In this document: piece by piece, positions 1 to 51,012 of the stretch | How the letters are laid out: every line of letters begins with the position of its first letter | Position numbering within the stretch: the first letter of the stretch is position 1 | Source: Escherichia phage tonn | Reading direction: 5' to 3' (one strand) | DNA: 51,012 nt | Sequence record: NC_049815.1 | Notes under the pieces: model-generated | The model's database searches: none | The model's input: only the letters and a program-made list of their open reading frames with translations | Told to the model about the DNA's origin: nothing | Position numbers and translations under genes: made by a program

Positions 1-666
1 AAATTCTACCGCGCCATCAAGCTTAATTTTTACTGTCATTTCCTCATCTCCTTTGTCATTTAGAACCTCGTCACTATACGGAAAATCTTGCTCGCTATCA
101 AGATTTAATTTAGCAATGCCAGCACGACCACGAAAGACAAGTGCAATGTGATTAACACGGATATTCGTCTGAATGGCGTCAAATTTAACCCAATCAGGAG
201 AATCAGGCTTCCAGTCTTCTTTAAGGTCTTCCTCAAATAAGTAATCACCAGTTTTATTATTACCCCAGCCTGGCTTGTCAATATCAACCGATGTGTAACC
301 AACTGAAATTTCCGCCGCGTCTTTCTTTTTTGCACTCTCAATTGCTCGCTTTGAGTAAATACTTAACGGAACTTCAACGCCAATCCCATTTGGAACACCA
401 GCGCCAGCACAAGAACCAACTACAACCTTTTCGGCGTTTTCTGGCGTTACCGTGACGTGACCAACCGTGACCGGCTTCCCTGCAAAGGTGGCGAGCGAGT
501 CGGCCTTGAATACTTCTGACGCAGGGCGAAATTCTCGGCGCTCACCGAAAGGAGTCTGATAGACTTGTAAACCAATTCGCGCCACGATAGGGCGATCAAC
601 TAAAAACCCGTTATCATCAAAGTGCGCCTTTACTTTGGCGCTATCAAATCTTTGTTTTGCCTTCAT
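1..666 (-). CDS. putative head maturation protease/scaffold-type head assembly protein, 5' part (ORF runs off the window start)
   Basis: ATG at 666-664 followed by 222 sense codons with no stop down to position 1 (own manual translation); directly downstream of the head morphogenesis gene; frame-continuous with 50581..51012 if window ends are joined. Confidence 0.4.
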   Translation of the reverse strand, partial: MKAKQRFDSAKVKAHFDDNGFLVDRPIVARIGLQVYQTPFGERREFRPASEVFKADSLATFAGKPVTVGHVTVTPENAEKVVVGSCAGAGVPNGIGVEVPLSIYSKRAIESAKKKDAAEISVGYTSVDIDKPGWGNNKTGDYLFEEDLKEDWKPDSPDWVKFDAIQTNIRVNHIALVFRGRAGIAKLNLDSEQDFPYSDEVLNDKGDEEMTVKIKLDGAVEF

Positions 667-676
667 TTAATACCTC

Positions 677-1432
677 TTAACTGTTCCAATCTGGTATGGC
701 CCAACAACGACAACCGAAAGGCTCACCAGGAAAATCATGTTCAGAATCTAGCGCAATGCGCTTACCTTCCCATTGTACATGCTGCAATCGCTCTCTGTCA
801 TCAAGCATACCATGCCAAAAATAATGAGTTACTTTTGAATCATAAAGACGCTGGCGCATGAGTCTACTATTCCAAGCGCCTATGATGTTTTCCGCCCTTG
901 TCTTACCCCAAGAGCTATACACTGCGAACCTCTTACCAGCCAATTCATTAACCTGGCTATCTCTCATTCCGCGAAAGTTTGCCAATCTAATATTGGTTGA
1001 CCAGTCAGACACGATGTTTCCAAATAGCTTTTGAAGAGATGCGATCGTCATGTCATGCCATTGACCGTATAGCGTCCTATACCAACTCTCATTCGCATTG
1101 GCCCCAATAGCCATAAGGATGATAACGGCTGAATTTGACTTGCCTCCCGTTGATTTGGCTACGTTAATAAATTGCTTCGCGTTGAATTTATAAACAGCAA
1201 GACCGATAGCCGGAAGTGATGCGGCGATGCCAGCTATTAGCTTTAACGCGAAGCTACTAATCTCATCCTCTGCGGCGTTGATTTCTTCGGTGTCCGCGTC
1301 AAATTTCATTTCCTTTGTTTTGCTGCGCATCAGCACAACAAGATCCCTTATCGCCTCCTGAATTGAGCGGCGCAATTGCCGCTCGCTTGCTTCAGGAAAG
1401 CGCCATTGTTTAACGACGCCTTTCACTATCAT
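677..1432 (-). CDS. phage head morphogenesis / minor head protein (Mu F / SPP1 gp7-like)
   Basis: 251 aa; position right after portal with ATGA overlap; sequence character of Mu F-like minor head proteins (recognised by eye). Confidence 0.7.
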   Translation of the reverse strand: MIVKGVVKQWRFPEASERQLRRSIQEAIRDLVVLMRSKTKEMKFDADTEEINAAEDEISSFALKLIAGIAASLPAIGLAVYKFNAKQFINVAKSTGGKSNSAVIILMAIGANANESWYRTLYGQWHDMTIASLQKLFGNIVSDWSTNIRLANFRGMRDSQVNELAGKRFAVYSSWGKTRAENIIGAWNSRLMRQRLYDSKVTHYFWHGMLDDRERLQHVQWEGKRIALDSEHDFPGEPFGCRCWAIPDWNS

Positions 1433-2727
1433 TGATTGCTACCCTCTGTTGTTCCTGGCTCCGGCTCTACGTCTTGCTCAGGTAATTTAATGTCATTGCC
1501 GTCTTTTAGTTTAACGTTAGGCGCAATGGCTCGCAATGTGTCGCGCGCCTCTTCTGCATCCATGAATTGACCGTCAATAGCCTTACTCAAAGAATCAATG
1601 TTCTTGTTCAAGATTTCGGCCTGGTCCTTTTCGCTTGGAACGCTTAACGGCGCAAACTGAATGCTCCATTCTTCCTCTTGAATAAGGAACGGGATCAGAA
1701 ATTCAAGGATTGGTTTGTATTCTTCCTTTCGCTTTCGGTCGATCAGCTTGTAGAAGGTTTCAAGCGCCGTGTTTTGGCTCGCGCTAACACCGCCAACGTT
1801 CTTGTTTTTGAGGATGATTTCATGGATGCCGGAAAGAGATACAATGCGATCCATCTTCTTTTCCAAGAACGAATCGACGGCAGAAATATCAGAATTTAAA
1901 ACATCATATTCCTCATCTTCCGCATCAATGCCGATCGCACGGCCTACGCCACCCTCATCATCAACTTGAGCAAGTCGCAAACGTGCGGCACTAACACCAT
2001 CATCATCATCACAAAGATCAGCAAGACCTTTAACTTTCCATACCGCCTGTTGCTTACGTCGCAACAATTGAGTTGCTAAGTTTTCGCAGTAGTTATAATC
2101 ACAAATAGCCTCAACAAGTCTCTTATTCAGGATCGACTCACCCCACCCATCATTTGATTGACGCCGCTGATTTGGTAGCCGCTCACCGTCGATAATACAG
2201 ACTCGCGAATAGTGAACCTGGTATTCTGGCAAGTCGACACCAGGTGAAATGGTGTAAATTAATGGCTCACCATATCTTACCTTGCGTGGATTAGTTTCGC
2301 GCTTTTCTACCCTAACCTGAAAGCGATCGTAAACGCGAACATCTTCAAGGATTGCACCAGGCGCTACAGGTGACTTTAACGACCTGCCATCCTGGACGAT
2401 TGCCACGATTGCAGCGCCACCAAAAAGACGCGACCAGCAAAGCGCATCAATGATTTTATCGTTTAGTCGCTTCTCATCCCACAAAGATCTAAAACTTTCC
2501 TCATCTTCCACGCCATCAATATTAAATCCAGGCGTCACCATTTCTTCTGGAACAACGTCGATGATTCGTTTTGCTAGGCCGTCACGAATGTAAAAATCAG
2601 CGTGCGTGGTGTATTCGAACCCCTGCATAAAGAAAGGCAACTCTACACACCCATTGCCCTTACTACCCTTGAAAATCTCGTTGTATCCATCGGCCTTAAC
2701 TAGCCTTGTTTTTTCGCTCATCGTCAA
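1429..2727 (-). CDS. portal protein
   Basis: 432 aa, acidic C-terminus, located between terminase large subunit and head morphogenesis gene. Confidence 0.8.
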   Translation of the reverse strand: MTMSEKTRLVKADGYNEIFKGSKGNGCVELPFFMQGFEYTTHADFYIRDGLAKRIIDVVPEEMVTPGFNIDGVEDEESFRSLWDEKRLNDKIIDALCWSRLFGGAAIVAIVQDGRSLKSPVAPGAILEDVRVYDRFQVRVEKRETNPRKVRYGEPLIYTISPGVDLPEYQVHYSRVCIIDGERLPNQRRQSNDGWGESILNKRLVEAICDYNYCENLATQLLRRKQQAVWKVKGLADLCDDDDGVSAARLRLAQVDDEGGVGRAIGIDAEDEEYDVLNSDISAVDSFLEKKMDRIVSLSGIHEIILKNKNVGGVSASQNTALETFYKLIDRKRKEEYKPILEFLIPFLIQEEEWSIQFAPLSVPSEKDQAEILNKNIDSLSKAIDGQFMDAEEARDTLRAIAPNVKLKDGNDIKLPEQDVEPEPGTTEGSNQ

Positions 2728-2734
2728 ATCTCCA

Positions 2735-2768
2735 TAATAAAAAAGGCTGGAAAAATCCAGCCTTGATT
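2735..2768 (-). terminator. hairpin AAGGCTGG-n6-CCAGCCTT followed by T-run (- strand) between terL and portal
   Basis: inverted repeat plus T6 on the coding strand; likely partial terminator or RNA stability element. Confidence 0.4.
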
Positions 2769-2776
2769 ATATAACT

Positions 2777-2798
2777 TTTTAGCAATTAGTGCTATTTA
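2777..2798 (-). promoter_or_regulatory. variant copy of the 21-bp intergenic motif (AAATAGCACTAATTGCTAAAA), followed by TATAAT
   Basis: motif match; its TAG is the terL stop codon. Confidence 0.45.
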
Positions 2799-4360
2799 TT
2801 GCGTAGACCAGCCAGCTTTTTCATCCTTGCTACCGGATCATCTGCCAAGTTCATTTCGACGTTAACAGCATCAACTATATTATCGACAATATCATCATGG
2901 GGATGAGAATCGTCAAAAGTGAACGCTGCAACCTCTGCCATTATCTCAGGTAACATGGGATGACTTTCTGGCAGTGCCACACGTCCGGCCCTCATTACTG
3001 GCGCGGCGTCCATTGCTCGCGTTACCTTGTCATTGCTTCGCTGAACGGGATTTATATCAATCGGGATCTTCTTTTTGGCCCCCTGAATCAAACCCGTGCC
3101 GCTGGCCTTATCCTCAATGTGGATACGTCGCAAGCTGCCACACTCCTTATTGCGCTTCCAGCACTGATTAACGAAGGCAATAAAATTTAATTCAAGATCC
3201 GGCGCTTCCCACTTTCCGCGAATGCCATCAATGAAGTAAACGCGATTCTTATACATCCCCCAATAACAAAAAACTGAATAGTCGTTAAGCTCTCCGGCCT
3301 TCTGCGCGGTATCACCAGTAATAAATGTGTATTCAAAGCGATCCGGTTTAGGAAGTGCGCATTTTTCGCCGCTGCCGTAATACTGGAACCACTCTGTTTT
3401 AAACACGTTGCCGCCAAGCGCGATGGGTTGCTGTTGGTACTGACTGGCGAACGTATAAGGATCTGCATTGCGCAATGCAAGCAATTCCTCCGCGCTTTCC
3501 TTCGCAGGCCAAAATGAATAATGAGCAACGCCATCTATCATCACTGGCTTACTTGACAACACATCACGATCAAATTCAGGCTTCAACCAATCAGGAAGCG
3601 TTTCGCGGTATTCTTTCGTAACCAGCGCCGGAATACTCACAACTTTAAACTCAATACCACCCATCCCGCCATTAAGCATAAACCAGGTGGAATCATTAAC
3701 GTGTAGTCGCTGTTGCACCATAACAATCGGCGTAGTGTCTTTCATTCGACGCGATCGCACTGTGTTTTTTAACCGCATGTGGATCGCCTCACGCTTGACC
3801 TTAGAAAGCATATCATCCGGCTTGTCTGGATCGTCCAGAACCAGCATACCAGTAAAACCATCGTCCATATAGCCGCCACGCAAACCTGTTACCTGTCCGC
3901 CAATAGAACGTGAGTTAACTTGCAATTTAACCTTGCCGCCATCCGTAACTATGAGATCTTTTGCGCTCGCCTTTGCCAGTTTTCCTGGCCATAGCTCTTG
4001 CCACTCAGGAGAACCGATAATCTCCTTTATCCTGTTGCTGTTTTGCTGGACAAGTCCATCACTAAACGAAAGGTTAAGGTTTCTCACCTTCCGACTTTTC
4101 AATGACGCGTAGGGTGACATGTGGATCGAGAAAATCTCAGTCTTACCGCTACCTGGCGTAATGTTGAAAATCACATTCTGCGACTCTCCATTGATGATCT
4201 TCTCTACCTCACTGCACAATAAGCTAAAATGCCAGTTGCTCTGGAATTTTTGCCCCTGCAATAACTGAAACCAGATTCTGATCATCTTTTCGAATGAATG
4301 CTCACTGATTTCTTTAATGGCTCGCTTTTGCGCCGCCGTCAAATCTTCCCATATGATCAT
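2792..4360 (-). CDS. terL: terminase large subunit
   Basis: 522 aa; Walker A-like NITPGSGKTE near N-terminus, C-terminal RNaseH-like nuclease region with acidic residues; TAATG overlap with upstream terS. Confidence 0.9.
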   Translation of the reverse strand: MIIWEDLTAAQKRAIKEISEHSFEKMIRIWFQLLQGQKFQSNWHFSLLCSEVEKIINGESQNVIFNITPGSGKTEIFSIHMSPYASLKSRKVRNLNLSFSDGLVQQNSNRIKEIIGSPEWQELWPGKLAKASAKDLIVTDGGKVKLQVNSRSIGGQVTGLRGGYMDDGFTGMLVLDDPDKPDDMLSKVKREAIHMRLKNTVRSRRMKDTTPIVMVQQRLHVNDSTWFMLNGGMGGIEFKVVSIPALVTKEYRETLPDWLKPEFDRDVLSSKPVMIDGVAHYSFWPAKESAEELLALRNADPYTFASQYQQQPIALGGNVFKTEWFQYYGSGEKCALPKPDRFEYTFITGDTAQKAGELNDYSVFCYWGMYKNRVYFIDGIRGKWEAPDLELNFIAFVNQCWKRNKECGSLRRIHIEDKASGTGLIQGAKKKIPIDINPVQRSNDKVTRAMDAAPVMRAGRVALPESHPMLPEIMAEVAAFTFDDSHPHDDIVDNIVDAVNVEMNLADDPVARMKKLAGLRNK

Positions 4361-4887
4361 TAAAGTTGCTCCAGAATATCAATAACAGCCTCTTTCACCT
4401 CATCGGCAGTTACTGCGTCAATGCTTGCATTAGCTGCCGCGCTAGCTTCAACGCTCACTGTTGCTGGCTTCTCTACGCCGATCTCTTTACCGATAAATCC
4501 AGCATTAATCATGTTATTTGCCGCAAGCTGGAATTTTTGCTCGTAAATTACTTTATCAACAAACTCCATCACATCGCAGAATCCAGGCTCTTTACGCCAT
4601 TTGCTTACGGCAGCCTCAGTCACGCCGAGATACAAGCTGAATCCGTTAACCGTGAAAACGCGAGGCTTGTAAACTCTGCTCTCGTACACGTCACCCTGAA
4701 AGGAAGCAGTTTCAGCCGCCTGGATGTGATTCTCTTCGGCCCAAGTGAAATAGCGGATCGCCATATCAAAAACCTGTTCCGGCGTGTACTTGTGGCGGTT
4801 GTTTAGCGTGACAATATCGCCATAAGTTTTATTATATAACTCTTTGAAATTTAATGCCTTTACAGCAGGCTCAACGTTTTTAGCCAT
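4360..4887 (-). CDS. terS: terminase small subunit (putative)
   Basis: 176 aa from ATG at 4887 with AAGGAGG 7 nt upstream; immediately upstream of and overlapping terL; listed ORF start 4929 is a TTG inside the promoter. Confidence 0.6.
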   Translation of the reverse strand: MAKNVEPAVKALNFKELYNKTYGDIVTLNNRHKYTPEQVFDMAIRYFTWAEENHIQAAETASFQGDVYESRVYKPRVFTVNGFSLYLGVTEAAVSKWRKEPGFCDVMEFVDKVIYEQKFQLAANNMINAGFIGKEIGVEKPATVSVEASAAANASIDAVTADEVKEAVIDILEQL

Positions 4888-4909
4888 TGTTAATCCTCCT
4901 TTGGTTAGA

Positions 4910-4935
4910 TGCCTGATTATACCAAACAACGGGCA
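4910..4935 (-). promoter_or_regulatory. sigma70-type extended -10 promoter (TGGTATAAT) for the packaging/head operon
   Basis: TGGTATAAT on - strand at 4924..4916, ~20 nt upstream of the terS RBS and just downstream of a terminator hairpin. Confidence 0.4.
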
Positions 4936-4936
4936 A

Positions 4937-4968
4937 TAAAAAACCCGCCGTGCGGCGGGTAATTTTTA
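4937..4968. terminator. rho-independent terminator hairpin ACCCGCCG-tg-CGGCGGGT flanked by A-run and T-run
   Basis: perfect 8-bp GC-rich stem with flanking A6/T5; separates early arm from terS. Confidence 0.55.
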
Positions 4969-5190
4969 AGCTGTATATTTTACTTTTCCATCTTTGGCTC
5001 GAATGGAATTTAGGATCTTGCTGCCGATCATCAGGTATTGACCACGTACAAGCCATTTCTTTTGTTTTTCGCTCCAGATGGCAGAAGCGTACCAACCTTT
5101 ATTAATCACGAACTTATAAGCAAAGCGCATGACAACGGAAAAGATAATGATAGCCATGATAAAACCAATGCAGAAAGATAATGCGATCAT
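4966..5190 (-). CDS. small membrane protein
   Basis: 74 aa, N-terminal hydrophobic helix (IALSFCIGFIMAIIIFSVV). Confidence 0.45.
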   Translation of the reverse strand: MIALSFCIGFIMAIIIFSVVMRFAYKFVINKGWYASAIWSEKQKKWLVRGQYLMIGSKILNSIRAKDGKVKYTA

Positions 5191-5468
5191 TGTAAAGCCC
5201 TCACAAGATTAATTGAAAATTGATGTGTTTCAGGATTAGCGCCCGATTGCTCTTTTGCTTTTGCTACTGCTTCCAGTTCATCAAGAGCATCAACTACGCA
5301 TTCATATTCCTGTTTGCATGATTGGCAGTTACGCCCCATTCGCCGGATCGTCATCTTCACTTTGTAATTCATCAGCGACAACCTCACGCTTAATGCTGGT
5401 AATGTTGTGAATCGGATAAGCAACATTGCCGATAGAAATGCAAGTTTCGTCACCGCCAAGCTGATCAC
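5187..5468 (-). CDS. hypothetical protein (start uncertain, probably an internal ATG at ~5339-5372)
   Basis: ORF overlaps 5329..5562 by 140 nt in another frame; C-terminal part contains CxxC..C cluster. Confidence 0.3.
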   Translation of the reverse strand: MISLAVTKLAFLSAMLLIRFTTLPALSVRLSLMNYKVKMTIRRMGRNCQSCKQEYECVVDALDELEAVAKAKEQSGANPETHQFSINLVRALQ

Positions 5469-5562
5469 TTGTCGCTTCTACTGTAAAGCTGTTAACAAAG
5501 CTATTGTAGAAAGGATGAATAACGGTATCACGGAAAGAAACGGTTAATTTGTATTTAATCAT
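5329..5562 (-). CDS. hypothetical protein
   Basis: 77 aa ORF with GGAG RBS upstream of ATG. Confidence 0.4.
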   Translation of the reverse strand: MIKYKLTVSFRDTVIHPFYNSFVNSFTVEATSDQLGGDETCISIGNVAYPIHNITSIKREVVADELQSEDDDPANGA

Positions 5563-5576
5563 TTTGGATCTCCATT

Positions 5577-5635
5577 AAAAAAGGCGATACGTCTTACGGA
5601 TTATTTTGCATTGCAAAAACCTCCTGCATATCGCC
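5577..5635 (-). other. structured intergenic element: stem GGCGATA/TATCGCC enclosing a 39-nt loop with inner palindrome TTTTGCA-t-TGCAAAA, followed by T-run
   Basis: inverted repeats read directly; sits between two - strand genes. Confidence 0.35.
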
Positions 5636-5724
5636 GTTGTTGTGTGACTATCGCGTCACGCGTTCGGACAAAGCCGCTCTTATGTAAACGACGCCATGCT
5701 AACCAATCAGGAAAGAGTTGTCAA

Positions 5725-5976
5725 TCATTCCCTGTCGAAAGCGTTCCCCCAACGTCCGCGCAAGTAACCACATAGCCAAATGAATTGAGTGATCGTCAAC
5801 ATTGGCGCGATTGGCTGGTAGTGTTCTGCAATGATTCCCTTCATTACTTCATCAACATACTTCCCGCGCTTTTCCACATCCGCTTTCATTGCCTCGCCGC
5901 ACTTTTTAGCCTGGCGTTTAGCTGCGTTGAATTGCGCCTCGTTCATGCCGAACATCAGTATCCTCTCCCCTTCCAT
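5725..5976 (-). CDS. hypothetical protein (alternative start at 5955)
   Basis: 83 aa ORF; lysine-rich N-terminal half. Confidence 0.45.
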   Translation of the reverse strand: MEGERILMFGMNEAQFNAAKRQAKKCGEAMKADVEKRGKYVDEVMKGIIAEHYQPIAPMLTITQFIWLCGYLRGRWGNAFDRE

Positions 5977-6083
5977 TCTTCCGCAAGTTTGAAATAGTTC
6001 ATAGCTTCTTCTACATCTCCGCGCTCAAGTGCTTCCTCCTGCTTCTCTTTGCACCATTGCGAGGGTTGTTTGTACTCATCCAT
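5955..6083 (-). CDS. small ORF (42 aa), stop overlaps possible start of downstream gene (TGATG)
   Basis: manual translation MDEYKQPSQW...; below the ORF-track size cutoff. Confidence 0.25.
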   Translation of the reverse strand: MDEYKQPSQWCKEKQEEALERGDVEEAMNYFKLAEEWKGRGY

Positions 6084-6153
6084 TAAATCACCTTACCAGA
6101 AAAATAGCTCGTTAGAATGCGATTGAGGCGCTCTAACGGCTATGCGTTTTTAA

Positions 6154-6468
6154 TTAAAAACCGTCGAGAATCTCTCGAAAGTTGTTTAGCGTCTTAACTT
6201 TGGCCTTATCCCACGTTACAGATCCTGCATCTTCCCACGGGGAACCAGGGCCGTGATTTGTCATATCATCAATCAAGCAAGAGATCTCATCAATAACAAC
6301 ATCTTTTAAATGCTCGCGGTACTCAATATCTTCTACAGGCTCAAAAGCCTGAATGACACCGCCTAAAACCTGTTGCTGTGCCTTTGCCTTGTCCAAATCA
6401 TCATGGATGAAACGATGCTCTTTCTTGTTCTCGTTAGTTCCGATTTGGTAGTAGTGAATATAAATCAT
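6154..6468 (-). CDS. hypothetical protein
   Basis: 104 aa ORF in early arm. Confidence 0.5.
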   Translation of the reverse strand: MIYIHYYQIGTNENKKEHRFIHDDLDKAKAQQQVLGGVIQAFEPVEDIEYREHLKDVVIDEISCLIDDMTNHGPGSPWEDAGSVTWDKAKVKTLNNFREILDGF

Positions 6469-6716
6469 AAACCTGATTCCTCCATAGTCTCGTTTATGCG
6501 CTTCCAGTCTTCAATAGCTTTCTGGATGTATCCAGCCTCGTTGCGCCATGCGGCAGTTTCTGCCGCTCGCGTTGGTGCTGGTGTAAGTTGACGGCAAATC
6601 TGATCCGCAACTTCACCCATAGCGCCTTCCATACCAAAGCCAGAAATGTAGCGCATCACTTGATATGCTTGCTTCTCTGAAAGGTTAATCGTGATCATTC
6701 TTCTACTACCTCGCAT
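6465..6716 (-). CDS. hypothetical protein
   Basis: 83 aa ORF, 4-nt overlap with neighbour. Confidence 0.5.
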   Translation of the reverse strand: MRGSRRMITINLSEKQAYQVMRYISGFGMEGAMGEVADQICRQLTPAPTRAAETAAWRNEAGYIQKAIEDWKRINETMEESGL

Positions 6717-6907
6717 TCGTCATGGTTAACACTAATATTGTCGCCAGCCTTGATAAACTCGCTGTTGCGCGGCGCAATAACACAATAAGATCCGTCGCTG
6801 AAATGTCCGTCAACTTCCAGCACATCACCAACAACCAAGCCACATTGCTCAAGAGTGATTGATCCGTCGCCGTTGATAGTGTCGATTTTGGTGATTTTGA
6901 TTTTCAT
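6695..6907 (-). CDS. small acidic protein
   Basis: 70 aa, strongly acidic (D/E rich) with Cys residues. Confidence 0.45.
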   Translation of the reverse strand: MKIKITKIDTINGDGSITLEQCGLVVGDVLEVDGHFSDGSYCVIAPRNSEFIKAGDNISVNHDECEVVEE

Positions 6908-6964
6908 TGCGCTTTCCTCTGTTTCGCTTCAATAAGGGCACTTTACCAAATGCCCTTGCGGAAG

Positions 6965-6986
6965 TTTTAACAAAAAGTGCTATTAA
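6965..6986 (-). promoter_or_regulatory. 21-bp intergenic motif copy
   Basis: TTTTAACAAAAAGTGCTATTA on + strand = motif on - strand; contains stop of upstream gene. Confidence 0.5.
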
Positions 6987-7273
6987 CTCAGATAGTAAAG
7001 CTCATCGCGCGCGAAGCCGTCAAAATCTCGCTGTGTCAGCGGTCGATCCTCTCGCGCCGCTTCCTCTATCATGTTGATCAAAAAATCGTTCATCACCCCT
7101 AGTCCGCCATCCGGCATATAGCAAGCTGCGAAAGCTCGCGCCCATGAACGAGTATTTTTGAATCCGGCGCGCTTCATTGTGATTGGCGAGTGTTTAGAGT
7201 CGTTCCACTTGTTACACTGCGCGATGTTTTCAAAAGCGTTAACCAGTAGTTTGCGGTAAGTTTTGTTTGCCAT
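6983..7273 (-). CDS. hypothetical protein
   Basis: 96 aa ORF ending inside motif copy. Confidence 0.5.
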   Translation of the reverse strand: MANKTYRKLLVNAFENIAQCNKWNDSKHSPITMKRAGFKNTRSWARAFAACYMPDGGLGVMNDFLINMIEEAAREDRPLTQRDFDGFARDELYYLS

Positions 7274-7284
7274 TTCATATCCCC

Positions 7285-7488
7285 TTATTTTTGTTTAAGC
7301 CCCATCAGCATCTTGCGCACACCATCCTTTTTCCCGTCAGAGTAGCCAGCAATTGAACCAGCGGCAAACATCATCAAGTTGCCCCAAAAGGCCATAATGC
7401 CCTCATAGTTAATGGTTAAATGACTGCCGAAAAGAATCAGGAAAAGAATAATAATACCAGTTTTCATTTTCACCTCAGTAACAATCAT
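7285..7488 (-). CDS. small membrane protein
   Basis: 67 aa, two hydrophobic segments. Confidence 0.45.
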   Translation of the reverse strand: MIVTEVKMKTGIIILFLILFGSHLTINYEGIMAFWGNLMMFAAGSIAGYSDGKKDGVRKMLMGLKQK

Positions 7489-7723
7489 TAACGTGAATCA
7501 GCACGGAAAAACGACACTTGCGTAAGCGGTGGCGCTTCTTGACGTACATATAAGCATCGCTGTAATACTTAAATTCAGTGGCAATGATGCCGAAAAAGTC
7601 GTCTGTAACATAGTGCCAATTGCCGCCTAAGCTGCGTCGCTGCACATGATAAGTAGAACAGTCGCGGCAAAATACGATCCGGTATTCCGGCTTAAACAGT
7701 CGTTTCAATGCGTTAAAAACCAT
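7475..7723 (-). CDS. hypothetical Cys-containing protein
   Basis: 82 aa; CRDC...C motif. Confidence 0.45.
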   Translation of the reverse strand: MVFNALKRLFKPEYRIVFCRDCSTYHVQRRSLGGNWHYVTDDFFGIIATEFKYYSDAYMYVKKRHRLRKCRFSVLIHVNDCY

Positions 7724-7822
7724 AGTAGCGCCCTCATGCTATAAAGAAAAAGTAGCATTGATAATACCGCAATCATTGCGGAATGAAAATCAAAAGGTGG
7801 CTTAGGATTCGTTGCGTTATTG

Positions 7823-8269
7823 TTATTTCCCAGCATTGCGCGCAATCCCCTTATACATGCCGTAAAAATCATCGCCAGGCTTTTTGAACTTGATCGCATT
7901 TCGCGCAAGTCGGCGCATACGTCGCGCATCGTATCTCGCTCGCTGAAATGGTGTTTTCATTGCCTTAACATGACGACCGAGATGATCGCTGATTCTCTTA
8001 AGCTCAATCAAAACTCCTTGAGTCGCCACTACGCAATAATTATCAAAGCCAATACGGCGAGTAATGATATAGCCATTATTGATGCGCGGACGGCAAAAGT
8101 CACCACTAACACCACGATAAATACTATCCACCGCAACAACCTGGCCCTTGCTAACGCCACAATATTTATCTGCCCAGGTTACGCGAAATTTTGTTCCAAC
8201 GCGAATGTCGTTTAACTCCACCATGATTGTTTCCTCTCGTTGATTGGTGTTTGCATTATAGCGAGGCAT
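7823..8269 (-). CDS. hypothetical protein
   Basis: 148 aa ORF; preceded by a TATAAT-containing cassette. Confidence 0.5.
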   Translation of the reverse strand: MPRYNANTNQREETIMVELNDIRVGTKFRVTWADKYCGVSKGQVVAVDSIYRGVSGDFCRPRINNGYIITRRIGFDNYCVVATQGVLIELKRISDHLGRHVKAMKTPFQRARYDARRMRRLARNAIKFKKPGDDFYGMYKGIARNAGK

Positions 8270-8280
8270 TGCGCCCCGCG

Positions 8281-8301
8281 TTTAGCAATTCGTGCTATTT
8301 A
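8281..8301 (-). promoter_or_regulatory. 21-bp intergenic motif copy (variant AAATAGCACGAATTGCTAAA) with TATAAT 22 bp downstream
   Basis: motif match; TAG inside motif is stop of kinase gene. Confidence 0.5.
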
Positions 8302-8885
8302 ATCTTTGTGTGCTTCCATTTGACAGCATTGACGATCTCGTTTACAGCCAGTTCCGGCTTGCCGTCCTGCAAGTGGAAGTCATAGTGATGGATTCGATAG
8401 TGATAACCGCTCAGGTCAATGTAGTCTCTCGAATCGCCAGCAAACGTGAAGCCGTCGCGATGCAATCGGCAAATATGCACATCATGCCCTGCCTTAACAA
8501 GCGGCTTGACTTCTTCGGGGAATCCTCCATCACTGATCACAACCGCCAAATCTCGGTACATCTCGTGAATCTCTTCAACCATGCGACGCCCGAAATAGTG
8601 ATCCCCAAAGACTGGCTTCATTACATCCTCGCTAATCCAGATCATGAATTGTCGAGGTGACTTGCCTCCTAAGATAACTTGAGGCTTTTCTTTTTGCTCA
8701 CGGTCGTTGTACAGGTCAATAAACTCATCATATCGAGTCGGGCCAAGCATGGAAAACGCAATATCGAACATCGGCTGTTTGAATGACGCCTTAACCGCTG
8801 GGTAACGATGGCCCGTTAGGTAAGCTGCAATAGTGTCCTTCCCGCAACCTGGCGGCCCATTAAGGATGATAATGTCTCGTTTCAT
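8295..8885 (-). CDS. P-loop kinase (T4 dNMP kinase / polynucleotide 5'-kinase-like)
   Basis: 196 aa; N-terminal Walker A NGPPGCGKDT resembling the GKDT P-loop of T4 gp1 and the GSGKST of T4 Pnk. Confidence 0.6.
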   Translation of the reverse strand: MKRDIIILNGPPGCGKDTIAAYLTGHRYPAVKASFKQPMFDIAFSMLGPTRYDEFIDLYNDREQKEKPQVILGGKSPRQFMIWISEDVMKPVFGDHYFGRRMVEEIHEMYRDLAVVISDGGFPEEVKPLVKAGHDVHICRLHRDGFTFAGDSRDYIDLSGYHYRIHHYDFHLQDGKPELAVNEIVNAVKWKHTKIK

Positions 8886-8887
8886 GA

Positions 8888-9037
8888 TTAATGATCTCCA
8901 TAGCGAAAAATCGCATTAAATTTTTTCCCGCGCTTCTTGTCTTCGTTGCGCTTCTTGCGTTGCTTTTTCACAAGCTCCACATGCTCATCGTACCCGCGAC
9001 GCTTCTTTTTGGTAATGATTTTTTCAAAGTTACGCAT
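8888..9037 (-). CDS. small highly basic protein (49 aa)
   Basis: manual translation MRNFEKIITKKKRRGYDEHVELVKKQRKKRNEDKKRGKKF...; GGGGGAG RBS; ends 2 nt before kinase ATG. Confidence 0.3.
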   Translation of the reverse strand: MRNFEKIITKKKRRGYDEHVELVKKQRKKRNEDKKRGKKFNAIFRYGDH

Positions 9038-9096
9038 CGTCTCCCCCTTTAGGTTTTCTCAACATGGCGCACTGCATGAATGCGCCATAGCAAGAA

Positions 9097-9282
9097 TCAC
9101 CACTCAAATTTCTGTTTGTCTCTGATGATCTCGTAAATTGCTAACCACACCCAAACAAACCAGAAAGCGAGAACGATTTTATCGTCCTTGTCTGTCGCGC
9201 CAGAATATTTCACAAACGCGCGGAACGTGAATAAGCCTGAAATGTAAAGAAAAACAACCAAAAAAGCAAGTAACAAAATCAT
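9097..9282 (-). CDS. small membrane protein
   Basis: 61 aa, two hydrophobic helices. Confidence 0.45.
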   Translation of the reverse strand: MILLLAFLVVFLYISGLFTFRAFVKYSGATDKDDKIVLAFWFVWVWLAIYEIIRDKQKFEW

Positions 9283-9542
9283 TTATTTTCTCCCTCTACT
9301 ACCAGAGTGTAAAGCAGAACAGGCTCTACCATGTCGCGGCGGCGCGGCTCTCGTGGCGAATCGAGCCATGCGCATTTCCCGTTTGACACAATATGGCCTA
9401 CCAGGTCACTAATTTTTGATATTCCATCTCGACGGATAACGTTGTACCCAATATCCTTGCCGTCAATAGAATGGATAGCAAAGAAGCTAGGCTCGCCGTC
9501 GATAATGTCTACAGCTTTAAAAAACTCGATCTTGTTAGCCAT
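9279..9542 (-). CDS. hypothetical protein
   Basis: 87 aa ORF with RBS GAGGA. Confidence 0.5.
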   Translation of the reverse strand: MANKIEFFKAVDIIDGEPSFFAIHSIDGKDIGYNVIRRDGISKISDLVGHIVSNGKCAWLDSPREPRRRDMVEPVLLYTLVVEGENK

Positions 9543-9600
9543 GATTTAATCCTCGTTTGTTGTTGATGGGCTTACTATACAGCAAGCCCGATGATCTGTT

Positions 9601-9621
9601 TTTTGCAAAAAGTGCTATTTA
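9601..9621 (-). promoter_or_regulatory. 21-bp intergenic motif copy (AAATAGCACTTTTTGCAAAA) with TATAGT downstream inside a hairpin loop
   Basis: motif match. Confidence 0.5.
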
Positions 9622-9776
9622 CGAACGCATAACGCTGTTACATCCTTCCCACTATCTGACATGTGGAGAATAACTTGCTTTCGCGCTTCCTGGCATCTTG
9701 ATTCGCCGTGGAACTCCTGCGACTCAATAGCTGCGGAGTTGTAACTTGTGACAAAGATTAAAAGCAACCAAGTCAT
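9615..9776 (-). CDS. small ORF (53 aa) with N-terminal hydrophobic segment, ATGA-coupled to phosphatase gene
   Basis: manual translation MTWLLLIFVTSYNSAAIES...; stop is the TAG of the motif copy, as for many neighbouring genes. Confidence 0.3.
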   Translation of the reverse strand: MTWLLLIFVTSYNSAAIESQEFHGESRCQEARKQVILHMSDSGKDVTALCVRK

Positions 9777-10327
9777 TTTAAACACTCCACGCCGTGAGAT
9801 TGCAGGTGAGCGTGCGGCTTGTCGTATTCAGTGACCTGATAGGTTGTGATCCCCAGGCTGCGGAAGTGCTTAACAACGTTCGGAGAATCGTCAAAGGCGC
9901 AAACAATATTGTCCAGGCCAATATCGCGCAAGGCTTCTTCTTTAATAACCGTATCCTTTCGGTTGTCCTCCTGGCGGCGCATGATGATTTCGTCAAACTT
10001 CACGCCGTTCTCATTCAACCATTTGCATGTTTCATAGCGCACTTCGTCGCTGCGTCCGGTCAAGATGACGATGGCAAATCCCGACACCCACAAACCGTTA
10101 ATAACCGCGATCGTGCTTTTAATCGGTGAATCTCCGGCGGCGGCCCTGTTAAATTCGCTCCACGATTCCGTAAGGTGTAAGTTTTCAGTTGGCAGCAAAT
10201 GCAAACGATGCGATCCGTCCGATAGTGTGCCGTCCAGGTCAACGATAACAATCGGCTTGCTGGTGATTAATTCGTACTTCTTGCCCCATAGTTCGAAAGT
10301 GTATTTTTTCATTATAAAACCTATCAA
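9773..10327 (-). CDS. HAD-family phosphatase, T4 Pnk 3'-phosphatase domain-like
   Basis: 184 aa; DLDGTL motif I and C-terminal RQEDNRKDTVIKEE / AFDDSPNVV blocks closely resembling the T4 polynucleotide kinase phosphatase domain (from memory). Confidence 0.7.
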   Translation of the reverse strand: MIGFIMKKYTFELWGKKYELITSKPIVIVDLDGTLSDGSHRLHLLPTENLHLTESWSEFNRAAAGDSPIKSTIAVINGLWVSGFAIVILTGRSDEVRYETCKWLNENGVKFDEIIMRRQEDNRKDTVIKEEALRDIGLDNIVCAFDDSPNVVKHFRSLGITTYQVTEYDKPHAHLQSHGVECLK

Positions 10328-10545
10328 TTAAAATGGATTTGCTTGTATTCTATTTCATCTGCCAGATCATTTAACTTATCTGCCAGCTTGCGCACTTGGT
10401 CAACGGTAAGTATCGACCTAAAATCCGGCCTACGCCCACCTTCAAACGTGCCATCAATAAAAACTCGATCGCCAAACTTGTATACATCAATCGCGTCGCC
10501 GTGGTTATCAGTAAACCTGTGCTTGACGCGCTTATTTGTTTTCAT
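10324..10545 (-). CDS. hypothetical protein
   Basis: 73 aa ORF. Confidence 0.5.
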   Translation of the reverse strand: MKTNKRVKHRFTDNHGDAIDVYKFGDRVFIDGTFEGGRRPDFRSILTVDQVRKLADKLNDLADEIEYKQIHFN

Positions 10546-10777
10546 CTTTCACTTCCTCAAATTCCGCGTCTGTAATCTGCTCAAACTCGGCAACTACGTT
10601 TTCAAACGCAACGATCTCTGTTCCATTCTCGCCGTTAAGGTAAAACTTGTATCCGTTGTTGCAGTGAACATGATAAGAGTGACCATCTCTTGTGTCCTTC
10701 TTGCCCTGGTACACCTTGCCAGGCGTGAAGAATGGTCTATTGCTCTTAACGCAAAGAAAATTGTTTTCAATGATCAT
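10532..10777 (-). CDS. small protein, member of intragenomic paralog family
   Basis: 81 aa; shares F.PG..Y...FLNG..GT...AEFE pattern with 10774..10995. Confidence 0.5.
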   Translation of the reverse strand: MIIENNFLCVKSNRPFFTPGKVYQGKKDTRDGHSYHVHCNNGYKFYLNGENGTEIVAFENVVAEFEQITDAEFEEVKDENK

Positions 10778-10995
10778 TGTTTCACTTCCTCAAATTCAGC
10801 CATTACCATAGCGTGTGCCATAACCTTAGTGCCTTCGCCGCCGTTCAGGAACATGCGATGCCCCTTACTATTGCTCACGTAAAAAGATCCGGTTGATGAT
10901 TTCAGTTTTTTCGCTGTATAGATTTCGCCAGGCTTGAACATACCAGAGCAAGCATAGTTAACGGAAACGCATTTCATCTTCTTTTTAATGTACAT
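10774..10995 (-). CDS. small protein, paralog of 10532..10777
   Basis: start moved to ATG at 10995 (GAAGGAG RBS); listed longer ORF would run into the promoter cassette. Confidence 0.5.
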   Translation of the reverse strand: MYIKKKMKCVSVNYACSGMFKPGEIYTAKKLKSSTGSFYVSNSKGHRMFLNGGEGTKVMAHAMVMAEFEEVKQ

Positions 10996-11049
10996 CGTTT
11001 TATCTCCTTCGTTGAAAGTAGGGCCATTATACCTGGCCCCACATTTGAG

Positions 11050-11071
11050 TTTTAACAATTCGTGCTATTTA
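11050..11071 (-). promoter_or_regulatory. 21-bp intergenic motif copy with TATAAT 21 bp downstream inside hairpin GGGGCC..GGCCC
   Basis: motif match; TAA of motif is stop of upstream gene. Confidence 0.5.
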
Positions 11072-11962
11072 CACTTTGACCTTCCACTTAACCATCGTTC
11101 CGCGCTTAATGCTGATCTCACCTGCAATCGTCCGGTTTTTATAGCCGCCGTAGTGAAGCAGAAGGATAACAACGTCATCATGAATCTCGATCGTCTTTGG
11201 TGTTGCCGTTACTTCATACCAGGTGCCGTCATCAAGCCGGACTCCTTTTAGAGTGGCTGCAACTGGCATATCTTCAATTGCGCCCTGCGTTACGATTTCT
11301 TGATTTGCAAATGCGCTCTTGTCAATGCGCCAGCCTCCAGGCGCTTTCATTTCGGCAGCCGCTTTGTGGATCTCATCGCCAATGATTTTTTGAATTGACG
11401 TCTTACCGCCGCCGAATGGAGTTTCTCCAAATAAGTGTTTTGTAATATCTTCCACGTAATACACTTTATCTTTTTCGTTGTGCGGATTGTATCTATTGTG
11501 ACCGTTGACAAAGAAATCAACTTTCAACTCTGATTTCGTACCATCGCTATAAACGCCATTGTCGCGCGATGTGAATCGAATCGTTGAATTACCAACCGTG
11601 TAGAACGTGATCGGATACTTGATATTGTCAACACTTAAGCACCACAGCTTTTTATAGTCGCATGTTTTCATCTCGACCATCGGAATCTCTGCGCGTTCCG
11701 GTGAGCGCACTGGCAACACCTGGCCTTTATATGGCTTGTAGTGGAAGCTGGTATATCCTGGCATTGCATAGCCATAGTCTTTAAGTGCGTTGTACTGCGT
11801 ATTGTGCGCATCAATAAAGTGTTCAATCTCCATGTCTGATGGGCTTAGTTTGTCGCTATTCATATCAACCTTATGGCATGTTTTTTCATCGGTAAAAATG
11901 TAATGACCAATGCCGCGAGATTCGAAGGTGATCGGGAATTTAATGTCAGCAAGTTTTAACAT
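11069..11962 (-). CDS. hypothetical protein (297 aa)
   Basis: long ORF with RBS GGAGAAAG; no recognisable motif. Confidence 0.55.
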   Translation of the reverse strand: MLKLADIKFPITFESRGIGHYIFTDEKTCHKVDMNSDKLSPSDMEIEHFIDAHNTQYNALKDYGYAMPGYTSFHYKPYKGQVLPVRSPERAEIPMVEMKTCDYKKLWCLSVDNIKYPITFYTVGNSTIRFTSRDNGVYSDGTKSELKVDFFVNGHNRYNPHNEKDKVYYVEDITKHLFGETPFGGGKTSIQKIIGDEIHKAAAEMKAPGGWRIDKSAFANQEIVTQGAIEDMPVAATLKGVRLDDGTWYEVTATPKTIEIHDDVVILLLHYGGYKNRTIAGEISIKRGTMVKWKVKV

Positions 11963-12041
11963 GGTGCTTTCTCCTGATTGGTTTTGTGGGCGACGCCGTG
12001 CCGCCCTATGTGATTTATTATGCCTGGTTATCGTTTTCGAG

Positions 12042-12063
12042 TTTTAACAAAAAGTGCTATTTA
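12042..12063 (-). promoter_or_regulatory. 21-bp intergenic motif copy with CATAAT 22 bp downstream
   Basis: motif match. Confidence 0.5.
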
Positions 12064-12246
12064 GAATTTGACCTCTTCCACAAGCTCAACCATCTTGTAA
12101 CCAAGACGATAAGAGTCACCGAACAACAAGATCCCCATAAATTCATCGTGGATTATTGACTCCTTGCCAACCGTTCTAAGCTCGCCGTTGTGAATCACAG
12201 TATCGCCGATCTTGATTTCTGACTTATGGACTAGTTTCGTTTTCAT
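12061..12246 (-). CDS. hypothetical protein
   Basis: 61 aa ORF. Confidence 0.45.
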   Translation of the reverse strand: MKTKLVHKSEIKIGDTVIHNGELRTVGKESIIHDEFMGILLFGDSYRLGYKMVELVEEVKF

Positions 12247-12261
12247 CTATTCACCTGCTAA

Positions 12262-12447
12262 TTAAAAGAACGCTACATAGTTTGCAATGCCTTTGGCGTC
12301 ATCGTTTGGCATTGCTTTTACAGCCAGGTCATAACCTGCCTCTACCTTCTGCTTTGCTGTTTCTTCGTTGTAGCCCCAGATAACCAGGATTTTAACTACG
12401 TTTTCTTTGTTCAGGACTTTAAGGTCTTTGGTGATGCGACGTGCCAT
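12262..12447 (-). CDS. hypothetical protein
   Basis: 61 aa ORF. Confidence 0.45.
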   Translation of the reverse strand: MARRITKDLKVLNKENVVKILVIWGYNEETAKQKVEAGYDLAVKAMPNDDAKGIANYVAFF

Positions 12448-12504
12448 TTTTGTTTCCTCAATCTCGTTTCGATGAGGCTATTATGCCAGGCTTTGCGCCT
12501 GGCG

Positions 12505-12526
12505 TTTTAACAAAAAGTGCTATTTT
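12505..12526 (-). promoter_or_regulatory. 21-bp intergenic motif copy with hairpin CCAGGC-n5-GCCTGG and CATAAT
   Basis: motif match; leader contains CATCGAAACGA. Confidence 0.5.
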
Positions 12527-12792
12527 GTCTCTACGGTCATATGTTCTGTCTTCGTGCCTTTGCCATTGCTTTTCGACACTTCCCAGCTAGTCGTGCCCTT
12601 ACAGTTGGTGAAGTAAACAGTGCGATCGTCATAGAATCGGTAAACGGTGCAACCGTCAGCGGTGAATAGCTCCCTTACGCTGTAGTCATCGCCAGGGTTA
12701 GCCATCTGCACATTGCCAACATGCGCGCCATCTTCTTTGCATCCGGTCAGGAATGCCATTGCCGCCAAAACGCTGATTAATGCCTTTTTCAT
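12520..12792 (-). CDS. lipoprotein (signal peptide with lipobox LTGC)
   Basis: MKKALISVLAAMAFLTGC N-terminus; ATGA overlap with upstream gene; second gene of the consensus-promoter operon. Confidence 0.55.
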   Translation of the reverse strand: MKKALISVLAAMAFLTGCKEDGAHVGNVQMANPGDDYSVRELFTADGCTVYRFYDDRTVYFTNCKGTTSWEVSKSNGKGTKTEHMTVETK

Positions 12793-13250
12793 TGCTCTTC
12801 CTCTTTGATGATTTCGCGGATCATATCCTGGTAGCGGCTTACGCCCTCGCAAGCCCCAGCCAGTTTATCCCCTTCCAGGTCAACGATATTCGGGATTGCT
12901 GCCAGTAAGCGATCGGCAAACTTTTTGATCGCCCTTGCCTTGATTGCTGGCAATTCTTCGGGTGTGATGATTTTCCTTTTCGATTCGCGCACCATGCGGA
13001 AAACGTAAAATTTATCATCTTCCGTTTCCTCTACCTTGATGCTTACCCGACCTGCGGCCCTTACTTCTGGAACGCGGTTGATAATGGTCCGGCTGTAGGA
13101 TGAACTGCGCGTGATCTTGTAGCAGTCGTCACCGCTTAACATTCCGGCCAGGTCAATTAGTGACATTTTATACTCTTCAATATCGCCACTAGCCAGGCGG
13201 CGACCAAGCTCGCGAAGCCAATCGCAATAGTCCTTAGTGGTCTTCTGTTC
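12789..13250 (-). CDS. hypothetical immediate-early protein
   Basis: ATG at 13250 with GGAGGAAAGGAA RBS, just downstream of consensus promoter. Confidence 0.5.
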   Translation of the reverse strand, partial: EQKTTKDYCDWLRELGRRLASGDIEEYKMSLIDLAGMLSGDDCYKITRSSSYSRTIINRVPEVRAAGRVSIKVEETEDDKFYVFRMVRESKRKIITPEELPAIKARAIKKFADRLLAAIPNIVDLEGDKLAGACEGVSRYQDMIREIIKEEEQ

Positions 13251-13284
13251 CATTTCCTTTCCTCCAGTTGTTGACTGTTGGCGC

Positions 13285-13312
13285 ATTATAAAAGCTATTT
13301 GGTGCGTGTCAA
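13285..13312 (-). promoter_or_regulatory. consensus sigma70 promoter TTGACA-16-TATAAT (leftward early promoter)
   Basis: perfect -35 (13312..13307) and -10 (13290..13285) hexamers on - strand with 16-bp spacer. Confidence 0.6.
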
Positions 13313-13419
13313 TGTTTTTGTTGTATTCAAAACGTTACCAATATCGAAAAACTACAAAATCATGCGCAAGTTATTGATTTCAGGGCTGTTATTTTTCTGT
13401 TCACGCTGTTAACGCAATC

Positions 13420-13630
13420 CGCCGGAAAAAGTATATATACATATGCAATCCGCCGCGCGCGCAACTATCCATATATACCCACACACAACCACACCATAAC
13501 CAACAAAAAGCACTGTAACAGTGAGAACAAAAAGAAAACATTATAGATATATATAAATAAATAATCTTTATTTTCAATGTATTATAAAGGATTTTTTTTG
13601 TTTTTTCCGTTTTCGATACACCGGAAAACC
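13420..13630. repeat. AT-rich noncoding element, copy A (homologous to 34036..34280)
   Basis: shared ordered blocks CGCCGGA..TATATACATA, CACAAACAACCAAAACCACAA-like CA-rich run, ATAAATAAATAA, TCGATA(A)CACCGGAAAAC. Confidence 0.55.
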
Positions 13631-13748
13631 GCGCGGAAACACGCCGCCTGAAATCGGTAACAGGGGTGAACAAAAGACAACAACCGCTGACAGCCAGGCG
13701 GAAAAGTGAGGCAAGAGGGGAAGGTTTCACTATCTCCCCTGCAACCAA

Positions 13749-13840
13749 TGATTAAACGTGATTACTTTTCTCATCAAATTTGCAAAGGCAATCATCATTT
13801 TGACGAGATTTGATTACGAATGATTACTTTTGATTATTTC
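13749..13840. repeat. iteron-like direct repeats of TGATTAC(TTTT) (5 copies)
   Basis: TGATTA at 13749, 13759, 13811, 13821, 13831. Confidence 0.5.
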
Positions 13841-13865
13841 GATCGCAATCCTGGCGATAACCGTC

Positions 13866-13886
13866 AAATAGCACTTTTTGTTAAAA
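13866..13886 (+). promoter_or_regulatory. 21-bp intergenic motif copy (rightward) with TACATT 22 bp downstream
   Basis: exact AAATAGCACTTTTTGTTAAAA; leader CATCGAAACGAAC at 13917..13929. Confidence 0.5.
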
Positions 13887-13946
13887 CCCAGGCCGCCTGA
13901 TCGGGTACATTACACACATCGAAACGAACCGCTCAGGAGATAGTAA

Positions 13947-14219
13947 ATGAACATCAGCAAAACCACTTTCAATTTCGCTAAGCGTCACGGTCTGGATCTG
14001 ACTGTTGAAGATTTTGGCGATGTTCTGCAACTCTGCATATGGGAAGCAGATAACGATTGCGAGTGGCTTTGCTCTTATCGCATTAACTACGATTGCTTGA
14101 CCTGGCACTGCAATATCTATCTGCCGCAAGAAGTGAAAGAAGAATTGCCAGCGACTATCAACAACGAAGTTTTCTTGCGCCAGGTGCTGAAATTTATCAG
14201 TAAGGAGATCAAGAAGTAA
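13947..14219 (+). CDS. hypothetical protein (Cys-rich)
   Basis: 90 aa; GGAGATAG RBS. Confidence 0.5.
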   Translation: MNISKTTFNFAKRHGLDLTVEDFGDVLQLCIWEADNDCEWLCSYRINYDCLTWHCNIYLPQEVKEELPATINNEVFLRQVLKFISKEIKK

Positions 14220-14485
14220 TGGCGGTGATTACCGAAAATGATTTGGATCTGGCGGAGGCGTTTTGCAGGGCCGCCAGGGCTAACCTGGATGTGACCACTA
14301 AATTTCTTCCGGCGCGACCACTCTTTTCGTGTGCGCCCGTGAATAAACCGACTCGCGTAATGATCGTGATTGAAGGTGATGGCCTGTACGCTGAAAAGAC
14401 GTTCCACATCAGCAACATTAAGGGCCGTGCTGATTTTATCAATGATGTTTGCTTATTGCAGGAGAAGAAAAAATGTTGGATGTGA
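14219..14485 (+). CDS. hypothetical protein
   Basis: 88 aa; TAATG coupling with upstream gene. Confidence 0.5.
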   Translation: MAVITENDLDLAEAFCRAARANLDVTTKFLPARPLFSCAPVNKPTRVMIVIEGDGLYAEKTFHISNIKGRADFINDVCLLQEKKKCWM

Positions 14486-14682
14486 TCAAGAAAGCACATG
14501 AGATGGGTATGGATGTTTCAATCTGCGACGCTTCCGCGCGTCACCCGTCAGCGCCTGAAAATATGGTTGTTGTCATCGTGCATAATCACCGCTATGAGTG
14601 CCGTGCGATGTTTGAGAAGCAGGATAAAGAGTATCAACGCTGTTTTATCAACGAAGTTTGCGATCTGTATGGGAGGATCTGA
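14473..14682 (+). CDS. hypothetical protein
   Basis: start set to ATG 14473 (AGGAGAAG RBS). Confidence 0.45.
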   Translation: MLDVIKKAHEMGMDVSICDASARHPSAPENMVVVIVHNHRYECRAMFEKQDKEYQRCFINEVCDLYGRI

Positions 14683-14683
14683 A

Positions 14684-14896
14684 ATGTTCAAGAAATTGTT
14701 ATGGCTGTACCGCTCCAGGCGCAATAAGGGATATTGCATGGGCACGGAAAGGAATCTTGACCGCGCTTATAAATACTGCCTGTTGTTGCTCGCCAGTCTG
14801 CCGGAAAACAGGAAGGAATATATTGCACTGCGAGAAATAACAATGCGGATATATAGTTACCGCAATAAACTATACGTCTTTAAATCTTTACGATAA
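14684..14896 (+). CDS. small basic protein
   Basis: ATG 14684 with GGGAGGA RBS; 70 aa. Confidence 0.4.
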   Translation: MFKKLLWLYRSRRNKGYCMGTERNLDRAYKYCLLLLASLPENRKEYIALREITMRIYSYRNKLYVFKSLR

Positions 14897-14908
14897 GGAG
14901 TAATAACC

Positions 14909-15172
14909 ATGAAAATTAATGCACCTATTCCAGTTAAGCGCAAAGCACGTTTGCTCAATAACGGGTGTTACGCCCTGCGGCCTGCATTTAAGGATCGCAC
15001 ATTTCCGGTTATCGTTAACGTGTCTCACGTAAGCCGTAGCGGAAATCTGGTATTCGTTAAAGGTGAAGATCTGGCGGCGCTTGGATTCTATGGCGGTGTT
15101 CACGGCGAACCGCTCGGATTCTGGCTTGTGGATCCGTTAACTGGAGAGCGTGAAATCGAATTCCTGGACTAA
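14909..15172 (+). CDS. hypothetical protein
   Basis: 87 aa, TAAGGAG RBS; stop TAA is first triplet of motif copy. Confidence 0.5.
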   Translation: MKINAPIPVKRKARLLNNGCYALRPAFKDRTFPVIVNVSHVSRSGNLVFVKGEDLAALGFYGGVHGEPLGFWLVDPLTGEREIEFLD

Positions 15173-15191
15173 ATAGCACTTTTTGTTAAAA
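15171..15191 (+). promoter_or_regulatory. 21-bp intergenic motif copy with TATAGT 22 bp downstream in hairpin loop
   Basis: exact motif. Confidence 0.5.
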
Positions 15192-15247
15192 ACGATGCGC
15201 TGCTGATTGGTATAGTAAGCGCATCGACAACAAACGAGGATTTAAAG

Positions 15248-15445
15248 ATGGAAAATCAGGTTGATGTTAAAGTTGTTAAGCGCGACAAGTCTCACGAAAA
15301 AGGTTTGTTTAAGAAAGGTGCTGAAATCACCATTGACCTTGATGATATGGAGGCGTACCACTCAGGGCTAACTTGGAATGTGCGCAAATGTGAAAACGGC
15401 CTGTTCAAGTTAAATGGCTTTGAAACATACATGGAGATCATCTAA
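15248..15445 (+). CDS. small protein (possible paralog family member)
   Basis: 65 aa. Confidence 0.5.
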   Translation: MENQVDVKVVKRDKSHEKGLFKKGAEITIDLDDMEAYHSGLTWNVRKCENGLFKLNGFETYMEII

Positions 15446-15657
15446 TGGCAAAGCAATTAAAAATTAAATGCGTAGAAACTTATGACTCAACTTGGAGATT
15501 TACGCGCGGAAAAGAATACCCGCTAATGGGAAATCTCAAAGAAGATCCTCATGTAATTTCAGATAATGGCCTTCACCTTTATTTAATGGAATACAACGAT
15601 GGATATATTGGTGCTGGTGTTCCAGGTCATAAATTTAAGATGAAAAATAAGAAATGA
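15445..15657 (+). CDS. small protein (possible paralog family member)
   Basis: 70 aa; pattern FTRGKEY...NG..LYL similar to 10532..10777. Confidence 0.5.
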   Translation: MAKQLKIKCVETYDSTWRFTRGKEYPLMGNLKEDPHVISDNGLHLYLMEYNDGYIGAGVPGHKFKMKNKK

Positions 15658-15765
15658 GGCTATTTATTTTCAAAAATGCCTGGATGGTAGCGGTTGCAAA
15701 TGACCATTACGGCGGCGACGGAAAAAGAGCACGACGCCATTCATATTTCAATTGAGGATATTTAA

Positions 15766-15993
15766 ATGAAAGCAAAAGTTTTAAACATTATGGCAACTAT
15801 TGACGCTCATCACCGCGTGGCTGTAAAACTTGATAAGTCTTGCGGAATTAGCCAAATCACTATCACCGAGGGCAAAGGCGGCTATCTTATTGGTATCCAT
15901 CCAGGCGGTAAGGTGCGCAAATACAATAAAGATCAGTTAAAAGAATTACTGGAAGAAAACGCTTTCTATATTCAAAGTTGGCGTGCTCTTTAA
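15766..15993 (+). CDS. hypothetical protein
   Basis: 75 aa; followed by hairpin GGCGGC-gtttt-GCCGCC. Confidence 0.5.
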   Translation: MKAKVLNIMATIDAHHRVAVKLDKSCGISQITITEGKGGYLIGIHPGGKVRKYNKDQLKELLEENAFYIQSWRAL

Positions 15994-16034
15994 TTAATAT
16001 GGCGGCGTTTTGCCGCCTTTTAAATGAGGTGGAA

Positions 16035-16151
16035 ATGATAGATAAGGCTATTGATTTCTTTTTTTATTCGATTATTGGCGCGGTTGGCTTTTTGGTTACT
16101 GCTGCTGGCCTGGCTATTATCTTGGCTGTTATTAAGGGGATTATGCGATGA
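16035..16151 (+). CDS. small hydrophobic peptide (38 aa, one TM helix)
   Basis: manual translation MIDKAIDFFFYSIIGAVGFLVTAAGLAIILAVIKGIMR; GAGGTGG RBS; ATGA overlap with next gene. Confidence 0.3.
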   Translation: MIDKAIDFFFYSIIGAVGFLVTAAGLAIILAVIKGIMR

Positions 16152-16372
16152 GTCAAGACGGATTTTTTGAGCGCCTTCAAATGGCAGAAGATGCCGGACT
16201 AAATAAAGAGGCGGCGCTTGAAGTGGCATATAAAATTAAGCCTCTTGATGAGGCTTTAGGTGATATGGATATGGATCTTGAATCAAGCGCAATATTTGCA
16301 GATCCCACTATGATTGTTAATGATTGTGGATGCGATTTCGATCCTGGTTGTCCGCGCTGTTTTCCGTTTTGA
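16148..16372 (+). CDS. small acidic Cys-rich protein
   Basis: 74 aa; C-terminal CGCDFDPGCPRCF cluster. Confidence 0.5.
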   Translation: MSQDGFFERLQMAEDAGLNKEAALEVAYKIKPLDEALGDMDMDLESSAIFADPTMIVNDCGCDFDPGCPRCFPF

Positions 16373-16383
16373 GGTAATGACGA

Positions 16384-17093
16384 TGTATAAAGGTTTAATA
16401 TTCTCCCTATTTGATGGATCTGGTAAAGCAGTTAAAGATTGGGCTGATAATGGATATAAGTGCATTTGCTTTAATGCTGACGGCGGCGATCACGGTGATT
16501 ACCAGTCAGTGCGCATACAGCATGAGAATATCGAATACGTTAACGTCTGGATTGATGATGCTTTTTATGTTAAGGCAATCAATAATGAGTTGGGCAATCC
16601 TGATTTTATTATGGCGTTCCATCCTTGCACCGACCTTGCAAATAGCGGATCTCGCCATTGGGCCAAAAAACGCCTTGAGAATCCATCGTTCCAGGATGAG
16701 GCCGCCGACACTTGCAGAATCGCGGCTGATATAGCTGATTATTTCGGTGTTCCTTACATGATCGAAAATCCGGTTGGCAAGTTGTCAACGTTATGGCGTA
16801 AGCCTGATTATACGTTCCATCCGTGCGATTACGCTGGCTATCTGCCGGAAGATGATAAACATCCCGACTTCCCTGATATTATTCCGGCGCGTGATCGCTA
16901 TTTTAAGAAAACGTGCCTCTGGACTGGCAACGGCTTTGTTATTCCTCCACGCGCTTTAATCCTGCCGAAAGAGGAAGACAAAGATAATCCAGGCTGGGCC
17001 AAAACTGGAGGCAAGTCATCGCGCACAAAGATGATCCGCTCCCTCACTCCGCGCGGATTTGCTCGCGCCGTCTTTGAGTCAAACTCAAAATAG
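16384..17093 (+). CDS. DNA cytosine-5 methyltransferase-fold protein, atypical and without a normal target recognition domain
   Basis: 236 aa from ATG 16384 (GAGG RBS); FSLFDGSG (motif I-like), HPC-T at residues 80-83 (motif IV-like), ENPVG (motif VI-like), PARDRYF (motif VIII-like) at M.HhaI-like spacing. Confidence 0.55.
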
Positions 17094-17108
17094 CACTTTT
17101 TGTTAAAA
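17088..17108 (+). promoter_or_regulatory. 21-bp intergenic motif copy with hairpin GCCAGGT-n6-ACCTGGC then CATAAT
   Basis: exact motif; TAG in motif is stop of methyltransferase-fold gene. Confidence 0.5.
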
Positions 17109-17162
17109 GCCAGGTGTAAAAACCTGGCATAATCACATCGAACAAACAAAGGAGATCTGATC

Positions 17163-17549
17163 ATGAATGTTATCTGTAATGAAACCAACGTATTGATGAA
17201 AGGCCGTTTTAAAACGGTTTATCAGAAGATTGCAGGAAGTGATGATGTGATCGAGGTGGAAGAGTTCCAGGTTAAGACGCTTGTTAAGGGTAGCCGCTGG
17301 CTTCCAGCAAACCGAGATGATTACCGCGCCATTAACACAAAAACCGTTCTTTGCACGTTTGTAGATCATAACATGCCGTGCAAAAAGCACTTTAAGCAGG
17401 GCAAGCGATACCAGATCGAGAAAGGGCGACCGCTTGGAAGCGTTGCGGGTTATGTTTTTGATGAGTGCGGCGACCGCTGGAACCTGTACCGTGAAGAGGT
17501 AGGATTCTCTGCTGGCGGCTGTTATCTGTTTGAGGGCAAATATCTGTGA
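17163..17549 (+). CDS. hypothetical protein
   Basis: 128 aa; GGAG RBS. Confidence 0.5.
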   Translation: MNVICNETNVLMKGRFKTVYQKIAGSDDVIEVEEFQVKTLVKGSRWLPANRDDYRAINTKTVLCTFVDHNMPCKKHFKQGKRYQIEKGRPLGSVAGYVFDECGDRWNLYREEVGFSAGGCYLFEGKYL

Positions 17550-17767
17550 TAAACAGTGAAAACCGTTACAAAGTAACGCATTCTACCACAAAGACTTTCA
17601 AGCCTGGCGATATAGTCAGGCCCATCAAAAAAACGGCGGTAGGTTGGCTGATTGGTTTTTCATATCATAAGGCGCTTTACTTTACGTTTAAGGATGGGAT
17701 TACAGGAGAATGCTACAGCGACCGCCAGCCTGATCGACTTCTGGTTGCAATAGAGCGGATCAAATAG
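17546..17767 (+). CDS. hypothetical protein
   Basis: 73 aa; ATGA-type overlap upstream. Confidence 0.5.
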   Translation: MINSENRYKVTHSTTKTFKPGDIVRPIKKTAVGWLIGFSYHKALYFTFKDGITGECYSDRQPDRLLVAIERIK

Positions 17768-17782
17768 CACTTTTTGACAAAA
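17762..17782 (+). promoter_or_regulatory. 21-bp intergenic motif copy (TTGACA variant) with TAAAAT in hairpin loop
   Basis: AAATAGCACTTTTTGACAAAA. Confidence 0.5.
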
Positions 17783-17835
17783 CGGGGTAGTATTGGGCCG
17801 TTAAAATTTACGGCCCACAAAGGAGAAGCTAACGA

Positions 17836-19416
17836 ATGTTTTCATTAGAAACGAACAAATTAACTCCACAACAAATAATCGCTATGGCTGAAAGCCAGAA
17901 CCTTTCGCCAGTTCGCGTATCAATTCAGGCTAACGGCTATCGCCAGTCGTCCAGCTTTTGGGGCGACGTAAAGGATGTGAATAGCGGTCACGATCGCTAC
18001 CCCGTTATTTCTCTTGGTAATGATATTGATGTTGTCGGCAAGTTATCACGCAGCATTGCGCGATCCGTTCAATTCCCTGAATCATCGGCTTACATGCACT
18101 TTATCGGCTGCATTTCTGCCGCTATGCTTGGACGCTTTACGGTTGACTATCACGGAACCGATCAGCCGACTGCGCTTTACGTCGTTACAAGCCAGCCGCC
18201 GTCAACTGGTAAATCTGCGATCAACAGCATGGCTATTGCTCCGATGATTGCGGAAGTTGAGAAGATCAACGAGCAACGCCGCAAGGAAAGAAAGAAAATA
18301 CAGGCAAAGCTGGCAGGTCTTGCAAAGGAGATGAAAAGCGAAAGATCCGGCGCTGATATGGAATCTCTATACCAGGAAAAAGAGGATCTGGAGGAAAAGC
18401 TGGAAAAAATGTGTGATATAACTTTTCCTGTTTCAGATACAACTCCAGAAGGCTTGGCGAAAATCAACAACAAGCAAGGTAACTTTGCCGTAATATCTGA
18501 TGAAGCAACAAGTATTAACAGTCTGTTAGGCTTGACCTATGCAAATAGCGAAAGGAAGACTAACAGTGAGTTAGTGCTTAAGGCGTGGGATAATGGTCAC
18601 GTATCAATTGCCCGTGCTAATGCTGACAATAATATGAGTTTTCGCGCGCTTGGATGTATGAGCGTCATAGCCCAGGATGAAACGATAAGCGGAATCATGG
18701 ACGCTGGATCGCGAGGCATCGGTGTTAGTGAGCGTTTTTTGTTGGTCCGAGAGGAATCATTCTTAGGCCGTCGCTCATTCATTGATGAAAATGGTGATTC
18801 TACCTATGAGGCGGTGGATTCTGAATTGAAAGCCCAATATTATCAATTGGTGCATAACATCATGAGCGAATCAAATATATCGCTGAAAATAAGCCGTTCA
18901 GCTATGCGAGTGCTCAACATTGCTCGCCAGGATATGGAACCGCATCTTGCAGACGGAGGAAAGTATTCTCATACAATGTTACGCGGTGCGCTGGGTAAAA
19001 TGGATAAACAGGTGATCAGGCTTGCTTCCGTCCTGCATGTTATCCGTAACTGGTTTAATCCTGCCGGATACCCGCAGAAGTCGAAAGAGATCGACGTGGA
19101 AACAATGCAAGAGGCGTTGATCATGTTTCAGGAATTGAGCAAAACATACATTAGCGCCGCCAATGCTTCTGGTTATGCTGGTGATGATGCTGAAATGGGT
19201 AAATTGATTGAATTGATCACGAGGCACGGCAAGGCTAATAAAGGGATTCTGAATATCCGCGCCCTGTACGAATCAGCGAGAAAGGTAAAACCTTTCGTTG
19301 GTCAGGCTGGCGTAATGAAAAGGATAGAAGGGCACTTACTGCCAATGCTGGAAGAAAGAAATTATGTTTGTGTGATTAATGGTGTTATTTTTGTCAATCC
19401 AATACTGCTGGGATGA
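17836..19416 (+). CDS. P-loop NTPase of unknown function (526 aa)
   Basis: Walker A-like SQPPSTGKSA (~res 120), charged coiled-coil-like insert, Walker B-like FAVISDEATS (~res 215); AAGGAG RBS. Confidence 0.6.
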   Translation: MFSLETNKLTPQQIIAMAESQNLSPVRVSIQANGYRQSSSFWGDVKDVNSGHDRYPVISLGNDIDVVGKLSRSIARSVQFPESSAYMHFIGCISAAMLGRFTVDYHGTDQPTALYVVTSQPPSTGKSAINSMAIAPMIAEVEKINEQRRKERKKIQAKLAGLAKEMKSERSGADMESLYQEKEDLEEKLEKMCDITFPVSDTTPEGLAKINNKQGNFAVISDEATSINSLLGLTYANSERKTNSELVLKAWDNGHVSIARANADNNMSFRALGCMSVIAQDETISGIMDAGSRGIGVSERFLLVREESFLGRRSFIDENGDSTYEAVDSELKAQYYQLVHNIMSESNISLKISRSAMRVLNIARQDMEPHLADGGKYSHTMLRGALGKMDKQVIRLASVLHVIRNWFNPAGYPQKSKEIDVETMQEALIMFQELSKTYISAANASGYAGDDAEMGKLIELITRHGKANKGILNIRALYESARKVKPFVGQAGVMKRIEGHLLPMLEERNYVCVINGVIFVNPILLG

Positions 19417-19808
19417 TTATGTTTTTGCTTGATCTGTATAAATGGTGTGAGTCATACGATTGGTTTAACAGGCAGCACATAGCCAAATTTATCTATCAGC
19501 ATAGAGAATGTGAGCGGCTCGCACGGGCCGCCGGACTTACGCCGCGAATGTTCGCCAGCCTTGCATCTAAGGAATTTTGCGCAAGAATGATGACGGCTGG
19601 TTATATAGATGGAGTCTGCGGAAAATACTGGTCCAAAGGATCGTCAAAGCGGCCTTTCGGATTCGAATTGTATAGCCTGGATGGTATGCGCAACGACTGG
19701 ATCAGGGATATAGCTAGAATAGGGGAGATGGGCGATGATGAATTGTTCCAGGCAAAAGCTAATAGACAAGATCTTGAAGCACTGCGCCGTAAATTCAATA
19801 TCACATGA
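19413..19808 (+). CDS. hypothetical protein
   Basis: 131 aa; ATGA overlap with NTPase gene. Confidence 0.5.
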   Translation: MIMFLLDLYKWCESYDWFNRQHIAKFIYQHRECERLARAAGLTPRMFASLASKEFCARMMTAGYIDGVCGKYWSKGSSKRPFGFELYSLDGMRNDWIRDIARIGEMGDDELFQAKANRQDLEALRRKFNIT

Positions 19809-19929
19809 TGATTTTATTCATGCTTTACTTACGCTACTTTATTCAGATATGCGAGCTTTTAGCACCACTGAACACGTTTTATGCAATGATGATGGTGTGT
19901 TATTGGTTACAGTAAAGCGTATGGAATAG
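19735..19929 (+). CDS. hypothetical small protein (overlaps 19413..19808 out of frame; start uncertain)
   Basis: ends with the TAG inside a motif copy. Confidence 0.3.
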   Translation: MMNCSRQKLIDKILKHCAVNSISHDDFIHALLTLLYSDMRAFSTTEHVLCNDDGVLLVTVKRME

Positions 19930-19944
19930 CATTTTTTGTTAAAA
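19924..19944 (+). promoter_or_regulatory. 21-bp intergenic motif copy with hairpin CCCGAC-n6-GTCGGG then TATATT
   Basis: GAATAGCATTTTTTGTTAAAA; leader CATCGAAACGAAC at 19975..19987. Confidence 0.5.
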
Positions 19945-20006
19945 CTCCCGACCTTGTGTCGGGTATATTTGTTTCATCGAAACGAACCAACCAAAAAGGA
20001 AAAATT

Positions 20007-20231
20007 ATGTCCAGCAAGTTTTTAGTAGTTCGCGTATACAATCATGCAAATGGATCTTCTTCTGAAATTCCGACAGTTTACGATAAGGATTCAGGCTGGA
20101 GTGAGCAATCGGCGGTTGAAAATGAGCGCAAGATTGCAGAAATGTACGGCGACACTTGCAGCATTGAAGTAAGGCAGTACGACGAATCGAACAAGCCAAC
20201 AAACGAAACTCATATGTGGCCCGACGCATAA
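20007..20231 (+). CDS. hypothetical protein
   Basis: start moved to ATG 20007 (listed start lies inside the promoter cassette). Confidence 0.5.
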   Translation: MSSKFLVVRVYNHANGSSSEIPTVYDKDSGWSEQSAVENERKIAEMYGDTCSIEVRQYDESNKPTNETHMWPDA

Positions 20232-20265
20232 AAATAAAGGAGGCATTAAGCCTCCTTTTTCTTTT
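20231..20265. terminator. bidirectional rho-independent terminator between convergent genes
   Basis: stem GGAGGC/GCCTCC with A-run before and T-run after. Confidence 0.6.
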
Positions 20266-20641
20266 CTCTCCAGTAAAGACAAATCAGCACAAGAAACACA
20301 ACAACGCATATGATTACTGGATCGTACCATCTGCCGTTATTACCCTGCACGACCTGAATTTTGTCTGCCTTGATGGTATTGGCCTGAATGGTTGATGTTG
20401 TGAAATCCTTCTTGCTGGACGTGTCCACCTTGTCAACCGCAGATTCCTTTATTGTGGTTTCCTGTTTTGTGCTGGCGTCCTGCTTTGCTGTAATGCCAAC
20501 TGTCTGCTTCACGTTCTCCGCTCCAGCCTGTGCTGTGATTTCCGGCTTACTGCCGATTAATCCGGTCAGTGGCGTAACGCTTGAACATCCAGACAAGATC
20601 ACCGCCATTGCGATTGGTGTAAGTAAAAAATTCTTCATCAT
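20246..20641 (-). CDS. unimolecular spanin (T1 gp11-like)
   Basis: 131 aa; N-terminal lipoprotein signal (AVILSGC) plus C-terminal TM helix ([16 protein letters not shown]); ATGA overlap with endolysin gene. Confidence 0.7.
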
Positions 20642-21129
20642 TTCAGATCCATTGTGCAATATTTGTATTCGACCTTGCGCCTGTTAAGTAAGCCTTTAGA
20701 CTTCTCGCGCTTTCCTGTTTTTGGGTTATGGTAATAAGTCCAACGATAAAGCTGATCGCAAGCCTCGTTTAATTTCCCCTGGTTGATGAGTTTCAGCATT
20801 GTTGAATTTCTGAAAGCTCCCACACCTGCATTGTAAGTGAATGAGTACATTGCTGCACGCATACTATCAGGAATATCAACCTTAACTTGCTTGTCAACTT
20901 CCTTTTTAGCAACCTGGATATGCTTAGCCAACAAAGCATCACACTCTTTTTTAGTGTACGTTTTCCCCAGGATAACATCTGGTCCGGTGATTCCTGCGCA
21001 AACCGTCCATACTCCAGCAATATCTTTGTATGGCTTGTATCTTACCCCTTCGATCTCTTCAAGAAGTGGAGAAGTCAAGGCAACCGCAACGCCAAAGGCC
21101 GCCGCCGCTACCCTGTTCTTTATGCTCAT
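20638..21129 (-). CDS. SAR endolysin (T4-lysozyme-like muramidase)
   Basis: N-terminal weakly hydrophobic Gly/Ala-rich SAR segment followed by E-x8-D-x5-T catalytic triad. Confidence 0.75.
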
Positions 21130-21344
21130 TACTTGCCCCTGATTTCAATAGCTTTTTGAATATCACCTTTTTCGATCGCCTCGTGGAATTTTTTACTATC
21201 ACGCCAGCGAAGGTAAGCGCCCCATGCACCGAATGCAGCCATTAAAACAAAGCTGGCAATAGCAATGGTTAACTGCCCTGTAGCGGCGCTTGCGATAGAT
21301 GAACCGCCAGATCCAGCGGTAGCTGCGTTAATAAAATCTTTCAT
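21129..21344 (-). CDS. holin (pinholin-like)
   Basis: 71 aa, Gly/Ala/Ser-rich first segment and hydrophobic second helix, charged C-terminus; TAATG coupling to endolysin. Confidence 0.6.
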
Positions 21345-21489
21345 TTTTATTCTCCATATTAATTAAAGTCAATATATTGACCGCATGATAAACGTACATG
21401 GTAAAAAATTAAACAAAAAAAAGAGGCGACAAACGCCGCCCCTTTGCAAGTTTTTGATTTAATTTGTCATTGATTTAAATAAAAATTCA

Positions 21490-22605
21490 TCAATTCATCA
21501 TTTCTGGATAGTGAACAAATCGCCCCACCTCTCCATGCTCTTTGTCGTAAATGATAACCGCCGCACGGCGTCGAGATCGCCAGCCACCGCGCGCGGCGTA
21601 TGCGTCTTTTGCCGCCAGGGTGCTATGCACCTCAACGATGCCAAGCGACGTTTCTGTCACGGTCTGGTGATGCCAGTGCCCTACGTGCGCATACATCGTT
21701 TTTGAGTTTCCGAAGTCCTCCCGCCAATCTGACGCGCACATCATTAGCAAAGCCTCCGGTTTACGCACTGTGTGCCCGTGATGGTACGCAAGGAAAGTTT
21801 TTCCGTATTGCGTGTGGTGCACAACGCGAGGGGAAACATCAACGTAAACGCGCGGCTCGTTTTCATATGCTGCCGCCATTGCTGCGCGTAGCCAAATCAT
21901 TCCTGATTGGTCATGATTGCCCTCTACGATCTGGACTTCAACATGTTTATGCTTTAACAACATTTTATTGATTGCGCGTCGCATTGCACGGATGGCAACG
22001 TAAACCAATTTTGCATATCGACTATCTTGATCCAGTACGTGACCGCTTGCAGGTGTAACCGCCTCCAGGCCGTCGCTATGCAGCATATCGCCACCAATCA
22101 GGATGACAGCCTTTTCGCTATCCGGTGCGCACATTAAAGCATAGTCGATAAAGTTATTCATAACGCGCTCTGCCGTGGCAGTATCCCAATTTTCGCCGCA
22201 TTCGTGCTTATGGGCCATAGCGCCTAAGTGCATGTCAAAGATCGGATACAAGGAAAGCGTTTCGTTATAGTCGCGCTCCTGTAATGGAACCGGATCTAAT
22301 CGCGGCACTTCCTCGCTAAATGCCTCCATTGCTGCGCGCATTAATGCTTCTAATTGCTCTTTATCCTTGCTGGTTTTAGTCCACTTTAGGATTATGTTGC
22401 CTTCTTTGTCAGTCATTACTGACTCACCATGAACGCCAAAACCAGGCGCTCCAATGGTGGATACCTGGCCTTGCTTTGCAAGTCGCGCCGCGCGACGCTC
22501 GACGCTTCTCACATTCATTCCGTACTCTTGAGCGATCTGTTTATATGTCTTACCCGCCGCCCGTTCGATCTTGAATTGCTCATCTGTAATTTTTACATTT
22601 TTCAT
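21490..22605 (-). CDS. calcineurin-like metallophosphoesterase (Mre11/SbcD-like) with N-terminal HTH
   Basis: start at ATG 22605 (MKNVKITDEQ); DMHLG, GDMLHSDG and GNHD motifs. Confidence 0.6.
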   Translation of the reverse strand: MKNVKITDEQFKIERAAGKTYKQIAQEYGMNVRSVERRAARLAKQGQVSTIGAPGFGVHGESVMTDKEGNIILKWTKTSKDKEQLEALMRAAMEAFSEEVPRLDPVPLQERDYNETLSLYPIFDMHLGAMAHKHECGENWDTATAERVMNNFIDYALMCAPDSEKAVILIGGDMLHSDGLEAVTPASGHVLDQDSRYAKLVYVAIRAMRRAINKMLLKHKHVEVQIVEGNHDQSGMIWLRAAMAAAYENEPRVYVDVSPRVVHHTQYGKTFLAYHHGHTVRKPEALLMMCASDWREDFGNSKTMYAHVGHWHHQTVTETSLGIVEVHSTLAAKDAYAARGGWRSRRRAAVIIYDKEHGEVGRFVHYPEMMN

Positions 22606-22699
22606 TCTGCTACCTATCTCATCACTATATGGTACATAACTGTAACAGCGATGATAACTGGTAACGGTAGAACAAACAAGCGCCACATGATAACTATCC

Positions 22700-22963
22700 T
22701 CATTTATAATATTTGCGAGGCTCTCGGATTTTAGCCATTGCCTCTTTGAAATCAATTTTTGTTGGAACTGCTGGAACTCTTACCATTTTTCGCGGCCTTT
22801 CCTTGAGGAAAGTCATCTTATCACCGCTAATTATGCTCACATCTGCAATATCAAAGTATTGCGCGATCTTCTTTATATCGTCTGCTATTCCGCATTCTTT
22901 AGCGTGATTCCATACCGCCTCTCTACCTTGTTCAACCTTCATGCTTATAATATGCCTCCGCAA
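22700..22963 (-). CDS. hypothetical protein
   Basis: 87 aa. Confidence 0.45.
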   Translation of the reverse strand: MRRHIISMKVEQGREAVWNHAKECGIADDIKKIAQYFDIADVSIISGDKMTFLKERPRKMVRVPAVPTKIDFKEAMAKIREPRKYYK

Positions 22964-23117
22964 ATTCTAATGGGTAGTGACCATATGCAACGCGAAGTAG
23001 AATCATTGCAGCGCCCCAATCAAGCTGCATATTGTTTTTCGTTCCACCTTTTACCGCCTCGCGTGCGGCTTGTTGCGCCTGGTCAAATGCTTTCTTGCTA
23101 TATACTACCATTTTCAT
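22932..23117 (-). CDS. hypothetical protein
   Basis: 61 aa; preceded by motif cassette and GAGGAAATGAAA RBS. Confidence 0.4.
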   Translation of the reverse strand: MKMVVYSKKAFDQAQQAAREAVKGGTKNNMQLDWGAAMILLRVAYGHYPLEFAEAYYKHEG

Positions 23118-23168
23118 TTCCTCACGTTCGTTTCGATGAAATAATTATGCCCGACAAAATGCCGGGCG

Positions 23169-23189
23169 TTTTAACAAAAAGTGCTATTA
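23169..23189 (-). promoter_or_regulatory. 21-bp intergenic motif copy with hairpin and CATAAT; leader CATCGAAACGAAC
   Basis: motif match. Confidence 0.5.
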
Positions 23190-23444
23190 GTGGATCATTC
23201 CGTTCTGAAAATTCCACGAATCGACAAACTCTTGCATGTCATTTCTTATTTGTTCGTGCCATTTTTCAAGATGTAGTTTTCTTGTATCCTCAAAGCTCAT
23301 ATCTAATGCGCTTGAAAATTCCCACGGATCGCAATCAATCATCTTTTTCACGTTAGGGTTTTTATCAAGTGCATCGCACACCATAGCGCGAAATAACAAC
23401 CACTCGCCAGTTTCATTTAAATAAACGCTTCTCTCTTTTTTCAT
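23187..23444 (-). CDS. hypothetical protein
   Basis: 85 aa. Confidence 0.5.
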   Translation of the reverse strand: MKKERSVYLNETGEWLLFRAMVCDALDKNPNVKKMIDCDPWEFSSALDMSFEDTRKLHLEKWHEQIRNDMQEFVDSWNFQNGMIH

Positions 23445-23448
23445 CGTG

Positions 23449-24174
23449 TTAGCTCCGTTTGCGCGCGCGGCGTTCGGTTACAGAAGGGCAAATATCGCTG
23501 ATCTTAACGTATCGCGTTTTCTGCTCTTCGCCTTCTTTAAGTTTACGCATGACAAAAATCACGCTCCCCTTATTGTTGCCCTGTACAGGCTCGCCAGTCA
23601 ATCCAGACACAAAGGCGATTCTTCCGGTGCGGGAATATTCCACTCCCCCCTCTTCGTAAACCTCGCCAGTGATCCAGATGATTTCAGCCGCGTTTTTCTG
23701 CGCCTCATAAAACCATGCTGTAGAGTTGTCGGATGGCAACAAAACATCAATTTGGTTGTTGTGCTCCATTTGCTCAATTGCTTTCTTGATAAATGGAGTT
23801 GGGTTGCTGTGCGGCGGGTTAAGCCATACGTGCTTGTTGCTACCCCACCAACGCTTTAAGCAATTTGTTTCCTTGCTGTAGAACTTCTCGCAAACTGCGT
23901 TTTCCTGGCTTGCTGCCGCGTCGAGATCGTATTCACCAAATTCTGATTCCATCCACTCCACGATCTCTTGAGGCGTGCTCCACATATCGCGCACAACGTC
24001 CGGCGTAGTGCTTCCAGCGTATCGGTTGCCGCTTACCTTATAATATTGATTTGGCTTTACTGCCTGGTAATGGCCTCCAGTTGCAAGAGCATTTCCTATA
24101 AACGTTTCTCTCTCCAACTGCTCAAAGCTAACGAATGCGTCATATGTGTCTTTATCTAAAATATCTTTAGCCAT
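23449..24174 (-). CDS. dam: DNA N6-adenine methyltransferase (phage Dam family)
   Basis: W-x-TP motif near N-terminus and NPPHS (DPPY-type) catalytic motif. Confidence 0.7.
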   Translation of the reverse strand: MAKDILDKDTYDAFVSFEQLERETFIGNALATGGHYQAVKPNQYYKVSGNRYAGSTTPDVVRDMWSTPQEIVEWMESEFGEYDLDAAASQENAVCEKFYSKETNCLKRWWGSNKHVWLNPPHSNPTPFIKKAIEQMEHNNQIDVLLPSDNSTAWFYEAQKNAAEIIWITGEVYEEGGVEYSRTGRIAFVSGLTGEPVQGNNKGSVIFVMRKLKEGEEQKTRYVKISDICPSVTERRARKRS

Positions 24175-24239
24175 TTTCATTTCTCCGCTATTAAAAGCCA
24201 TCTCGTGTTATTGAATTATGGCGCAATCCATCGCGCCAG

Positions 24240-24261
24240 TTTTAACAAAAAGTGCTATTTA
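24240..24261 (-). promoter_or_regulatory. 21-bp intergenic motif copy with hairpin GGCGCG..GCGCC and CATAAT
   Basis: motif match. Confidence 0.5.
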
Positions 24262-24674
24262 AGCATGTATTCAATAGCTAACTTAAACTGATTAAATCCG
24301 TAGGCGACCGCAGCGAATCCTCCTAAGCTGCGAACGCGACGCAAAAAAGACTTTTGTTCATCGCTGACTGGTGATGCTTTCCCCTTGCCTGATTTATTAA
24401 CTCGTTTGATCTCAATCGCTGCAAAGGGGTATTTTCCGTTTGAACCAATCAGGATGATGAAATCGCTTACCCCCTTAACCAAGCCGGACTGCTGATCAAT
24501 CATCGCCGTTACTTTCGACTTCTCATTCTCGTTTACCGTATGCCACGCTAGCAAATAAGGATGAGCATAAGTCAACCACTGAAAGCTATCTATCTGGTGA
24601 TTAACTTCCTTTCTCGTGTCGGTTGGATCTCTTTCGTAAAACTCAAGATAATCTCCTTTATCAGTTATAGCCAT
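24255..24674 (-). CDS. VRR-NUC domain nuclease
   Basis: 139 aa; D-x(n)-E-x-K PD-(D/E)xK-like core (DFIILIG...AIEIK). Confidence 0.55.
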   Translation of the reverse strand: MAITDKGDYLEFYERDPTDTRKEVNHQIDSFQWLTYAHPYLLAWHTVNENEKSKVTAMIDQQSGLVKGVSDFIILIGSNGKYPFAAIEIKRVNKSGKGKASPVSDEQKSFLRRVRSLGGFAAVAYGFNQFKLAIEYMLK

Positions 24675-26671
24675 TAAACAAACTCCCGTTTTGCAATGTT
24701 ATCCTCACCTTTGCCGTTTTTGCGATGCGTTACGCGTACAGGCGGCATGATGTGATGAGCGTATGACATTATTTTACGAGCATTTCTATAGCTCGCCACC
24801 ATACCAGCAATCTTGCGATCCGGTATGTGCTGCAATGCTATTTTTCTCCATATCGTCCGGCAAATGTTGCTTTCTGACTCAGGGAAAAATCTTTCGTATG
24901 CCTTGAACGTGTCTCCGTTGGCCTCAAGCTCATAGCAAAAAATAATTCCTTTCTGGTTTTTCGTCATATCAACGAGGAAAGATTTAACGTTGCACCAATC
25001 GTTTTTGGTGTAGTGCTTACCGCTTAACTTCTCGTTAGGATCGACAAGAGAAATATCGCAACAACGGCATACTCTCGCCACTACGTCGTTTTTTGTTCCG
25101 CAACCGCGCTTGATTATCTTTTTCGTTCTCTGATCTACCTGGTCCTCGCAAATTCTGTAAGTCCAAAAATGCTCACATCGCTTCCCGTTATCGTCTACGT
25201 GCATACATCGGCGAGCGTAAAAGCTGTTTAGCGTTCCACATATCGGACAAGTCTTAGGCTCTTTCCCGTTTGTAAATCTCTTTTGGAATTGCGCTTGCTC
25301 AAGGATTGGATCGAAATACAAATCACCTAACTCATCCATAGTACCTGCAAAATCCAATACAAGATGATCTTTTTTCTTGAATCCCTGCTCAATGTGCCAT
25401 TGCTTAAGCAGTCGCATGCCGCGCCCCAAAAGCTGGATAAGCAATGTTAGAGATCCTATCTTTCTCAGTATTACAGAAGTATCCCAAAACGGAACGTTAA
25501 CGCCAGTGGTAAGCGCCTGTACCTGGAAGATGTATTTTACTTTTCCCTCGTATGCCTCCCTCAGCCACTCTTTACGCTGATTATCTCCAGTCTTGCCAGT
25601 TATGATCCTGTATTCAACGCCTGGCGGCAGTGCGGCGGCGGCCTCCTTGCAGTGCCTTTCCCCTGCGCATGTAACTAAAACTCCGTTCCTGTCTTTGCAT
25701 ATCTCATGGACTTTAGCCATGATTTTCTGTGTCATTGTTGCGTCTTGATGGATCTTTTCTTCCATCTTGCGCAATGTTTTAGCGTCAAAGTCTGAAACGC
25801 CATCCTCGCTACTGGCTTCGAACTCTGAAAGGTCATAACCCAGGTCGCCTACGTCGCCGAAGTTTGTTGGCACTACCGAACCGAATTTGATTAAGTAGTT
25901 TGTGTCTATGTTAGTCACCTGCTCACGCCAGAATCCCTTTTTGTTCTTATCTTCAACCAGTATTGGAACCACGCCGCGAAACTCAGATCCAGTCATGCCG
26001 AATATTCGCAATTCGTGCCCGTATGCCTCGCGACACCTACGCATCATTTCCATGATTATTACGGTGTACTGTGTGCGCCCTGTTCCGAACATTGGATCGC
26101 CATTGGAATCAAATTGCTGTTCTTCTCCAATCAGTACAGGCAAATCCTTCTTAGTGGTCATCTGCTGGTAAGATTCATTATTTTCTATCGCGTCCGCGAG
26201 ATCCTCCCAATCCACCTGGTGACATTCATCAATACCGATAACGTGCGGAACATAGTCACCTAACGACTTAAACAATCCGTTTACTACAGTGCCCTCAGAA
26301 CCGACTACGATCGGAAAGTATGCGCTTTTTGTTTTCAGTCCTGCGCAATAGATTGAGTTTGGCACGCCAAGATTGCTGATCTCTTCCGAATCCTGATCAA
26401 CAATTTCAGCCTGGCGAGCAAGGACCATCATTTTCAATCCCATTTTGCGGCATTGCGCCGCAACCATCGCAAACATCAATGTTTTGCCAGCCGATACAGA
26501 AGCCTTAACAAAGAAAGGATGCTCATAGTTTTTCATGCGCTTTGCGATCTCAGCATACGCAACGCACTGATAAGGATAAGGCACTATATTGCCAACCGTG
26601 AATCGCTCTTGGATGCTTTTTATTACTGCCTCGCCTAACGCTGATATTTGTTTTTCGATATTTGGAATCAT
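24674..26671 (-). CDS. SF2 DNA helicase
   Basis: 665 aa; Walker A VSAGKT, DEAD-like GIDECH, C-terminal Cys-rich zinc-finger-like region. Confidence 0.8.
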   Translation of the reverse strand: MIPNIEKQISALGEAVIKSIQERFTVGNIVPYPYQCVAYAEIAKRMKNYEHPFFVKASVSAGKTLMFAMVAAQCRKMGLKMMVLARQAEIVDQDSEEISNLGVPNSIYCAGLKTKSAYFPIVVGSEGTVVNGLFKSLGDYVPHVIGIDECHQVDWEDLADAIENNESYQQMTTKKDLPVLIGEEQQFDSNGDPMFGTGRTQYTVIIMEMMRRCREAYGHELRIFGMTGSEFRGVVPILVEDKNKKGFWREQVTNIDTNYLIKFGSVVPTNFGDVGDLGYDLSEFEASSEDGVSDFDAKTLRKMEEKIHQDATMTQKIMAKVHEICKDRNGVLVTCAGERHCKEAAAALPPGVEYRIITGKTGDNQRKEWLREAYEGKVKYIFQVQALTTGVNVPFWDTSVILRKIGSLTLLIQLLGRGMRLLKQWHIEQGFKKKDHLVLDFAGTMDELGDLYFDPILEQAQFQKRFTNGKEPKTCPICGTLNSFYARRCMHVDDNGKRCEHFWTYRICEDQVDQRTKKIIKRGCGTKNDVVARVCRCCDISLVDPNEKLSGKHYTKNDWCNVKSFLVDMTKNQKGIIFCYELEANGDTFKAYERFFPESESNICRTIWRKIALQHIPDRKIAGMVASYRNARKIMSYAHHIMPPVRVTHRKNGKGEDNIAKREFV

Positions 26672-26738
26672 CTTAAACCTTTAAAAAATGCCATTTGGAG
26701 TATATAATAGACTCATTACAATAAACTGTTTTAACAAA

Positions 26739-26758
26739 AAATGCTATGAGGTGACTAG
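26739..26758 (-). promoter_or_regulatory. 21-bp intergenic motif copy (variant) with TATTAT 22 bp downstream; promoter candidate for helicase operon
   Basis: CATAGCATTTTTTGTTAAAA on - strand. Confidence 0.45.
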
Positions 26759-27235
26759 ATGAAAGATGCACGAATTGCAGTTTCTACGGGTGAGATCGAC
26801 AAGCGCACTATTAACGGTAACAACGGAACGCGACGAGGTAAAGACAAAAAGCCACGAAAACACCGAACCGGATTTCTTATCCTGCGAGATGAGGTAAAAG
26901 CAAGCCTGAAATCTCGCCTGGATATTCTGATCGAGTATTATGGCGGTGTTCCTGCTATGGCTCGACGTCTACGCGTATCTCAGCAAGTCGTTAACCAATG
27001 GCGAAAGCGTGGTATGATTTCAGCCGCTGGAGCACAAAAGGTGCATAACGACTACAAATATAATGGATGCAAAGGATACCGCGCATCATTTTGTCGTCCA
27101 GATCTGCGGTTTGATTCTAACGGTAAGCCTCTTACTACCCGTTGCGACAAATACGAGATGTTGCGCGTAGTCAAAAATTCAGACTACGAACCAGGCGGAC
27201 GATTCTACAAAGGTGATAACAGCACAAATAGCTAA
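26759..27235 (+). CDS. Cro/YdaS-like HTH DNA-binding protein (putative regulator)
   Basis: HTH-like segment GGVPAMARRLRVSQQVVNQWRKRG. Confidence 0.5.
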   Translation: MKDARIAVSTGEIDKRTINGNNGTRRGKDKKPRKHRTGFLILRDEVKASLKSRLDILIEYYGGVPAMARRLRVSQQVVNQWRKRGMISAAGAQKVHNDYKYNGCKGYRASFCRPDLRFDSNGKPLTTRCDKYEMLRVVKNSDYEPGGRFYKGDNSTNS

Positions 27236-27290
27236 TGATAAGGCTCAGCGAAATGATAATATTTGCTGGGCTTTTTTATTGAGGTTTGCC

Positions 27291-28220
27291 ATGAATACTG
27301 AAAACTTTATGACCTATCAGAAAGAAGATGTTTTGCCATATATGAAGGGGTTATGGCGTGAAGCACTACAAAGCATTTGCGGACTGCATAGCGATGTTTT
27401 CAACAAAAAGCATCAGCCTTGCCCACACTGCGGCGGTAAGGATCGTTTTAGGTGGACTGATAAGCTAAATGAAGAGGGCGACGGCGGCGCGATCTGCAAC
27501 GTATGCGGCAACGACACGGGGATCGGTTGGTTAATGAAATTAACTGGCGAACCTTACAGCGAGGCCATCAACATTTTGGGCCGCTTCCTCGGAAAAGTGC
27601 CACAAGATTACAGAATCAGAGCAAACAAACGCGCTTCGCGTTCTTCTGGTTACTCGTTCGGGAAACAGGCAAGTCATGAATGTTGCGAAAAAGTGATGGC
27701 AAAAACATTAAAATTCGATCGCACACCTTTAAGCGTTTATGAGGGGATATATCCGCCGGAAGATTGTCATTATGATTGCGGCGTCAAGGATGGTCGATAC
27801 ATTCACGCGCTACCTTGTCACCTGGTGCATGATGACGGGCTGGATGATGAAATGTGTAACGTGCTTTTCATTGATGAGGATGGAAAGGATTGGTTTTTAG
27901 CTCGCGACTACACGCGCGGATCTGTTGTTAAAACAGGTAGCACAGATAAGACGATCTATTTGTGCCTTGATTGGGTTGATTCTCAGCATGTTCATTTATC
28001 AACTGGTCAAGAGGTGTGGGCCTGTTTTACTCCTTCAAATCTTGAAATGGTTGCGCATAGATATAAAGGAGAAAGAAGAATGCGCGTAGTCTGCCGGAAA
28101 GATGATCGTGATGTGATAATCGCGGCAGAGGAAAGAGGGCTTGACATAATGATGCCTGTTAACGATAATTTTAAACATGGCGTAGAAAGAAAAATCTACA
28201 AGCCTGAATCACTGCTATAA
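27291..28220 (+). CDS. DNA primase (zinc-binding domain)
   Basis: CPHCGG...CNVCGN zinc-ribbon near N-terminus; start set to ATG 27291 with GAGG RBS. Confidence 0.6.
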   Translation: MNTENFMTYQKEDVLPYMKGLWREALQSICGLHSDVFNKKHQPCPHCGGKDRFRWTDKLNEEGDGGAICNVCGNDTGIGWLMKLTGEPYSEAINILGRFLGKVPQDYRIRANKRASRSSGYSFGKQASHECCEKVMAKTLKFDRTPLSVYEGIYPPEDCHYDCGVKDGRYIHALPCHLVHDDGLDDEMCNVLFIDEDGKDWFLARDYTRGSVVKTGSTDKTIYLCLDWVDSQHVHLSTGQEVWACFTPSNLEMVAHRYKGERRMRVVCRKDDRDVIIAAEERGLDIMMPVNDNFKHGVERKIYKPESLL

Positions 28221-28236
28221 AACTCCGCTAGTATTG

Positions 28237-28261
28237 CCCCGCTTATGCGGGGTTTTTTTTT
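28237..28261 (+). terminator. rho-independent terminator after primase gene
   Basis: CCCCGC-ttat-GCGGGG followed by T9. Confidence 0.65.
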
Positions 28262-28326
28262 GCATTTAAAAATGCTATTATCTGAATTGTCATTGGCAAA
28301 AAGTGCTATTTAGGAGGATTTTACAA

Positions 28327-30321
28327 ATGGCGATTTACAGACAAGGCCAAGCGTCTATGGACGCGCAAGGTTATGTAACTGGTTACGGTACAAAATGGCG
28401 TGAGCAATTAACCTTGATTCGCCCAGGTGCAACTATTTTCTTTCTTTCTCAACCTTTGCAAGCTGCTGTGATTACGGAAGTGATTAGCGATACAAGCATT
28501 CGCGCAATTACTACTGGCGGCGCGGTAGTACAGAAGACAAATTACCTGATCTTGCTTCATGACTCGTTAACGGTTGACGGTCTTGCGCAAGACGTAGCGG
28601 AAACGCTGCGTTATTACCAGGGGAAGGAATCGGAGTTTGCTGGATTTATTGAGATCATCAAGGATTTTGATTGGGATAAGCTACAGAAGATCCAGGAAGA
28701 CGTAAAGACAAATGCTGATGCAGCATCAGCAAGCAAGCAGGCAGCTAAAACCAGCGAGAATAACGCGAAGACAAGCGCAACAAATGCAGCGAATAGCGAG
28801 AAAGGTGCTGATACTGCAAAGGCTGCCGCTGAATCCGCGCGCGACGCTGCAAACACTGCAAAGACTGGAGCTGAAACAGCAAAGTCTGGCGCTGAATCCG
28901 CGCGTGACGCTGCGAACACTGCAAAGGCAGGAGCTGAAAGTGCGCGAGATCAAGCGGAGGAATACGCAAAGCAGGCCGCAGAACCTTACAAAGATTTATT
29001 GCAACCGTTGCCGGACGTGTGGATACCGTTTAATGATTCACTTGATATGATAACTGGTTTTGCGCCTGGGTATAAAAAGATAAAAGTTGGTGATGATGTG
29101 ATCAATATGCCGTCAGATAAAGTTGTAAATTTTAAGCGAGCATCAAAGGCGACATACATTAATAAGTCGGGATTTCTTACTGATGCTGACATTGACGAAC
29201 CGCGTTTTGAACGTGAAGGCTTGCTAATTGAGGGGCAGAGAACAAACCTTCTCATAAATAGTACCAATCCTTCAAAATGGAACAAGTCATCAAACATGGT
29301 GTTAAGCCAATCAGGAGTTGATGATTTCGGTTTTTCATTTGGCAAGTTTACATTAAAGCCAGAAATGGTAGGGAAAACATCGGCTATTAACATAGTTACA
29401 GTATCTGCTAATAAGGGTTTTGATGTTACTGGTGAAGAAAAAAGAGTAACAATCTCATGCAGAGTCAAGGGTGGTGAAGGAAACATAAGATGCAGACTTA
29501 AATTTGAAAGTTATAATGATAGCGGATATACCTTTCTAGGTGGTGCTTATCTCGGTCTTGAGGATTTGTCAATAGAAAAAACCGGCGGCGCTGCAAACAG
29601 GATAACAGCAAGAGCGGTAATGGATGAGTCAAGCAAATGGATATTTTTTGAGGCTACGATCACAGCATTAGAACAGGAAAGCATGATTGGTGCAATGGTG
29701 CAATATGCCCCGCGAAAAGGAGGAAGCACAGAAGTTGATGATTACATATACATCTCAACACCTCAATTGGAAGGTGGTGCGTGCTCGTCGTCATTTATCG
29801 TCACAGAGGGAACTCCTGCGACAAGGGCTAGTGACTTAGTTAATGTCGTGTCATTTAATAATTTAATATCTCACCCGCTTAGTTTTTTGCTTGAGGTAAA
29901 TAAAACATGGACTACCTTACCAAATTCATCGCCGAGGATATGGGATATTGGTGCGCCTGATGTTGGCGAGTCAATGGTATGCTCAATAAGAAGCGATAAA
30001 CATTCAACATACTGGAATATTGCTAGATATGGCGAGTCACCAACCGTATACATTTCCACTGAAATAAAGAATAATTATGATTCTGCTCAGGGAGCAATAA
30101 CAGTTGGCGGAGTATACGACGGGAGTTATGCGTATATCTTTTCAAATTCCGTAAAAGGGAACAAAGCAGAGGTTAAGCATGGTTTTAAGCCAACAACCAG
30201 TAAGATAATAAGATTCGGTGGCGCAGGATCTGATGGTGCTCGTCACTTTTTCGGACACTTAAGAAACTTCCGCATATGGCACAAGACACTAACAGATCAC
30301 CAAATGGGGGAAATTGTATAA
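28327..30321 (+). CDS. tail fibre protein
   Basis: ATG 28327 with AGGAGG RBS; Ala-rich 21-aa tandem repeats typical of fibre shafts; C-terminal beta-rich domain. Confidence 0.8.
   Translation: MAIYRQGQASMDAQGYVTGYGTKWREQLTLIRPGATIFFLSQPLQAAVITEVISDTSIRAITTGGAVVQKTNYLILLHDSLTVDGLAQDVAETLRYYQGKESEFAGFIEIIKDFDWDKLQKIQEDVKTNADAASASKQAAKTSENNAKTSATNAANSEKGADTAKAAAESARDAANTAKTGAETAKSGAESARDAANTAKAGAESARDQAEEYAKQAAEPYKDLLQPLPDVWIPFNDSLDMITGFAPGYKKIKVGDDVINMPSDKVVNFKRASKATYINKSGFLTDADIDEPRFEREGLLIEGQRTNLLINSTNPSKWNKSSNMVLSQSGVDDFGFSFGKFTLKPEMVGKTSAINIVTVSANKGFDVTGEEKRVTISCRVKGGEGNIRCRLKFESYNDSGYTFLGGAYLGLEDLSIEKTGGAANRITARAVMDESSKWIFFEATITALEQESMIGAMVQYAPRKGGSTEVDDYIYISTPQLEGGACSSSFIVTEGTPATRASDLVNVVSFNNLISHPLSFLLEVNKTWTTLPNSSPRIWDIGAPDVGESMVCSIRSDKHSTYWNIARYGESPTVYISTEIKNNYDSAQGAITVGGVYDGSYAYIFSNSVKGNKAEVKHGFKPTTSKIIRFGGAGSDGARHFFGHLRNFRIWHKTLTDHQMGEIV
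28828..28953 (+). repeat. two tandem 63-bp direct repeats inside the tail fibre gene
   Basis: GCTGAATCCGCGCG(C/T)GACGCTGC(A/G)AACACTGCAAAG... repeated at 28828 and 28891. Confidence 0.7.
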
Positions 30322-30599
30322 TGCGTGATTTAACACTGAAATTTGTAGACAAGGCGGAGTTTTCCGCCTTTATTGAAAAAATCGAATGGAAAGAAAACGA
30401 AAATATTCAGAATGCAATCCTGCTCGATGTAATCGGTACTACTTACACAGTAGTTGCACGATCTGACGATGGCGATGAGATTGCACAAAAGAACGACGGT
30501 TATTTTGTCAATGTTCGAATCATTGATAATAAGTTTGATTCCGTAATTTTTAATGATTATGTTGTTGAGTTGGATCAGCCGATTAGAGAATGGGCTTAA
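30321..30599 (+). CDS. hypothetical protein (fibre-associated?)
   Basis: 92 aa; TAATG coupling to tail fibre gene. Confidence 0.45.
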   Translation: MRDLTLKFVDKAEFSAFIEKIEWKENENIQNAILLDVIGTTYTVVARSDDGDEIAQKNDGYFVNVRIIDNKFDSVIFNDYVVELDQPIREWA

Positions 30600-30605
30600 G
30601 GAGTT

Positions 30606-31286
30606 ATGAAAATGGCTACAGTTACTAATATTCCTGGTGATATAACGAAGCTGAAAAGTGATGTTTCGACACTAAAACAGGATGTTGCAGGAAAAGCATC
30701 AACTACTGATGTTGACAATAAGTTGAAGCTGTATCTAAAACAAACTGATCTATCATCCGAGTTGGATAGCGGAAGGTATAGTGGGAGTTTTTACCCACTA
30801 ACTGGTAACGATGCATTTTATTTATTTAATCTTAACACAACCGCTCAATCAGCAAACTTATGGCTTGATCCAAATGCTGGAGTGTCGCAAGTTTTACGCT
30901 CCACTTCCTCTTCTCGTTATAAGCGCAGCGTAGAATCGGTTATTGATGAATATGCGGATCTGATGCTTGAAATGCGTCCTGTGTGGTATCGGTCAACTTG
31001 TGAAAGCGACCGTAAAGATTGGGGATGGTACGGGCTAATCGCGGAAGAGGTTGGAGAAATTGCGCCGGAGTACGTTCACTGGCGACCGCTGCAAGAAGGA
31101 GAAGATCCTGCCATTGCTTCAAGTAATGGCATGGTAGCGGAAGGCGTTATGTATGACCGCCTCACTGTTCCACTGATTCACCACGTTAAGAAACTGAAAG
31201 CGGAAAACGATGAGATGAGAAAAGAAATTGACGAGCTAAAAGCGGTTGTAGCGGCACTGGTAAACAAACCAACCACGTTAGACTAA
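30606..31286 (+). CDS. protein with peptidase S74 / intramolecular chaperone-like domain (fibre accessory)
   Basis: S.RYKRSVESV..EY..LMLEMRPVWYR...WYGLIAEEV.EIAPEYV pattern resembling the autoproteolytic chaperone domain of endosialidase-type fibres. Confidence 0.55.
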   Translation: MKMATVTNIPGDITKLKSDVSTLKQDVAGKASTTDVDNKLKLYLKQTDLSSELDSGRYSGSFYPLTGNDAFYLFNLNTTAQSANLWLDPNAGVSQVLRSTSSSRYKRSVESVIDEYADLMLEMRPVWYRSTCESDRKDWGWYGLIAEEVGEIAPEYVHWRPLQEGEDPAIASSNGMVAEGVMYDRLTVPLIHHVKKLKAENDEMRKEIDELKAVVAALVNKPTTLD

Positions 31287-31315
31287 AAAATGCCCCGCAT
31301 ATGCGGGGCTTTTTG
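31285..31315. terminator. bidirectional rho-independent terminator between convergent fibre and SSB units
   Basis: GCCCCGC-atat-GCGGGGC with flanking A6 and T5. Confidence 0.65.
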
Positions 31316-31318
31316 TTA

Positions 31319-31771
31319 TCAGAATGGTATATCGTCGTCAAAGTCAATCGGAGGCTGATTGCTTTGCTGCGGCTGCTGTTGAGTATTTTGTTTCTGTTGC
31401 TGTTGTGGTTGCCCCCAGCCTCCTTGCGTTCGCTGCTGATATTGTTGCTGGCTTTCACCTCTCTGGCTAAATAGCAAGTTTGCAAATCCGCCAGGCTGCA
31501 CGGTGCTGTAAATCTTTCCGTTGTATTCTCGCGTTTCAACTCGCAAGGTATCGCAGGAAACAGAAACAACCTTTCCTACCTGGAACGCCTCGGCATACCA
31601 ACCATTCAGGCCGTCTGTTTTCGCATTAAAGAAAAACACATAGTTTGTATACTGCCAATTTCCTTCTCGGTCTTTGTATCGCTCGGAAAGCTCAATAACA
31701 TATAGCGTGCTGCCGTTAGGCATTTGCTTTACTTTTGGCTCTTTTCGAATCTCACCTGTAATAACGTGCAT
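31319..31771 (-). CDS. ssb: single-stranded DNA-binding protein
   Basis: OB-fold-like N-terminal domain, Gly/Gln-rich linker and C-terminal acidic tail DFDDDIPF; AGGAGAAAACAAA RBS before ATG 31771. Confidence 0.85.
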   Translation of the reverse strand: MHVITGEIRKEPKVKQMPNGSTLYVIELSERYKDREGNWQYTNYVFFFNAKTDGLNGWYAEAFQVGKVVSVSCDTLRVETREYNGKIYSTVQPGGFANLLFSQRGESQQQYQQRTQGGWGQPQQQQKQNTQQQPQQSNQPPIDFDDDIPF

Positions 31772-31814
31772 TTTGTTTTCTCCTATGACAAAAGGGGCGC
31801 AAGCGCCCCGTTTA

Positions 31815-32471
<657 letters not shown>

Positions 32472-32729
32472 TTATTCCTTCTCGCTTTCAAGCATTTTAA
32501 TAAATTCTTCTGTTGATTCAGCAACCAACCTCTCGCGCTCTTTGTTTCCCTTGCTCATCGTTGCAACAAGGATAACGTTGTCAATGGATGCAACCACGTC
32601 CTTGATGTAAGTCTTCATTTCTTCCGACTCTTTAATGTTCATCGGCTTAATAAATTCTTTCATTGCAATGGTTACTCGATCAATGAATCGTTCTAAATGC
32701 AATAATGTGGCATTGTCTTTGTCTGTCAT
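32472..32729 (-). CDS. hypothetical protein
   Basis: 85 aa. Confidence 0.5.
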   Translation of the reverse strand: MTDKDNATLLHLERFIDRVTIAMKEFIKPMNIKESEEMKTYIKDVVASIDNVILVATMSKGNKERERLVAESTEEFIKMLESEKE

Positions 32730-32804
32730 TTCTCATTCTCCCGTTATCTGGTTGGCGAATTATATCACCAACCATTATAAAAGTTTAGCTATTTGTTTAG
32801 TTTA

Positions 32805-33860
32805 TCAAAGATAATGCCTGAATTGAGCACGAACCCAATCAGGAGTATCAAGATCAATTTCCGGTTGCCCGTTTGCATACGAAGGCCATTCGTCTAACTG
32901 CTGGCAAACGTTGAACTTGTTGATCACGCTCATGTACTGGATGCGCCCGATCTTCAATTGCTCAATATTCATGCGGAAAGCAAGCGGCAAGTAAGGCTCT
33001 TTCTTCTCCTGCGCAAGCAATCTTACAATTACTGGCCTTTCCTCGTCTGGATACGCCTTTTTGAATAAGTCATGTTGCAAAGCCATTTTAAGATAATAGC
33101 CGTGATTGTAAGCCAGGCGCTGGAAGTCAACCGGATTTGCGCTAACCGTTGTTTTGTAGTCAGTGATAATCACCGCTTCTGGATAGGTGACTTCTTCATA
33201 AATCGGCCTGCCTTTTTCGTCGTAACCGTTAATGATTGTTGCCTTTACATCCTTGTTTACGTCAACGTGATCAAGACGCACTTTTACTTTTACGCCGTTG
33301 ATGATCCCAAATATTGACATTTCACGCTGCGCGGTTGGGCTGTTCATGCAAGCGTTATGCTCCGGTATGGCCTCAAGTACGCGCCGCATCGCTACACAGG
33401 CATCATAATCTTTAGCGTCTATTAACTGCACTCCGTCCGCTGCGGCCTGGCATTCTGCCATCATTTCGATAAGCCACCACACATTGAGATCCTCGCCGCA
33501 CTTGTACAGCATTTCCAGTAATTCAGGGTATTGTTTACCCGTTGTACCTTTCAGGCCAAAAGATTTCAGCTTTGATGCTAACGCCGTTTGACTAGTGATC
33601 AGATCTTTAAAATCATCCTGCGACGGTGCGCGGCGATATGTTTTTTCGAATAGCTCCTTGCTTTCAAAGTTGGTATGCGACTGCGTACCGAAAACAAGTG
33701 CTTTAGTTTCCTGGCGCGGCTTGTACTTCCAGTACGCCGGGCAAGTGCTGTAAATCTCCGCCAGGCTGGAACCGCTGACATATTCAGCCGTCCACGCGTT
33801 AGGATCATGATAAAGCTCGTTGCTCATTTCTTCGCTAGTGTAGGCTTTAAAATCACTCAT
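32805..33860 (-). CDS. PD-(D/E)xK recombination exonuclease (RecE/YqaJ/Cas4-like)
   Basis: 351 aa; D...E.K-type block IITDYKTT; strong AAGGAG RBS. Confidence 0.6.
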   Translation of the reverse strand: MSDFKAYTSEEMSNELYHDPNAWTAEYVSGSSLAEIYSTCPAYWKYKPRQETKALVFGTQSHTNFESKELFEKTYRRAPSQDDFKDLITSQTALASKLKSFGLKGTTGKQYPELLEMLYKCGEDLNVWWLIEMMAECQAAADGVQLIDAKDYDACVAMRRVLEAIPEHNACMNSPTAQREMSIFGIINGVKVKVRLDHVDVNKDVKATIINGYDEKGRPIYEEVTYPEAVIITDYKTTVSANPVDFQRLAYNHGYYLKMALQHDLFKKAYPDEERPVIVRLLAQEKKEPYLPLAFRMNIEQLKIGRIQYMSVINKFNVCQQLDEWPSYANGQPEIDLDTPDWVRAQFRHYL

Positions 33861-34035
33861 CTTTAATGCTCCTTGTTGCTTTATGCGTGCATTGTAGCCA
33901 TTTGGTTGATTTAGTCAATAGCTGTTTTGTTTTTTTCTGTTTTCTAAACGTTCTCAGATGGCAAGAAAACAGATTTGACTCATAAGTTAATGATTAATAT
34001 GTGTTATTTTTCTTGTTCCCCTGTTCTCTCAGATA

Positions 34036-34280
34036 CGCCGGATTATATACATACACATGAATGATGGCACATACAGATACTCAGAAAGAAAAATCACCAC
34101 AAACAACCAAAACCACAAGAAACGCAGATAACAAGAAAAAACAAATATACATACATAAATAAATAAACTATTGATTTTATATGTATATATCTATTTTATT
34201 GATTGTTTATTGATCTTATGTTGTCTAAATTTTGCGCTAAATTTACGCCGTCTTAAATTCGATAACACCGGAAAACAAAA
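34036..34280. repeat. AT-rich noncoding element, copy B (homologous to 13420..13630)
   Basis: same ordered sequence blocks as copy A, same orientation. Confidence 0.55.
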
Positions 34281-34286
34281 AATAAC

Positions 34287-34306
34287 AAATAGCACTTTTT
34301 GCTAAA
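34287..34306 (+). promoter_or_regulatory. 21-bp intergenic motif copy (AAATAGCACTTTTTGCTAAA) with TATAGT 21 bp downstream
   Basis: motif match. Confidence 0.5.
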
Positions 34307-34362
34307 CGCGATGCCCAAGATCGTGTATAGTTGCATCCAACAACAACTAAGGAGTATTGAAG

Positions 34363-34632
34363 ATGAAAAAGTTAATCGCAGTTATCGCCACTGTAGCCGC
34401 TCTGACAGGATGCGCAGCGTCGCCTACTGGCAACTTCAAGGAGATCGATTGCACGGCAAAATTTAACGTTAAAACATTCCCTGTTAACGGATTCCATGAA
34501 GTCAAAATTAATGCAGTCCGCGAAAACAGATTCAGCCAAAAGCAATACAGGTTGAGCGTTGACAATAAAGAAGTTAAATTTATCAACCGTTGGCAAAATG
34601 AAAGTAAATTTATTGATTTGAGGTGTAATTAA
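34363..34632 (+). CDS. lipoprotein (possible Cor/Llp-like superinfection exclusion protein)
   Basis: MKKLIAVIATVAALTGC lipobox; AAGGAG RBS; next to tail tip gene. Function is inference. Confidence 0.5.
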   Translation: MKKLIAVIATVAALTGCAASPTGNFKEIDCTAKFNVKTFPVNGFHEVKINAVRENRFSQKQYRLSVDNKEVKFINRWQNESKFIDLRCN

Positions 34633-34910
34633 TGGCGCAATATGGTTATGCAATATATGACGATCGAGGAAGGGAAGTTACAGGACTTTTAACGCCTGTT
34701 TTCTTCCTTGATAAATTCACTCAGCCATCAGGTAGCAAGACTTACCAAAACAGGCCGCCAGGTAAATCATTGAAAGCAATATATGTTGGCATGAATTCCT
34801 GGCGTGGTGGCGACCCTGGCGCACCAAACTTAGGGGTAAGTGGCGACACCGTTACATGGAGTGGGCTTTCTGGATCTGATTCAAGATATATATATACTTT
34901 TTGGGGGTGA
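34632..34910 (+). CDS. hypothetical protein
   Basis: 92 aa. Confidence 0.45.
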   Translation: MAQYGYAIYDDRGREVTGLLTPVFFLDKFTQPSGSKTYQNRPPGKSLKAIYVGMNSWRGGDPGAPNLGVSGDTVTWSGLSGSDSRYIYTFWG

Positions 34911-35527
34911 TAATGTACGGGATGAGTATAAAAAAATCAGACGGATCGTTATGGTTAAGTCCAGATTTCACTCCAGTTAATCTAATTGATCGGGCCGTAA
35001 TATCTGCTAATACCGGAACCGTTTTTACTTCGTCAATTCCTGTTGATAGGGTATGTTTTTTCTTTGTTAGATTGACCGCTAAATCATACATATCATTCAC
35101 GCAATTTAACAATGGTGGAAGGCACGCAATAAGACTTGATAGATCTGATAATCAGGGTGAGGTTATTGTTTATGCTTTTAGTAATATGGTGACTCCCCCA
35201 GGTAGTCACGGCATAGCGTTTTATAATGCTCATGGTGAAATGGTTTATCATGGAAAAATGAGGCCGCTAGATGCAAAGCAAGTAGGCGTAAGCGGGATCG
35301 CATTTGATGTTAACATGGGCTATCCTTGCGCCATAATGCCATCACTGACAGCATTAAACTCTGTTCCTAATCCGGCTTTAGGTGGATTCATGATTTTTGA
35401 GTCTCAAGCTGCCGCGTATGGTAACGGGATCTACTCTTTTTCTAGGCAGGTTGCACAAACTCCTGGACCTGTTGGTATTTACACCGCTTCATCTGTTTTG
35501 GTTATAAATGCATCACACTATGATTAA
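34901..35527 (+). CDS. hypothetical protein
   Basis: 208 aa. Confidence 0.5.
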   Translation: MGVIMYGMSIKKSDGSLWLSPDFTPVNLIDRAVISANTGTVFTSSIPVDRVCFFFVRLTAKSYISFTQFNNGGRHAIRLDRSDNQGEVIVYAFSNMVTPPGSHGIAFYNAHGEMVYHGKMRPLDAKQVGVSGIAFDVNMGYPCAIMPSLTALNSVPNPALGGFMIFESQAAAYGNGIYSFSRQVAQTPGPVGIYTASSVLVINASHYD

Positions 35528-35555
35528 AATTAAAGGGGGCTATGCCCCCTTTTTT
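35527..35555. terminator. bidirectional rho-independent terminator
   Basis: GGGGGC-tat-GCCCCC flanked by A-rich and T6. Confidence 0.6.
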
Positions 35556-38500
35556 ACCAGCTTCCGGTAATCCTTCCGACTTCAACCCTCAATACTCCGT
35601 TTGCATCTTTTACCTTCAATCCCTCATTGGTGAATTTAGTAGCTCCTTCTCCTGGCGTTGATCCGTAATTCTCAAAGATTCCGTTTTTATCAAGCCTCCA
35701 TCCTTGCTGGTTTTGAACAAAGTTGTTTGACTGAATCACATTACCAATCATGGCATTAGTGATTGAACCGTTCTTCACCAAAAGACTATTAATGAAAACC
35801 TGATTATTCTCAACCACGAAAGGCAAAGTAAAAGTCCCTCCAGTAGAGCTAGTCATAATGGCGAACCTGTTAGCATCAAACAAAATTTGCGAGATAAGGC
35901 CGGATGAACCCTGCGAAAGCTGCATCACCATTCCTGCGCTGTATTGCTGGCCTTTGTAAGTAAGGCCAAGTTTCATAGCGTATTTAGCGCCAACTGAATC
36001 AACGCTCGCCCAAGAATCCAACTTTTCAACCAATGCAGATTCAACGTCGCCAAATCGTGCTGTTAATGCCTGGTCAGCCTGAACCCTTGCCTCTGTCTCA
36101 TTGGCGATCGCCTGTTTCACTTCTGAGATGTTAGCCTCGACTTCTGTTTTGATAACTCCGTCAAGGTCGTTTATCTCTTTCGTGAACTTAGCGTCAAGCT
36201 GCTGAACGGCCTGAGCGCGCGCTTCTGACTCGTTAGTGATTGTCTGCCTTACATCGCTAATGCTTGCAGAAGTATCCTTGCGCACGCCGTCGATTTCTTT
36301 TGTGAATTTAGAATCAAGCTGCTGAATTTGAGTCGCTCGCGTCTCTGATTCAGTGGCAATTGCCTCCTGCACTGTCTTGATGCTTGATGTTATCTCGCCA
36401 TCAATTGATGCCCTTAACTCTTCGATTTGAGTTACGCGCGCTTCTGTTTCATTGGCGATAAGCTCAAGAGCATGACCATATTCAGCCTTGCGCTTTCCGT
36501 TTTGCACTCGCGTCCACTTCACATCTGCATCATTTGCCAACGCGTTCTGTATGATTGATTGTGCCTGGTCTTTGATTTTATTGGCGCTGTCTATGGCGTT
36601 CTCTTTGATTTCTTGACCAGCTTCTGTATCAAAAATCTTGTCCAGAATGTCGCCCAAAACAGATTCAACATCATCTGACGCCATACCGCGAACAAAGTCA
36701 GTCCAACTGGAAACGTTGCCTATTCTGTCAACGCTGCGGATTCTATACCATACAACTTGCCCCGCTGGTAACGTGCTATGCCAATACTCATATTGAGGAT
36801 ATGGAATCAGCGTAAGCAGACTTGAGTTTTCAACCGTTCCGTCTGGCGATTGGTGAAGCTCAATGTAAGCCGTATCGCCTGATCCTTCCGGCATACCCCA
36901 TTTGACACGAATGCCAAAAACTTCATTATCAGAAGCCGTAAGATTAATCGGCGCTCCTGGCTCGCCAACTTTACCTGTCAGAGTGGCGGTTGCAATCTTT
37001 GACCACGGGGAAGCGTTACCGCTTGCAGAAACGGATCTCACCCTTACTTGGTAGTTGCCAGAGTAAATCCCTTCTACCTCTATCTCTTTGTTAGCGGTCT
37101 GCGGCGTATTCAGCCAGTTACCATCACCTTTTCGCCACTGCATTTCATAAAGCGATGCGTAAGGAACCTTATCCCATGAAACAACCATAGTCTCAACGCT
37201 AACACCCTGCACGACGCGAGAATAAGATGAGATCTTAACGTTCTCAGGCGCTGCCATCACGTCAGGCTGAACAATTGAAATCGGTCTGTCATCAATGTTT
37301 ACTCCATAATCAATCTCGTCGTATTTGTTCGGATCGTACTCTACAGCCGTGATTGAATAGGTAAACTCGTTTTCGTCATCACCCTTGCTGATGGTTGTCA
37401 CAACGTATTGCTGCAACGCAAGATCAGTACGGTCAATCGCAAAAACAGTATCAGGCTTAACATCAAAACCAAATCCAATATTTAACTCAATGGTTTTTCC
37501 GTCTGCGCTAACCTTTGAGATCGTGCGCTTAACTGGCTTGCCGTCCGGCTTGTTGATGATAATAAAATCACCAGGGCGAGCATCAACCTTAAACGGAACG
37601 AAAACCTGCAATCCTGAAACTTCCATCACTCGGCCCGATAGGTTTAACGTTAGGTTGCTGCTCTGAAAATTATCAGCGATAGCAATCACATCACCTATTG
37701 ATGGAATCATCCCCTCTAGTCCGGTAGCAAAGTTTACAGTAGTGCTTCTAAGGTTTGTTTTCAAAACCCACCGACCGCGACGATTCGCTTCGCTCCTGCG
37801 TGTACAACCGATCGCTGTAATGCTTGTTGGATTGTATCCAAATCGTAATGCAGCCTCAGTATCAAAAACCCCCTCTACGTCCTGCTGATACATGTTTTGT
37901 TCGTCGTCAAACGTCACGTTACACTGCGTGTACATGCTTTTTTCGCTTGCGTTTGTGTACTGAAAATCACCGTTGATGACGTTTTCATTAGTAAACACGT
38001 ATGATGGATCGCGCGGCTTATCAATCACGATTGATAAGCTCTCACCATTCCAAAAACTCATTCCGCGAAAGATTGAGCAAATGTCACGGATTAGCTGATA
38101 AGCCTCAACTTGATTCTGAATCACCACATCGCATAGGTAGCGAGGCTCTGTACCACCCTTGCCGTCTGGAACTTTCTGATCACAGTAAACGCCCGCCTCG
38201 TATAAGCTCCACTTGTCGATCTGTATTCCTAACTCTCGCTGATCAAGTCCGTAACGCTGATTTGTCACCAGATCATAAAGAACCCAAGCCGGATTATTTG
38301 ACCACGCTTTTTTAAAAGTCCCATCCCATGACCCGTGATATTCTCTTGATATTGGATCATAGTTGCTTGGCACATTAATAATCTTCCATTTCTTTTTTAT
38401 AGAAATGTTAGGGATTTGCGTAGGAAACAATTCGCTGTCAAATTCTACGAATACAAGGCCAGTCAGAGGATAACGGAATTTTGCATCAACAACCTCAGCG

Positions 38501-39132
38501 TAACTTTGCAGCTTGATTTTATCAGTCACCTTTGAAGATGTGCTGTCTGGAGTCAGTCGCTTTACTCGGATTAAAACGCGCTCATCAAACTTAGGAAGAT
38601 CAATCCTTCTGCTGCGGTCGTATCCTGATCTTGTCTTGCCGTCAATTACATCTCTCATAACCTCGCTATAAGAACCGCCATCAATAGCCATATCTACGGC
38701 ATACTCAACCCTTACGCCAACAAGATCGCCGTTATCCTCCTGTTTTATGCCAACTGGCATCAGAATCTTGATTCTTATTGCAGAAAGATTTTTGTTTGTC
38801 ACAGAGATAATATAGGGATTGTCTGTTGTAATGTCTCGCGAAACTGTCACCTCGCTTGATGTGTCAGTAAACCCCTGGATGTAATCTTGCGTCTGTGTGC
38901 CTGGTCTATATTCAGCCGTAACTCCCTCGTAGTTAACAGTGCCATCGCTGGCAATAACCGGAACATCATCAAGATAAAGATCGCGCAACGTGAAATCTGG
39001 ATCGCACTCGCCATCAGATACAGCCAGCAAAACTTTAATCTTGTTTATCGAGATCAGGTTATCTTCCATCTCTTTTGGCACGTATGGCTTTTTGCTTCCG
39101 CCCTTACTGCCGCTTATCATATATTTAGCCAT
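35554..39132 (-). CDS. tail tip / host specificity protein (lambda J-like)
   Basis: ~1192 aa from ATG 39132; last gene of M-L-K-I-J-type tail tip cluster. Confidence 0.85.
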   Translation of the reverse strand: MAKYMISGSKGGSKKPYVPKEMEDNLISINKIKVLLAVSDGECDPDFTLRDLYLDDVPVIASDGTVNYEGVTAEYRPGTQTQDYIQGFTDTSSEVTVSRDITTDNPYIISVTNKNLSAIRIKILMPVGIKQEDNGDLVGVRVEYAVDMAIDGGSYSEVMRDVIDGKTRSGYDRSRRIDLPKFDERVLIRVKRLTPDSTSSKVTDKIKLQSYAEVVDAKFRYPLTGLVFVEFDSELFPTQIPNISIKKKWKIINVPSNYDPISREYHGSWDGTFKKAWSNNPAWVLYDLVTNQRYGLDQRELGIQIDKWSLYEAGVYCDQKVPDGKGGTEPRYLCDVVIQNQVEAYQLIRDICSIFRGMSFWNGESLSIVIDKPRDPSYVFTNENVINGDFQYTNASEKSMYTQCNVTFDDEQNMYQQDVEGVFDTEAALRFGYNPTSITAIGCTRRSEANRRGRWVLKTNLRSTTVNFATGLEGMIPSIGDVIAIADNFQSSNLTLNLSGRVMEVSGLQVFVPFKVDARPGDFIIINKPDGKPVKRTISKVSADGKTIELNIGFGFDVKPDTVFAIDRTDLALQQYVVTTISKGDDENEFTYSITAVEYDPNKYDEIDYGVNIDDRPISIVQPDVMAAPENVKISSYSRVVQGVSVETMVVSWDKVPYASLYEMQWRKGDGNWLNTPQTANKEIEVEGIYSGNYQVRVRSVSASGNASPWSKIATATLTGKVGEPGAPINLTASDNEVFGIRVKWGMPEGSGDTAYIELHQSPDGTVENSSLLTLIPYPQYEYWHSTLPAGQVVWYRIRSVDRIGNVSSWTDFVRGMASDDVESVLGDILDKIFDTEAGQEIKENAIDSANKIKDQAQSIIQNALANDADVKWTRVQNGKRKAEYGHALELIANETEARVTQIEELRASIDGEITSSIKTVQEAIATESETRATQIQQLDSKFTKEIDGVRKDTSASISDVRQTITNESEARAQAVQQLDAKFTKEINDLDGVIKTEVEANISEVKQAIANETEARVQADQALTARFGDVESALVEKLDSWASVDSVGAKYAMKLGLTYKGQQYSAGMVMQLSQGSSGLISQILFDANRFAIMTSSTGGTFTLPFVVENNQVFINSLLVKNGSITNAMIGNVIQSNNFVQNQQGWRLDKNGIFENYGSTPGEGATKFTNEGLKVKDANGVLRVEVGRITGSW

Positions 39133-39424
39133 GACTTTTAACCTTTTGTGCTGTTTCTTGGTTTGCACATTATAAATGCACAAAAAAACCAGCGCAATGC
39201 TGGTTAAATCTACTTTCCGTGGTTTATGTGGAATTTGTTTAAAACTTCAATCTCTATCATCTTTTCTGCCGCTTCCTGCCTCACTTCCTTTCTTTATCCT
39301 TCTTCCTACGTCTACAGCCCAAAATAACTTACCGTCATTATAATAAAAAATATCACGCCACATGATCACATCCTTAATTAATTGTAAAGCGAAAATCCGT
39401 TTTCGCTTTAACATATTGTGCTAT

Positions 39425-40021
39425 TTATGCTTTGTCCTCTGCGTAGCTGCCAGCCGACCAGATCGCGCCGCCTACTGTCCTATATCCATATGGCAAAGGA
39501 ACCGGATAACCTGCCGCCGTGGTATTTACTGCGCCTCCGAAAGCGTAAGAAGGCTTATTTTCTGCTGATTGGCTTTGCAGTTTCATTCCGCCCTGCTGCG
39601 GCGAGATCATTTGCATGACACCGCCAAGCGCGATAGCACCACCCATCATAAATGCGGAAGATGCAAAAGCGCCCATAGCCGCCAGGCTTGCACCGCCAGT
39701 AATGAACGCAGTAGCCATAATTACAGCACCAAAAACAACATTGAACAGGCCGCCGGACTTAGAACCAGTTGGAACAGGAACTATTCGAACCTCTCGCGCG
39801 CACTTCCATGATTTTTCATCATGCTGACCAACGTTTTTTCCATCAACGAATACAGCGTACTTCATGCGCGATCCTACTTCGCTTTGCATGTAGTCTTTGA
39901 ACCCTTCAACCTGGGAAGATAACGCACGTATTGCTTCGGGGTATGAGTCAACCGCCATTTTGTGAAAGACGCCAAATCTACGCCCCAGTGAACCAGATAG
40001 CTTAATTACTTTCAATGTCAT
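39425..40021 (-). CDS. tail assembly protein (lambda I-like)
   Basis: 198 aa; Gly/Ala-rich hydrophobic C-terminal half; downstream of K-like gene. Confidence 0.7.
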   Translation of the reverse strand: MTLKVIKLSGSLGRRFGVFHKMAVDSYPEAIRALSSQVEGFKDYMQSEVGSRMKYAVFVDGKNVGQHDEKSWKCAREVRIVPVPTGSKSGGLFNVVFGAVIMATAFITGGASLAAMGAFASSAFMMGGAIALGGVMQMISPQQGGMKLQSQSAENKPSYAFGGAVNTTAAGYPVPLPYGYRTVGGAIWSAGSYAEDKA

Positions 40022-40733
40022 ATTTCAGATCCTTATGTCGGCAAATTTTTACAGTGTGCTCCTGATACCATCCAGAATACAAGTCGATGCGAGATAGCTT
40101 TCCAAACGCATGATGTAATAGCTGGTTGTTACCCAAATAAATTCCCGCATGATTCCAGACTGGTGATGATAGTTGCATAATCACCATATCACCAGGTTTT
40201 GGAGGCTCGTTAGTTTCAACAAATCCCTCTTTCAAATAATTATCCTGGTAAAGATTTTCACCATATTCTGACTTCCACCACTCGTAAGGCTTTCGGAAGT
40301 CATTCAATACTACTCCGTGCTGTTTATGCCATGCCATGATAAGACCCCAGCAATCGAACGACCCCAGCGACCACGGGCGACCGATAAGCGGCCTCTCCTG
40401 CGGCTCGACAATTCTCATATCACCTTCGGGCCATGAAACTATAATCCACGACACACCCATTTCATCGCACATACATGAGTCGTGCGCGCTCGGTATCGTA
40501 CTAGCACCATCACCGCAATGGGAATGCACCACCGCGATTAATTCGCCTTTGTCGAGCGATTCAGCGTATTCTACGGCGTCCATTTCAAAGTGATTTTCTG
40601 GATCGTCATGCACGTTGGTTATGCGGTGATATTTCTGTACCCGTGACTTTTGAGTTATGACGCCGCAAGCCTCTTTAGGGTATTCCTCTTTAACGTGCTG
40701 CATTATTTCAAGTTTAATTTTTGCACTAATCAT
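40002..40733 (-). CDS. tail assembly protein (lambda K-like; JAMM/MPN plus NlpC/P60)
   Basis: HSHCGDGASTIPSAHD JAMM-like motif; C-terminal Cys/His peptidase-like region; TAATG coupling to L. Confidence 0.75.
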   Translation of the reverse strand: MISAKIKLEIMQHVKEEYPKEACGVITQKSRVQKYHRITNVHDDPENHFEMDAVEYAESLDKGELIAVVHSHCGDGASTIPSAHDSCMCDEMGVSWIIVSWPEGDMRIVEPQERPLIGRPWSLGSFDCWGLIMAWHKQHGVVLNDFRKPYEWWKSEYGENLYQDNYLKEGFVETNEPPKPGDMVIMQLSSPVWNHAGIYLGNNQLLHHAFGKLSRIDLYSGWYQEHTVKICRHKDLKYDIESN

Positions 40734-41494
40734 TATTGATTCCTCCGTAGCAGTGACGCCACCGCGCAACCGCCGAAATCCAACTCGTTTTGCTGACCGA
40801 ATCTCAATTTGCAAGCCGTTACAGTTCCGGCGCAATAGTCTTGTGATGGATCTGTTACTGGCTTATTGTCTTTATCGAACATTGCCGATCCGTTATAAGA
40901 GCAACCCTTTCCGCTCCTGTACCATCCCCTTTGCGCCCAATAGCAAACGCTTTGAGTGATGCGCGGCGGGATCATCAGTCCATCCATATCGTAAGGCGAT
41001 GTTAGATCAAATTTCGCTATCTCTCTATTGTACTGGCTTGGGCGCTCAATGTAATAAACCAATTTTCTGTAAGCGCCATCTTTGATTGCTCCGCCTTCTC
41101 CGATAAATTCCTTTGCCGTTATCCAGAAAGTCACCTTTGCTTGCATCATGCCATTGTAATTTCTGATCATGGCGCTCACCCTGCTGTCAAGGTTTGACAC
41201 TATAAGCTGAGGCTTATCTGCCCTGCCGTTACTTGTGAAGTTAATACCGCTCACACCGAAAGGCCGCGCTCCGTAAACCTCACCCTGAAAAATAATATCT
41301 TTCGGCGGCAATATTCCGGTTTGCTGCGCTTGCATTAATTCTTCGGCAGTATAAGAGATGTTCTCATTGTGAAATCGGTAAATATTTGCTCCGAACTTCG
41401 TCCCGTCAATCTCTACAAGCGTTATAATTTCGCCTGGGTACAAACTTTGTAGGCAGTTCTCAAATTCAACTCTACCTGATTCTTTATTAGCCAT
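40733..41494 (-). CDS. minor tail protein (lambda L-like)
   Basis: 253 aa; between M-like and K-like genes. Confidence 0.7.
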   Translation of the reverse strand: MANKESGRVEFENCLQSLYPGEIITLVEIDGTKFGANIYRFHNENISYTAEELMQAQQTGILPPKDIIFQGEVYGARPFGVSGINFTSNGRADKPQLIVSNLDSRVSAMIRNYNGMMQAKVTFWITAKEFIGEGGAIKDGAYRKLVYYIERPSQYNREIAKFDLTSPYDMDGLMIPPRITQSVCYWAQRGWYRSGKGCSYNGSAMFDKDNKPVTDPSQDYCAGTVTACKLRFGQQNELDFGGCAVASLLRRNQ

Positions 41495-41556
41495 TTTCTA
41501 CCTCCTTTTTGCTCATTGTAACATCAAGAAAAAAGCCGCACAAAGGCGGCTTTAAA

Positions 41557-41913
41557 TTACTGCATTGATGTAAATTGTTCCGTAAAAGTGGCTTTTACTT
41601 CCTGAACGGTTGGCGACAATGGAGTAAGGCCGACGCTACCGCTTTTCACCCTAAACAATCCAGGGCTTCCATCTGGCATGATCCACAAGAAAGGTTTTAG
41701 CCTGTGCTCATTCAGGAACTTGACAACATCTCTGTAATCAAGCCCAGCGTAAACAATGCTGAACTCTCGCCGGATTGTGTTAAAACCTCCAGATGCTACC
41801 TGTGTGTATCCGTTACCGAATGCAATCTCTCGATCGTTATTCGATGACGTCATGGCCCCGCCACCATTCTGAACCTGCGTACACCACTTAAACTGATCCA
41901 GCTTCATTATCAA
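41557..41913 (-). CDS. minor tail protein (lambda M-like)
   Basis: 118 aa; immediately downstream of tape measure gene with 4-nt overlap. Confidence 0.65.
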   Translation of the reverse strand: MIMKLDQFKWCTQVQNGGGAMTSSNNDREIAFGNGYTQVASGGFNTIRREFSIVYAGLDYRDVVKFLNEHRLKPFLWIMPDGSPGLFRVKSGSVGLTPLSPTVQEVKATFTEQFTSMQ

Positions 41914-44591
41914 CCTCGCTTGCTCATAACAAATTCGTAAACCTCGCCGCCCTGCATACAGGAACGTTTAATCATATCAGTAAAGATCATCTTAACACCA
42001 GTTTCGATGCCCTTCGGATCGTTTCCGTTAGTGATGCTAACATCAATCCCGCCGATGTTAAATTGAGGTGCTCCACCAGTTACAGCGCCACCGCCAGTAT
42101 AGCCGGAACTACCAACAACGCCGCCGTTAGCATAGCCTCGCATCATGCGGTACAAGTTTCCTACCCCGATACGCTGCGTCGCCTCCTTCGTCATGACAAA
42201 TTCACCTTTATGGACAATTCCGGCTGGCTCATACTTCCCGCCGTCTCCAGTGTATCCACCGCCAGCAAATCCGCCAATATTCTTAAGCAAGCTCCCCATC
42301 GTCCAGGTTTGACCACCCATCAGGCCAGATAACGCATTAAAGACGACCATTTTCGTGATCATCTGAATAATCATTTTGATGATAGCCGTCGAGAAGTCTT
42401 TAAAGTTTGCCTTGCCAGTAGCGATAAAATTCGCTAATTGGTTTGTAAGGCCGTTTAACGCCTCGCTTGCGATCTGCTGAACATTGCCATAGGCATTGTT
42501 TGCATCTTCCGCGAACATCTCCCATGCGTTTTTTGCTCCTGCCAACCAGTTGCCTTGAACCTCATCCTGTGTCTGATAATACTGCTTAAGTTTCGCCTCC
42601 ATTTGCTGAAAAACTTCATCGCTAACGCTTCCGCCTTGCGCCTCGTAGTCGGTGCGCAGCTTGCGTAACTCTAGCTCACGCTCGATCTGCTTTTCAGTGT
42701 AGCCAAGTTGCTTAAGGCCAAGCACATCAATAGCCGCCTGAGTTTCACGGATAAACTTAATGCTATCTTGCTCCAGCTTGTTTTTGCGCTCCTGTAAAAC
42801 AATCTGATCCCCTAGCTCCGCTTTTTGCCTTGCCATTTCAAGAACGGCTTTTTGCTCGTTTAGTAGCGCCTGTTCCGCTCCGGTCAATTTACGCTTGCTC
42901 TGCGCTTCCTCCAGGATCTCGATCTGCTTTTCGATACTCCATAATGATTTACGCTGGCGAGAAATAACATCGTTAACAGTGCGATGCTCTTTAAGCATCT
43001 CCAGTTGCGCTTTTAAAACGTACAACTCTTTATCAAGCTGCTCAGTCGGGCCGCGAACTATTCCACCTTTAGCCTCTTTCTTTTTCTGCTCCTGCTTCTT
43101 GATTTCCTCAAGCTCTTTGCGCCTAAACTCCACGTTTTCAGCCGCTCGCTTTTTCAGTTCTTCATCAGCCGAACGCGCCACATTTTTCTGATCCTCAATG
43201 GCTTTGTTTAAAGCCTCCTGTGCTGCGCGCACTCTGTTTAAGGCCAGGTTTTCTTTGTCGATTCGCTCCGCTCGTTCAGCCATGTCCTTATTCGCATCTT
43301 TTACGACCTTTCCAATGTCTTCATAAGTGTTAAGTGCAAACTTAAGCATAGGGTTAACATAGCCAAGCTCCTTACCTAACAGGCCGCCGGACGGGGAAGC
43401 GTAATCACGCTTCGCTTTCAAAACCTCATACCACGAATCGCCCAACTCAAGGACTTTGTTTTTGTGGTTTGCAATTTCGTTATTCAAGCTGACAAAGCTA
43501 GACGCGCCCTTGTACTCGTTGACTTTCTTTTTTGCGTCATCATAAGTCATGCCAACGTCAACCAGTTTTTTAATCGCCTCGCTCGCGCCGTCTTTCGTGG
43601 TGATGTAAGCCTTTGCCAGATCTTCGGCGCTTTCGCCTGTCTTGTCGGAAAGCTCCTTGATTCCTATAGCAATCTTTTCGGCAAACTCACCACTCAAGCC
43701 AGTTGTTTCCTGAACTGTTTTTTTAATTTCCTCAAGCTCTGTCTGTGCTTTGTAGGCATTATATGCAGCAATTGCCAGCGTGCCTGAAAGTAAGCCAAAC
43801 GCCACGTTTACCGGATTCAGGAAAGATAGCAACGCTTTTAAAGCATTGGATGCGCCACCAAAAGAATCCTTAATCTGTCCGCCCTGCTGGATTGCGACCA
43901 ACCAAACAGGCATTCCAGAAGCAAGTGAAGTCACCACGTCTGTGATCTGCATTGGCAATTGCGCCATTGCTTGTTTGTATTGGCCCGTAGAAATTCCAAG
44001 TTTTTGGATCTGCTTTTCCTGCTCTTTCAGCCTTGCGATGTAAGGCGCTGCCTCCTGGCTAACACCAAGCTGTGCCGCTTTCATTTCCAGCAATTCAGAC
44101 TTGCTTTTTCCGGCTGCTTCTTCCTGCTCACGCAAAGCCTGGACGAATTTTTTAGCCTCTTCCGCTGCACGCGCTTTGTTCTTTGATTCCTCAAGCGCCG
44201 CGCGGCCTTCCTCCGTCATCGCTTTTTTTGTTGCGATCAGCTTGTTTTGCTGCGTCTCAAGAATTGCCCCAAGCTCAAAAAAAGTCTGATCAGGAACAAT
44301 GCCCTTTTTCCATAGCGCATCAAGCTGTGTCGCTGCCTTTCGCAGCTTATCCATCTTTGACGCTGTGGGATCAATTGACTCCTGGATTTTCTTAAATTCT
44401 GCTTTCTGGCGCGCCAGTTCTTCGGCAAGCTGTTTTGCTTGCTGTCGGGCCACAACCTCAGAATCAACAAATTCATTAACGCTTTTTTTTGCGTCGTCGT
44501 TTGCCTTCTTGAATTGCTGCAATGATTTAACAGCATTGTTGACCTGCGACACGTCAACGCCTAGCGTTAGGCCAGCGTATTTTTCAGCCAT
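41910..44591 (-). CDS. tail tape measure protein
   Basis: 893 aa, long alpha-helical/coiled-coil charged repeats, Gly-rich C-terminal region. Confidence 0.85.
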   Translation of the reverse strand: MAEKYAGLTLGVDVSQVNNAVKSLQQFKKANDDAKKSVNEFVDSEVVARQQAKQLAEELARQKAEFKKIQESIDPTASKMDKLRKAATQLDALWKKGIVPDQTFFELGAILETQQNKLIATKKAMTEEGRAALEESKNKARAAEEAKKFVQALREQEEAAGKSKSELLEMKAAQLGVSQEAAPYIARLKEQEKQIQKLGISTGQYKQAMAQLPMQITDVVTSLASGMPVWLVAIQQGGQIKDSFGGASNALKALLSFLNPVNVAFGLLSGTLAIAAYNAYKAQTELEEIKKTVQETTGLSGEFAEKIAIGIKELSDKTGESAEDLAKAYITTKDGASEAIKKLVDVGMTYDDAKKKVNEYKGASSFVSLNNEIANHKNKVLELGDSWYEVLKAKRDYASPSGGLLGKELGYVNPMLKFALNTYEDIGKVVKDANKDMAERAERIDKENLALNRVRAAQEALNKAIEDQKNVARSADEELKKRAAENVEFRRKELEEIKKQEQKKKEAKGGIVRGPTEQLDKELYVLKAQLEMLKEHRTVNDVISRQRKSLWSIEKQIEILEEAQSKRKLTGAEQALLNEQKAVLEMARQKAELGDQIVLQERKNKLEQDSIKFIRETQAAIDVLGLKQLGYTEKQIERELELRKLRTDYEAQGGSVSDEVFQQMEAKLKQYYQTQDEVQGNWLAGAKNAWEMFAEDANNAYGNVQQIASEALNGLTNQLANFIATGKANFKDFSTAIIKMIIQMITKMVVFNALSGLMGGQTWTMGSLLKNIGGFAGGGYTGDGGKYEPAGIVHKGEFVMTKEATQRIGVGNLYRMMRGYANGGVVGSSGYTGGGAVTGGAPQFNIGGIDVSITNGNDPKGIETGVKMIFTDMIKRSCMQGGEVYEFVMSKRG

Positions 44592-44630
44592 TTTAAAACC
44601 TCCAGATATTAAAAAAGCGCCTCGCGGCGC

Positions 44631-45265
44631 TTATGTTTTGTTTGAATGAATCATTTCTAGCGCCTTTTGTTCCATGATGCGCAAATCATTTAGCGCCATC
44701 TCCCGATCCTCAATCTTGTAAATGTCAAAAAGCATAGGCAAAACGTTATAGTCGAACCCATACACACTGCCGCTAGTCGATCTCCATTGCGTCTGCATAG
44801 CGCAAAACAGATCCCAAGATTGAAACATTGATTCATCAAAAATTACCTCCGGCGGCTCCTCCCCTTCGTAGTCTGAACGGGATAGGCCGACGGCCTCTAA
44901 TTGTGCGTCAGTTGGCGGCTTGAGGTAAAACAGGTAAACCGCCCGCTTTAGTTTTTTACCCGCTGCCCCGCAAGTGCTTTCATATAATGACCAGTCAGCG
45001 ATAATGACGCAGACGGGTAATAATCCAGCAATTTAGCAACGTTTTCCTCGTTAAATTCATCTTCCAGATCCCAACCGGAAGCAAGGAAGGTGATCATTTC
45101 TACGTCGCTCATCGGCTTTTCTGCCGTGTATCGTTCGTGAATTTCGCTTGCCTTCTTGTGGCGCACGGTAAAAACAATAACTTGCTCATCACCATTTGGA
45201 AGCACGAAAGAAACAGGCAGCTTAAAATCAGGCAGTGGGCCTAACGTTAGTTTCATCTTTGCCAT
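44631..45265 (-). CDS. tail assembly chaperone GT-like fusion made by -1 programmed frameshift
   Basis: -1 frame after A_AAA_AAC continues open for ~106 codons to stop at 44631 (manually translated ...KLKRAVYLFYLKPPTDAQLEAVGLSRSDYEGEEPPEVIFDESMFQSWD...). Confidence 0.5.
44948..45265 (-). CDS. tail assembly chaperone (lambda G-like)
   Basis: 105 aa ORF directly upstream of tape measure gene; ends at slippery site. Confidence 0.7.
   Translation of the reverse strand: MAKMKLTLGPLPDFKLPVSFVLPNGDEQVIVFTVRHKKASEIHERYTAEKPMSDVEMITFLASGWDLEDEFNEENVAKLLDYYPSASLSLTGHYMKALAGQRVKN
44951..44957 (-). other. slippery heptamer A AAA AAC (programmed -1 ribosomal frameshift site)
   Basis: codons GTA AAA AAC TAA at end of the G-like ORF; X_XXY_YYZ pattern. 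Confidence 0.55.
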
Positions 45266-45277
45266 CTTAAGATCTCC

Positions 45278-45298
45278 TTATAGCACTTTTTGTTAAAA
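45278..45298 (+). promoter_or_regulatory. 21-bp motif copy in antisense orientation within the tail module
   Basis: TTATAGCACTTTTTGTTAAAA on + strand while flanking genes are on - strand. Confidence 0.35.
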
Positions 45299-45337
45299 GT
45301 GGAATTAATTTATTTGATAGATTGATTTTACAGGAAT

Positions 45338-45366
45338 GAAAAAAGGGGCGCAACGCCCCTTGTTTT
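45338..45366. terminator. rho-independent terminator immediately after major tail protein gene
   Basis: GGGGCG-caa-CGCCCC flanked by A7 and TTGTTTT. Confidence 0.6.
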
Positions 45367-46027
45367 ACTTAACGTCGGAAGGTAAGAACGTGAATCGGCC
45401 TTTCAGAGATACAGAAAGGGAAACAGTTTCCATTTCGTTCATAGTTGTTTGCGGAATGTCATTAAAAGACAATACGCCAGCCCAGCAACGCATCTCTTTA
45501 GCTTTCGGCACGTACATACGCAAAGCGGTTACGTCGCCGGATTCCTCAGCCTCGCGCAAGATCGGATAAATCGGATTATCATATTCATGCGCGAAAGTAT
45601 AGGTAAGAGAAACGGCGCTCTTGTAGGTCGGCAACTGCTGTTCCTGGTCATCAGCCAAACACTGATAAGTGTAATACTGTTGCTCGCCGCCGTCCTGCGC
45701 AAGATCCTGTACGCAAGGAACCTCTACCCAAGATTTCACCTCTCGGAAAGTTGCTGTATTAGAACCAGCCGGAAATACGTTTTGATCGATTGTGTCTACA
45801 CCTTCAAGAGTTACGCTTGCGTTATCAGATACTTCTTTTACCCGCAACACACGACTAACCAGTTTACCCCAGGAAGACGTTTCAATCAGAACATAAGCAC
45901 CTTTTTTGATCTGCTGTGAATTACTAACAGTAAAAACCGGATCTTTAGCGTTTGAAATATCAGTAGCGCTAATTGGCTCACCCATATTAACGCCGATGAA
46001 AATTTGAGAACCATTAGGCAAGTGCAT
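45365..46027 (-). CDS. major tail protein
   Basis: 220 aa; upstream of G/GT chaperone and followed by terminator, the usual arrangement for the abundant tail tube protein. Confidence 0.65.
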   Translation of the reverse strand: MHLPNGSQIFIGVNMGEPISATDISNAKDPVFTVSNSQQIKKGAYVLIETSSWGKLVSRVLRVKEVSDNASVTLEGVDTIDQNVFPAGSNTATFREVKSWVEVPCVQDLAQDGGEQQYYTYQCLADDQEQQLPTYKSAVSLTYTFAHEYDNPIYPILREAEESGDVTALRMYVPKAKEMRCWAGVLSFNDIPQTTMNEMETVSLSVSLKGRFTFLPSDVK

Positions 46028-46029
46028 GA

Positions 46030-46464
46030 TTATTCCTCCTTTGTGTCAAGCCTAACACTGAAACGGATCGGTAAGAACCAACCTGTTTCACTTTTTAGTA
46101 ATGTGTGGACCTTTGCCCCATCGCTAATATAGCCAGTTTCAAACATTCTACCATCATAGAAAAATCTCGCAATCTCTTTAGCCAGCAAACGCGCTTTATC
46201 AGTGCCGCCGCCAGGAGGCATAACAATTCCAACCTGAACCAATCCGATATAAGAAACGCATTTTCTATCAAGAGATATGCGATCTGTGTCGGCTTCCATG
46301 TATTCAAATTTTAACCACATCGAACCATCACCAGGCGGAACAAAATCAACGTTTTCATAGGCGATCTTGAATCGTGATTCATATTCCGCCGCCAGCGCCT
46401 TACGCGCCGATAGCATTAATTCATAGTGACTCATGTTGAACTCCGTGATTTTTGTGGTATCCAA
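46030..46464 (-). CDS. tail terminator / tail completion protein (putative; start probably internal)
   Basis: position immediately upstream of major tail gene. Confidence 0.45.
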   Translation of the reverse strand: MDTTKITEFNMSHYELMLSARKALAAEYESRFKIAYENVDFVPPGDGSMWLKFEYMEADTDRISLDRKCVSYIGLVQVGIVMPPGGGTDKARLLAKEIARFFYDGRMFETGYISDGAKVHTLLKSETGWFLPIRFSVRLDTKEE

Positions 46465-46930
46465 AATTTAATTCTGCATCTTTTCTTGCTTTAGCAGCCT
46501 CATCAAAGCTAACAAAGAAACCTAAGTGCAACCTCTTTTTGTTGTGCATTATTTGAGCGTACCATTTCTTGTTTTTTCGATGATAGTAAACACCGGTAAC
46601 TCCGCTTGAGTTTCTTTTGTCGATTGTTTTGTTTCTCATGTTTCCAGATCTATCAACAATCCTTAGATTCTCAATTCTGTTGTCAGTTGTGTCGTGATTA
46701 ATATGGTCAATCTCCATGCCGTCAGGAATTGGCCCGTTGTGCATCTCCCAAACTATGCGATGAACCCTAAACTGACCGCCAAACATATTAACAACAACGT
46801 ATCCGCGATTATTTACATTTCCAGCTACGTCGCCAACAGAACAAGGATACTTACATTTTGACTGATCTTTAATCTGAATCTTCCAGTAAATAAGTCCATC
46901 TTTGTATGTGAATATATCATCATAGTGCAT
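46421..46930 (-). CDS. HNH homing endonuclease with AP2-like DNA-binding domain
   Basis: HNH block IDHINHDTTDNRIENLRIV...N, and YYHRKNKKWYAQI...LGFF AP2-like block; overlaps both neighbours. Confidence 0.8.
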   Translation of the reverse strand: MHYDDIFTYKDGLIYWKIQIKDQSKCKYPCSVGDVAGNVNNRGYVVVNMFGGQFRVHRIVWEMHNGPIPDGMEIDHINHDTTDNRIENLRIVDRSGNMRNKTIDKRNSSGVTGVYYHRKNKKWYAQIMHNKKRLHLGFFVSFDEAAKARKDAELNFGYHKNHGVQHESL

Positions 46931-47363
46931 TTTTATCCCTCGACTCTTTTATTGCTTCAGCCATATAAGATCTCAACTTAACCGCGACAATCCCAAGCAC
47001 ACCCGCTGGCGCTTGTTTTGAATGACCGTACTCAAGTACGTTAGCGTAAATAAGCATATTTGAAAAATAAATGGCCCTTACTGCGCCGCCACCTCGTAAC
47101 ATTGCGTATATAGCTCGCTTACCTTCCGCGATCGTTTTGTCGCCGTGCTTATCGTACTGGTTAAGCGCATACAATGGCGGCTTGTTTGCTGTTACCTGCC
47201 AGTTTGCACGGTAACGACCAGTATCAACCGGAGAACGCTTAACAAGGTCTGTATGCACTTTTTCGGCGAATAACTCCACGCAATCCTTTAGTCCACTATC
47301 AACGGCGTTTATCCACGCATCAATGTTGCCGTGAAATTCCCTTATCGTATAGTTTTTAGCCAT
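46920..47363 (-). CDS. head-tail joining / tail completion protein (putative)
   Basis: 147 aa; position in connector module. Confidence 0.45.
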   Translation of the reverse strand: MAKNYTIREFHGNIDAWINAVDSGLKDCVELFAEKVHTDLVKRSPVDTGRYRANWQVTANKPPLYALNQYDKHGDKTIAEGKRAIYAMLRGGGAVRAIYFSNMLIYANVLEYGHSKQAPAGVLGIVAVKLRSYMAEAIKESRDKNAL

Positions 47364-47733
47364 GCACAGAAATCCTTCTCAAAATAGGCCGATAAGCAAC
47401 TGTGACATTGGTTTGTCTGATTGGTCTTGCTTCAACTACAACATATAATTCACCATCAACATCAATATGATACCCGTTCTTAATTTCAACTTTATTGTTA
47501 AAAGCTCCCAACTTATCAGTTACTCGTATTGTTTCTCCGTCAACCTCGCGTACTTTTGGTGAGCGAATTAAACCCTTAATCATTACACTGATCTCTGGCT
47601 TTTCTACTTCTTCGCCTCCGATGATTTCAACGCTTCCACGCTGCGTTATGCACTTAAACTCACCGTTGCCATCACTAAAGAAGTTAATTCCTTCAGTTGC
47701 CATTCTTGCGATCTCGTTATAGTTCATTTGCAA
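47356..47733 (-). CDS. head-tail connector protein (putative)
   Basis: 125 aa; overlapping neighbours in connector module. Confidence 0.45.
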
Positions 47734-48140
47734 CGCCTCCTAAATCCAGTCACAAGACCAAATCCACCGCCTTTCTTACGATTTAGCGTTTCGTACATTT
47801 TCCCCCAGGGAGTTTGTCTAATATCTTTTCCGCCAGAGTCGCCTGACACTCGATCAAAAGTCTGGCTAAATTCACCAGTCAGTGAAAATGACGCAACTCG
47901 CCGCGAGTAACTTTCTACGCTTTCCCCTTCTTGCTTCATGGCTCCATCAAGCGTCATAAGGTGCAACGTATAAAGAGCAACCGCTTTAGGATATGACTCT
48001 TTAAACCGCTTCTTGCAAACAAATTCCTTTGCAAGCTCAATCCATGACACCATTAAATCTGGATCAATCTGCTTCATCGGTGGCGCTAATTTCACGATTT
48101 GCTGCGTGATTTCTGCGTCAGTGAAAAATTCATCAACCAT
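47724..48140 (-). CDS. head-tail connector protein (putative)
   Basis: 138 aa. Confidence 0.45.
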
Positions 48141-48187
48141 TGTGTTTCCTCCAGATATGACAAAGGGCGCTTATAGCGCCCTCTTTA

Positions 48188-48460
48188 TTAATAGATGCCG
48201 CCGTCTTCAAGTTCGGCTTTGCTCTTGCCCTCTCGCGGGTCTTTTTTACGTTTGCTTGCTGCGCTCTGTTTGATTTCTTCGTTCAATGCGGAGTTATCTT
48301 TAACCTCCAGATCGCCTTTTGCAATTAGATATTCAAACGCGCTTGTTTTCAATTTTGATTCTTCTACGTCAAACTCTTTGCCTGGATGATAATGCTCACC
48401 ATCAACAATAATAAGGCATACGCCGGAAACCTTTAGCGTTACAGTTTTTTCTTTAGCCAT
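48188..48460 (-). CDS. hypothetical structural protein
   Basis: 90 aa; between major capsid terminator and connector genes. Confidence 0.45.
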   Translation of the reverse strand: MAKEKTVTLKVSGVCLIIVDGEHYHPGKEFDVEESKLKTSAFEYLIAKGDLEVKDNSALNEEIKQSAASKRKKDPREGKSKAELEDGGIY

Positions 48461-48474
48461 TTTATAACCTCCAA

Positions 48475-48503
48475 TAAAAAAGGGAATCCAGTTAAGGATT
48501 CCC
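48475..48503 (-). terminator. rho-independent terminator after major capsid gene
   Basis: GGGAATCC-agttaa-GGATTCCC followed by T6 on the - strand. Confidence 0.55.
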
Positions 48504-48516
48504 CAATGTTATACGA

Positions 48517-49491
48517 TTAACTTGATTTTTTCAAGCCAGTAATAAGCACTAGCGTAAACGGACGGTAAATCGTCAGGCCAGTACATTTTGAAGTGCAGGG
48601 AACTTTGAAATGCAGATCTTTTGGTTGCGCCGGAAGCATGTTAAATGCTTCTGGAATTTCGATCGACATGTTCATCGGGTCTTTCTCATATACCAGACAG
48701 CCTTTCGTTCCTGTGCCGTCAATATCCTCAAGCTCTGCGATCGAGTCAATGGCGATTCCGCTGTTTTGTTTCTGGAAGTATTCCAGATAACTTTCAGTGG
48801 TGTTTTCCATTCGAACGGAAAGAACCTTGCGCATAGACGGCGGAATCAGGATATTGGTTGCGCGGTGCTGACCATTGGTAATGGTCTGAATGGTTTCAAT
48901 AGCCTTTTCCAGTTCATCAGATGCCGCCTGTGGGAACTTGGTGTTTTCATCAGCGCTTAACCAGCCAGCTGACGTAATTTTTGTCAGGTTAGGATGTTCA
49001 AACACCGAAAGAATCTTATGCGGCTTTGAACCCTTAAACACCAGGCGGTTAACTTCCTGATCATGAGCGTTTTGCGCTGCGTTTGCCTTGCGAGTGGAAA
49101 GGCTCTTACCAGTACGCTGACCAGACTTGATTTCGTCAATTGAGATCAAGAACGCGTTACCCAAGCGGAAAACTTTACCGAATTCGCTAGACATCAGCGC
49201 GTCAACGGTCGGCAGGTCGTCGGTGTAATCAGCGATAATTTTTGCGTAACCAACTTTGTCAAACATCTGATATTCAAAAGTCTTATCAGTATCAGAAAGC
49301 TCATTAGTTACAGGGAATACACGAAGCGCAGAACCTGCCGGATATTCTTTCTCGTAAGCATCAGAGCGAATCTTATGCAGTTCTTTAGCGGCCCAAATAC
49401 CCATGTCGTACGCATCACCTTTAACGCCGCGAGTAGCCAGATAGCTAGAAACAATATCCGCATCTAGCTGATCAAATTTTTCTTTTTCCAT
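48517..49491 (-). CDS. major capsid protein
   Basis: 325 aa from ATG 49491 (GGAGGAAGAAA RBS); position after two small head genes; followed by terminator. Confidence 0.65.
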   Translation of the reverse strand: MEKEKFDQLDADIVSSYLATRGVKGDAYDMGIWAAKELHKIRSDAYEKEYPAGSALRVFPVTNELSDTDKTFEYQMFDKVGYAKIIADYTDDLPTVDALMSSEFGKVFRLGNAFLISIDEIKSGQRTGKSLSTRKANAAQNAHDQEVNRLVFKGSKPHKILSVFEHPNLTKITSAGWLSADENTKFPQAASDELEKAIETIQTITNGQHRATNILIPPSMRKVLSVRMENTTESYLEYFQKQNSGIAIDSIAELEDIDGTGTKGCLVYEKDPMNMSIEIPEAFNMLPAQPKDLHFKVPCTSKCTGLTIYRPFTLVLITGLKKSS

Positions 49492-49536
49492 TTTCTTCCT
49501 CCATATATAAAGGCTGTTAGTATGTAACGCCACAAT

Positions 49537-49555
49537 GATAGCATTTTTTGTTAAA
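49537..49555 (+). promoter_or_regulatory. degenerate 21-bp motif copy in antisense orientation upstream of major capsid gene
   Basis: GATAGCATTTTTTGTTAAA on + strand. Confidence 0.3.
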
Positions 49556-49574
49556 CGTGCAACATAATTTTGTG

Positions 49575-50021
49575 TTATGCGTTAATGCTTACCCCGACAA
49601 TATATGAATCATGATCAACCTTTACATGTTCGCCAGTAAAGATCCAACCAATCAGCAAGTCGCCTTCACTGTATGCTGCATCTCCATCTTGCGTTACAAA
49701 TACTTTGTCTCCATATTCTGGCGCTTCGCTCTCAGAAGTTAAGCACCACACAATACCTCGACTAACAACACTAACTGGATCGCCATCCTCATATATGCAC
49801 GAGCCCAGCGGCCTTACTGCCACGCCAATAACAAGATCCCCATTAATACTGGCTATTTTGTATCCATTTGTTATATGTGATAGTCGAACAATCTTACCTG
49901 GCGCAATAAATTCATCTCCGCACACGAAAGAACCGTTAATCACCATTATTGAAGAATCGACCATGCACCCTGGCGACTCAGCGCCAACAATGACTGAATA
50001 ATCACTCATAAGAAACTCCAA
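49575..50021 (-). CDS. head structural protein (paralog of 50056..50568; decoration-like?)
   Basis: shares GVAV, G.VW.L..E..AP.(F/Y)G.K and W(I)(A/F)TG blocks with upstream gene. Confidence 0.5.
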   Translation of the reverse strand: MEFLMSDYSVIVGAESPGCMVDSSIMVINGSFVCGDEFIAPGKIVRLSHITNGYKIASINGDLVIGVAVRPLGSCIYEDGDPVSVVSRGIVWCLTSESEAPEYGDKVFVTQDGDAAYSEGDLLIGWIFTGEHVKVDHDSYIVGVSINA

Positions 50022-50025
50022 ATAT

Positions 50026-50048
50026 AAAAAAGGCGCTCAGTGAGCGCC
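50026..50048 (-). terminator. terminator-like hairpin GGCGCTC-agt-GAGCGCC followed by T-run on - strand
   Basis: between the two paralogous head genes. Confidence 0.45.
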
Positions 50049-50055
50049 ATATTTA

Positions 50056-50568
50056 TTAACCTGCTGAAGATGCAGGAACTTTTTGCACCTGAACCTCTAC
50101 CAGCTTCAAGTCTTGAAACTTGGTAAAGTCACCAGTTGCGATCCAGTTTGTTTCGATAGTGCCAGACCCGGTATCAACCTGACCATCATCAGACAGTTTG
50201 ATTTTAGTGCCGAACGCTGGCGCGGTGGCGTCTTCAGCCAACATCCAAACACGCCCTTCAGTCATTACGTTGATTCCGCCGCCAGATTCATAAATCATTC
50301 GGCCGTCAGACGAAGTTGTCTGAAAGTGAGATCGAATTGCAACGCCGTAAGCCTTGCCGCTTGCCGCCATCGGCTTAATTAGCTTATTGCCCATAGCATC
50401 AACGCCGCCATGCTGGACTGCAACACCAACAAAAATGTTTTTGTTCTGGTTGCCTTGCGCATTCTCAAGAACACAAGCGCCATCAATATTATAAGCTGAA
50501 GTGTCAGAAACCTGACCAGGTAACGCACGAGACATTACAGCAAAATAACTTGCTCCAATTGTAGCCAT
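50056..50568 (-). CDS. head structural protein (paralog of 49575..50021)
   Basis: 170 aa; see paralog blocks above. Confidence 0.55.
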   Translation of the reverse strand: MATIGASYFAVMSRALPGQVSDTSAYNIDGACVLENAQGNQNKNIFVGVAVQHGGVDAMGNKLIKPMAASGKAYGVAIRSHFQTTSSDGRMIYESGGGINVMTEGRVWMLAEDATAPAFGTKIKLSDDGQVDTGSGTIETNWIATGDFTKFQDLKLVEVQVQKVPASSAG

Positions 50569-50580
50569 GTTTATTTCTCC

Positions 50581-51012
50581 TTATTTAAGTTTTTTCAAAC
50601 GCGCAGTCGGATCAAGGGAGTCGGTTTTTTCACTCTTGCCAGATTCGAAAGAATCGCCCTTAACAGATTTACGCTGCGCCGCCATTTTATCAGACTGCTT
50701 CGCAAGGTCAAAAGCTGTTTCAATATATGCATCGGCTTTTTCTGAAATATCGGCGCCGGTGACTTCTTTGACGTAAGCAACTTTGATCGCTTTGGCGTCC
50801 AAGCCGTCACACTTGATGCCAATTTCAGTTGCATCTGCAACCAGCTTGGCGTGTTCTTCTGCGTCAGTCTTTGCCTTCTTAACAGCTTCTGCAATCTGCT
50901 CCGGAATGCCATCGACTTTAGTTTTCAGGGCGTCGCGCTCGGCCTCAAGGCCATCAGCTTTTTCGGTTGCAGCTTTTGCATCTGCCTTTAACGCCTCAAT
51001 ATGATCAGCAAC
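50581..51012 (-). CDS. scaffold-like head protein, 3' part (ORF enters from beyond the window end)
   Basis: frame open from 51012 to stop at 50581 (144 codons); Ala/Lys/Glu/Asp-rich helical composition typical of scaffolding proteins. Confidence 0.5.
   Translation of the reverse strand, partial: VADHIEALKADAKAATEKADGLEAERDALKTKVDGIPEQIAEAVKKAKTDAEEHAKLVADATEIGIKCDGLDAKAIKVAYVKEVTGADISEKADAYIETAFDLAKQSDKMAAQRKSVKGDSFESGKSEKTDSLDPTARLKKLK

What the first reader, a model, noticed from the sequence alone, without database searches (positions are those of the whole stretch)
1..666. Window ends interrupt a single in-frame gene: the window is probably a complete circular genome assembly
On the - strand an ORF starts at ATG 666 and runs without a stop exactly to position 1 (222 codons), and another frame is open exactly from position 51012 to a stop at 50581 (144 codons). 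Joining 1 to 51012 would give one continuous 366-codon head gene (protease/scaffold-like) between the head morphogenesis gene and the paralogous head protein genes, in correct operon order. The size (~51 kb) also fits a complete T1-like genome.
Basis: seen in the sequence. Interest (0 to 1): 0.45.

Follow-up and report, generated by a model that had tools for sequence, protein, structure and literature searches.

The report
Phage genome opened inside protease gene
The window is a whole T1-like coliphage genome (phage tonn) cut open at an arbitrary point inside its capsid protease/scaffold gene, but 15 bases that every relative has are missing at the cut; it is an ordinary feature of how such genomes are assembled and deposited.

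Summary
On the minus strand, ATG 666 runs open to base 1 (222 codons), and base 51012 runs open to a stop at 50583-50581 (143 codons plus stop). The two pieces are the N- and C-terminal parts of one prohead protease/scaffold gene (Pfam DUF2213, phrog_530).

The window is a full rotation of a Warwickvirus genome. It is collinear with phage vB-Eco-KMB46 all round the circle. By exact protein matches and length it is the published Escherichia phage tonn (MN850596, 51,012 bp).

The ends do not abut seamlessly. All 15 related genomes examined and 120 of 120 homologue cluster representatives carry five more codons (D-V-P-K-A, 15 nt) exactly between window positions 51012 and 1. No sequence with the direct junction turned up in any collection searched.

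The best reading is an essentially complete genome with a circular map (pac/headful, circularly permuted phage), linearised arbitrarily inside a gene, with 15 nt lost at the cut. The frame match follows because 15 is a multiple of 3. A real 5-residue deletion is a minority alternative.

This is already known biology and of low interest, beyond a curation note.

The parts
1..666 (-). 5' part (codons 1-222) of the prohead (capsid maturation) protease / scaffold fusion gene. It starts at ATG 666 and runs off the window at base 1. It covers the protease domain (DUF2213), a disordered linker and the first strand and a half of a small beta-hairpin.
   Evidence: PF09979, 92 bits; phrog_530, E = 3e-106. 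Structure model. Foldseek top hit is T4 gp21 protease 5jbl. H70, S121 and H173 are invariant in 57 homologues.
50581..51012 (-). 3' part of the same gene: 143 codons plus the TAA stop at 50583-50581. It encodes the Ala/Lys/Glu-rich helical scaffold-like C-terminal domain and enters the window at base 51012.
   Evidence: phrog_36941 matches residues 210-365. Helices span 226-344 in the model of the 370-aa homologue.
51012..51012 (.). The junction 51012|1. Relative to every relative, 15 nt are absent here: + strand GGCCTTTGGAACATC in Hanrivervirus-type genomes, coding strand GATGTTCCAAAGGCC, which is Asp-Val-Pro-Lys-Ala.
   Evidence: The 15-mer is not found elsewhere in the window with up to 2 mismatches.
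677..1432 (-). Head morphogenesis (Mu F-like) gene, immediately upstream of the split gene.
   Evidence: PF04233, weak; phrog_324, E = 9e-64. The protein is identical in many Warwickvirus contigs.
1429..2727 (-). Portal protein gene.
   Evidence: PF06381, 255 bits; phrog_146.
2792..4360 (-). Terminase large subunit gene.
   Evidence: PF17289, phrog_38.
4360..4929 (-). Terminase small subunit gene, P22 gp3-like (headful/pac type).
   Evidence: PF16677 GP3_package, 43 bits against cut-off 29; phrog_606.
50056..50568 (-). Capsid cement/decoration protein, paralogue 1, immediately downstream of the split gene.
   Evidence: PF22758, PF23982. The exact protein is QHR69116.1 of phage tonn.
49575..50021 (-). 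Capsid cement/decoration protein, paralogue 2.
   Evidence: PF23982, PF22758.
48517..49533 (-). Major capsid protein gene. The true start is probably internal to this GTG ORF, because relatives have 321-324 aa.
   Evidence: PF09950; phrog_264.

Best explanation
The window is the deposited genome of Escherichia phage tonn (Warwickvirus, Drexlerviridae). It is one full turn of a roughly 51-kb T1-like genome whose map is circular, because the phage packages concatemers by the pac/headful route (terminally redundant, partly circularly permuted virion DNA). The assembly was linearised at an arbitrary point that falls inside the prohead protease/scaffold gene, so that gene appears as two open fragments at the window ends. 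At the cut, 15 nt (five codons, Asp-Val-Pro-Lys-Ala) are missing from the record. The most likely cause is an imprecise contig end or trimming error in a short-read assembly of a mixed lysate. Because 15 is a multiple of three, the fragments still read in frame.

Shown: the two ORFs, their identity as one gene, the genome-wide collinear rotation, the exact 15-nt gap, and the universality of the five residues.

Inferred: that the 15 nt are present in the real phage, and that their loss is technical.
For: - ORFs and in-frame join.
- One gene: phrog_530 in a single stretch, residues 1-363, and PF09979.
- Junction continuity: the 2.4-kb junction sequence aligns as one piece to 65 or more phage genomes.
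- Completeness: whole-genome BLAST against KMB46 places window 51012 opposite KMB46 23436 and window 1 opposite KMB46 23452. Only 15 nt lie between, and the rest is a collinear rotation.
- Every relative has the five codons: the only indel in the protein against herni, BEK7, pSf-1 and ten Warwickvirus contigs is DVPKA, exactly at residue 222|223.
- Selection on the five residues: they are kept while their codons differ synonymously between lineages (GATGTTCCAAAGGCC, GACGTGCCGAAAGCG, GACGTGCCAAAAGCA), which indicates purifying selection.
- Wider homologues: 0 of 120 cluster representatives, down to 58% identity, lack these columns.
- Direct junction not seen elsewhere: the deleted-junction pattern gives 0 hits in IMG/VR and 0 in JGI metagenomes, while the undeleted pattern gives 7 IMG/VR hits.
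- Identity of the record: exact proteins come from phage tonn on a 51,012-nt contig; Table 1 of PMC7552041 lists tonn as MN850596, 51,012 bp, GC 44.5%.
- Assembly conditions: CLC/SPAdes on Illumina reads from enrichment lysates that were not plaque-purified. The tonn lysate (45C) also held the Hanrivervirus haarsle at similar coverage. Its head module is about 95% identical to tonn's, and identical for 112 nt and 21 nt on either side of the cut. That makes this a hard region for an assembler.
- Packaging type: the small terminase subunit is P22 gp3-like; T1 and TLS use pac/headful packaging with terminal redundancy and partial permutation (PMC11447400).
Against: - No reads are available, so the 15 nt are inferred from relatives and not observed in this phage.
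- The loss is exactly in frame and falls on codon boundaries (within a 1-nt alignment ambiguity). A natural deletion would require this, whereas a random technical loss achieves it only about one time in three.
- The documented circularisation errors are for long-read assemblers, and this genome was assembled from Illumina reads.
- The exact technical cause could not be reconstructed. A single-SNP bubble would leave a 1-nt gap, not a 15-nt one.
Confidence: 0.85

Rival explanations
1. The junction is real. Phage tonn carries a natural in-frame 15-nt deletion (loss of DVPKA) between the beta-hairpin and the first scaffold helix. Either the deposited record is a seamless circle, or the contig broke there because a deletion/non-deletion bubble with the co-resident phage haarsle split the assembly graph at exactly that place.
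For: - The gap is a multiple of three and compatible with codon boundaries.
- A graph bubble at an indel would make a circular genome's single contig begin and end exactly at the indel (inference).
- Lysate 45C contained a second phage with a near-identical flanking sequence that does carry the 15 nt.
Against: - The five residues are present in 120 of 120 homologue clusters and 15 of 15 genomes, and are conserved through synonymous change.
- In the model they form the end of the second hairpin strand and the start of the 36-residue helix 226-261, which is a structured element rather than a loop of variable length.
- No sequence with the direct junction exists in IMG/VR or JGI metagenomes.
- Neither the 365-aa protein nor its two fragments occur among about 15 billion proteins.
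- There is no microhomology beyond 1 nt that would promote such a deletion.
Confidence: 0.08
2. The mosaic contig is a mis-assembly. The window would be a chimera of a Warwickvirus backbone and Hanrivervirus-derived head-module sequence from the same mixed lysate, and the two ends would not belong to one molecule.
For: - About 5 kb (window ~46.4k-51012 plus 1-396) is 95-100% Hanrivervirus-like, while the rest is 98-99.6% identical to the Warwickvirus KMB46.
- No other phage record contains the breakpoint at window 396-409.
- A Hanrivervirus (haarsle) was in the same lysate.
Against: - The head module in the window differs by about 5% from the deposited haarsle sequence, so it is not haarsle DNA.
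- Only two Drexlerviridae genomes were recovered from the lysate and each needs a head module (inference).
- Both window ends lie inside the same Hanrivervirus-like segment and align as one piece to Hanrivervirus genomes, so the ends belong together whichever backbone they sit on.
- Mosaicism is usual in this family (PMC11447400).
- An HNH homing endonuclease gene sits at the left edge of the module, which offers a natural mechanism.
Confidence: 0.05
3. The window ends are the physical ends of the virion DNA (a defined terminus inside the protease gene).
For: None beyond the fact that the record is linear.
Against: - T1-like phages package by pac/headful with terminal redundancy, and the small terminase subunit here is P22 gp3-like.
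- There is no terminal repeat at the ends.
- A terminus that removes five conserved codons from an essential head gene would be lethal unless covered by redundancy.
- Related deposited genomes start at many different arbitrary positions.
Confidence: 0.01

Closest known systems
Escherichia phage tonn (Warwickvirus tonn; GenBank MN850596; Olsen et al. 2020, Viruses 12:986, PMC7552041)
   Same: Exact-sequence proteins (170-aa cement protein QHR69116.1 and 138-aa head-tail adaptor QHR69112.1) on a single 51,012-nt contig. Length and GC (44.5%) are identical to the window.
   Different: Nothing detectable. The record itself is not in the searchable phage collection, so base-for-base identity was not checked.
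Escherichia phage vB-Eco-KMB46 (OR525699.1) and vB_EcoS_swan01 (NC_048202.1), genus Warwickvirus
   Same: KMB46 is 98-99.6% identical over about 46 kb and is a collinear rotation with the same gene order. Both genomes carry an intact 371-aa protease/scaffold gene at the position of the window junction.
   Different: Their head module (adaptor to scaffold domain) is only 65-90% identical to the window. They have a Big_2-bearing decoration protein where the window has a 148-aa paralogue. KMB46 lacks the HNH gene at 46421-46930. Both carry the 15 nt missing from the window.
Hanrivervirus phages BEK7 (MN158209), herni (NC_049823) and pSf-1 (NC_021331)
   Same: Window 46.4k-51012 plus 1-396 is 96-97% identical to BEK7 and herni. 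They have a 370-aa 'head maturation protease' that matches the joined window protein residue for residue from about residue 114 onwards.
   Different: They contain DVPKA at the junction. The rest of their genomes is only 70-85% identical to the window.
Prohead protease-scaffold fusions and the herpesvirus-assemblin-like prohead proteases (T4 gp21, PDB 5jbl; P2 gpO by recollection)
   Same: A beta-rich N-terminal protease domain is followed by a helical scaffold-like tail. Foldseek's top hit is T4 gp21 (probability 1.0, TM 0.58 on the target). His, Ser and His are invariant (H70, S121, H173).
   Different: There is no detectable sequence similarity to solved structures. Foldseek E = 2.7e-3 is modest. 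The catalytic residues are not experimentally assigned for DUF2213.
Imperfect circularisation of assembled circular contigs (Wick et al., Trycycler, PMC8442456)
   Same: A few bases are missing exactly at the start/end of a contig that represents a circular map. Polishers do not see this because they treat the contig as linear.
   Different: It was described for Flye long-read assemblies. This genome came from CLC/SPAdes short-read assembly, where the usual signature is a repeated k-mer, which is absent here.

Membership tests
Complete circular-map (circularly permuted) phage genome assembly | The two contig ends fall in one gene, on the same strand, in a compatible frame. | tested here: met
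Complete circular-map (circularly permuted) phage genome assembly | The whole contig is a collinear rotation of a related complete genome, with no module missing. | tested here: met
   97% of each genome aligns and the order is preserved around the circle. Lengths are 51,012 against 50,953.
Complete circular-map (circularly permuted) phage genome assembly | Seamless junction: the last base is immediately followed by the first, with nothing missing or duplicated. | tested here: not met
   15 nt are present between the ends in 15 of 15 related genomes and 120 of 120 homologue clusters.
Complete circular-map (circularly permuted) phage genome assembly | Direct terminal repeat or repeated k-mer at the contig ends (the CheckV/SPAdes signature of circularity). 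| tested here: not met
   There is no exact terminal repeat of 10-300 nt, and no 12-20-mer from the first 200 nt occurs in the last 2 kb.
Complete circular-map (circularly permuted) phage genome assembly | Reads spanning the junction. | not testable with these tools
   No read data are available.
Drexlerviridae / Tempevirinae / Warwickvirus | Genus-level nucleotide similarity and synteny with Warwickvirus members. | tested here: met
   99.0% identity to KMB46 and 98.9% to swan01 over window 1-25000. NCBI taxonomy lists Warwickvirus tonn. About 10% of the genome (the head module) is Hanrivervirus-like.
DUF2213 / phrog_530 prohead protease with scaffold-like C-terminal domain | Profile match above the curated threshold over the full length. 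| tested here: met
   PF09979 at 92.2 bits against cut-off 22. phrog_530 E = 3e-106 over residues 1-363.
DUF2213 / phrog_530 prohead protease with scaffold-like C-terminal domain | Assemblin/gp21-like protease fold with conserved Ser/His catalytic residues. | tested here: inconclusive
   The model has mean pLDDT 73. Foldseek's top hit is T4 gp21 with probability 1.0 but E = 2.7e-3. H70, S121 and H173 are invariant, but their catalytic role was not tested.
DUF2213 / phrog_530 prohead protease with scaffold-like C-terminal domain | Conserved hairpin-to-helix junction motif KIKLDG-x-x-EF-[DE]-[VI]-P-K-x-VA-x-HI. | tested here: not met
   The directly joined window protein lacks the five central residues, and all 120 homologues have them. 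This is the reason for inferring missing sequence.
pac/headful packaging phage (terminally redundant, circularly permuted DNA) | P22 gp3-type small terminase subunit plus large terminase subunit. | tested here: met
   PF16677 at 43.4 bits against cut-off 29.4, and PF17289.
pac/headful packaging phage (terminally redundant, circularly permuted DNA) | Physical evidence of a pac fragment, terminal redundancy or permutation. | not testable with these tools
   Known for T1 and TLS from the literature (PMC11447400), but not determined for tonn (PMC7552041 has no occurrence of 'terminal' or 'circular').

The most novel reading that the evidence does not exclude
Phage tonn really lacks the five otherwise universal residues (DVPKA) that link the beta-hairpin to the first scaffold helix of its prohead protease/scaffold protein. 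It would be a viable natural deletion in a strictly conserved hinge. It may have arisen with the Hanrivervirus-to-Warwickvirus head-module exchange, whose right breakpoint lies inside the same gene.
Probability: 0.07. Interest if true: 0.2.

Novelty: already known. Interest (0 to 1): 0.1.

Why it matters
The value is practical rather than conceptual. As deposited, an essential head gene (the prohead protease/scaffold) is split across the record ends, so linear gene callers miss or truncate it. Simply circularising the record would create a protein with a spurious 5-residue deletion in a conserved motif. Anyone using this genome for comparative genomics, pangenome counts, protein family building or completeness benchmarks should rotate it and restore or verify the 15 nt. 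More generally, 'the ends are in frame in one gene' is good evidence that a genome is complete, but it does not show that the junction is exact.

Tried and rejected
- **Terminal repeat or k-mer overlap at the window ends:** none found.
- **Same strain or direct junction in public collections:**
  - The window-specific 34-mer gave 0 hits in IMG/VR, JGI metagenomes and GTDB genomes.
  - The joined-junction patterns gave 0 hits.
- **Exact protein look-up:** the 365-aa joined protein, the 370-aa repaired protein and the 222-aa and 143-aa fragments are all absent from about 15 billion proteins. No independent assembly of this strain exists to settle the junction.
- **The look-up of encoding contigs with the cement protein:** nothing on record.
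- **Fetching MN850596 itself:** it is not in the collection.
- **Sequence search of solved structures:** only noise, E > 0.1.
- **Missing 15-mer misplaced elsewhere in the window:** not found.
- **A repeat near the ends that might explain the break:** the abundant 21-23-nt intergenic repeat family is not near the junction.
- **Long-read assembly, suggested by homopolymer differences against KMB46:** rejected, because the paper states Illumina plus CLC/SPAdes.
- **A simple SNP bubble with haarsle as the cause:** it would leave a 1-nt gap, not a 15-nt one, so the exact technical cause remains unknown.
- **Physical termini at the window ends:** rejected on packaging type.

Full report
**1. The observation**

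Translating the minus strand of 1-666 gives 222 sense codons from ATG 666 to base 1 without a stop. Translating the minus strand from 51012 gives 143 sense codons and then TAA at 50583-50581. The window ends share no direct repeat of 10-300 nt, and no 12-20-mer from the first 200 nt recurs in the last 2 kb.

**2. What the gene is**

- The joined protein hits Pfam PF09979 (DUF2213; shown as 'Pa193_gp24') at 92 bits against a cut-off of 22.
- It hits PHROG 530 'head maturation protease' in a single stretch covering residues 1-363, E = 3e-106.
- An AlphaFold model of the closest full-length homologue (P0001, 370 aa, 95% identical; mean pLDDT 73) shows these elements:
  - a beta-rich N-terminal domain, residues 1-180;
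  - a disordered linker, 183-209;
  - a small beta-hairpin, 211-225;
  - long helices, 226-344.
- The best Foldseek hit in the PDB is the T4 capsid assembly protease gp21 (5jbl; probability 1.0, E = 2.7e-3, TM 0.58 on the target), with KSHV protease further down the list.
- H70, S121 and H173 are invariant in 57 homologues.

It is therefore a prohead protease with a fused scaffold-like C-terminal domain.

| Window position | Gene |
|---|---|
| 4360-4929 | small terminase subunit, P22 gp3-like |
| 2792-4360 | large terminase subunit |
| 1429-2727 | portal |
| 677-1432 | Mu F-like head morphogenesis |
| 50056-50568 and 49575-50021 | two paralogous cement/decoration genes |
| 48517-49533 | major capsid protein |

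Annotated relatives have the same order.

**3. What the window is**

- The first 25 kb are 99.0% identical to Escherichia phage vB-Eco-KMB46 and 98.9% to swan01, both genus Warwickvirus, Drexlerviridae.
- A whole-genome BLAST against KMB46 shows a collinear rotation in which 97% of each genome aligns.
- Exact-sequence look-ups show that the 170-aa cement protein and the 138-aa adaptor are proteins of Escherichia phage tonn, on a single contig of 51,012 nt.
- NCBI taxonomy places the phage as Warwickvirus tonn.
- Table 1 of Olsen et al. 2020 lists tonn as MN850596, 51,012 bp, 44.5% GC. The window has the same length and GC.

So the window is a published 'complete genome' record, and the broad claim that it is a whole genome opened at an arbitrary point is right.

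**4. The junction is not seamless**

- *Genome alignment.* In the alignment with KMB46, window 51012 pairs with KMB46 23436 and window 1 pairs with 23452. KMB46 bases 23437-23451, exactly 15 nt, have no counterpart.
- *Hanrivervirus genomes.* Alignment of the joined ends to herni, BEK7 and pSf-1 shows a single 15-nt gap (GGCCTTTGGAACATC on the + strand) precisely at the window boundary. The corresponding proteins are 370 aa, and the only indel is DVPKA after residue 222.
- *Warwickvirus contigs.* Ten Warwickvirus contigs that encode an identical head morphogenesis protein all have a 371-aa protease with DVPKA at that place.
- *Codon usage.* The five codons differ synonymously between lineages (GATGTTCCAAAGGCC, GACGTGCCGAAAGCG, GACGTGCCAAAAGCA) while the peptide stays the same. 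This indicates purifying selection.
- *Wider homologues.* Among 120 cluster representatives from a 5.8-billion-protein search, down to 58% identity, none lacks these columns. The motif KIKLDGxxEF-[DE][VI]PKx-VAxHI is general.
- *Structure.* In the model the five residues form the end of the second hairpin strand and the N-terminus of the 36-residue helix 226-261.
- *Public sequence collections.* Direct-junction patterns find nothing in IMG/VR or JGI metagenomes, whereas the undeleted pattern finds seven IMG/VR contigs.
- *Protein collections.* Neither the 365-aa protein, nor a repaired 370-aa version, nor the two fragments occur in the protein collection. No independent assembly of this strain exists to settle the point.
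- *Within the window.* The 15-mer is not misplaced elsewhere.

**5. Interpretation**

An indel that coincides to the base with the record's arbitrary ends cannot be a coincidence. Either the 15 nt were lost at the contig ends, or a real deletion caused the contig to end there. I favour loss (about 0.85) for three reasons:

- the five residues are universal and under selection;
- nothing with the direct junction exists anywhere searched;
- the assembly conditions were difficult.

On the conditions: genomes were assembled with CLC 10.1.1, sometimes with SPAdes, from NextSeq reads of enrichment lysates rather than purified plaques. Table S1 shows that tonn (354x) came from the only lysate with four phages, one being the Hanrivervirus haarsle (244x). 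Haarsle is taken to be the 48,613-nt IMG/VR contig L024, because its length matches Table 1. It is about 95% identical to the window's head module, and exactly identical for 112 nt before and 21 nt after the cut. These are among the longest shared runs in the module.

[quoted passage not shown] SPAdes normally leaves a repeated k-mer on such contigs (PMC13108922), and none is present here, so the ends have been processed. The in-frame fit then follows because 15 is divisible by three, which has a prior of roughly one in three.

The rival, a natural in-frame deletion with a graph bubble against haarsle, explains the frame and the break point. It conflicts with the conservation data, and I give it about 0.08.

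Physical termini at this place are excluded for practical purposes. T1 and TLS use pac/headful packaging with terminal redundancy and partial permutation (PMC11447400), the small terminase subunit is P22 gp3-like, and there is no terminal repeat.

**6. Mosaic structure seen on the way**

- Window ~46.4k-51012 plus 1-396 (adaptor, connector proteins, major capsid, both cement proteins and the C-terminal two-thirds of the protease/scaffold) is 95-100% identical to Hanrivervirus phages: 97.2% to BEK7 over 4.6 kb.
- From position 409 onwards the window is about 100% Warwickvirus.
- The right breakpoint, 396-409, lies inside the protease domain.
- The left edge coincides with an HNH homing endonuclease ORF (46421-46930; PF13392, 78 bits). 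KMB46 does not align there (window 46429-46918 is uncovered), whereas BEK7 aligns across the whole stretch and its record annotates a homing endonuclease under the match.
- No other phage record contains the 396-409 breakpoint.

Because the module differs by about 5% from haarsle, it is not a simple chimera with that phage. A natural exchange, possibly by homing-associated co-conversion, is the simplest reading. A mis-join in the mixed-lysate assembly cannot be excluded without reads. Both window ends lie inside the same Hanrivervirus-like segment, so this question does not affect the conclusion about the junction.

**7. Verdict**

- Observation: confirmed.
- Interpretation: partly supported. 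It is one gene and an essentially complete genome, but the ends are 15 nt apart. The native gene is most likely 370 codons plus stop, and the DNA is circular only as a map.
- Novelty and interest: this is known biology in a published genome, so interest is low. The useful outcome is a curation note: rotate the record, and verify and restore the 15 nt.

Noticed in passing
window ~46429-51012 plus 1-396 (right breakpoint 396-409): A head module of about 5 kb (adaptor to scaffold domain) is 95-100% identical to Hanrivervirus phages (BEK7 97.2%). The remaining ~46 kb is 98-99.6% identical to the Warwickvirus KMB46. The right breakpoint lies inside the protease domain of the split gene. No other phage record has this breakpoint. 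The lysate also held the Hanrivervirus haarsle, but that phage's module differs by about 5%.
   Followed up: partly
window 46421-46930 (- strand): An HNH homing endonuclease ORF (PF13392, 78 bits, plus a weak AP2 domain hit) sits at the left edge of the Hanrivervirus-like module. KMB46 does not align over window 46429-46918, and herni aligns only from about 46920. BEK7 aligns across it and its record annotates a homing endonuclease under the match. Homing-associated co-conversion of flanking DNA could explain the module exchange.
   Followed up: partly
window, at least 16 sites, e.g. 6964-6986, 12041-12063, 23168-23190, 24239-24261 (+ orientation) and 13866-13892, 15171-15197, 17088-17114, 45278-45304, 49538-49555 (reverse orientation): A conserved intergenic repeat of about 21-23 nt, GTTTTAACAAAAAGTGCTATTTA, occurs in both orientations following the direction of the gene blocks. 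It looks like the family of 18 intergenic 21-base repeats reported upstream of start codons in phage TLS (PMC11447400 abstract).
   Followed up: no
window 30684 (within ORF 30606-31286, + strand) against KMB46 3421-3470: KMB46 carries a 50-nt tandem duplication flanked by CTAAAACAGGAT that the window lacks. In the window the ORF is intact: 226 aa, with a Peptidase_S74 intramolecular chaperone domain at about the Pfam cut-off (22.1 against 22 bits). KMB46 has an unannotated gap there.
   Followed up: no
L024 (IMG/VR contig of 48,613 nt, taken to be phage haarsle), junction-equivalent position: The co-resident Hanrivervirus has GGCCTTTTGAACATC instead of GGCCTTTGGAACATC. This would change the conserved Pro of DVPKA to Gln (DVQKA). 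It is either a rare variant or an error in that record.
   Followed up: no
window 49575-50021 against KMB46 21641-22429 and swan01 21439-22452: The second cement/decoration paralogue is 148 aa here. It is 262-337 aa with a Big_2 Ig-like domain in Warwickvirus relatives, and 129-144 aa in Hanrivervirus relatives. The capsid decoration of tonn is therefore of the Hanrivervirus type.
   Followed up: no

What the first reader, a model, noticed from the sequence alone, without database searches (positions are those of the whole stretch)
8295..10327. Split T4 Pnk-like end-healing module: separate kinase and 3'-phosphatase genes, no ligase partner seen
The 184-aa protein (9773..10327) has the DxDGT HAD motif and C-terminal blocks that closely resemble the phosphatase domain of T4 polynucleotide kinase. 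A separate 196-aa P-loop kinase (8295..8885) lies 0.9 kb downstream, with small membrane/basic ORFs between them. In T4, Pnk with RNA ligase repairs tRNA cleaved by host anticodon nucleases, but no ligase-like nucleotidyltransferase (KxDG motif) was recognised in this window. Either the kinase is a dNMP kinase unrelated to end healing, or the phage relies on a host ligase or a divergent one (candidate: 11069..11962, 297 aa, no recognised motifs).
Basis: partly seen in the sequence, partly recalled or inferred. Interest (0 to 1): 0.6.

Follow-up and report, generated by a model that had tools for sequence, protein, structure and literature searches.

The report
Phage dNMP kinase plus HAD phosphatase pair
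The two genes are real, but they are a deoxynucleotide kinase and a kinase-less Pnk/Dmp-type phosphatase already annotated across T1-like phages, and probably serve nucleotide supply rather than tRNA repair.

Summary
ORF 9773..10327 (probable start 10312, 179 aa) is a HAD phosphatase: Pfam HAD_PNKP 3.9e-21, with all ten checked T4 Pnk phosphatase residues retained (eight identical, Ser211 as Thr, Lys258 as Lys). ORF 8295..8885 is a P-loop kinase 887 nt downstream. The window, a Warwickvirus genome 99% identical to phage tinuso over the 4.2 kb compared, has no ligase.

The phosphatase shares PHROG 415 with T5 Dmp, a mononucleotide phosphatase, although by profile it is closer to the T4 Pnk phosphatase domain.

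The two genes are still linked. In 67 of 80 related loci the phosphatase lies just upstream of the kinase, and two natural phosphatase-kinase fusions exist.

Most likely this is a deoxynucleotide-salvage pair. The phosphatase substrate remains open. The 297-aa "ligase candidate" shows nothing ligase-like. The genes are known and already annotated, so interest is modest.

The parts
9773..10312 (-). Kinase-less HAD phosphomonoesterase of the Pnkp / T5-Dmp clade, 179 aa from the ATG at 10312 (the maximal ORF runs to the TTG at 10327, 184 aa).
   Evidence: Pfam HAD_PNKP 3.9e-21; PHROG 415 6.2e-66. PDB sequence hits are Pnkp1 4xrp 7e-7 and T4 Pnk 1ltq 4e-5. Catalytic residues are conserved. hhalign to the T4 Pnk phosphatase domain gives 97.4% probability over 131 columns. 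T5 Dmp falls in the same PHROG.
8295..8885 (-). dNMP kinase (DNK) of the T4 gp1 class, 196 aa.
8888..9785 (-). Four small intervening ORFs: 8888..9037 (49 aa, very basic), 9097..9282 (61 aa, hydrophobic), 9279..9542 (87 aa), 9615..9785 (56 aa, signal-peptide-like). Function unknown. They are variable filler between the two enzyme genes.
   Evidence: ORF list. All four are annotated as CDS in Tuinin. In most other lineages the phosphatase-kinase gap is only 3-200 bp.
21490..22605 (-). Metallophosphoesterase-type 'DNA repair exonuclease' with an N-terminal HTH (PHROG 704). It lies 11 kb away here but directly beside the phosphatase-kinase pair in other phages. The probable start is M51 of the 421-aa ORF.
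   Evidence: PHROG 704 1.1e-148. It is 58% identical to Rao1 gp56, which sits immediately upstream of gp57 (phosphatase) and gp58 (DNK). The same family lies immediately downstream of the fused phosphatase-kinase gene on contig L086. The linkage is also noted in PMC13164509.
11069..11962 (-). It is not part of the module.
   Evidence: PHROG 7116 (unknown function), no Pfam hit. No KxDG. Internal repeat, residues 1-58 resembling 108-160, E 2e-5. The AF2 model is unusable at pLDDT 42.5.

Best explanation
These are two separate enzymes of deoxynucleotide metabolism, not the two halves of a polynucleotide kinase-phosphatase.

The 196-aa protein is a dNMP kinase (DNK) of the T4 gp1 class. It converts dNMPs to dNDPs, which host Ndk then turns into dNTPs for phage DNA synthesis. 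T1-like phages have no DNA polymerase of their own (none is annotated in the relative Tuinin, none was found among the window's large ORFs, and PMC11447400 says the same). They are also known to recycle the degraded host chromosome.

The 179-aa protein is a kinase-less HAD phosphomonoesterase from the clade that holds both the T4 Pnk 3'-phosphatase domain and the T5 deoxynucleotidase Dmp. It works through an aspartyl-phosphate intermediate on D30 (184-aa numbering).

The two genes form a conserved phosphatase-then-kinase pair, often next to a metallophosphoesterase nuclease, and are fused into one protein in some phages.

The proposed pathway is inferred, not shown. A nuclease breaks down host DNA. 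The phosphatase removes phosphates that block use of the products (3'-dNMP, deoxynucleoside 3',5'-bisphosphates or 3'-phosphate ends). The kinase then phosphorylates the resulting 5'-dNMPs. No ligase is needed.

What is shown: family membership of both proteins, an intact catalytic residue set, the gene linkage and the fusions. What comes from the literature on orthologues: the dNMP kinase activity. What is inferred: the phosphatase substrate and the coupling of the steps.
For: Kinase:
- PHROG 139 at 8e-51; T4 gp1 itself scores 1.8e-65 on the same profile region; T4 Pnk does not hit PHROG 139.
- hhalign aligns R62, R78 and M81 with gp1 Arg68, Arg132 (dNMP phosphate binding) and Met135 (sugar), and R140 with Arg197 (ATP). 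Residue roles are from Table 2 of PMC10653934.
- Rao1 R1DNK (46% identical) phosphorylates dAMP, dGMP, dCMP and dTMP in vitro. The KarlJaspers DNK (81% identical) triggers the dNMP-kinase-dependent Kongming system.

Phosphatase:
- Pfam HAD_PNKP, with the catalytic set intact.
- T5 Dmp, a proven dNMP phosphatase, scores PHROG 415 at 3.6e-57 over its full length. Pnk-type motifs therefore do not imply polynucleotide substrates.
- The motif I to II spacing is 60 residues, like T5 Dmp (64) and unlike T4 Pnk (46).
- T4 Pnkp phosphatase itself hydrolyses 3'-dTMP.

Coupling:
- 67 of 80 loci have the phosphatase upstream on the same strand, with gaps from 3 bp to 2.2 kb.
- The fusions P0378 and P0387 carry HAD_PNKP followed by PHROG 139 with a conserved linker. 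The P0378 ORF was verified in DNA from at least two samples.

Nucleotide-metabolism contexts elsewhere:
- A standalone homologue overlaps nrdB in GEC-3S, which also has a full PseT and RnlA.
- A homologue lies next to a dATP/dGTP diphosphohydrolase in PPWS2.
- The kinase lies next to dUTPase in PYps4T.
- In rV5 and SPLA5a the kinase sits beside an NT5C-type deoxynucleotidase, a thymidylate synthase and RNR.
- The kinase lies next to a nucleoside 2-deoxyribosyltransferase-like gene in L082.

T1 and TLS degrade host DNA and reuse the nucleotides, and the genes responsible are unidentified (PMC11447400).
Against: - By profile comparison the phosphatase is clearly closer to the T4 Pnk phosphatase domain (97.4% probability, 131 columns) than to T5 Dmp (60%, 69 columns). 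A polynucleotide 3'-end substrate therefore remains quite possible.
- No E. coli or T1 nuclease known to me leaves 3'-phosphates on DNA, so the proposed role for a 3'-phosphatase in salvage lacks a demonstrated substrate source.
- gp1's Lys37 and Arg177 are not conserved in the kinase; they align to F40 and G121.
- Deleting dnk in Rao1 caused no apparent fitness cost in the competition assay and only a moderately lower dATP level, so the pathway is not essential in the laboratory.
- Gene adjacency inside a DNA-metabolism cluster is weak evidence on its own.
- In some podophages the kinase sits between a metallophosphoesterase and a DNA ligase. That arrangement resembles an end-healing and sealing set.
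Confidence: 0.55

Rival explanations
1. The phosphatase is a genuine polynucleotide 3'-phosphatase for DNA repair or recombination. It may work with the PHROG 704 metallophosphoesterase nuclease and the phage RecE/Erf system to clean 3'-phosphate ends so that host polymerase and LigA can act. The dNMP kinase is functionally independent and linked only by shared early co-expression.
For: The best Pfam hit is HAD_PNKP, and hhalign gives 97.4% to the T4 Pnk phosphatase domain with all catalytic and phosphate-contact residues retained. The active site has no full cap domain, only 14 extra residues relative to T4 Pnk. There is a recurrent association with an MPP 'DNA repair exonuclease' in Rao1 gp56-57-58 and on L086. 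Some close relatives carry a Cys4 zinc-ribbon-like insert or an extra C-terminal domain on the phosphatase.
Against: The natural phosphatase-kinase fusions and the strictly conserved gene order argue for more than co-expression. T4-like GEC-3S keeps a standalone copy overlapping nrdB in addition to a full PseT. T5 Dmp shows that this clade does act on mononucleotides.
Confidence: 0.15
2. This is the reader's model in modified form: a true end-healing pair. The phosphatase removes 3'-phosphate or 2',3'-cyclic phosphate ends, and the gp1-type kinase has been recruited, by non-orthologous displacement of the Pnk kinase domain, to phosphorylate 5'-OH ends. Sealing is done by host LigA or RtcB, or by a phage DNA ligase in lineages that have one.
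For: The phosphatase-then-kinase order is conserved, and the fusions have the same domain order as mammalian PNKP, as I recall it. In roughly nine ~44-kb podophage-like loci the order is metallophosphoesterase, kinase, ATP-dependent DNA ligase, with overlapping stop and start codons. This recalls the kinase-phosphoesterase-ligase layout of bacterial Pnkp (PMC3675462 abstract).
Against: Orthologues of this kinase are demonstrated dNMP kinases. Similarity to T4 Pnk is confined to the P-loop. No conserved acidic residue follows strand 2, where T4 Pnk has its general base Asp35 (the position is from my recollection of T4 Pnk; alignment). gp1's acceptor-phosphate arginines are conserved. The window has no ligase. 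E. coli RtcB joins 3'-P to 5'-OH directly and would be hindered by a 3'-phosphatase (established knowledge).
Confidence: 0.12
3. The phosphatase is a T5 Dmp-like 5'-deoxynucleotidase. Its job is to lower dNMP pools, dAMP in particular, so that the phage's own DNK does not trigger nucleotide-based immunity such as Kongming. On this view the pair is a trigger and its antidote.
For: T5 Dmp and the window phosphatase share PHROG 415 and the long motif I to II segment. The Kongming preprint reports that Dmps occur mainly in phages that carry DNKs and that Dmp blocks DNK-triggered toxicity. The tight linkage and the fusions fit a trigger-antidote logic.
Against: Rao1 carries an orthologue of this phosphatase (gp57, 58% identical) directly upstream of its DNK. 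Even so, Rao1 is strongly restricted by Kongming, its dAMP rises 2-3 fold on infection, and T5 Dmp supplied in trans is needed to rescue it. A phosphatase and a kinase fused and acting on the same dNMP would form a futile cycle. Profile similarity to T5 Dmp is weak.
Confidence: 0.12

Closest known systems
Escherichia phage Rao1 gp57 / gp58 (R1DNK), and the DNK of Escherichia phage KarlJaspers (bioRxiv 10.1101/2024.12.20.629578)
   Same: The gene pair, order and families are the same. gp57 is 58% identical to the window phosphatase. R1DNK is 46% and the KarlJaspers DNK 81% identical to the window kinase. Rao1 gp56 is 58% identical to the window's PHROG 704 protein.
   Different: In Rao1 the three genes are contiguous. 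Here four small ORFs separate the phosphatase from the kinase, and the nuclease gene lies 11 kb away. Only the kinase has been studied. gp57 is merely labelled 'polynucleotide kinase'.
T4 polynucleotide kinase-phosphatase (PseT, PDB 1LTQ)
   Same: The phosphatase is homologous to the C-terminal HAD domain, with the nucleophile, acid-base, Mg and phosphate-contact residues conserved.
   Different: There is no Pnk-type kinase domain. The neighbouring kinase matches T4 Pnk only in the P-loop. The genes are separate and in the opposite order. There is no RNA ligase partner. The segment after motif I is 14 residues longer.
T4 gp1 deoxynucleotide monophosphate kinase (PDB 1DEK), with T5 Dnk and P. 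putida PP_1964 as functional relatives
   Same: Same PHROG and the best structural match. The GKDT P-loop, the DRE arginine, the R..M acceptor motif and the ATP-base arginine are all conserved.
   Different: Identity is about 16%. The window protein lacks gp1's 36-residue insertion after GKSP. gp1's Lys37 and Arg177 are replaced.
T5 deoxynucleoside-5'-monophosphatase Dmp (T5.001)
   Same: Same PHROG 415, the same four HAD motifs including HR after motif I, T-x-R and KDxVxK, and a similar long motif I to II segment.
   Different: Similarity is only remote (hhalign 60%, 69 columns). T5 Dmp is 244 aa with a long C-terminal extension and is a pre-early gene far from dnk. The Rao1 data argue that the T1-type enzyme does not deplete dAMP as Dmp does.
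Mammalian PNKP and bacterial Pnkp (Clostridium thermocellum type)
   Same: The natural fusions P0378 and P0387 have the phosphatase-then-kinase order of mammalian PNKP (as I recall it). The podophage layout of metallophosphoesterase, kinase and ligase recalls bacterial Pnkp.
   Different: The kinase here belongs to a different P-loop kinase family, with proven mononucleotide substrates. The resemblance is architectural only and was not tested functionally.

Membership tests
T4-type bifunctional polynucleotide kinase-phosphatase (Pnkp) | C-terminal DxDxT (HAD) 3'-phosphatase domain with the nucleophile and acid-base aspartates, Ser/Thr and Lys phosphate contacts, and Mg-binding aspartates | tested here: met
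   Pfam HAD_PNKP 3.9e-21. D30, D32, T90, R92, D125, K129, D146 and D147 align with T4 D165, D167, S211, R213, D254, K258, D277 and D278. Roles of D165, D167, S211, K258 and D278 are from PMC3592404.
T4-type bifunctional polynucleotide kinase-phosphatase (Pnkp) | Pnk-type P-loop 5'-kinase domain homologous to T4 Pnk residues 1-150 | tested here: not met
T4-type bifunctional polynucleotide kinase-phosphatase (Pnkp) | Kinase and phosphatase on one polypeptide | tested here: not met
   They are separate genes 887 nt apart with four ORFs between them. Fusions exist elsewhere (P0378, P0387), but with the gp1-type kinase.
T4-type bifunctional polynucleotide kinase-phosphatase (Pnkp) | Partner RNA ligase encoded by the same genome | tested here: not met
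   No ligase family hit among the window ORFs. None is annotated in the relative Tuinin. tblastn of RnlA and three DNA ligases gave a best E of 3.2.
T4-type bifunctional polynucleotide kinase-phosphatase (Pnkp) | 3'-phosphatase / 2',3'-cyclic phosphodiesterase activity on polynucleotide ends | not testable with these tools
   This needs enzyme assays on 3'-P and 2',3'-cP oligonucleotides.
T4 gp1 / T5 Dnk-class dNMP kinase (PHROG 139) | Full-length match to the family profile that contains the characterised enzyme | tested here: met
   Window kinase 8.2e-51 on profile positions 81-261; T4 gp1 1.8e-65 on positions 83-261.
T4 gp1 / T5 Dnk-class dNMP kinase (PHROG 139) | gp1 fold (P-loop core plus helical NMP-binding domain) | tested here: met
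T4 gp1 / T5 Dnk-class dNMP kinase (PHROG 139) | Residues that bind the acceptor dNMP phosphate and sugar (gp1 Lys37, Arg68, Arg132, Arg177, Met135) | tested here: inconclusive
   Arg68, Arg132 and Met135 align to R62, R78 and M81, which are invariant or nearly invariant. Lys37 and Arg177 align to F40 and G121. An invariant K36 and a lid R153 might substitute.
T4 gp1 / T5 Dnk-class dNMP kinase (PHROG 139) | dNMP to dNDP kinase activity | not testable with these tools
   Not assayed for this protein. By literature, Rao1 R1DNK (46% identical) phosphorylates dAMP, dGMP, dCMP and dTMP, and the KarlJaspers DNK (81% identical) triggers Kongming.
T5 Dmp-type deoxynucleoside-5'-monophosphatase | Sequence-family membership with T5 Dmp | tested here: inconclusive
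   Same PHROG 415: window 6.2e-66, T5 Dmp 3.6e-57, with a shared long motif I to II spacing. However, direct profile comparison is weak (60%, 69 columns) against 97.4% for the T4 Pnk domain.
T5 Dmp-type deoxynucleoside-5'-monophosphatase | Depletes cellular 5'-dNMP (dAMP) during infection | not testable with these tools
   Indirect literature evidence points against it. Rao1 carries the orthologue, yet dAMP rises on infection and T5 Dmp in trans is required to escape Kongming.
ATP-dependent polynucleotide ligase (for the 297-aa candidate 11069..11962) | Nucleotidyltransferase motif I KxDG and a ligase family or fold match | tested here: not met
   No KxDG in the protein. No Pfam or NCBIfam ligase hit; PHROG 7116 is of unknown function. 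No tblastn match to four ligases. The fold test was impossible because the AF2 model reached only pLDDT 42.5.

The most novel reading that the evidence does not exclude
The phosphatase and the gp1-type kinase act as one bifunctional 'healing' enzyme, a Pnkp analogue assembled from a non-orthologous kinase. They are separate here, adjacent in most T1-like phages and fused in P0378 and P0387. On this reading the kinase, besides dNMPs, phosphorylates 5'-OH ends or nucleoside 3'-phosphates, and the phosphatase clears the 3' side. Together they repair nuclease-damaged DNA or RNA, or convert 3'-nucleotides into usable 5'-nucleotides.
Probability: 0.1. Interest if true: 0.65.

Novelty: new member of a known kind. 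Interest (0 to 1): 0.3.

Why it matters
Three practical points follow.

1. Database labels such as 'polynucleotide kinase' or '3'-phosphatase, 5'-polynucleotide kinase' are misleading for these 160-240-aa kinase-less proteins. The tblastn hits across 3,103 phage records include them alongside full-length Pnk genes. PHROG 415 contains no kinase domain and includes the T5 deoxynucleotidase Dmp.

2. The kinase is a known trigger class for the Kongming defence system. This phage is therefore predicted to be Kongming-sensitive.

3. The function of the phosphatase is still open. Its strict linkage to the kinase, the natural fusions and the neighbouring nuclease make it a good candidate for the long-unidentified machinery by which T1-like phages recycle the host chromosome. 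This is directly testable in Rao1 or the BASEL phages.

As a discovery it is modest, because the genes are common, annotated and partly characterised.

Tried and rejected
- Pfam, NCBIfam and PDB sequence searches of the kinase gave only P-loop-level noise. Its identity came from PHROGs, fold search and the literature.
- AF2 of the 297-aa 'ligase candidate' failed (pLDDT 42.5; the alignment held only homologues of 84% identity or more). No fold search was run on it and its function stays unknown.
- Searching viral contigs for the two fusion proteins found nothing. They were located through exact look-up instead.
- I tested whether the podophage metallophosphoesterase upstream of the kinase is the same family as the window's PHROG 704 protein. 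It is not: PHROG 221 against 704, BLASTP E 0.35.
- I suspected that the 236-aa phosphatase calls in relatives were N-terminal extensions or read-through of the upstream ORF. They are C-terminal extensions, and the upstream ORF is in a different frame.
- I considered the retron Eco2 paper as a link to tRNA cleavage in Drexlerviridae. Its mentions of polynucleotide kinase are only of a laboratory reagent.
- I considered equating the phosphatase with T5 Dmp outright after the PHROG result. I rejected this as too strong because of the weak profile similarity and the Rao1 phenotype.
Full report
**What the window is.** Megablast of 7800..12000 shows 99.2% identity to Escherichia phage tinuso and 98-99% to swan01, Tuinin and ityhuna, all Drexlerviridae, Tempevirinae, Warwickvirus. 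At 51 kb the window is essentially a whole T1-like genome. The relative Tuinin has no annotated DNA polymerase and no ligase.

**Checking the observation.**
- ORF 9773..10327 starts at a TTG. The ATG at 10312, with an AGG 7 nt upstream, gives the 179-aa product annotated in relatives.
- It scores Pfam HAD_PNKP at 3.9e-21, above the curated cut-off, and PHROG 415 at 6e-66.
- PDB sequence hits are Capnocytophaga Pnkp1 and T4 Pnk.
- An alignment places D30, D32, T34, R41, T90, R92, D125, K129, D146 and D147 on T4 Pnk D165, D167, T169, R176, S211, R213, D254, K258, D277 and D278. The roles of D165, D167, S211, K258 and D278 are described in PMC3592404.
- ORF 8295..8885 carries a GPPGCGKDT P-loop and lies 887 nt downstream, behind four small ORFs.

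**Is there a ligase?** No.
- The large ORFs of unknown function gave helicase, primase, Dam, PDDEXK, DUF3987 and similar hits, and no ligase.
- tblastn with three phage DNA ligases and an RnlA gave only chance-level hits, best E 3.2.
- KxDG occurs 11 times in long ORFs. All are in tail, portal, SSB or lipoprotein-like proteins, and none is in the 297-aa candidate.
- The 297-aa candidate belongs to PHROG 7116 (unknown function) and has no Pfam hit. It has an internal repeat, residues 1-58 resembling 108-160. Its AF2 model was unusable at pLDDT 42.5.

**What the kinase is.**
- It has no curated Pfam or NCBIfam hit, but scores PHROG 139 'dNMP kinase' at 8e-51.
- T4 gp1 matches the same region of PHROG 139 at 1.8e-65. 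T4 Pnk, verified against 1LTQ, goes to PHROG 505 and does not hit PHROG 139.
- hhalign extends over the whole protein against gp1 but covers only the 25-residue P-loop against T4 Pnk.
- Using the residue roles tabulated for 1DEK in PMC10653934, the window's R62, R78 and M81 align with gp1 Arg68, Arg132 (acceptor phosphate) and Met135 (sugar). D119 and E125 align with Asp175 and Glu181, and R140 aligns with Arg197 (ATP base). gp1's Lys37 and Arg177 are not conserved.

**Experimental anchor for the kinase.** The Kongming preprint (bioRxiv 10.1101/2024.12.20.629578) shows that phage dNMP kinases trigger the KomABC defence.
- R1DNK of phage Rao1 phosphorylates dAMP, dGMP, dCMP and dTMP in vitro.
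- The DNK of Escherichia phage KarlJaspers (QXV82329.1) also triggers the system.
- KarlJaspers belongs to Tempevirinae. Its DNK sits in the 90% cluster of P0014 and is 81% identical to the window kinase over its full length.
- R1DNK is 46% identical to the window kinase.

I regard the kinase question as settled.

**What the phosphatase is.** The Pfam best hit and the profile comparison place it nearest the T4 Pnk phosphatase domain: hhalign 97.4%, 131 columns, 31% identity. Pnk-type motifs do not fix the substrate, however.
- T5 Dmp, the classical deoxynucleoside-5'-monophosphatase, is itself a HAD enzyme. Its D22, mutated in the preprint, is the DxDGT nucleophile.
- T5 Dmp scores PHROG 415 at 3.6e-57 over its full length. 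It carries the same HR, T-x-R, KDxVxK and DD motifs.
- The window protein and T5 Dmp share a longer segment between motifs I and II (60 and 64 residues) than T4 Pnk (46).
- Direct similarity between the window family and T5 Dmp is nonetheless weak: 60%, 69 columns.
- T4 Pnkp phosphatase also hydrolyses the mononucleotide 3'-dTMP.

- In 80 viral-contig loci holding a kinase relative (43-97% identical), 67 have the phosphatase gene upstream on the same strand, always in the order phosphatase then kinase. Gaps range from 3-21 bp to 2.2 kb.
- A profile search of 1.8 billion representative proteins found 4,309 kinase relatives. Two of them are natural fusions, P0378 (403 aa) and P0387 (461 aa). Each has HAD_PNKP / PHROG 415 at the N-terminus, a linker conserved between the two, and PHROG 139 at the C-terminus.
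- The P0378 ORF translates correctly from DNA on contigs from at least two samples. It sits on a 60.7-kb phage contig directly upstream of a PHROG 704 'DNA repair exonuclease'.
- The same three families are contiguous in Rao1 as gp56-gp57-gp58, at 58%, 58% and 46% identity to the window proteins. PMC13164509 notes the same arrangement in other Drexlerviridae.
- In the window, the PHROG 704 gene lies at 21490..22605.

**Contexts outside T1-like phages.**
- Kinase without this phosphatase. Four T1-like loci have the kinase alone. About nine podophage-like loci of roughly 44 kb have metallophosphoesterase (PHROG 221), then the kinase, then an ATP-dependent DNA ligase, and one of them adds a nucleoside 2-deoxyribosyltransferase-like gene.
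- In Chaseviridae the order is ligase, kinase, dUTPase.
- In Vequintavirinae the kinase overlaps a different HAD, of the NT5C 5'(3')-deoxyribonucleotidase family, followed by thymidylate synthase and ribonucleotide reductase.
- Phosphatase without this kinase. T4-like GEC-3S has a standalone copy overlapping nrdB, even though it also encodes a full PseT and RnlA. In Pectobacterium phage PPWS2 the phosphatase sits between a metallophosphoesterase and a dATP/dGTP diphosphohydrolase.

Most of these neighbours are nucleotide-pool enzymes.

**Weighing the mechanisms.** The kinase makes dNDPs from dNMPs. T1 and TLS degrade the host chromosome and reuse its nucleotides, and the genes responsible are unidentified (PMC11447400). 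A nuclease, a phosphatase and a dNMP kinase that travel together, and are sometimes fused, fit a salvage route.

The simplest Dmp-like reading is contradicted by Rao1. That reading says the phosphatase depletes dAMP and protects against Kongming. Rao1 carries the orthologous phosphatase next to its DNK. It is nonetheless strongly restricted by Kongming, shows a 2-3 fold rise in dAMP on infection, and needs T5 Dmp supplied in trans to escape.

My preferred role for the phosphatase is therefore removal of 3'-phosphates from breakdown products or ends. This is consistent with its closeness to the T4 Pnk domain. It remains an inference, and the source of 3'-phosphorylated substrates is unknown.

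A DNA-repair 3'-phosphatase role and a true end-healing role with a moonlighting kinase remain possible. I give salvage 0.55, independent DNA repair 0.15, a Pnkp analogue 0.12 and Dmp-like anti-defence 0.12.

**Novelty and score.** The genes are 97-100% identical to those of many deposited Warwickvirus genomes, where they are already annotated, inconsistently, as 'dNMP kinase' or 'ATP-binding protein' and as 'polynucleotide kinase', 'kinase-phosphatase' or 'acid phosphatase'. The pairing has been remarked on in print, and the kinase subfamily has been characterised.

Three things are modestly new here. The 'polynucleotide kinase' label on PHROG 415 is a misnomer, since the family also contains T5 Dmp. 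The pair is fused in some phages. The Rao1 data separate the T1-type phosphatase functionally from Dmp.

Interest is 0.3. This is a new member of a known kind.

Noticed in passing
P0378 (contig L086 9143-10354) and P0387 (L088 498-1883); no counterpart in the window: Natural single-polypeptide fusions of the HAD_PNKP phosphatase (N-terminal) and the gp1-type dNMP kinase (C-terminal), with a linker conserved between the two (..AAG..M.K.G.F.GPELHG..). On L086 the next gene downstream is a PHROG 704 nuclease.
   Followed up: partly
window 21490..22755 (-), probable start at 22605: A PHROG 704 'DNA repair exonuclease' with metallophosphoesterase motifs (GGDMLH, EGNHD) and a weak N-terminal HTH. 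It lies directly beside the phosphatase-kinase pair in Rao1 (gp56) and on L086, but 11 kb away in this genome. It is a candidate for the unidentified host-DNA-degrading function of T1-like phages.
   Followed up: partly
alignment A1 (kinase homologues P0064, P0088, P0092, P0105, P0106, P0111, P0118, P0120); not in the window protein: Several kinase homologues end in an acidic tail, ...DD(I/L)PW. It resembles the C-terminal DDDIPF tail by which E. coli SSB recruits partner proteins (as I recall it), and so hints at recruitment to the replisome.
   Followed up: no
relatives of window 9773..10312: P0121, P0125 (236-237 aa), P0136 (264 aa), P0154 (206 aa): Phosphatases 83-98% identical to the window's carry an extra C-terminal domain of about 57 aa and/or a Cys4 zinc-ribbon-like insert (KPKIECEGEHCFSVVDGKCLRCG). 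In the window, a separate 56-aa signal-peptide-like ORF (9615..9785) overlaps the 3' end of the gene instead.
   Followed up: partly
PHROG 415 as a family: The PHROG labelled 'polynucleotide kinase' has a 218-position profile with no kinase domain. It contains the T5 deoxynucleotidase Dmp. The label propagates into many GenBank records, for example as '3'-phosphatase, 5'-polynucleotide kinase' on proteins of 150-180 aa.
   Followed up: yes
loci L030, L034-L037, L039, L080-L082 (podophage-like contigs of about 44 kb): A conserved run of metallophosphoesterase (PHROG 221), gp1-type kinase and ATP-dependent DNA ligase, with overlapping stop and start codons. L082 adds a nucleoside 2-deoxyribosyltransferase-like gene (DUF7768 / PHROG 355) just before the kinase.
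   Followed up: partly
L083 (Enterobacteria phage GEC-3S, record 131878-132354): A T4-like phage keeps a 158-aa standalone copy of this phosphatase (47% identical) whose start overlaps the end of nrdB. It also has a full-length PseT and RnlA a few kb away. The motif IV aspartate pair reads ED in this copy.
   Followed up: partly
window 10532..10777 and 10774..11058 (-), also 11069..11962 (-): Two adjacent small genes are paralogues (both PHROG 9122). The 297-aa protein next to them is itself an internal duplication. This early region looks like a patchwork of duplicated small beta-rich domains of unknown function.
   Followed up: no
(collection 'phages'): Some 20-39 records named 'Campylobacter phage', with host Campylobacter jejuni, match this coliphage region (81% protein identity to the kinase for A112a). 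A112a, for example, is a 25-kb record without annotation. These look like T1-like coliphage sequences deposited under a Campylobacter label.
   Followed up: no

What the first reader, a model, noticed from the sequence alone, without database searches (positions are those of the whole stretch)
8888..16151. Unlisted sub-60-aa ORFs that are translationally coupled to neighbours
Three small ORFs below the ORF-track cutoff have good signals: 8888..9037 (49 aa, very basic, GGGGGAG RBS, ends 2 nt before the kinase ATG); 9615..9776 (53 aa, hydrophobic N-terminus, ATGA overlap with the phosphatase stop, ends in the motif TAG like many real genes here); 16035..16151 (38 aa, single TM helix, GAGGTGG RBS, ATGA overlap with the next gene). 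A fourth is 5955..6083 (42 aa).
Basis: seen in the sequence. Interest (0 to 1): 0.4.

Follow-up and report, generated by a model that had tools for sequence, protein, structure and literature searches.

The report
Four small conserved phage genes
The four short reading frames are real, conserved small genes of a T1-like coliphage that sit stop-to-start against their neighbours, but relatives in GenBank already list them as hypothetical proteins, so the finding is correct and ordinary.

Summary
The window is a Warwickvirus (Drexlerviridae, T1-like) phage, 99.1% identical over the tested 10.6 kb to Escherichia phage tinuso. All four are conserved in frame across Warwickvirus and Hanrivervirus. 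Indels come in multiples of three and synonymous changes are in excess (dN/dS about 0-0.5), so they are protein-coding. ORFs on other frames or the opposite strand mostly score 0.6 or more or are broken; a few antisense ORFs score low as a codon-phase artefact.

None is new. A, B and D are annotated CDSs in tinuso. C is annotated in FritzSarasin, tunus, JK16, EcoS-95 and others.

- D (42 aa) belongs to the T7 gp1.8 family (phrog_1312) and models as a helical hairpin.
- A (49 aa, net charge +12) is a probable distant relative of T7 gp1.1, sharing the MRNFEK N-terminus.
- B (53 aa) is phrog_5579. Its hydrophobic N-terminus models as a core beta-strand of a beta-beta-alpha-beta fold, not a signal peptide.
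- C (38 aa) is a single-pass membrane protein.

Coupling is supported by conserved junction geometry only; it has not been tested. No function is known.

The parts
8888..9037 (-). ORF A: 49-aa, strongly basic (net +12) protein, probably T7 gp1.1-like. Identical to tinuso_24.
   Evidence: residues 1-21 are identical in the seven Warwickvirus alleles, apart from I8V (tiwna) and R13L (FritzSarasin). Against Hanrivervirus there are 7 synonymous changes in that stretch. dN/dS is 0.12-0.43. Relation to gp1.1: Pfam PF08200 at 18.4 bits against a cutoff of 21, blastp to T7 gp1.1 E 4e-4, hhalign probability 73%.
9041..9049 (-). Shine-Dalgarno sequence of ORF A (AAGGGGGAG).
   Evidence: Read from the sequence. 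AAAGGGGGA is kept in the Warwickvirus relatives.
8295..8885 (-). dNMP kinase gene (196 aa). Its ATG lies 2 nt after the stop of ORF A.
   Evidence: phrog_139 at 8.2e-51. The junction TAA-TC-ATG was read directly. The GGAG in A's last codons (TAT GGA GAT) can serve as its SD. It is not a T7 gp1.7 homolog.
9615..9776 (-). ORF B: 53-aa protein of phrog_5579 with two conserved Cys and a predicted beta-beta-alpha-beta fold. 98% identical (52 of 53 residues) to tinuso_21.
   Evidence: 11 synonymous against 2 non-synonymous changes versus morffagbaw (P 1.8e-6). AF2 pLDDT 89. The same fold recurs in many small phage proteins.
9773..10312 (-). HAD-type phosphatase ('polynucleotide kinase' in annotations), 179 aa. 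Its TGA overlaps the ATG of ORF B (ATGA), and GGAG at 9785..9788 lies 8 nt before that ATG.
   Evidence: Pfam HAD_PNKP 3.5e-21 and phrog_415 6e-66. The overlap is kept in KarlJaspers, 2019SD1, egaa and morffagbaw.
16035..16151 (+). ORF C: 38-aa single-pass membrane protein. The SD GAGGTGG is at 16026..16032.
   Evidence: the best 19-residue window has mean Kyte-Doolittle hydropathy 2.51. It is 37-38 aa in Warwickvirus and Hanrivervirus and 33 aa in a Tlsvirus. It is annotated as a 117-nt CDS in FritzSarasin, tunus, JK16, EcoS-95 and Poky. An in-frame TAA sits directly before the ATG in four Hanrivervirus genomes.
16001..16017 (+). Terminator-like GC hairpin followed by TTTT, between the preceding gene (15766..15993) and the SD of ORF C.
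   Evidence: It overlaps the longer 50-aa and 57-aa start choices for C and argues against them.
16148..16372 (+). 74-aa gene (phrog_9323). Its ATG overlaps the TGA of ORF C (ATGA).
   Evidence: The overlap is kept in both genera but not in Tlsvirus GS71.
5955..6083 (-). ORF D: 42-aa acidic protein of the T7 gp1.8 family (phrog_1312), predicted helical hairpin. Identical to tinuso_33. The SD AAGGTGA is at 6088..6094.
   Evidence: D scores 1.5e-17 and T7 gp1.8 scores 6.3e-15 against phrog_1312, and blastp between them gives 1e-7. Versus tonnikala there are 8 synonymous and 0 non-synonymous changes (P 6.4e-7). AF2 pLDDT 84.
5725..5955 (-). 76-aa gene (phrog_303). Its ATG shares one base with the TGA of ORF D (TGATG).
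   Evidence: The junction is TGATG or TAATG in all 14 relatives.

Best explanation
The four ORFs are genuine genes for small proteins in the leftward and rightward arms of the non-structural, presumably early, gene region of a T1-like Warwickvirus phage.

They sit inside short cassettes of 1-4 genes. Within a cassette, one gene's stop overlaps the next gene's start or lies 0-2 nt before it. The downstream Shine-Dalgarno sequence is written into the upstream gene's last codons. A ribosome finishing one gene can therefore start the next, which is termination-reinitiation coupling.

- A feeds into the dNMP kinase.
- B is fed by the HAD phosphatase.
- C feeds the 74-aa gene upstream of the Dcm methylase.
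- D feeds a 76-aa gene.

What the products look like:
- A is a gp1.1-like basic peptide. Its first ~21-23 residues are the conserved part.
- B is a soluble beta-beta-alpha-beta miniprotein with two conserved cysteines.
- C is an inner-membrane single-pass protein. The flanking charges (N-terminal MIDKAID, C-terminal KGIMR) suggest N-terminus out and C-terminus in.
- D is a gp1.8-like helix-turn-helix hairpin.

Shown here: coding status, conservation, junction geometry, family assignment and predicted folds.

Inferred: actual coupling, and roles as accessory or host-takeover factors that act by binding a partner rather than by catalysis. No biochemical function is established for any of the four, nor for T7 gp1.1 or gp1.8.
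For: Identity and annotation:
- The tested 10.6-kb stretch (5800-16400) is 99.1% identical to phage tinuso.
- A, B and D are annotated CDSs there.
- C is annotated in Tuinin, FritzSarasin, tunus, JK16, EcoS-95, Poky, KarlJaspers, 2019SD1, BEK7, JLBYU41 and Fulano1.

Conservation:
- Frames, starts, RBSs and junctions are kept in 14 relatives, with codon-multiple indels.
- dN/dS is 0.12-0.43 for A, 0.04-0.14 for B, 0-0.52 for C and 0-0.30 for D.
- Binomial excess of synonymous changes: P 6.4e-7 for D, 1.8e-6 for B, 0.0023 for A and 0.014-0.09 for C.
- In a control over all 155 ORFs of at least 25 aa in 5700-16450, annotated genes score 0.01-0.4. Off-frame and opposite-strand ORFs mostly score 0.6 or more, or carry stops or frameshifts.

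Families:
- D and T7 gp1.8 both match phrog_1312.
- B matches phrog_5579.
- All 13 members of the A family hit Pfam Phage_1_1 at E of 0.1 or better, best 3.6e-5.

Coupling grammar:
- T7 genes 1.1->1.2 and 1.8->2 have the same layout, with the SD in the last codons and a gap of 1-2 nt.
- In tinuso, overlaps of 4 nt or 1 nt are the commonest same-strand junction type.

Folds: B has pLDDT 89 and D has pLDDT 84.

No Rfam family matches the region.
Against: - No expression, ribosome-profiling or peptide data were found for any of these genes.
- Coupling is geometric inference only. Every small ORF also has its own SD, so independent initiation is possible.
- In Tlsvirus GS71 the C homolog is not overlapped with the next gene, so coupling is not obligatory.
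- The dN/dS evidence for C is weak across genera (P 0.09).
- The C-terminal half of A tolerates frameshifted variants in database relatives. That part of the peptide may therefore matter little.
- The structure models rest on very shallow alignments of 3-4 sequences.
Confidence: 0.88

Rival explanations
1. The ORFs are chance open frames, or shadows of signals on the other strand, in intergenic spacers and make no protein.
For: ORFs of 38-53 codons are common by chance: 172 ORFs of at least 30 aa overlap 4000-18000. C has no PHROG, Pfam or NCBIfam family. Across genera its dN/dS is only modestly below 1.
Against: The frames are kept across two or three genera with whole-codon indels, conserved starts and RBSs, and an excess of synonymous change. 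The ORFs that overlap them on the opposite strand are broken or show high pN/pS. D and B fall in multi-genus protein families. B and D give confident fold predictions.
Confidence: 0.03
2. The small ORFs are translated mainly as ribosome-delivery devices, like leader or upstream ORFs, that set expression of the neighbouring enzyme genes. The peptides themselves would be largely dispensable.
For: The last codons of A and D encode the SD of the next gene. The C-terminal half of A varies by indels and by frameshifted tails, while the end ...RYG(D/G)(H/N), which carries that SD, is retained. T7 gp1.1 and gp1.8 have the same layout. gp1.8 is listed as non-essential, and gp1.1 has unknown function.
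Against: Amino-acid sequences are conserved through synonymous change well away from the junctions: A residues 1-21, all of D, and B. B lies downstream of its partner, so it cannot be a delivery device for it. In Tlsvirus, C persists without the overlap. B and D are predicted to have defined folds.
Confidence: 0.08
3. B is an exported or membrane-anchored peptide. Its hydrophobic N-terminus would be a signal or anchor, and the two cysteines would form a periplasmic disulfide.
For: B starts with the 12-residue uncharged run MTWLLLIFVTSY, followed by NSAA. Two cysteines are conserved in both paralog types. One structural neighbour in BFVD is named 'putative secreted protein'.
Against: There is no K or R before residue 27. 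The hydrophobic run is too short for a membrane helix, and the best 19-residue window has mean Kyte-Doolittle hydropathy of only 1.05. AF2 places residues 2-10 as a strand of a three-stranded sheet packed on the helix, at pLDDT about 90. In the 50-aa paralog the run is followed by DGGVDH, which has no cleavage-site pattern.
Confidence: 0.1
4. C is really the longer protein: 50 aa from the ATG at 15999, as annotated in phage Tuinin, or 57 aa from the TTG at 15978.
For: The frame is open back to 15978. Tuinin annotates a 153-nt CDS there.
Against: The 57-aa version carries stops or frameshifts in 7 of 9 alleles. Four Hanrivervirus genomes have an in-frame TAA directly before the ATG. The extension runs through a terminator-like hairpin at 16001..16017. 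The strong SD GAGGTGG serves the ATG at 16035. In tinuso that start is GTG at the same position.
Confidence: 0.03

Closest known systems
Annotated hypothetical proteins of Warwickvirus phages: tinuso_24, tinuso_21 and tinuso_33; FritzSarasin bas04_0051; tunus gp61
   Same: These are the same genes at the same positions. A and D are identical to the tinuso proteins, B is 98% identical, and C is 95-100% identical to its annotated counterparts.
   Different: Nothing substantive. tinuso does not annotate C, where the start codon is GTG. Tuinin calls a longer C.
T7 gp1.8 (phrog_1312; non-essential, function unknown)
   Same: D and T7 gp1.8 both match phrog_1312 strongly, and blastp between them gives 1e-7. 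They share the ...SxWC... and ...LWK(G/S)RG C-terminal motifs. In both, the SD for the next gene lies in the last codons and the gap is 2 nt or less.
   Different: D lacks the 14-residue N-terminal extension of T7 gp1.8. In T7 the gene follows the gp1.7 nucleotide kinase and precedes gp2. Here it follows a 104-aa unknown protein and precedes a phrog_303 protein.
T7 gp1.1 (Pfam PF08200 Phage_1_1, phrog_2490; small basic protein of unknown function)
   Same: Both start with MRNFEK, are 42-49 aa and strongly basic. In both, the C-terminal codons carry a GGAG-type SD and the stop lies 1-2 nt before the next gene. PMC7064336 reports that co-expressing gp1.1 with Ocr shut off host protein synthesis.
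   Different: The similarity is confined to about 17 residues. A scores 18.4 bits, below Pfam's 21-bit cutoff. A's own family is phrog_8176, and the cross-hits between the two families are weak in both directions. The downstream gene is a P-loop dNMP kinase, not the dGTPase inhibitor gp1.2.
phrog_5579 / phrog_3766 small phage proteins, and the beta-beta-alpha-beta miniproteins in BFVD (some labelled DUF1482)
   Same: B matches phrog_5579 at 3.5e-9. The 50-aa paralog found in tonnikala, JK16 and Tuinin matches it at 9.8e-23. The predicted fold superposes at TM 0.8-0.95 on many 50-70-aa phage proteins.
   Different: None of these has a known function. B is the version fused by an ATGA overlap to the phosphatase gene, while the paralog has its own RBS at another locus.

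Membership tests
T7 gp1.8 family (phrog_1312) | Significant match to the family profile, with the type member T7 gp1.8 matching the same profile | tested here: met
   D scores 1.5e-17 and T7 gp1.8 scores 6.3e-15. Pairwise blastp gives 1e-7. tblastn finds 341 phage records, including T7-like phages annotated as gp1.8.
T7 gp1.8 family (phrog_1312) | Small size (about 42-48 aa) and a conserved C-terminal WK(G/S)RG next to the start of the next gene | tested here: met
   D ends EEWKGRGY and its TGA overlaps the next ATG. T7 gp1.8 ends ELWKSRGQ, followed by TGA, 2 nt and ATG.
T7 gp1.1 family (Pfam PF08200 Phage_1_1) | Score at or above Pfam's gathering threshold of 21 bits | tested here: not met
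   The window protein scores 18.4 bits, E 0.003. T7 gp1.1 itself scores 53.5 bits. All 13 relatives of A hit the model at E of 0.1 or better, best 3.6e-5.
T7 gp1.1 family (Pfam PF08200 Phage_1_1) | N-terminal MRNFEK motif, about 40-50 aa, strongly basic | tested here: met
   MRNFEK is identical in both, and A has net charge +12. The hhalign probability is only 73% over 17 columns, so homology is probable rather than proven.
T7 gp1.1 family (Pfam PF08200 Phage_1_1) | Reciprocal assignment to one PHROG family | tested here: inconclusive
   A matches phrog_8176 at 0.003 and phrog_2490 at 0.11. T7 gp1.1 matches phrog_2490 at 8.7e-19 and phrog_8176 at 0.073.
phrog_5579 (small phage proteins, function unknown) | Significant full-length match to the family profile | tested here: met
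   B scores 3.5e-9 over residues 1-53. The 50-aa paralog scores 9.8e-23.
Translationally coupled gene pair (termination-reinitiation) | The upstream stop overlaps the downstream start or lies within a few nt of it | tested here: met
   A to kinase: TAA-TC-ATG. Phosphatase to B: ATGA. C to the next gene: ATGA. D to the next gene: TGATG. These junctions are kept in relatives.
Translationally coupled gene pair (termination-reinitiation) | Translation of the downstream gene depends on translation of the upstream gene | not testable with these tools
   This needs reporter fusions with premature stops, or ribosome profiling. No such data were found.
Sec signal peptide or membrane anchor (for B) | Positively charged n-region, an h-region long enough, and a cleavage motif or a helix of about 20 residues | tested here: not met
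   The first K or R is at residue 27, and the uncharged run is 12 residues. AF2 models residues 2-10 as a beta-strand within a compact fold.
Single-pass membrane miniprotein (for C) | One hydrophobic segment of about 20 or more residues flanked by charges | tested here: met
   C has a 26-residue uncharged run, and its best 19-residue window has mean Kyte-Doolittle hydropathy 2.51. The hydrophobic character is kept in the Hanrivervirus and Tlsvirus homologs at 49-63% identity. EcoS-95's annotators note a TM domain found with Phobius and TMHMM.

The most novel reading that the evidence does not exclude
The N-terminal module MRNFEKI(I/V)(T/S)KKKR.., nearly invariant in the T1-like phages and opening with the MRNFEK it shares with T7 gp1.1, may be a portable effector peptide. 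It could bind RNA or the ribosome and contribute to host shut-off. Its variable basic tail would serve mostly to carry the SD that couples it to a nucleotide-metabolism gene. If so, T1-like and T7-like phages exchange a minimal early-gene toolkit (gp1.1 and gp1.8) whose targets could now be sought in two systems.
Probability: 0.12. Interest if true: 0.45.

Novelty: already known. Interest (0 to 1): 0.15.

Why it matters
The result shows that a 60-aa cutoff hides at least six conserved genes in about 10 kb of this phage. Junction geometry together with frame conservation recovers them reliably.

It also links two of them to the long-uncharacterised T7 proteins gp1.1 and gp1.8. That gives a second, distantly related phage in which to look for their function.

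Beyond that the finding adds no new biology. The genes are already in GenBank as hypothetical proteins, and their functions remain unknown.

Tried and rejected
1. B as a frameshifted C-terminus of a longer phosphatase. Some relatives (tonnikala, tonijn, EcoS-95, Poky) have a 236-aa enzyme and no B at that slot. Their roughly 57-aa extension is unrelated to B in sequence. Rejected.

2. The kinase after A as a T7 gp1.7 homolog. Both are 196 aa, which would have strengthened a T7-like synteny, but blastp finds no similarity. The equal length is coincidence.

3. PDB matches. Sequence searches gave nothing for A and B. D gave only a weak match to consensus TPR repeats, E 0.004. A Foldseek search of the B model against PDB gave no hit below E 0.1.

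4. Large-database searches.
- The word-index searches returned only 3 (B), 12 (A) and 2 (D) clusters, all from phage-sized contigs, with no informative names.
- The full HMMER scan with an A profile found only 5 representatives, and none was a T7-type gp1.1.
- The precomputed Pfam label PF26839 on D's relatives is not in the local Pfam copy, so I could not name it.

5. NCBIfam: no hit for any small ORF.

6. Rfam: no RNA family in 5600-16600.

7. Literature. [quoted passage not shown]

8. A first dN/dS script that called MAFFT timed out. It was redone with Biopython.

Full report
**What the window is.** A megablast of 5800-16400 finds 270 phage records. The best is Escherichia phage tinuso (MN850634; Drexlerviridae, Tempevirinae, Warwickvirus), at 99.1% identity over the whole query. 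The region is the block of small non-structural genes of a T1-like phage. Genes run leftward below about 13,300 and rightward from about 13,900.

**Checking the observation.** I read each ORF and its flanks directly.
- **A (8888..9037, minus strand)** encodes MRNFEKIITKKKRRGYDEHVELVKKQRKKRNEDKKRGKKFNAIFRYGDH, with net charge +12. The sequence AAAGGGGGAGACG precedes its ATG. Its TAA is followed by TC and then the ATG of the 196-aa dNMP kinase (phrog_139).
- **B (9615..9776, minus strand)** encodes MTWLLLIFVTSYNSAAIESQEFHGESRCQEARKQVILHMSDSGKDVTALCVRK. Its ATG overlaps the TGA of the HAD phosphatase (Pfam HAD_PNKP). Its TAG is the first triplet of the recurrent motif TAGCACTTTTTG.
- **C (16035..16151, plus strand)** encodes MIDKAIDFFFYSIIGAVGFLVTAAGLAIILAVIKGIMR. 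It follows GAGGTGG-AA and overlaps the next gene as ATGA.
- **D (5955..6083, minus strand)** encodes MDEYKQPSQWCKEKQEEALERGDVEEAMNYFKLAEEWKGRGY. It follows AAGGTGA-TTTA, and its TGA shares a base with the next ATG.

**Is it more than chance?** ORF length alone is not evidence, so I fetched the homologous region from 14 relatives. There are ten Warwickvirus genomes: tinuso, Tuinin, FritzSarasin, tunus, tonnikala, JK16, tonijn, EcoS-95, Poky and tiwna. Three are assigned to Hanrivervirus: KarlJaspers, 2019SD1 and egaa. I group a fourth, morffagbaw, with these by sequence. I located each ORF in them by tblastn.

All four frames are retained with their start codons, RBSs and junctions, and length differences are whole codons: A is 49, 46 or 43 aa, and C is 38 or 37 aa.

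Nei-Gojobori estimates give these dN/dS ranges:

| ORF | dN/dS | Example comparison |
|---|---|---|
| A | 0.12-0.43 | |
| B | 0.04-0.14 | 11 synonymous / 2 non-synonymous vs morffagbaw |
| C | 0-0.52 | |
| D | 0-0.30 | 8 synonymous / 0 non-synonymous vs tonnikala |

Binomial tests for an excess of synonymous change give P = 6.4e-7 (D), 1.8e-6 (B), 0.0023 (A) and 0.014-0.09 (C).

As a control I ran all 155 ORFs of at least 25 aa in 5700-16450 through one pipeline. Annotated genes score pN/pS 0.01-0.4 with few disruptions. Off-frame and opposite-strand ORFs mostly score 0.6 or more, or carry stops or frameshifts. A few antisense shadows score low, which is a known codon-phase effect, but the opposite-strand ORFs over A-D do not behave as coding.

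C has the weakest statistics. Three other observations support it: its hydrophobic character persists at 49-63% identity; an in-frame TAA sits directly before its ATG in four Hanrivervirus genomes; and it is present in a third genus, Tlsvirus GS71.

**Already annotated.**
- A, B and D are tinuso_24, tinuso_21 and tinuso_33.
- C is not called in tinuso, where its start is GTG. It is a 114-nt CDS in KarlJaspers, 2019SD1, BEK7, JLBYU41 and Fulano1.
- tblastn finds A in 68 phage records, B in 49, C in 101 and D in 341. Nearly all listed rows overlap a CDS annotated as hypothetical protein.

**What the proteins are.**

*D.* It matches phrog_1312 at 1.5e-17, and so does T7 gp1.8 at 6.3e-15. Pairwise blastp gives 1e-7. 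AF2 models a two-helix hairpin (H7-21 and H24-39, pLDDT 84). A weak sequence match to consensus TPR repeats (E 0.004) fits that shape.

*A.*
- It shares MRNFEK and a basic composition with T7 gp1.1. Pfam Phage_1_1 scores 18.4 bits against a 21-bit cutoff, blastp gives 4e-4, and hhalign gives 73% probability over 17 residues.
- All 13 database relatives hit the Pfam model at E of 0.1 or better.
- PHROG cross-hits are weak in both directions.
- A full HMMER scan of 1.84 billion representatives with an A profile found only five proteins, all of the form MRNFEK... and about 45 aa.
- I therefore call A a probable distant relative of gp1.1, not a member by Pfam's rule.
- Residues 1-23 are nearly invariant in the database relatives. 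In the fetched genomes, residues 1-21 differ within Warwickvirus only by I8V and R13L. Against Hanrivervirus there are seven synonymous changes over that stretch.
- The tail varies by indels, and in some database entries by frameshift. The end RYG(D/G)(H/N), whose codons TAT GGA G.. carry the next gene's SD, is kept.

*B.*
- It matches phrog_5579. A 50-aa paralog (MATWILLILMIDGG...SC...LCIKK) with its own RBS sits at another locus in tonnikala, FritzSarasin, JK16 and Tuinin, and is absent from this window.
- AF2 gives a confident beta-beta-alpha-beta fold (pLDDT 89). The hydrophobic N-terminus is strand 1 of that fold.
- No PDB structure matches below E 0.1. Many 50-70-aa phage proteins in BFVD share the fold at TM 0.8-0.95.

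*C.* It has a 26-residue uncharged run, and its best 19-residue window has mean Kyte-Doolittle hydropathy 2.51. It has no PHROG, Pfam or NCBIfam family.

**Coupling.** The junctions are conserved:
- A to the next gene is TAA followed by 0-2 nt and ATG. This holds whether the next gene is the kinase or, in tunus, tonijn, FritzSarasin and tonnikala, an inserted 63-aa gene.
- Phosphatase to B is ATGA wherever the 53-aa B is present.
- C to the next gene is ATGA in both genera.
- D to the next gene is TGATG or TAATG in all 14 relatives.

In each case a GGAG-type SD for the downstream gene lies in the last codons of the upstream one.

T7 shows the same design at 1.1->1.2 (GGGAGGG..TAA-G-ATG) and at 1.8->2 (GAGAGG..TGA-CT-ATG). 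In tinuso, overlaps of 4 nt or 1 nt are the commonest same-strand junction. The remaining gaps cluster near 70-75 nt, and several of those I inspected hold the TAGCAC motif.

So the small ORFs obey the genome's general grammar. Actual dependence of downstream translation on upstream translation remains an inference. In Tlsvirus GS71, C is not overlapped with its neighbour.

**Start of C.** A GC hairpin followed by TTTT at 16001..16017 lies between the preceding gene and C's SD. The longer 57-aa frame is broken in 7 of 9 alleles.

My best-supported reading is that these are accessory small proteins that act by binding partners:
- A: nucleic acid or the ribosome.
- B and D: protein targets.
- C: an inner-membrane target.

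They would be expressed stoichiometrically with their neighbours through coupling. That functional reading is inference.

**Verdict.** The genes are already known as annotated hypothetical proteins, so novelty and interest are low. The useful additions are:
- the formal conservation test;
- the family assignments to gp1.8 and, probably, gp1.1;
- the correction about B's N-terminus;
- the resolved start of C;

Noticed in passing
window, 19 copies: minus strand 2794, 6982, 8297, 9617, 11067, 12059, 12522, 23186, 24257, 26746, 28308; plus strand 13869, 15174, 17091, 17765, 19927, 34290, 45281, 49539: The motif (a)aaTAGCA(C/T)nnnTTG is most often TAGCACTTTTTG followed by TTAAAAC. In most copies a variable GC hairpin and a TATAAT-like box follow, the box about 22 nt after TTG(T/C)TA, and then an RBS. 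There are 16 exact TAGCACNNNTTG copies and 25 hits at one mismatch or fewer, against 12 expected. Strand follows gene direction. The TAG often serves as the stop codon of the upstream gene (B, the kinase, the Dcm methylase and the 522-aa gene ending at 2792). It looks like a cassette boundary: a promoter with an upstream element, or a processing site. The string was not found in any relevant paper.
   Followed up: partly
It overlaps both neighbours. It is 70-100% identical across the two genera, annotated in Tuinin, EcoS-95, FritzSarasin and KarlJaspers, and has no PHROG family.
   Followed up: partly
window 15654..15755 (+): A sixth conserved small ORF: 33 aa, MRLFIFKNAWMVAVANDHYGGDGKRARRHSYFN. 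It has an ATGA overlap with the preceding 70-aa gene. pN/pS is 0.14 with no broken allele in 11 loci. It matches phrog_32259 at 3.3e-20 and is annotated in Tuinin and FritzSarasin.
   Followed up: partly
window 9615..10312, compared with L007:4309-5019, L009, L010 and L011: The slot after the phosphatase varies. This phage has a 179-aa enzyme plus the overlapping ORF B. tonnikala, tonijn, EcoS-95 and Poky have a 236-aa enzyme with an unrelated C-terminal extension of about 57 aa and no B there. FritzSarasin has a 69-aa ORF overlapping the enzyme's stop.
   Followed up: partly
ORF A relatives P0007, P0011, P0013, P0014 (alignment A1): Database relatives of A keep residues 1-23 but have frameshifted or fused tails. 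P0011 joins the N-terminus of A to the C-terminal part of the 43-aa ORF at 7705..7836. The join runs through a similar ...R(E/A)ML(H/G)N(I/N)N.. stretch, which suggests recombination or deletion between short repeats at gene borders.
   Followed up: no
L004 (Shigella phage 2019SD1, NC_049820): In this relative D has an internal stop (..CAQK*EEAL..) and A is truncated to a 16-codon remnant, while B and C are intact. This is either gene decay or sequence errors in that record.
   Followed up: no
phage collection hits to this region: About 20 records named 'Campylobacter phage' (MG0656xx, unannotated) carry T1-like sequence matching this E. coli phage region. This is probably contamination or mislabelling of those records.
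   Followed up: no

What the first reader, a model, noticed from the sequence alone, without database searches (positions are those of the whole stretch)
10532..15657. Dispersed family of small paralogous early proteins
Adjacent genes 10532..10777 and 10774..10995 are clearly paralogous (F.PG..Y..KK....Y.V...G..(F/Y)LNG..GT...A..V.AEFE). Similar patterns recur in 15445..15657 (FTRGKEY...NG.HLYL) and more weakly in 15248..15445 and 17546..17767, so the family spans both early arms on opposite strands. Multi-copy small early proteins are often host-takeover or anti-defense factors.
Basis: seen in the sequence. Interest (0 to 1): 0.45.

Follow-up and report, generated by a model that had tools for sequence, protein, structure and literature searches.

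The report
Multi-copy Gp54-fold small phage proteins
This T1-like coliphage carries at least five copies of one tiny beta-barrel protein domain, the rare fold of Gp54, a phage protein known to set off the bacterial CapRel immune sensor; what these proteins do for the phage is still unknown.

Summary
The window is a Warwickvirus (Drexlerviridae), 99% identical to phage tinuso, and all five ORFs are annotated genes there. The adjacent pair A (10532-10777) and B (10774-10995) are clear paralogs (z about 21). Outside that pair, single-sequence alignments do not beat shuffles, except A-E marginally. Profiles and predicted structures still rescue most of the claim.

- **Sequence link:** hhalign gives E 9e-6 to 1.5e-4; the best reversed-profile decoy is 6e-3.
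- **D (15248-15445):** a Pfam PF25180 Gp54 homolog, 100% identical to the SECphi27 copy.
- **E (17546-17767):** unresolved.

The genes form three overlapping tandem pairs (B-A, D-C, g17163-E), each behind a copy of a phage promoter motif, on both divergent arms. Function is untested. The one characterised relative triggers CapRelSJ46, but this exact D sequence was reported not to.

The parts
10532..10777 (-). Gene A, 81 aa, acidic (pI 5.1). Gp54-type six-stranded beta-barrel plus an acidic C-terminal helix. It is the A-type copy, found only in a subset of Warwickvirus genomes.
10774..10995 (-). Gene B, 73 aa, basic (pI 9.6). Paralog of A and the widespread single-copy type in Drexlerviridae. 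Its stop overlaps A's start (ATGA).
   Evidence: A-B z about 21; hhalign 100%. 98.6% identical to the SECphi27 copy. Junction sequence read.
11026..11065 (-). Promoter-like element in front of the B-A pair: motif GCACGAATTGTTAAAA, then 18 nt, then TATAAT.
   Evidence: It matches consensus only; function is not shown.
15176..15191 (+). Copy of the phage-wide motif GCACTTTTTGTTAAAA in front of the D-C pair.
   Evidence: Exact match. The window has 18 copies against 1.4 expected. A TATAGT hexamer lies 19 nt downstream.
15248..15445 (+). Gene D, 65 aa. Homolog of Gp54 of phage Bas11 (Pfam PF25180) and identical to the SECphi27 copy.
   Evidence: PF25180 E 1.7e-38, 130.7 bits against a cut-off of 27. 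PDB 9axb E 4.4e-17. 65/65 identical to SECphi27, 53% to Gp54 of Bas11. It carries V7 and A25 at the positions where A7V and I25V abolish CapRel activation.
15445..15657 (+). Gene C, 70 aa, basic. Gp54-fold barrel whose start overlaps D's stop by 1 nt. In the loci examined it is always found directly after a Gp54 homolog.
17093..17108 (+). Copy of the motif GCACTTTTTGTTAAAA in front of the g17163-E pair.
   Evidence: Exact match, with CATAAT 19 nt downstream.
17349..17549 (+). C-terminal domain (residues 63-128) of the 128-aa protein encoded at 17163-17549.
   Evidence: hhalign to A: 83% probability, E 8.6e-6; to B: 75%; to C: 72%, E 3.3e-5. It merges into one HMM with A/B and C with no reversed decoy below E 0.7. 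Present in 50 loci. In more distant phages the N-terminal half is replaced by another barrel-like domain, which the merged HMM recruits in at least L052.
17546..17767 (+). Gene E, 73 aa. Candidate member only. Its start overlaps the g17163 stop (GTGA).
   Evidence: A-E pairwise 6/3000 shuffles. hhalign local 15% probability, E 1.8e-3, 24 columns. In global mode it is the reciprocal best partner of A/B, end to end over 66-67 columns, but E is 0.01-0.04. Merged-family HMM E 1.5 against a best decoy of 0.79. Adjacent to g17163 in 34 of 37 loci.

Best explanation
The window encodes at least five copies of one small domain of about 65 residues: a six-stranded beta-barrel with a long beta1-beta2 loop, the fold of Gp54 of phage Bas11. 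The copies are A, B, C, D and the C-terminal half of the 128-aa protein at 17163-17549. E is a possible sixth.

They are arranged as three overlapping (probably translationally coupled) tandem pairs, B-A, D-C and g17163-E. Each pair sits behind its own copy of a phage promoter motif, on the two divergent arms that flank the 13.3-13.9 kb control region. The simplest history is repeated tandem duplication and fast divergence, with cassette-like gain and loss between related phages.

**Shown here:**
- A-B paralogy.
- Profile-level homology of A/B, C and g17163C.
- D's membership of the Gp54 family.
- The A and C models match the Gp54 crystal structure better than anything else in the PDB.

**Inferred (mechanism):** these are stand-alone protein-binding modules made from the phage's promoter-proximal accessory arms. 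They probably engage host proteins the way Gp54 engages CapRelSJ46. There the barrel opens, beta1 and beta6 become disordered, and beta2-beta5 plus the beta1-beta2 loop clamp a beta-sheet of the target. The loop carries the F-x-x-G motif that recurs at the equivalent position in A, B, C, D, E and g17163C. Different paralogs would have different targets, whether host takeover or counter-defence.

This exact D protein is identical to the SECphi27 homolog that was reported not to trigger CapRelSJ46.
For: **Identity of the window:** 99.1% identical to phage tinuso, a Warwickvirus.

**Sequence links:**
- A-B.
- A/B-C-g17163C cluster: hhalign 51-83% probability, E 8.6e-6 to 1.5e-4. Among the other family pairs the next best are A-E at 15% and unrelated pairs at 8% or less. 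The best of 138 reversed-profile decoys is E 5.9e-3.
- An independent alignment pair gave 88.7% probability, E 2.6e-6 for A/B against C.
- A, B and C all hit phrog_10169 at matching profile positions.
- The merged HMM recruits further Drexlerviridae proteins with no decoys.

**D as Gp54:** PF25180 E 1.7e-38 and PDB 9axb E 4.4e-17.

**Fold:**
- The models were made without templates. The Gp54 entry was released in November 2024.
- The BFVD search with the A model returns A/B relatives and then other small Drexlerviridae proteins. Two NBD2 hits match in length and organism the proteins (NBD2_09, NBD2_19) that the sequence HMM also picks.

**Arrangement:** gene overlaps and upstream motifs, D-C and g17163-E adjacency, and patchy distribution with 25-45% identity where the helicase is about 80% identical.

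**Binding mode and motif residues G24/I25:** PMC11578894.
Against: - No sequence method links D to A/B/C (hhalign probability below 4%, HMM E 11). Common ancestry of D with the others therefore rests on predicted fold, size, motif position and adjacency.
- The AF2 alignments were shallow (7 and 6 sequences) and the C model is only moderately confident (pLDDT 74.6).
- I could not superpose the A and C models on each other.
- E and g17163C have no structure prediction.
- Nothing here tests binding, timing of expression or any phenotype.
- The one known activity in the fold family is being sensed by a defence protein, not inhibiting one, and four of five tested Gp54 homologs lack even that activity.
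- The exhaustive search of 1.84 billion representatives found only eight small relatives of A/B. There is therefore no informative fusion or bacterial context to lean on.
Confidence: 0.6

Rival explanations
1. These are independent small SH3-like beta-barrels with no common ancestry between the Gp54 family (D) and the A/B-C-g17163C family. On this view the shared F-x-x-G and N-G turn motifs reflect what any tiny barrel needs, and the fold match is convergence or a bias of the predictor toward compact barrels.
Confidence: 0.2
2. Only A and B are related. On this view the resemblances to C, D, E and g17163C are chance matches of short motifs among many small, beta-rich ORFs, which is the refutation the first reader proposed.
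For: Single-sequence Smith-Waterman scores outside the pair are within shuffle range: A-C 100/3000, A-D 158/3000, B-C 277/3000, C-D 1660/3000. Family alignments are shallow (Neff about 1.5-3), which can inflate hhalign scores.
Against: All six pairwise links among A, B, C and g17163C are 40-fold or more better than the best of 138 reversed-profile decoys and than every unrelated family pair. Two differently built alignment sets agree. An external PHROG profile is hit by A, B and C. The merged HMM recruits no decoy. Fold searches agree.
Confidence: 0.07
3. The domains are nucleic-acid-binding barrels (like Sm, KOW, Tudor or cold-shock folds) that act on phage or host DNA/RNA rather than on proteins. 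An example would be accessory factors of the adjacent helicase, methylase or polynucleotide kinase genes.
Against: A and D are acidic (pI 5.1, 5.6). The only structure of a family member in complex shows protein-protein binding. No match to any nucleic-acid-binding Pfam or NCBIfam family at E<=1.
Confidence: 0.15

Closest known systems
Gp54 of Escherichia phage Bas11 (JohannLBurckhardt): Pfam PF25180 'Phage antiviral trigger protein Gp54', PDB 9axb/9erv (Zhang et al., Nature 2024, PMC11578894)
   Different: A, B, C, E and g17163C do not match PF25180 at all. A carries an extra acidic C-terminal helix. g17163C is a domain of a larger protein. D differs from Gp54 of Bas11 at A7V, I25A, Q47K and W53F. 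Its exact sequence (SECphi27 Gp19) was reported not to activate CapRelSJ46.
SH3 domains, including the stand-alone DUF7244 SH3 protein of the Drexlerviridae lysis module (PMC13164509)
   Different: SH3 domains have five strands and a 3-10 helix, not six strands. There is no Pfam match. DUF7244 sits next to the lysis cassette, not in these arms. The similarity scores lie far below the Gp54 match.
Ocr of T7, as a model of a small non-essential phage protein that both inhibits one defence and triggers another (cited as an analogy in PMC11578894)
   Same: Small, non-essential, promoter-proximal phage protein sensed by a defence system. It is the template for the speculation that Gp54-like proteins are counter-defence factors.
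   Different: Unrelated fold (a helical DNA mimic). No inhibitory activity has been shown for any Gp54-fold protein.

Membership tests
Gp54 family (Pfam PF25180) | Sequence match to the PF25180 model above its gathering score (27 bits) | tested here: met
   Met for D only: 130.7 bits, E 1.7e-38, full length 1-65; PDB 9axb E 4.4e-17. A, B, C, E and g17163 gave no PF25180 hit at E<=1, so they are not members of the Pfam family as currently defined.
Gp54 fold (PDB 9axb): six-stranded beta-barrel with a long beta1-beta2 loop | Structure superposes on 9axb better than on any other known fold | tested here: met
Gp54 fold (PDB 9axb): six-stranded beta-barrel with a long beta1-beta2 loop | The same fold for E and for the g17163 C-terminal domain | not tested
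   The structure-prediction cap (2 jobs) was used on A and C. g17163C is linked by profiles only. E shows only weak, colinear similarity.
Gp54 as a CapRelSJ46 trigger | Direct binding and activation of CapRelSJ46, with dependence on A7, G24 and I25 | not testable with these tools
   From the literature: homologs from SECphi27, Bas5, Bas8 and Bas10 do not activate, and A7V or I25V abolish activation. D is 65/65 identical to the SECphi27 homolog and has V7, G24 and A25. It is therefore expected to be a non-trigger; that is an inference.
A/B-C-g17163C sequence superfamily (PHROGs 9122, 10169, 14152, 3249, 2684) | Mutual profile-profile similarity above decoy level, and a shared N-terminal pattern: K-C-[VT] strand, then F-x-x-G-x-x-Y | tested here: met
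   Met for A, B, C and g17163C: hhalign E 8.6e-6 to 1.5e-4 against a best decoy of 5.9e-3, and the merged HMM gives E 1e-20 to 1e-27 for these four window proteins. Inconclusive for E (E 1.5 against the merged HMM; local hhalign 15%). Not met for D (E 11).
SH3 domain clan (including DUF7244) | Pfam match to an SH3-clan family, or an SH3 domain as the best structural neighbour | tested here: not met

The most novel reading that the evidence does not exclude
The Gp54 fold may be a diversifying 'metamorphic binder' scaffold. On this reading, T1-like phages keep four to six rapidly evolving copies per genome, and each copy opens its barrel to clamp a different host or defence protein by beta-sheet augmentation. 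Sensors such as CapRel would have evolved to exploit this shared binding mode. The invariably adjacent C paralog might partner, mask or back up Gp54, which would make the D-C pair a functional unit in the arms race.
Probability: 0.15. Interest if true: 0.7.

Novelty: new member of a known kind. Interest (0 to 1): 0.45.

Why it matters
Gp54 is one of the few phage proteins whose direct recognition by a bacterial immune sensor is understood at atomic level. Even so, it is described as an orphan of unknown function with a very rare fold.

This analysis indicates that the same genomes carry several more copies of that fold, one of them always next to Gp54. That turns an orphan into a family with natural variants. 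Three questions become testable:
- Do the paralogs trigger CapRel homologs or other sensors?
- Do they have host targets?
- Does redundancy among them explain why gene 54 is dispensable?

It also gives a structural annotation to several 'hypothetical protein' families (PHROGs 9122, 10169, 14152, 3249, 2684) that are present across Drexlerviridae, including phages of the BASEL collection.

Tried and rejected
1. **Pairwise Smith-Waterman with shuffles.** Only A-B, and marginally A-E, exceed chance. This method is too insensitive for the other pairs.
2. **Word-indexed protein searches for A, C and E.** They returned only close orthologs.
3. **Exhaustive HMM search with the A/B profile.** It found only eight small relatives, plus giant cadherin and propeller repeat proteins. 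Those were hit through a hairpin motif and I rejected them as spurious.
4. **An apparent strong link between g14909 (14909-15172) and D (99.5%).** This was an artefact of a fused ORF in locus L009 contaminating the profile. It disappeared after domain-trimmed rebuilding.
5. **The N-terminal half of g17163 as a degenerate barrel.** No support.
6. **Iterating the merged HMM to pull in D or E.** It failed: E 11 and 1.5 against a best decoy of 0.79.
7. **PDB sequence search with the A/B profile, and NCBIfam.** Nothing useful.
8. **The 127-aa BFVD hit from phage NBD2.** I expected it to be the g17163 ortholog. It matches NBD2_09 instead, another family member.
9. **Whether Bas11 has a C-type gene after gene 54.** It does not; gp53 is unrelated.
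Full report
**What the window is.** The region is 99.1% identical over 10 kb to Escherichia phage tinuso and about 98% identical to Tuinin, swan01 and relatives. These are all Drexlerviridae, Tempevirinae, genus Warwickvirus, which is T1-like. I call them:
- A: 10532-10777, minus strand, 81 aa
- B: 10774-10995, minus strand, 73 aa
- D: 15248-15445, plus strand, 65 aa
- C: 15445-15657, plus strand, 70 aa
- E: 17546-17767, plus strand, 73 aa

GC skew and gene orientation show two divergent arms that meet at about 13.3-13.9 kb.

I ran an all-against-all Smith-Waterman comparison of the 22 proteins of the two arms, with shuffles.
- A-B stands far out: score 119 against a shuffle mean of 24, z about 21.
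- Nothing else is clearly above chance. With 3000 shuffles per pair, A-C is reached by 100, A-D by 158, B-C by 277 and C-D by 1660.
- A-E is reached by only 6 of 3000, which is marginal after correcting for 14 tests.

At the single-sequence level only the adjacent pair is demonstrably paralogous.

**Profile level.** I collected about 57 Drexlerviridae loci around the helicase and around A and extracted 9183 ORFs. I then built domain-trimmed family alignments for every protein of the two arms and compared all pairs with hhalign.
- One cluster emerges beyond A-B: A, B, C and the C-terminal half (residues 63-128) of the 128-aa protein at 17163-17549 (g17163C). All six mutual links have 51-83% probability, with E 8.6e-6 to 1.5e-4.
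- The next pair is A-E, at 15% probability, E 1.8e-3, over only 24 N-terminal columns.
- Unrelated family pairs reach 8% at most.
- The best of 138 comparisons against reversed profiles has E 5.9e-3.
- An independent pair of alignments made from database homologs gave 88.7% probability, E 2.6e-6 for A/B against C.
- A, B and C each hit the external profile phrog_10169 over matching positions.
- Merging A/B, C and g17163C into one HMM and iterating on the ORF set plus reversed decoys recruited further proteins from more distant Drexlerviridae. These included an N-terminal barrel-like domain in at least one long g17163 ortholog (L052). No decoy scored below E 0.7.
- D and E were not recruited (E 11 and 1.5).

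My first pass also showed a strong link between the gene at 14909-15172 and D. That link came from a fused ORF in one locus contaminating the profile, and it vanished after trimming.

**What D is.** D matches Pfam PF25180, 'Phage antiviral trigger protein Gp54', over its full length (E 1.7e-38). It also matches PDB 9axb/9erv, Gp54 of phage Bas11 (E 4.4e-17). Zhang et al. (Nature 2024, PMC11578894) report the following:
- Gp54 of Bas11 is a 66-aa, non-essential protein of unknown native function.
- It directly binds and activates the fused toxin-antitoxin defence protein CapRelSJ46.
- On binding, the barrel opens.
- Homologs from SECphi27, Bas5, Bas8 and Bas10 do not activate CapRelSJ46.
- A7V or I25V abolish activation.

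D is 65/65 identical to the SECphi27 homolog and has V7 and A25. This exact protein has therefore already been tested and found not to trigger CapRelSJ46.

**Fold level.** AlphaFold2 models were made without templates from shallow alignments.
- A: pLDDT 86.3, pTM 0.76; six strands plus a C-terminal helix.
- C: pLDDT 74.6; six strands.

The rest of both hit lists is dominated by SH3 domains, the same neighbours the Gp54 authors found. So D, which no sequence method links to A/B/C, is linked through structure.

The conserved F-x-x-G element lies at the end of the beta1-beta2 loop in each protein: FTPG in A, FKPG in B, FTRG in C, FKQG in g17163C, FKPG in E and FKKG in D. Its glycine corresponds to G24 of Gp54, the CapRel escape position.

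A Foldseek search of viral models with the A model returns A/B relatives first and then other small Drexlerviridae proteins. Two hits from phage NBD2 have the lengths of NBD2_09 and NBD2_19, which the sequence HMM also identifies as members. I matched these by organism and length only, not by accession.

**E.** The evidence is consistent but weak.
- It gives the best pairwise score outside A-B.
- In global hhalign mode it is the reciprocal best partner of A/B, aligned end to end over 66-67 columns, with both the N-terminal motif and the C-terminal 'A-x-h-E-x-h-K' strand in register. The E-values are only 0.01-0.04.
- It has the same size as the others and overlaps the stop of g17163.

Membership is unresolved; I estimate about 35-40%.

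**Anatomy and distribution.**
- The genes form three tandem pairs with overlapping stop and start codons: B-A (ATGA), D-C (TAATG) and g17163-E (GTGA).
- Each pair is preceded by a copy of the 16-nt motif GCACTTTTTGTTAAAA, followed 18-19 nt later by a TATAAT-like hexamer. The window has 18 copies against 1.4 expected, always on the strand of the local genes.
- A perfect sigma-70 consensus promoter at 13312-13285 heads the leftward arm.
- Across loci, g17163C is present in essentially every locus that covers this block (50 loci), next to the helicase.
- E is present in most loci and is adjacent to g17163 in 34 of 37.
- D is present in about half of the loci.
- C is never present without D, and abuts it in 14 of 17 loci.
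- The A type occurs only in a subset of Warwickvirus genomes. SECphi27 lacks both A and C but carries a different C-like domain in a 135-aa ORF upstream of D.
- Where the helicase is about 80% identical, C and E orthologs are only 25-45% identical.
- Bas11 itself has g17163-like gp48, E-like gp47 and a weak A/B-like gp71, but no C.
- The distant NBD2 has at least four or five members.
- An exhaustive profile search of 1.84 billion representative proteins found only eight small relatives of A/B, so the family is essentially confined to this phage group.

**Mechanism.** Two things are shown: the family relationships, and the predicted fold of A and C. The rest is inference.

The only mechanistic data for this fold are from the Gp54-CapRel complex. 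There the barrel opens, and beta2-beta5 plus the refolded beta1-beta2 loop clamp a beta-sheet of the partner. I therefore propose that the paralogs are small protein-binding modules with different targets, produced from the accessory arms. This would fit their patchy distribution, fast divergence and differing charge: A and D are acidic, while B, C, E and g17163 are basic. The conserved g17163/E pair next to the helicase may have a more housekeeping role.

Nucleic-acid binding is a live alternative for the basic members. Counter-defence is plausible (polynucleotide kinase lies nearby, and the Gp54 authors speculate the same), but it is untested.

I put about 0.8 on 'A, B, C and D share the Gp54 fold and A, B, C and g17163C are homologous'. 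I put about 0.3 on the protein-binding, host-targeting mechanism.

**Novelty and verdict.** D is already known (PF25180). In the literature searches I ran I found no description of A/B, C and the g17163 C-terminal domain as remote relatives of Gp54, or of T1-like phages carrying four to six copies per genome. This is an extension of a known kind, not a new kind.

It missed one member, and one claimed member remains unproven. The functional interpretation remains a hypothesis.

Noticed in passing
window, 18 sites, e.g. 6965-6980(-), 12042-12057(-), 12505-12520(-), 13871-13886(+), 15176-15191(+), 17093-17108(+), 23169-23184(-), 45283-45298(+): The 16-nt motif GCACTTTTTGTTAAAA occurs 18 times (up to 3 mismatches) against 1.4 expected. 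It is always on the strand of the local genes, and where I read the downstream sequence a TATAAT-like hexamer follows 18-19 nt later. It looks like a phage-wide promoter class.
   Followed up: partly
window 13285-13312 (-): Perfect sigma-70 consensus promoter (TTGACA, 16 nt, TATAAT; 12/12 matches) heading the leftward arm, just upstream of the gene starting at 13253.
   Followed up: no
window 11069-11962 (-): The 297-aa protein looks internally duplicated (IKFPITFESRGIGHYIFTD near residue 7, IKYPITFYTVGNSTIRFTS near residue 114). phrog_7116 matches it in two stretches.
   Followed up: no
window 12520-12792 (-): A 90-aa protein with a lipoprotein-type signal and lipobox (MKKALISVLAAMAFLTGC) in the leftward arm. 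It could be a superinfection-exclusion lipoprotein.
   Followed up: no
L009 6378-6800 (-): In one related phage a deletion fuses the tail of the 14909-15172-type gene to the Gp54 homolog in one ORF. This produced a false family link in my first profile.
   Followed up: yes
L057 (SECphi27) 6100-6510 (+): SECphi27 lacks genes A and C. It has a 135-aa ORF upstream of its Gp54 homolog whose N-terminal part is C-like (30% identity), plus a 16-residue remnant of C's C-terminus downstream. This suggests cassette exchange at this spot.
   Followed up: partly
L011 (phage Tls) 1865-1945 (+): In Tls the corresponding arm is annotated with stp (activator of the host PrrC anticodon nuclease), close to polynucleotide kinase. 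The window has the kinase (9773-10312) two genes from A. I did not look for an stp-like peptide in the window.
   Followed up: no
proteins P0003, P0004 (orthologs of window 10532-10777): A 121-aa extended form of protein A, with about 40 extra C-terminal residues, is recorded on 275 contigs. It could be a lost stop codon or a gene-calling artefact.
   Followed up: no
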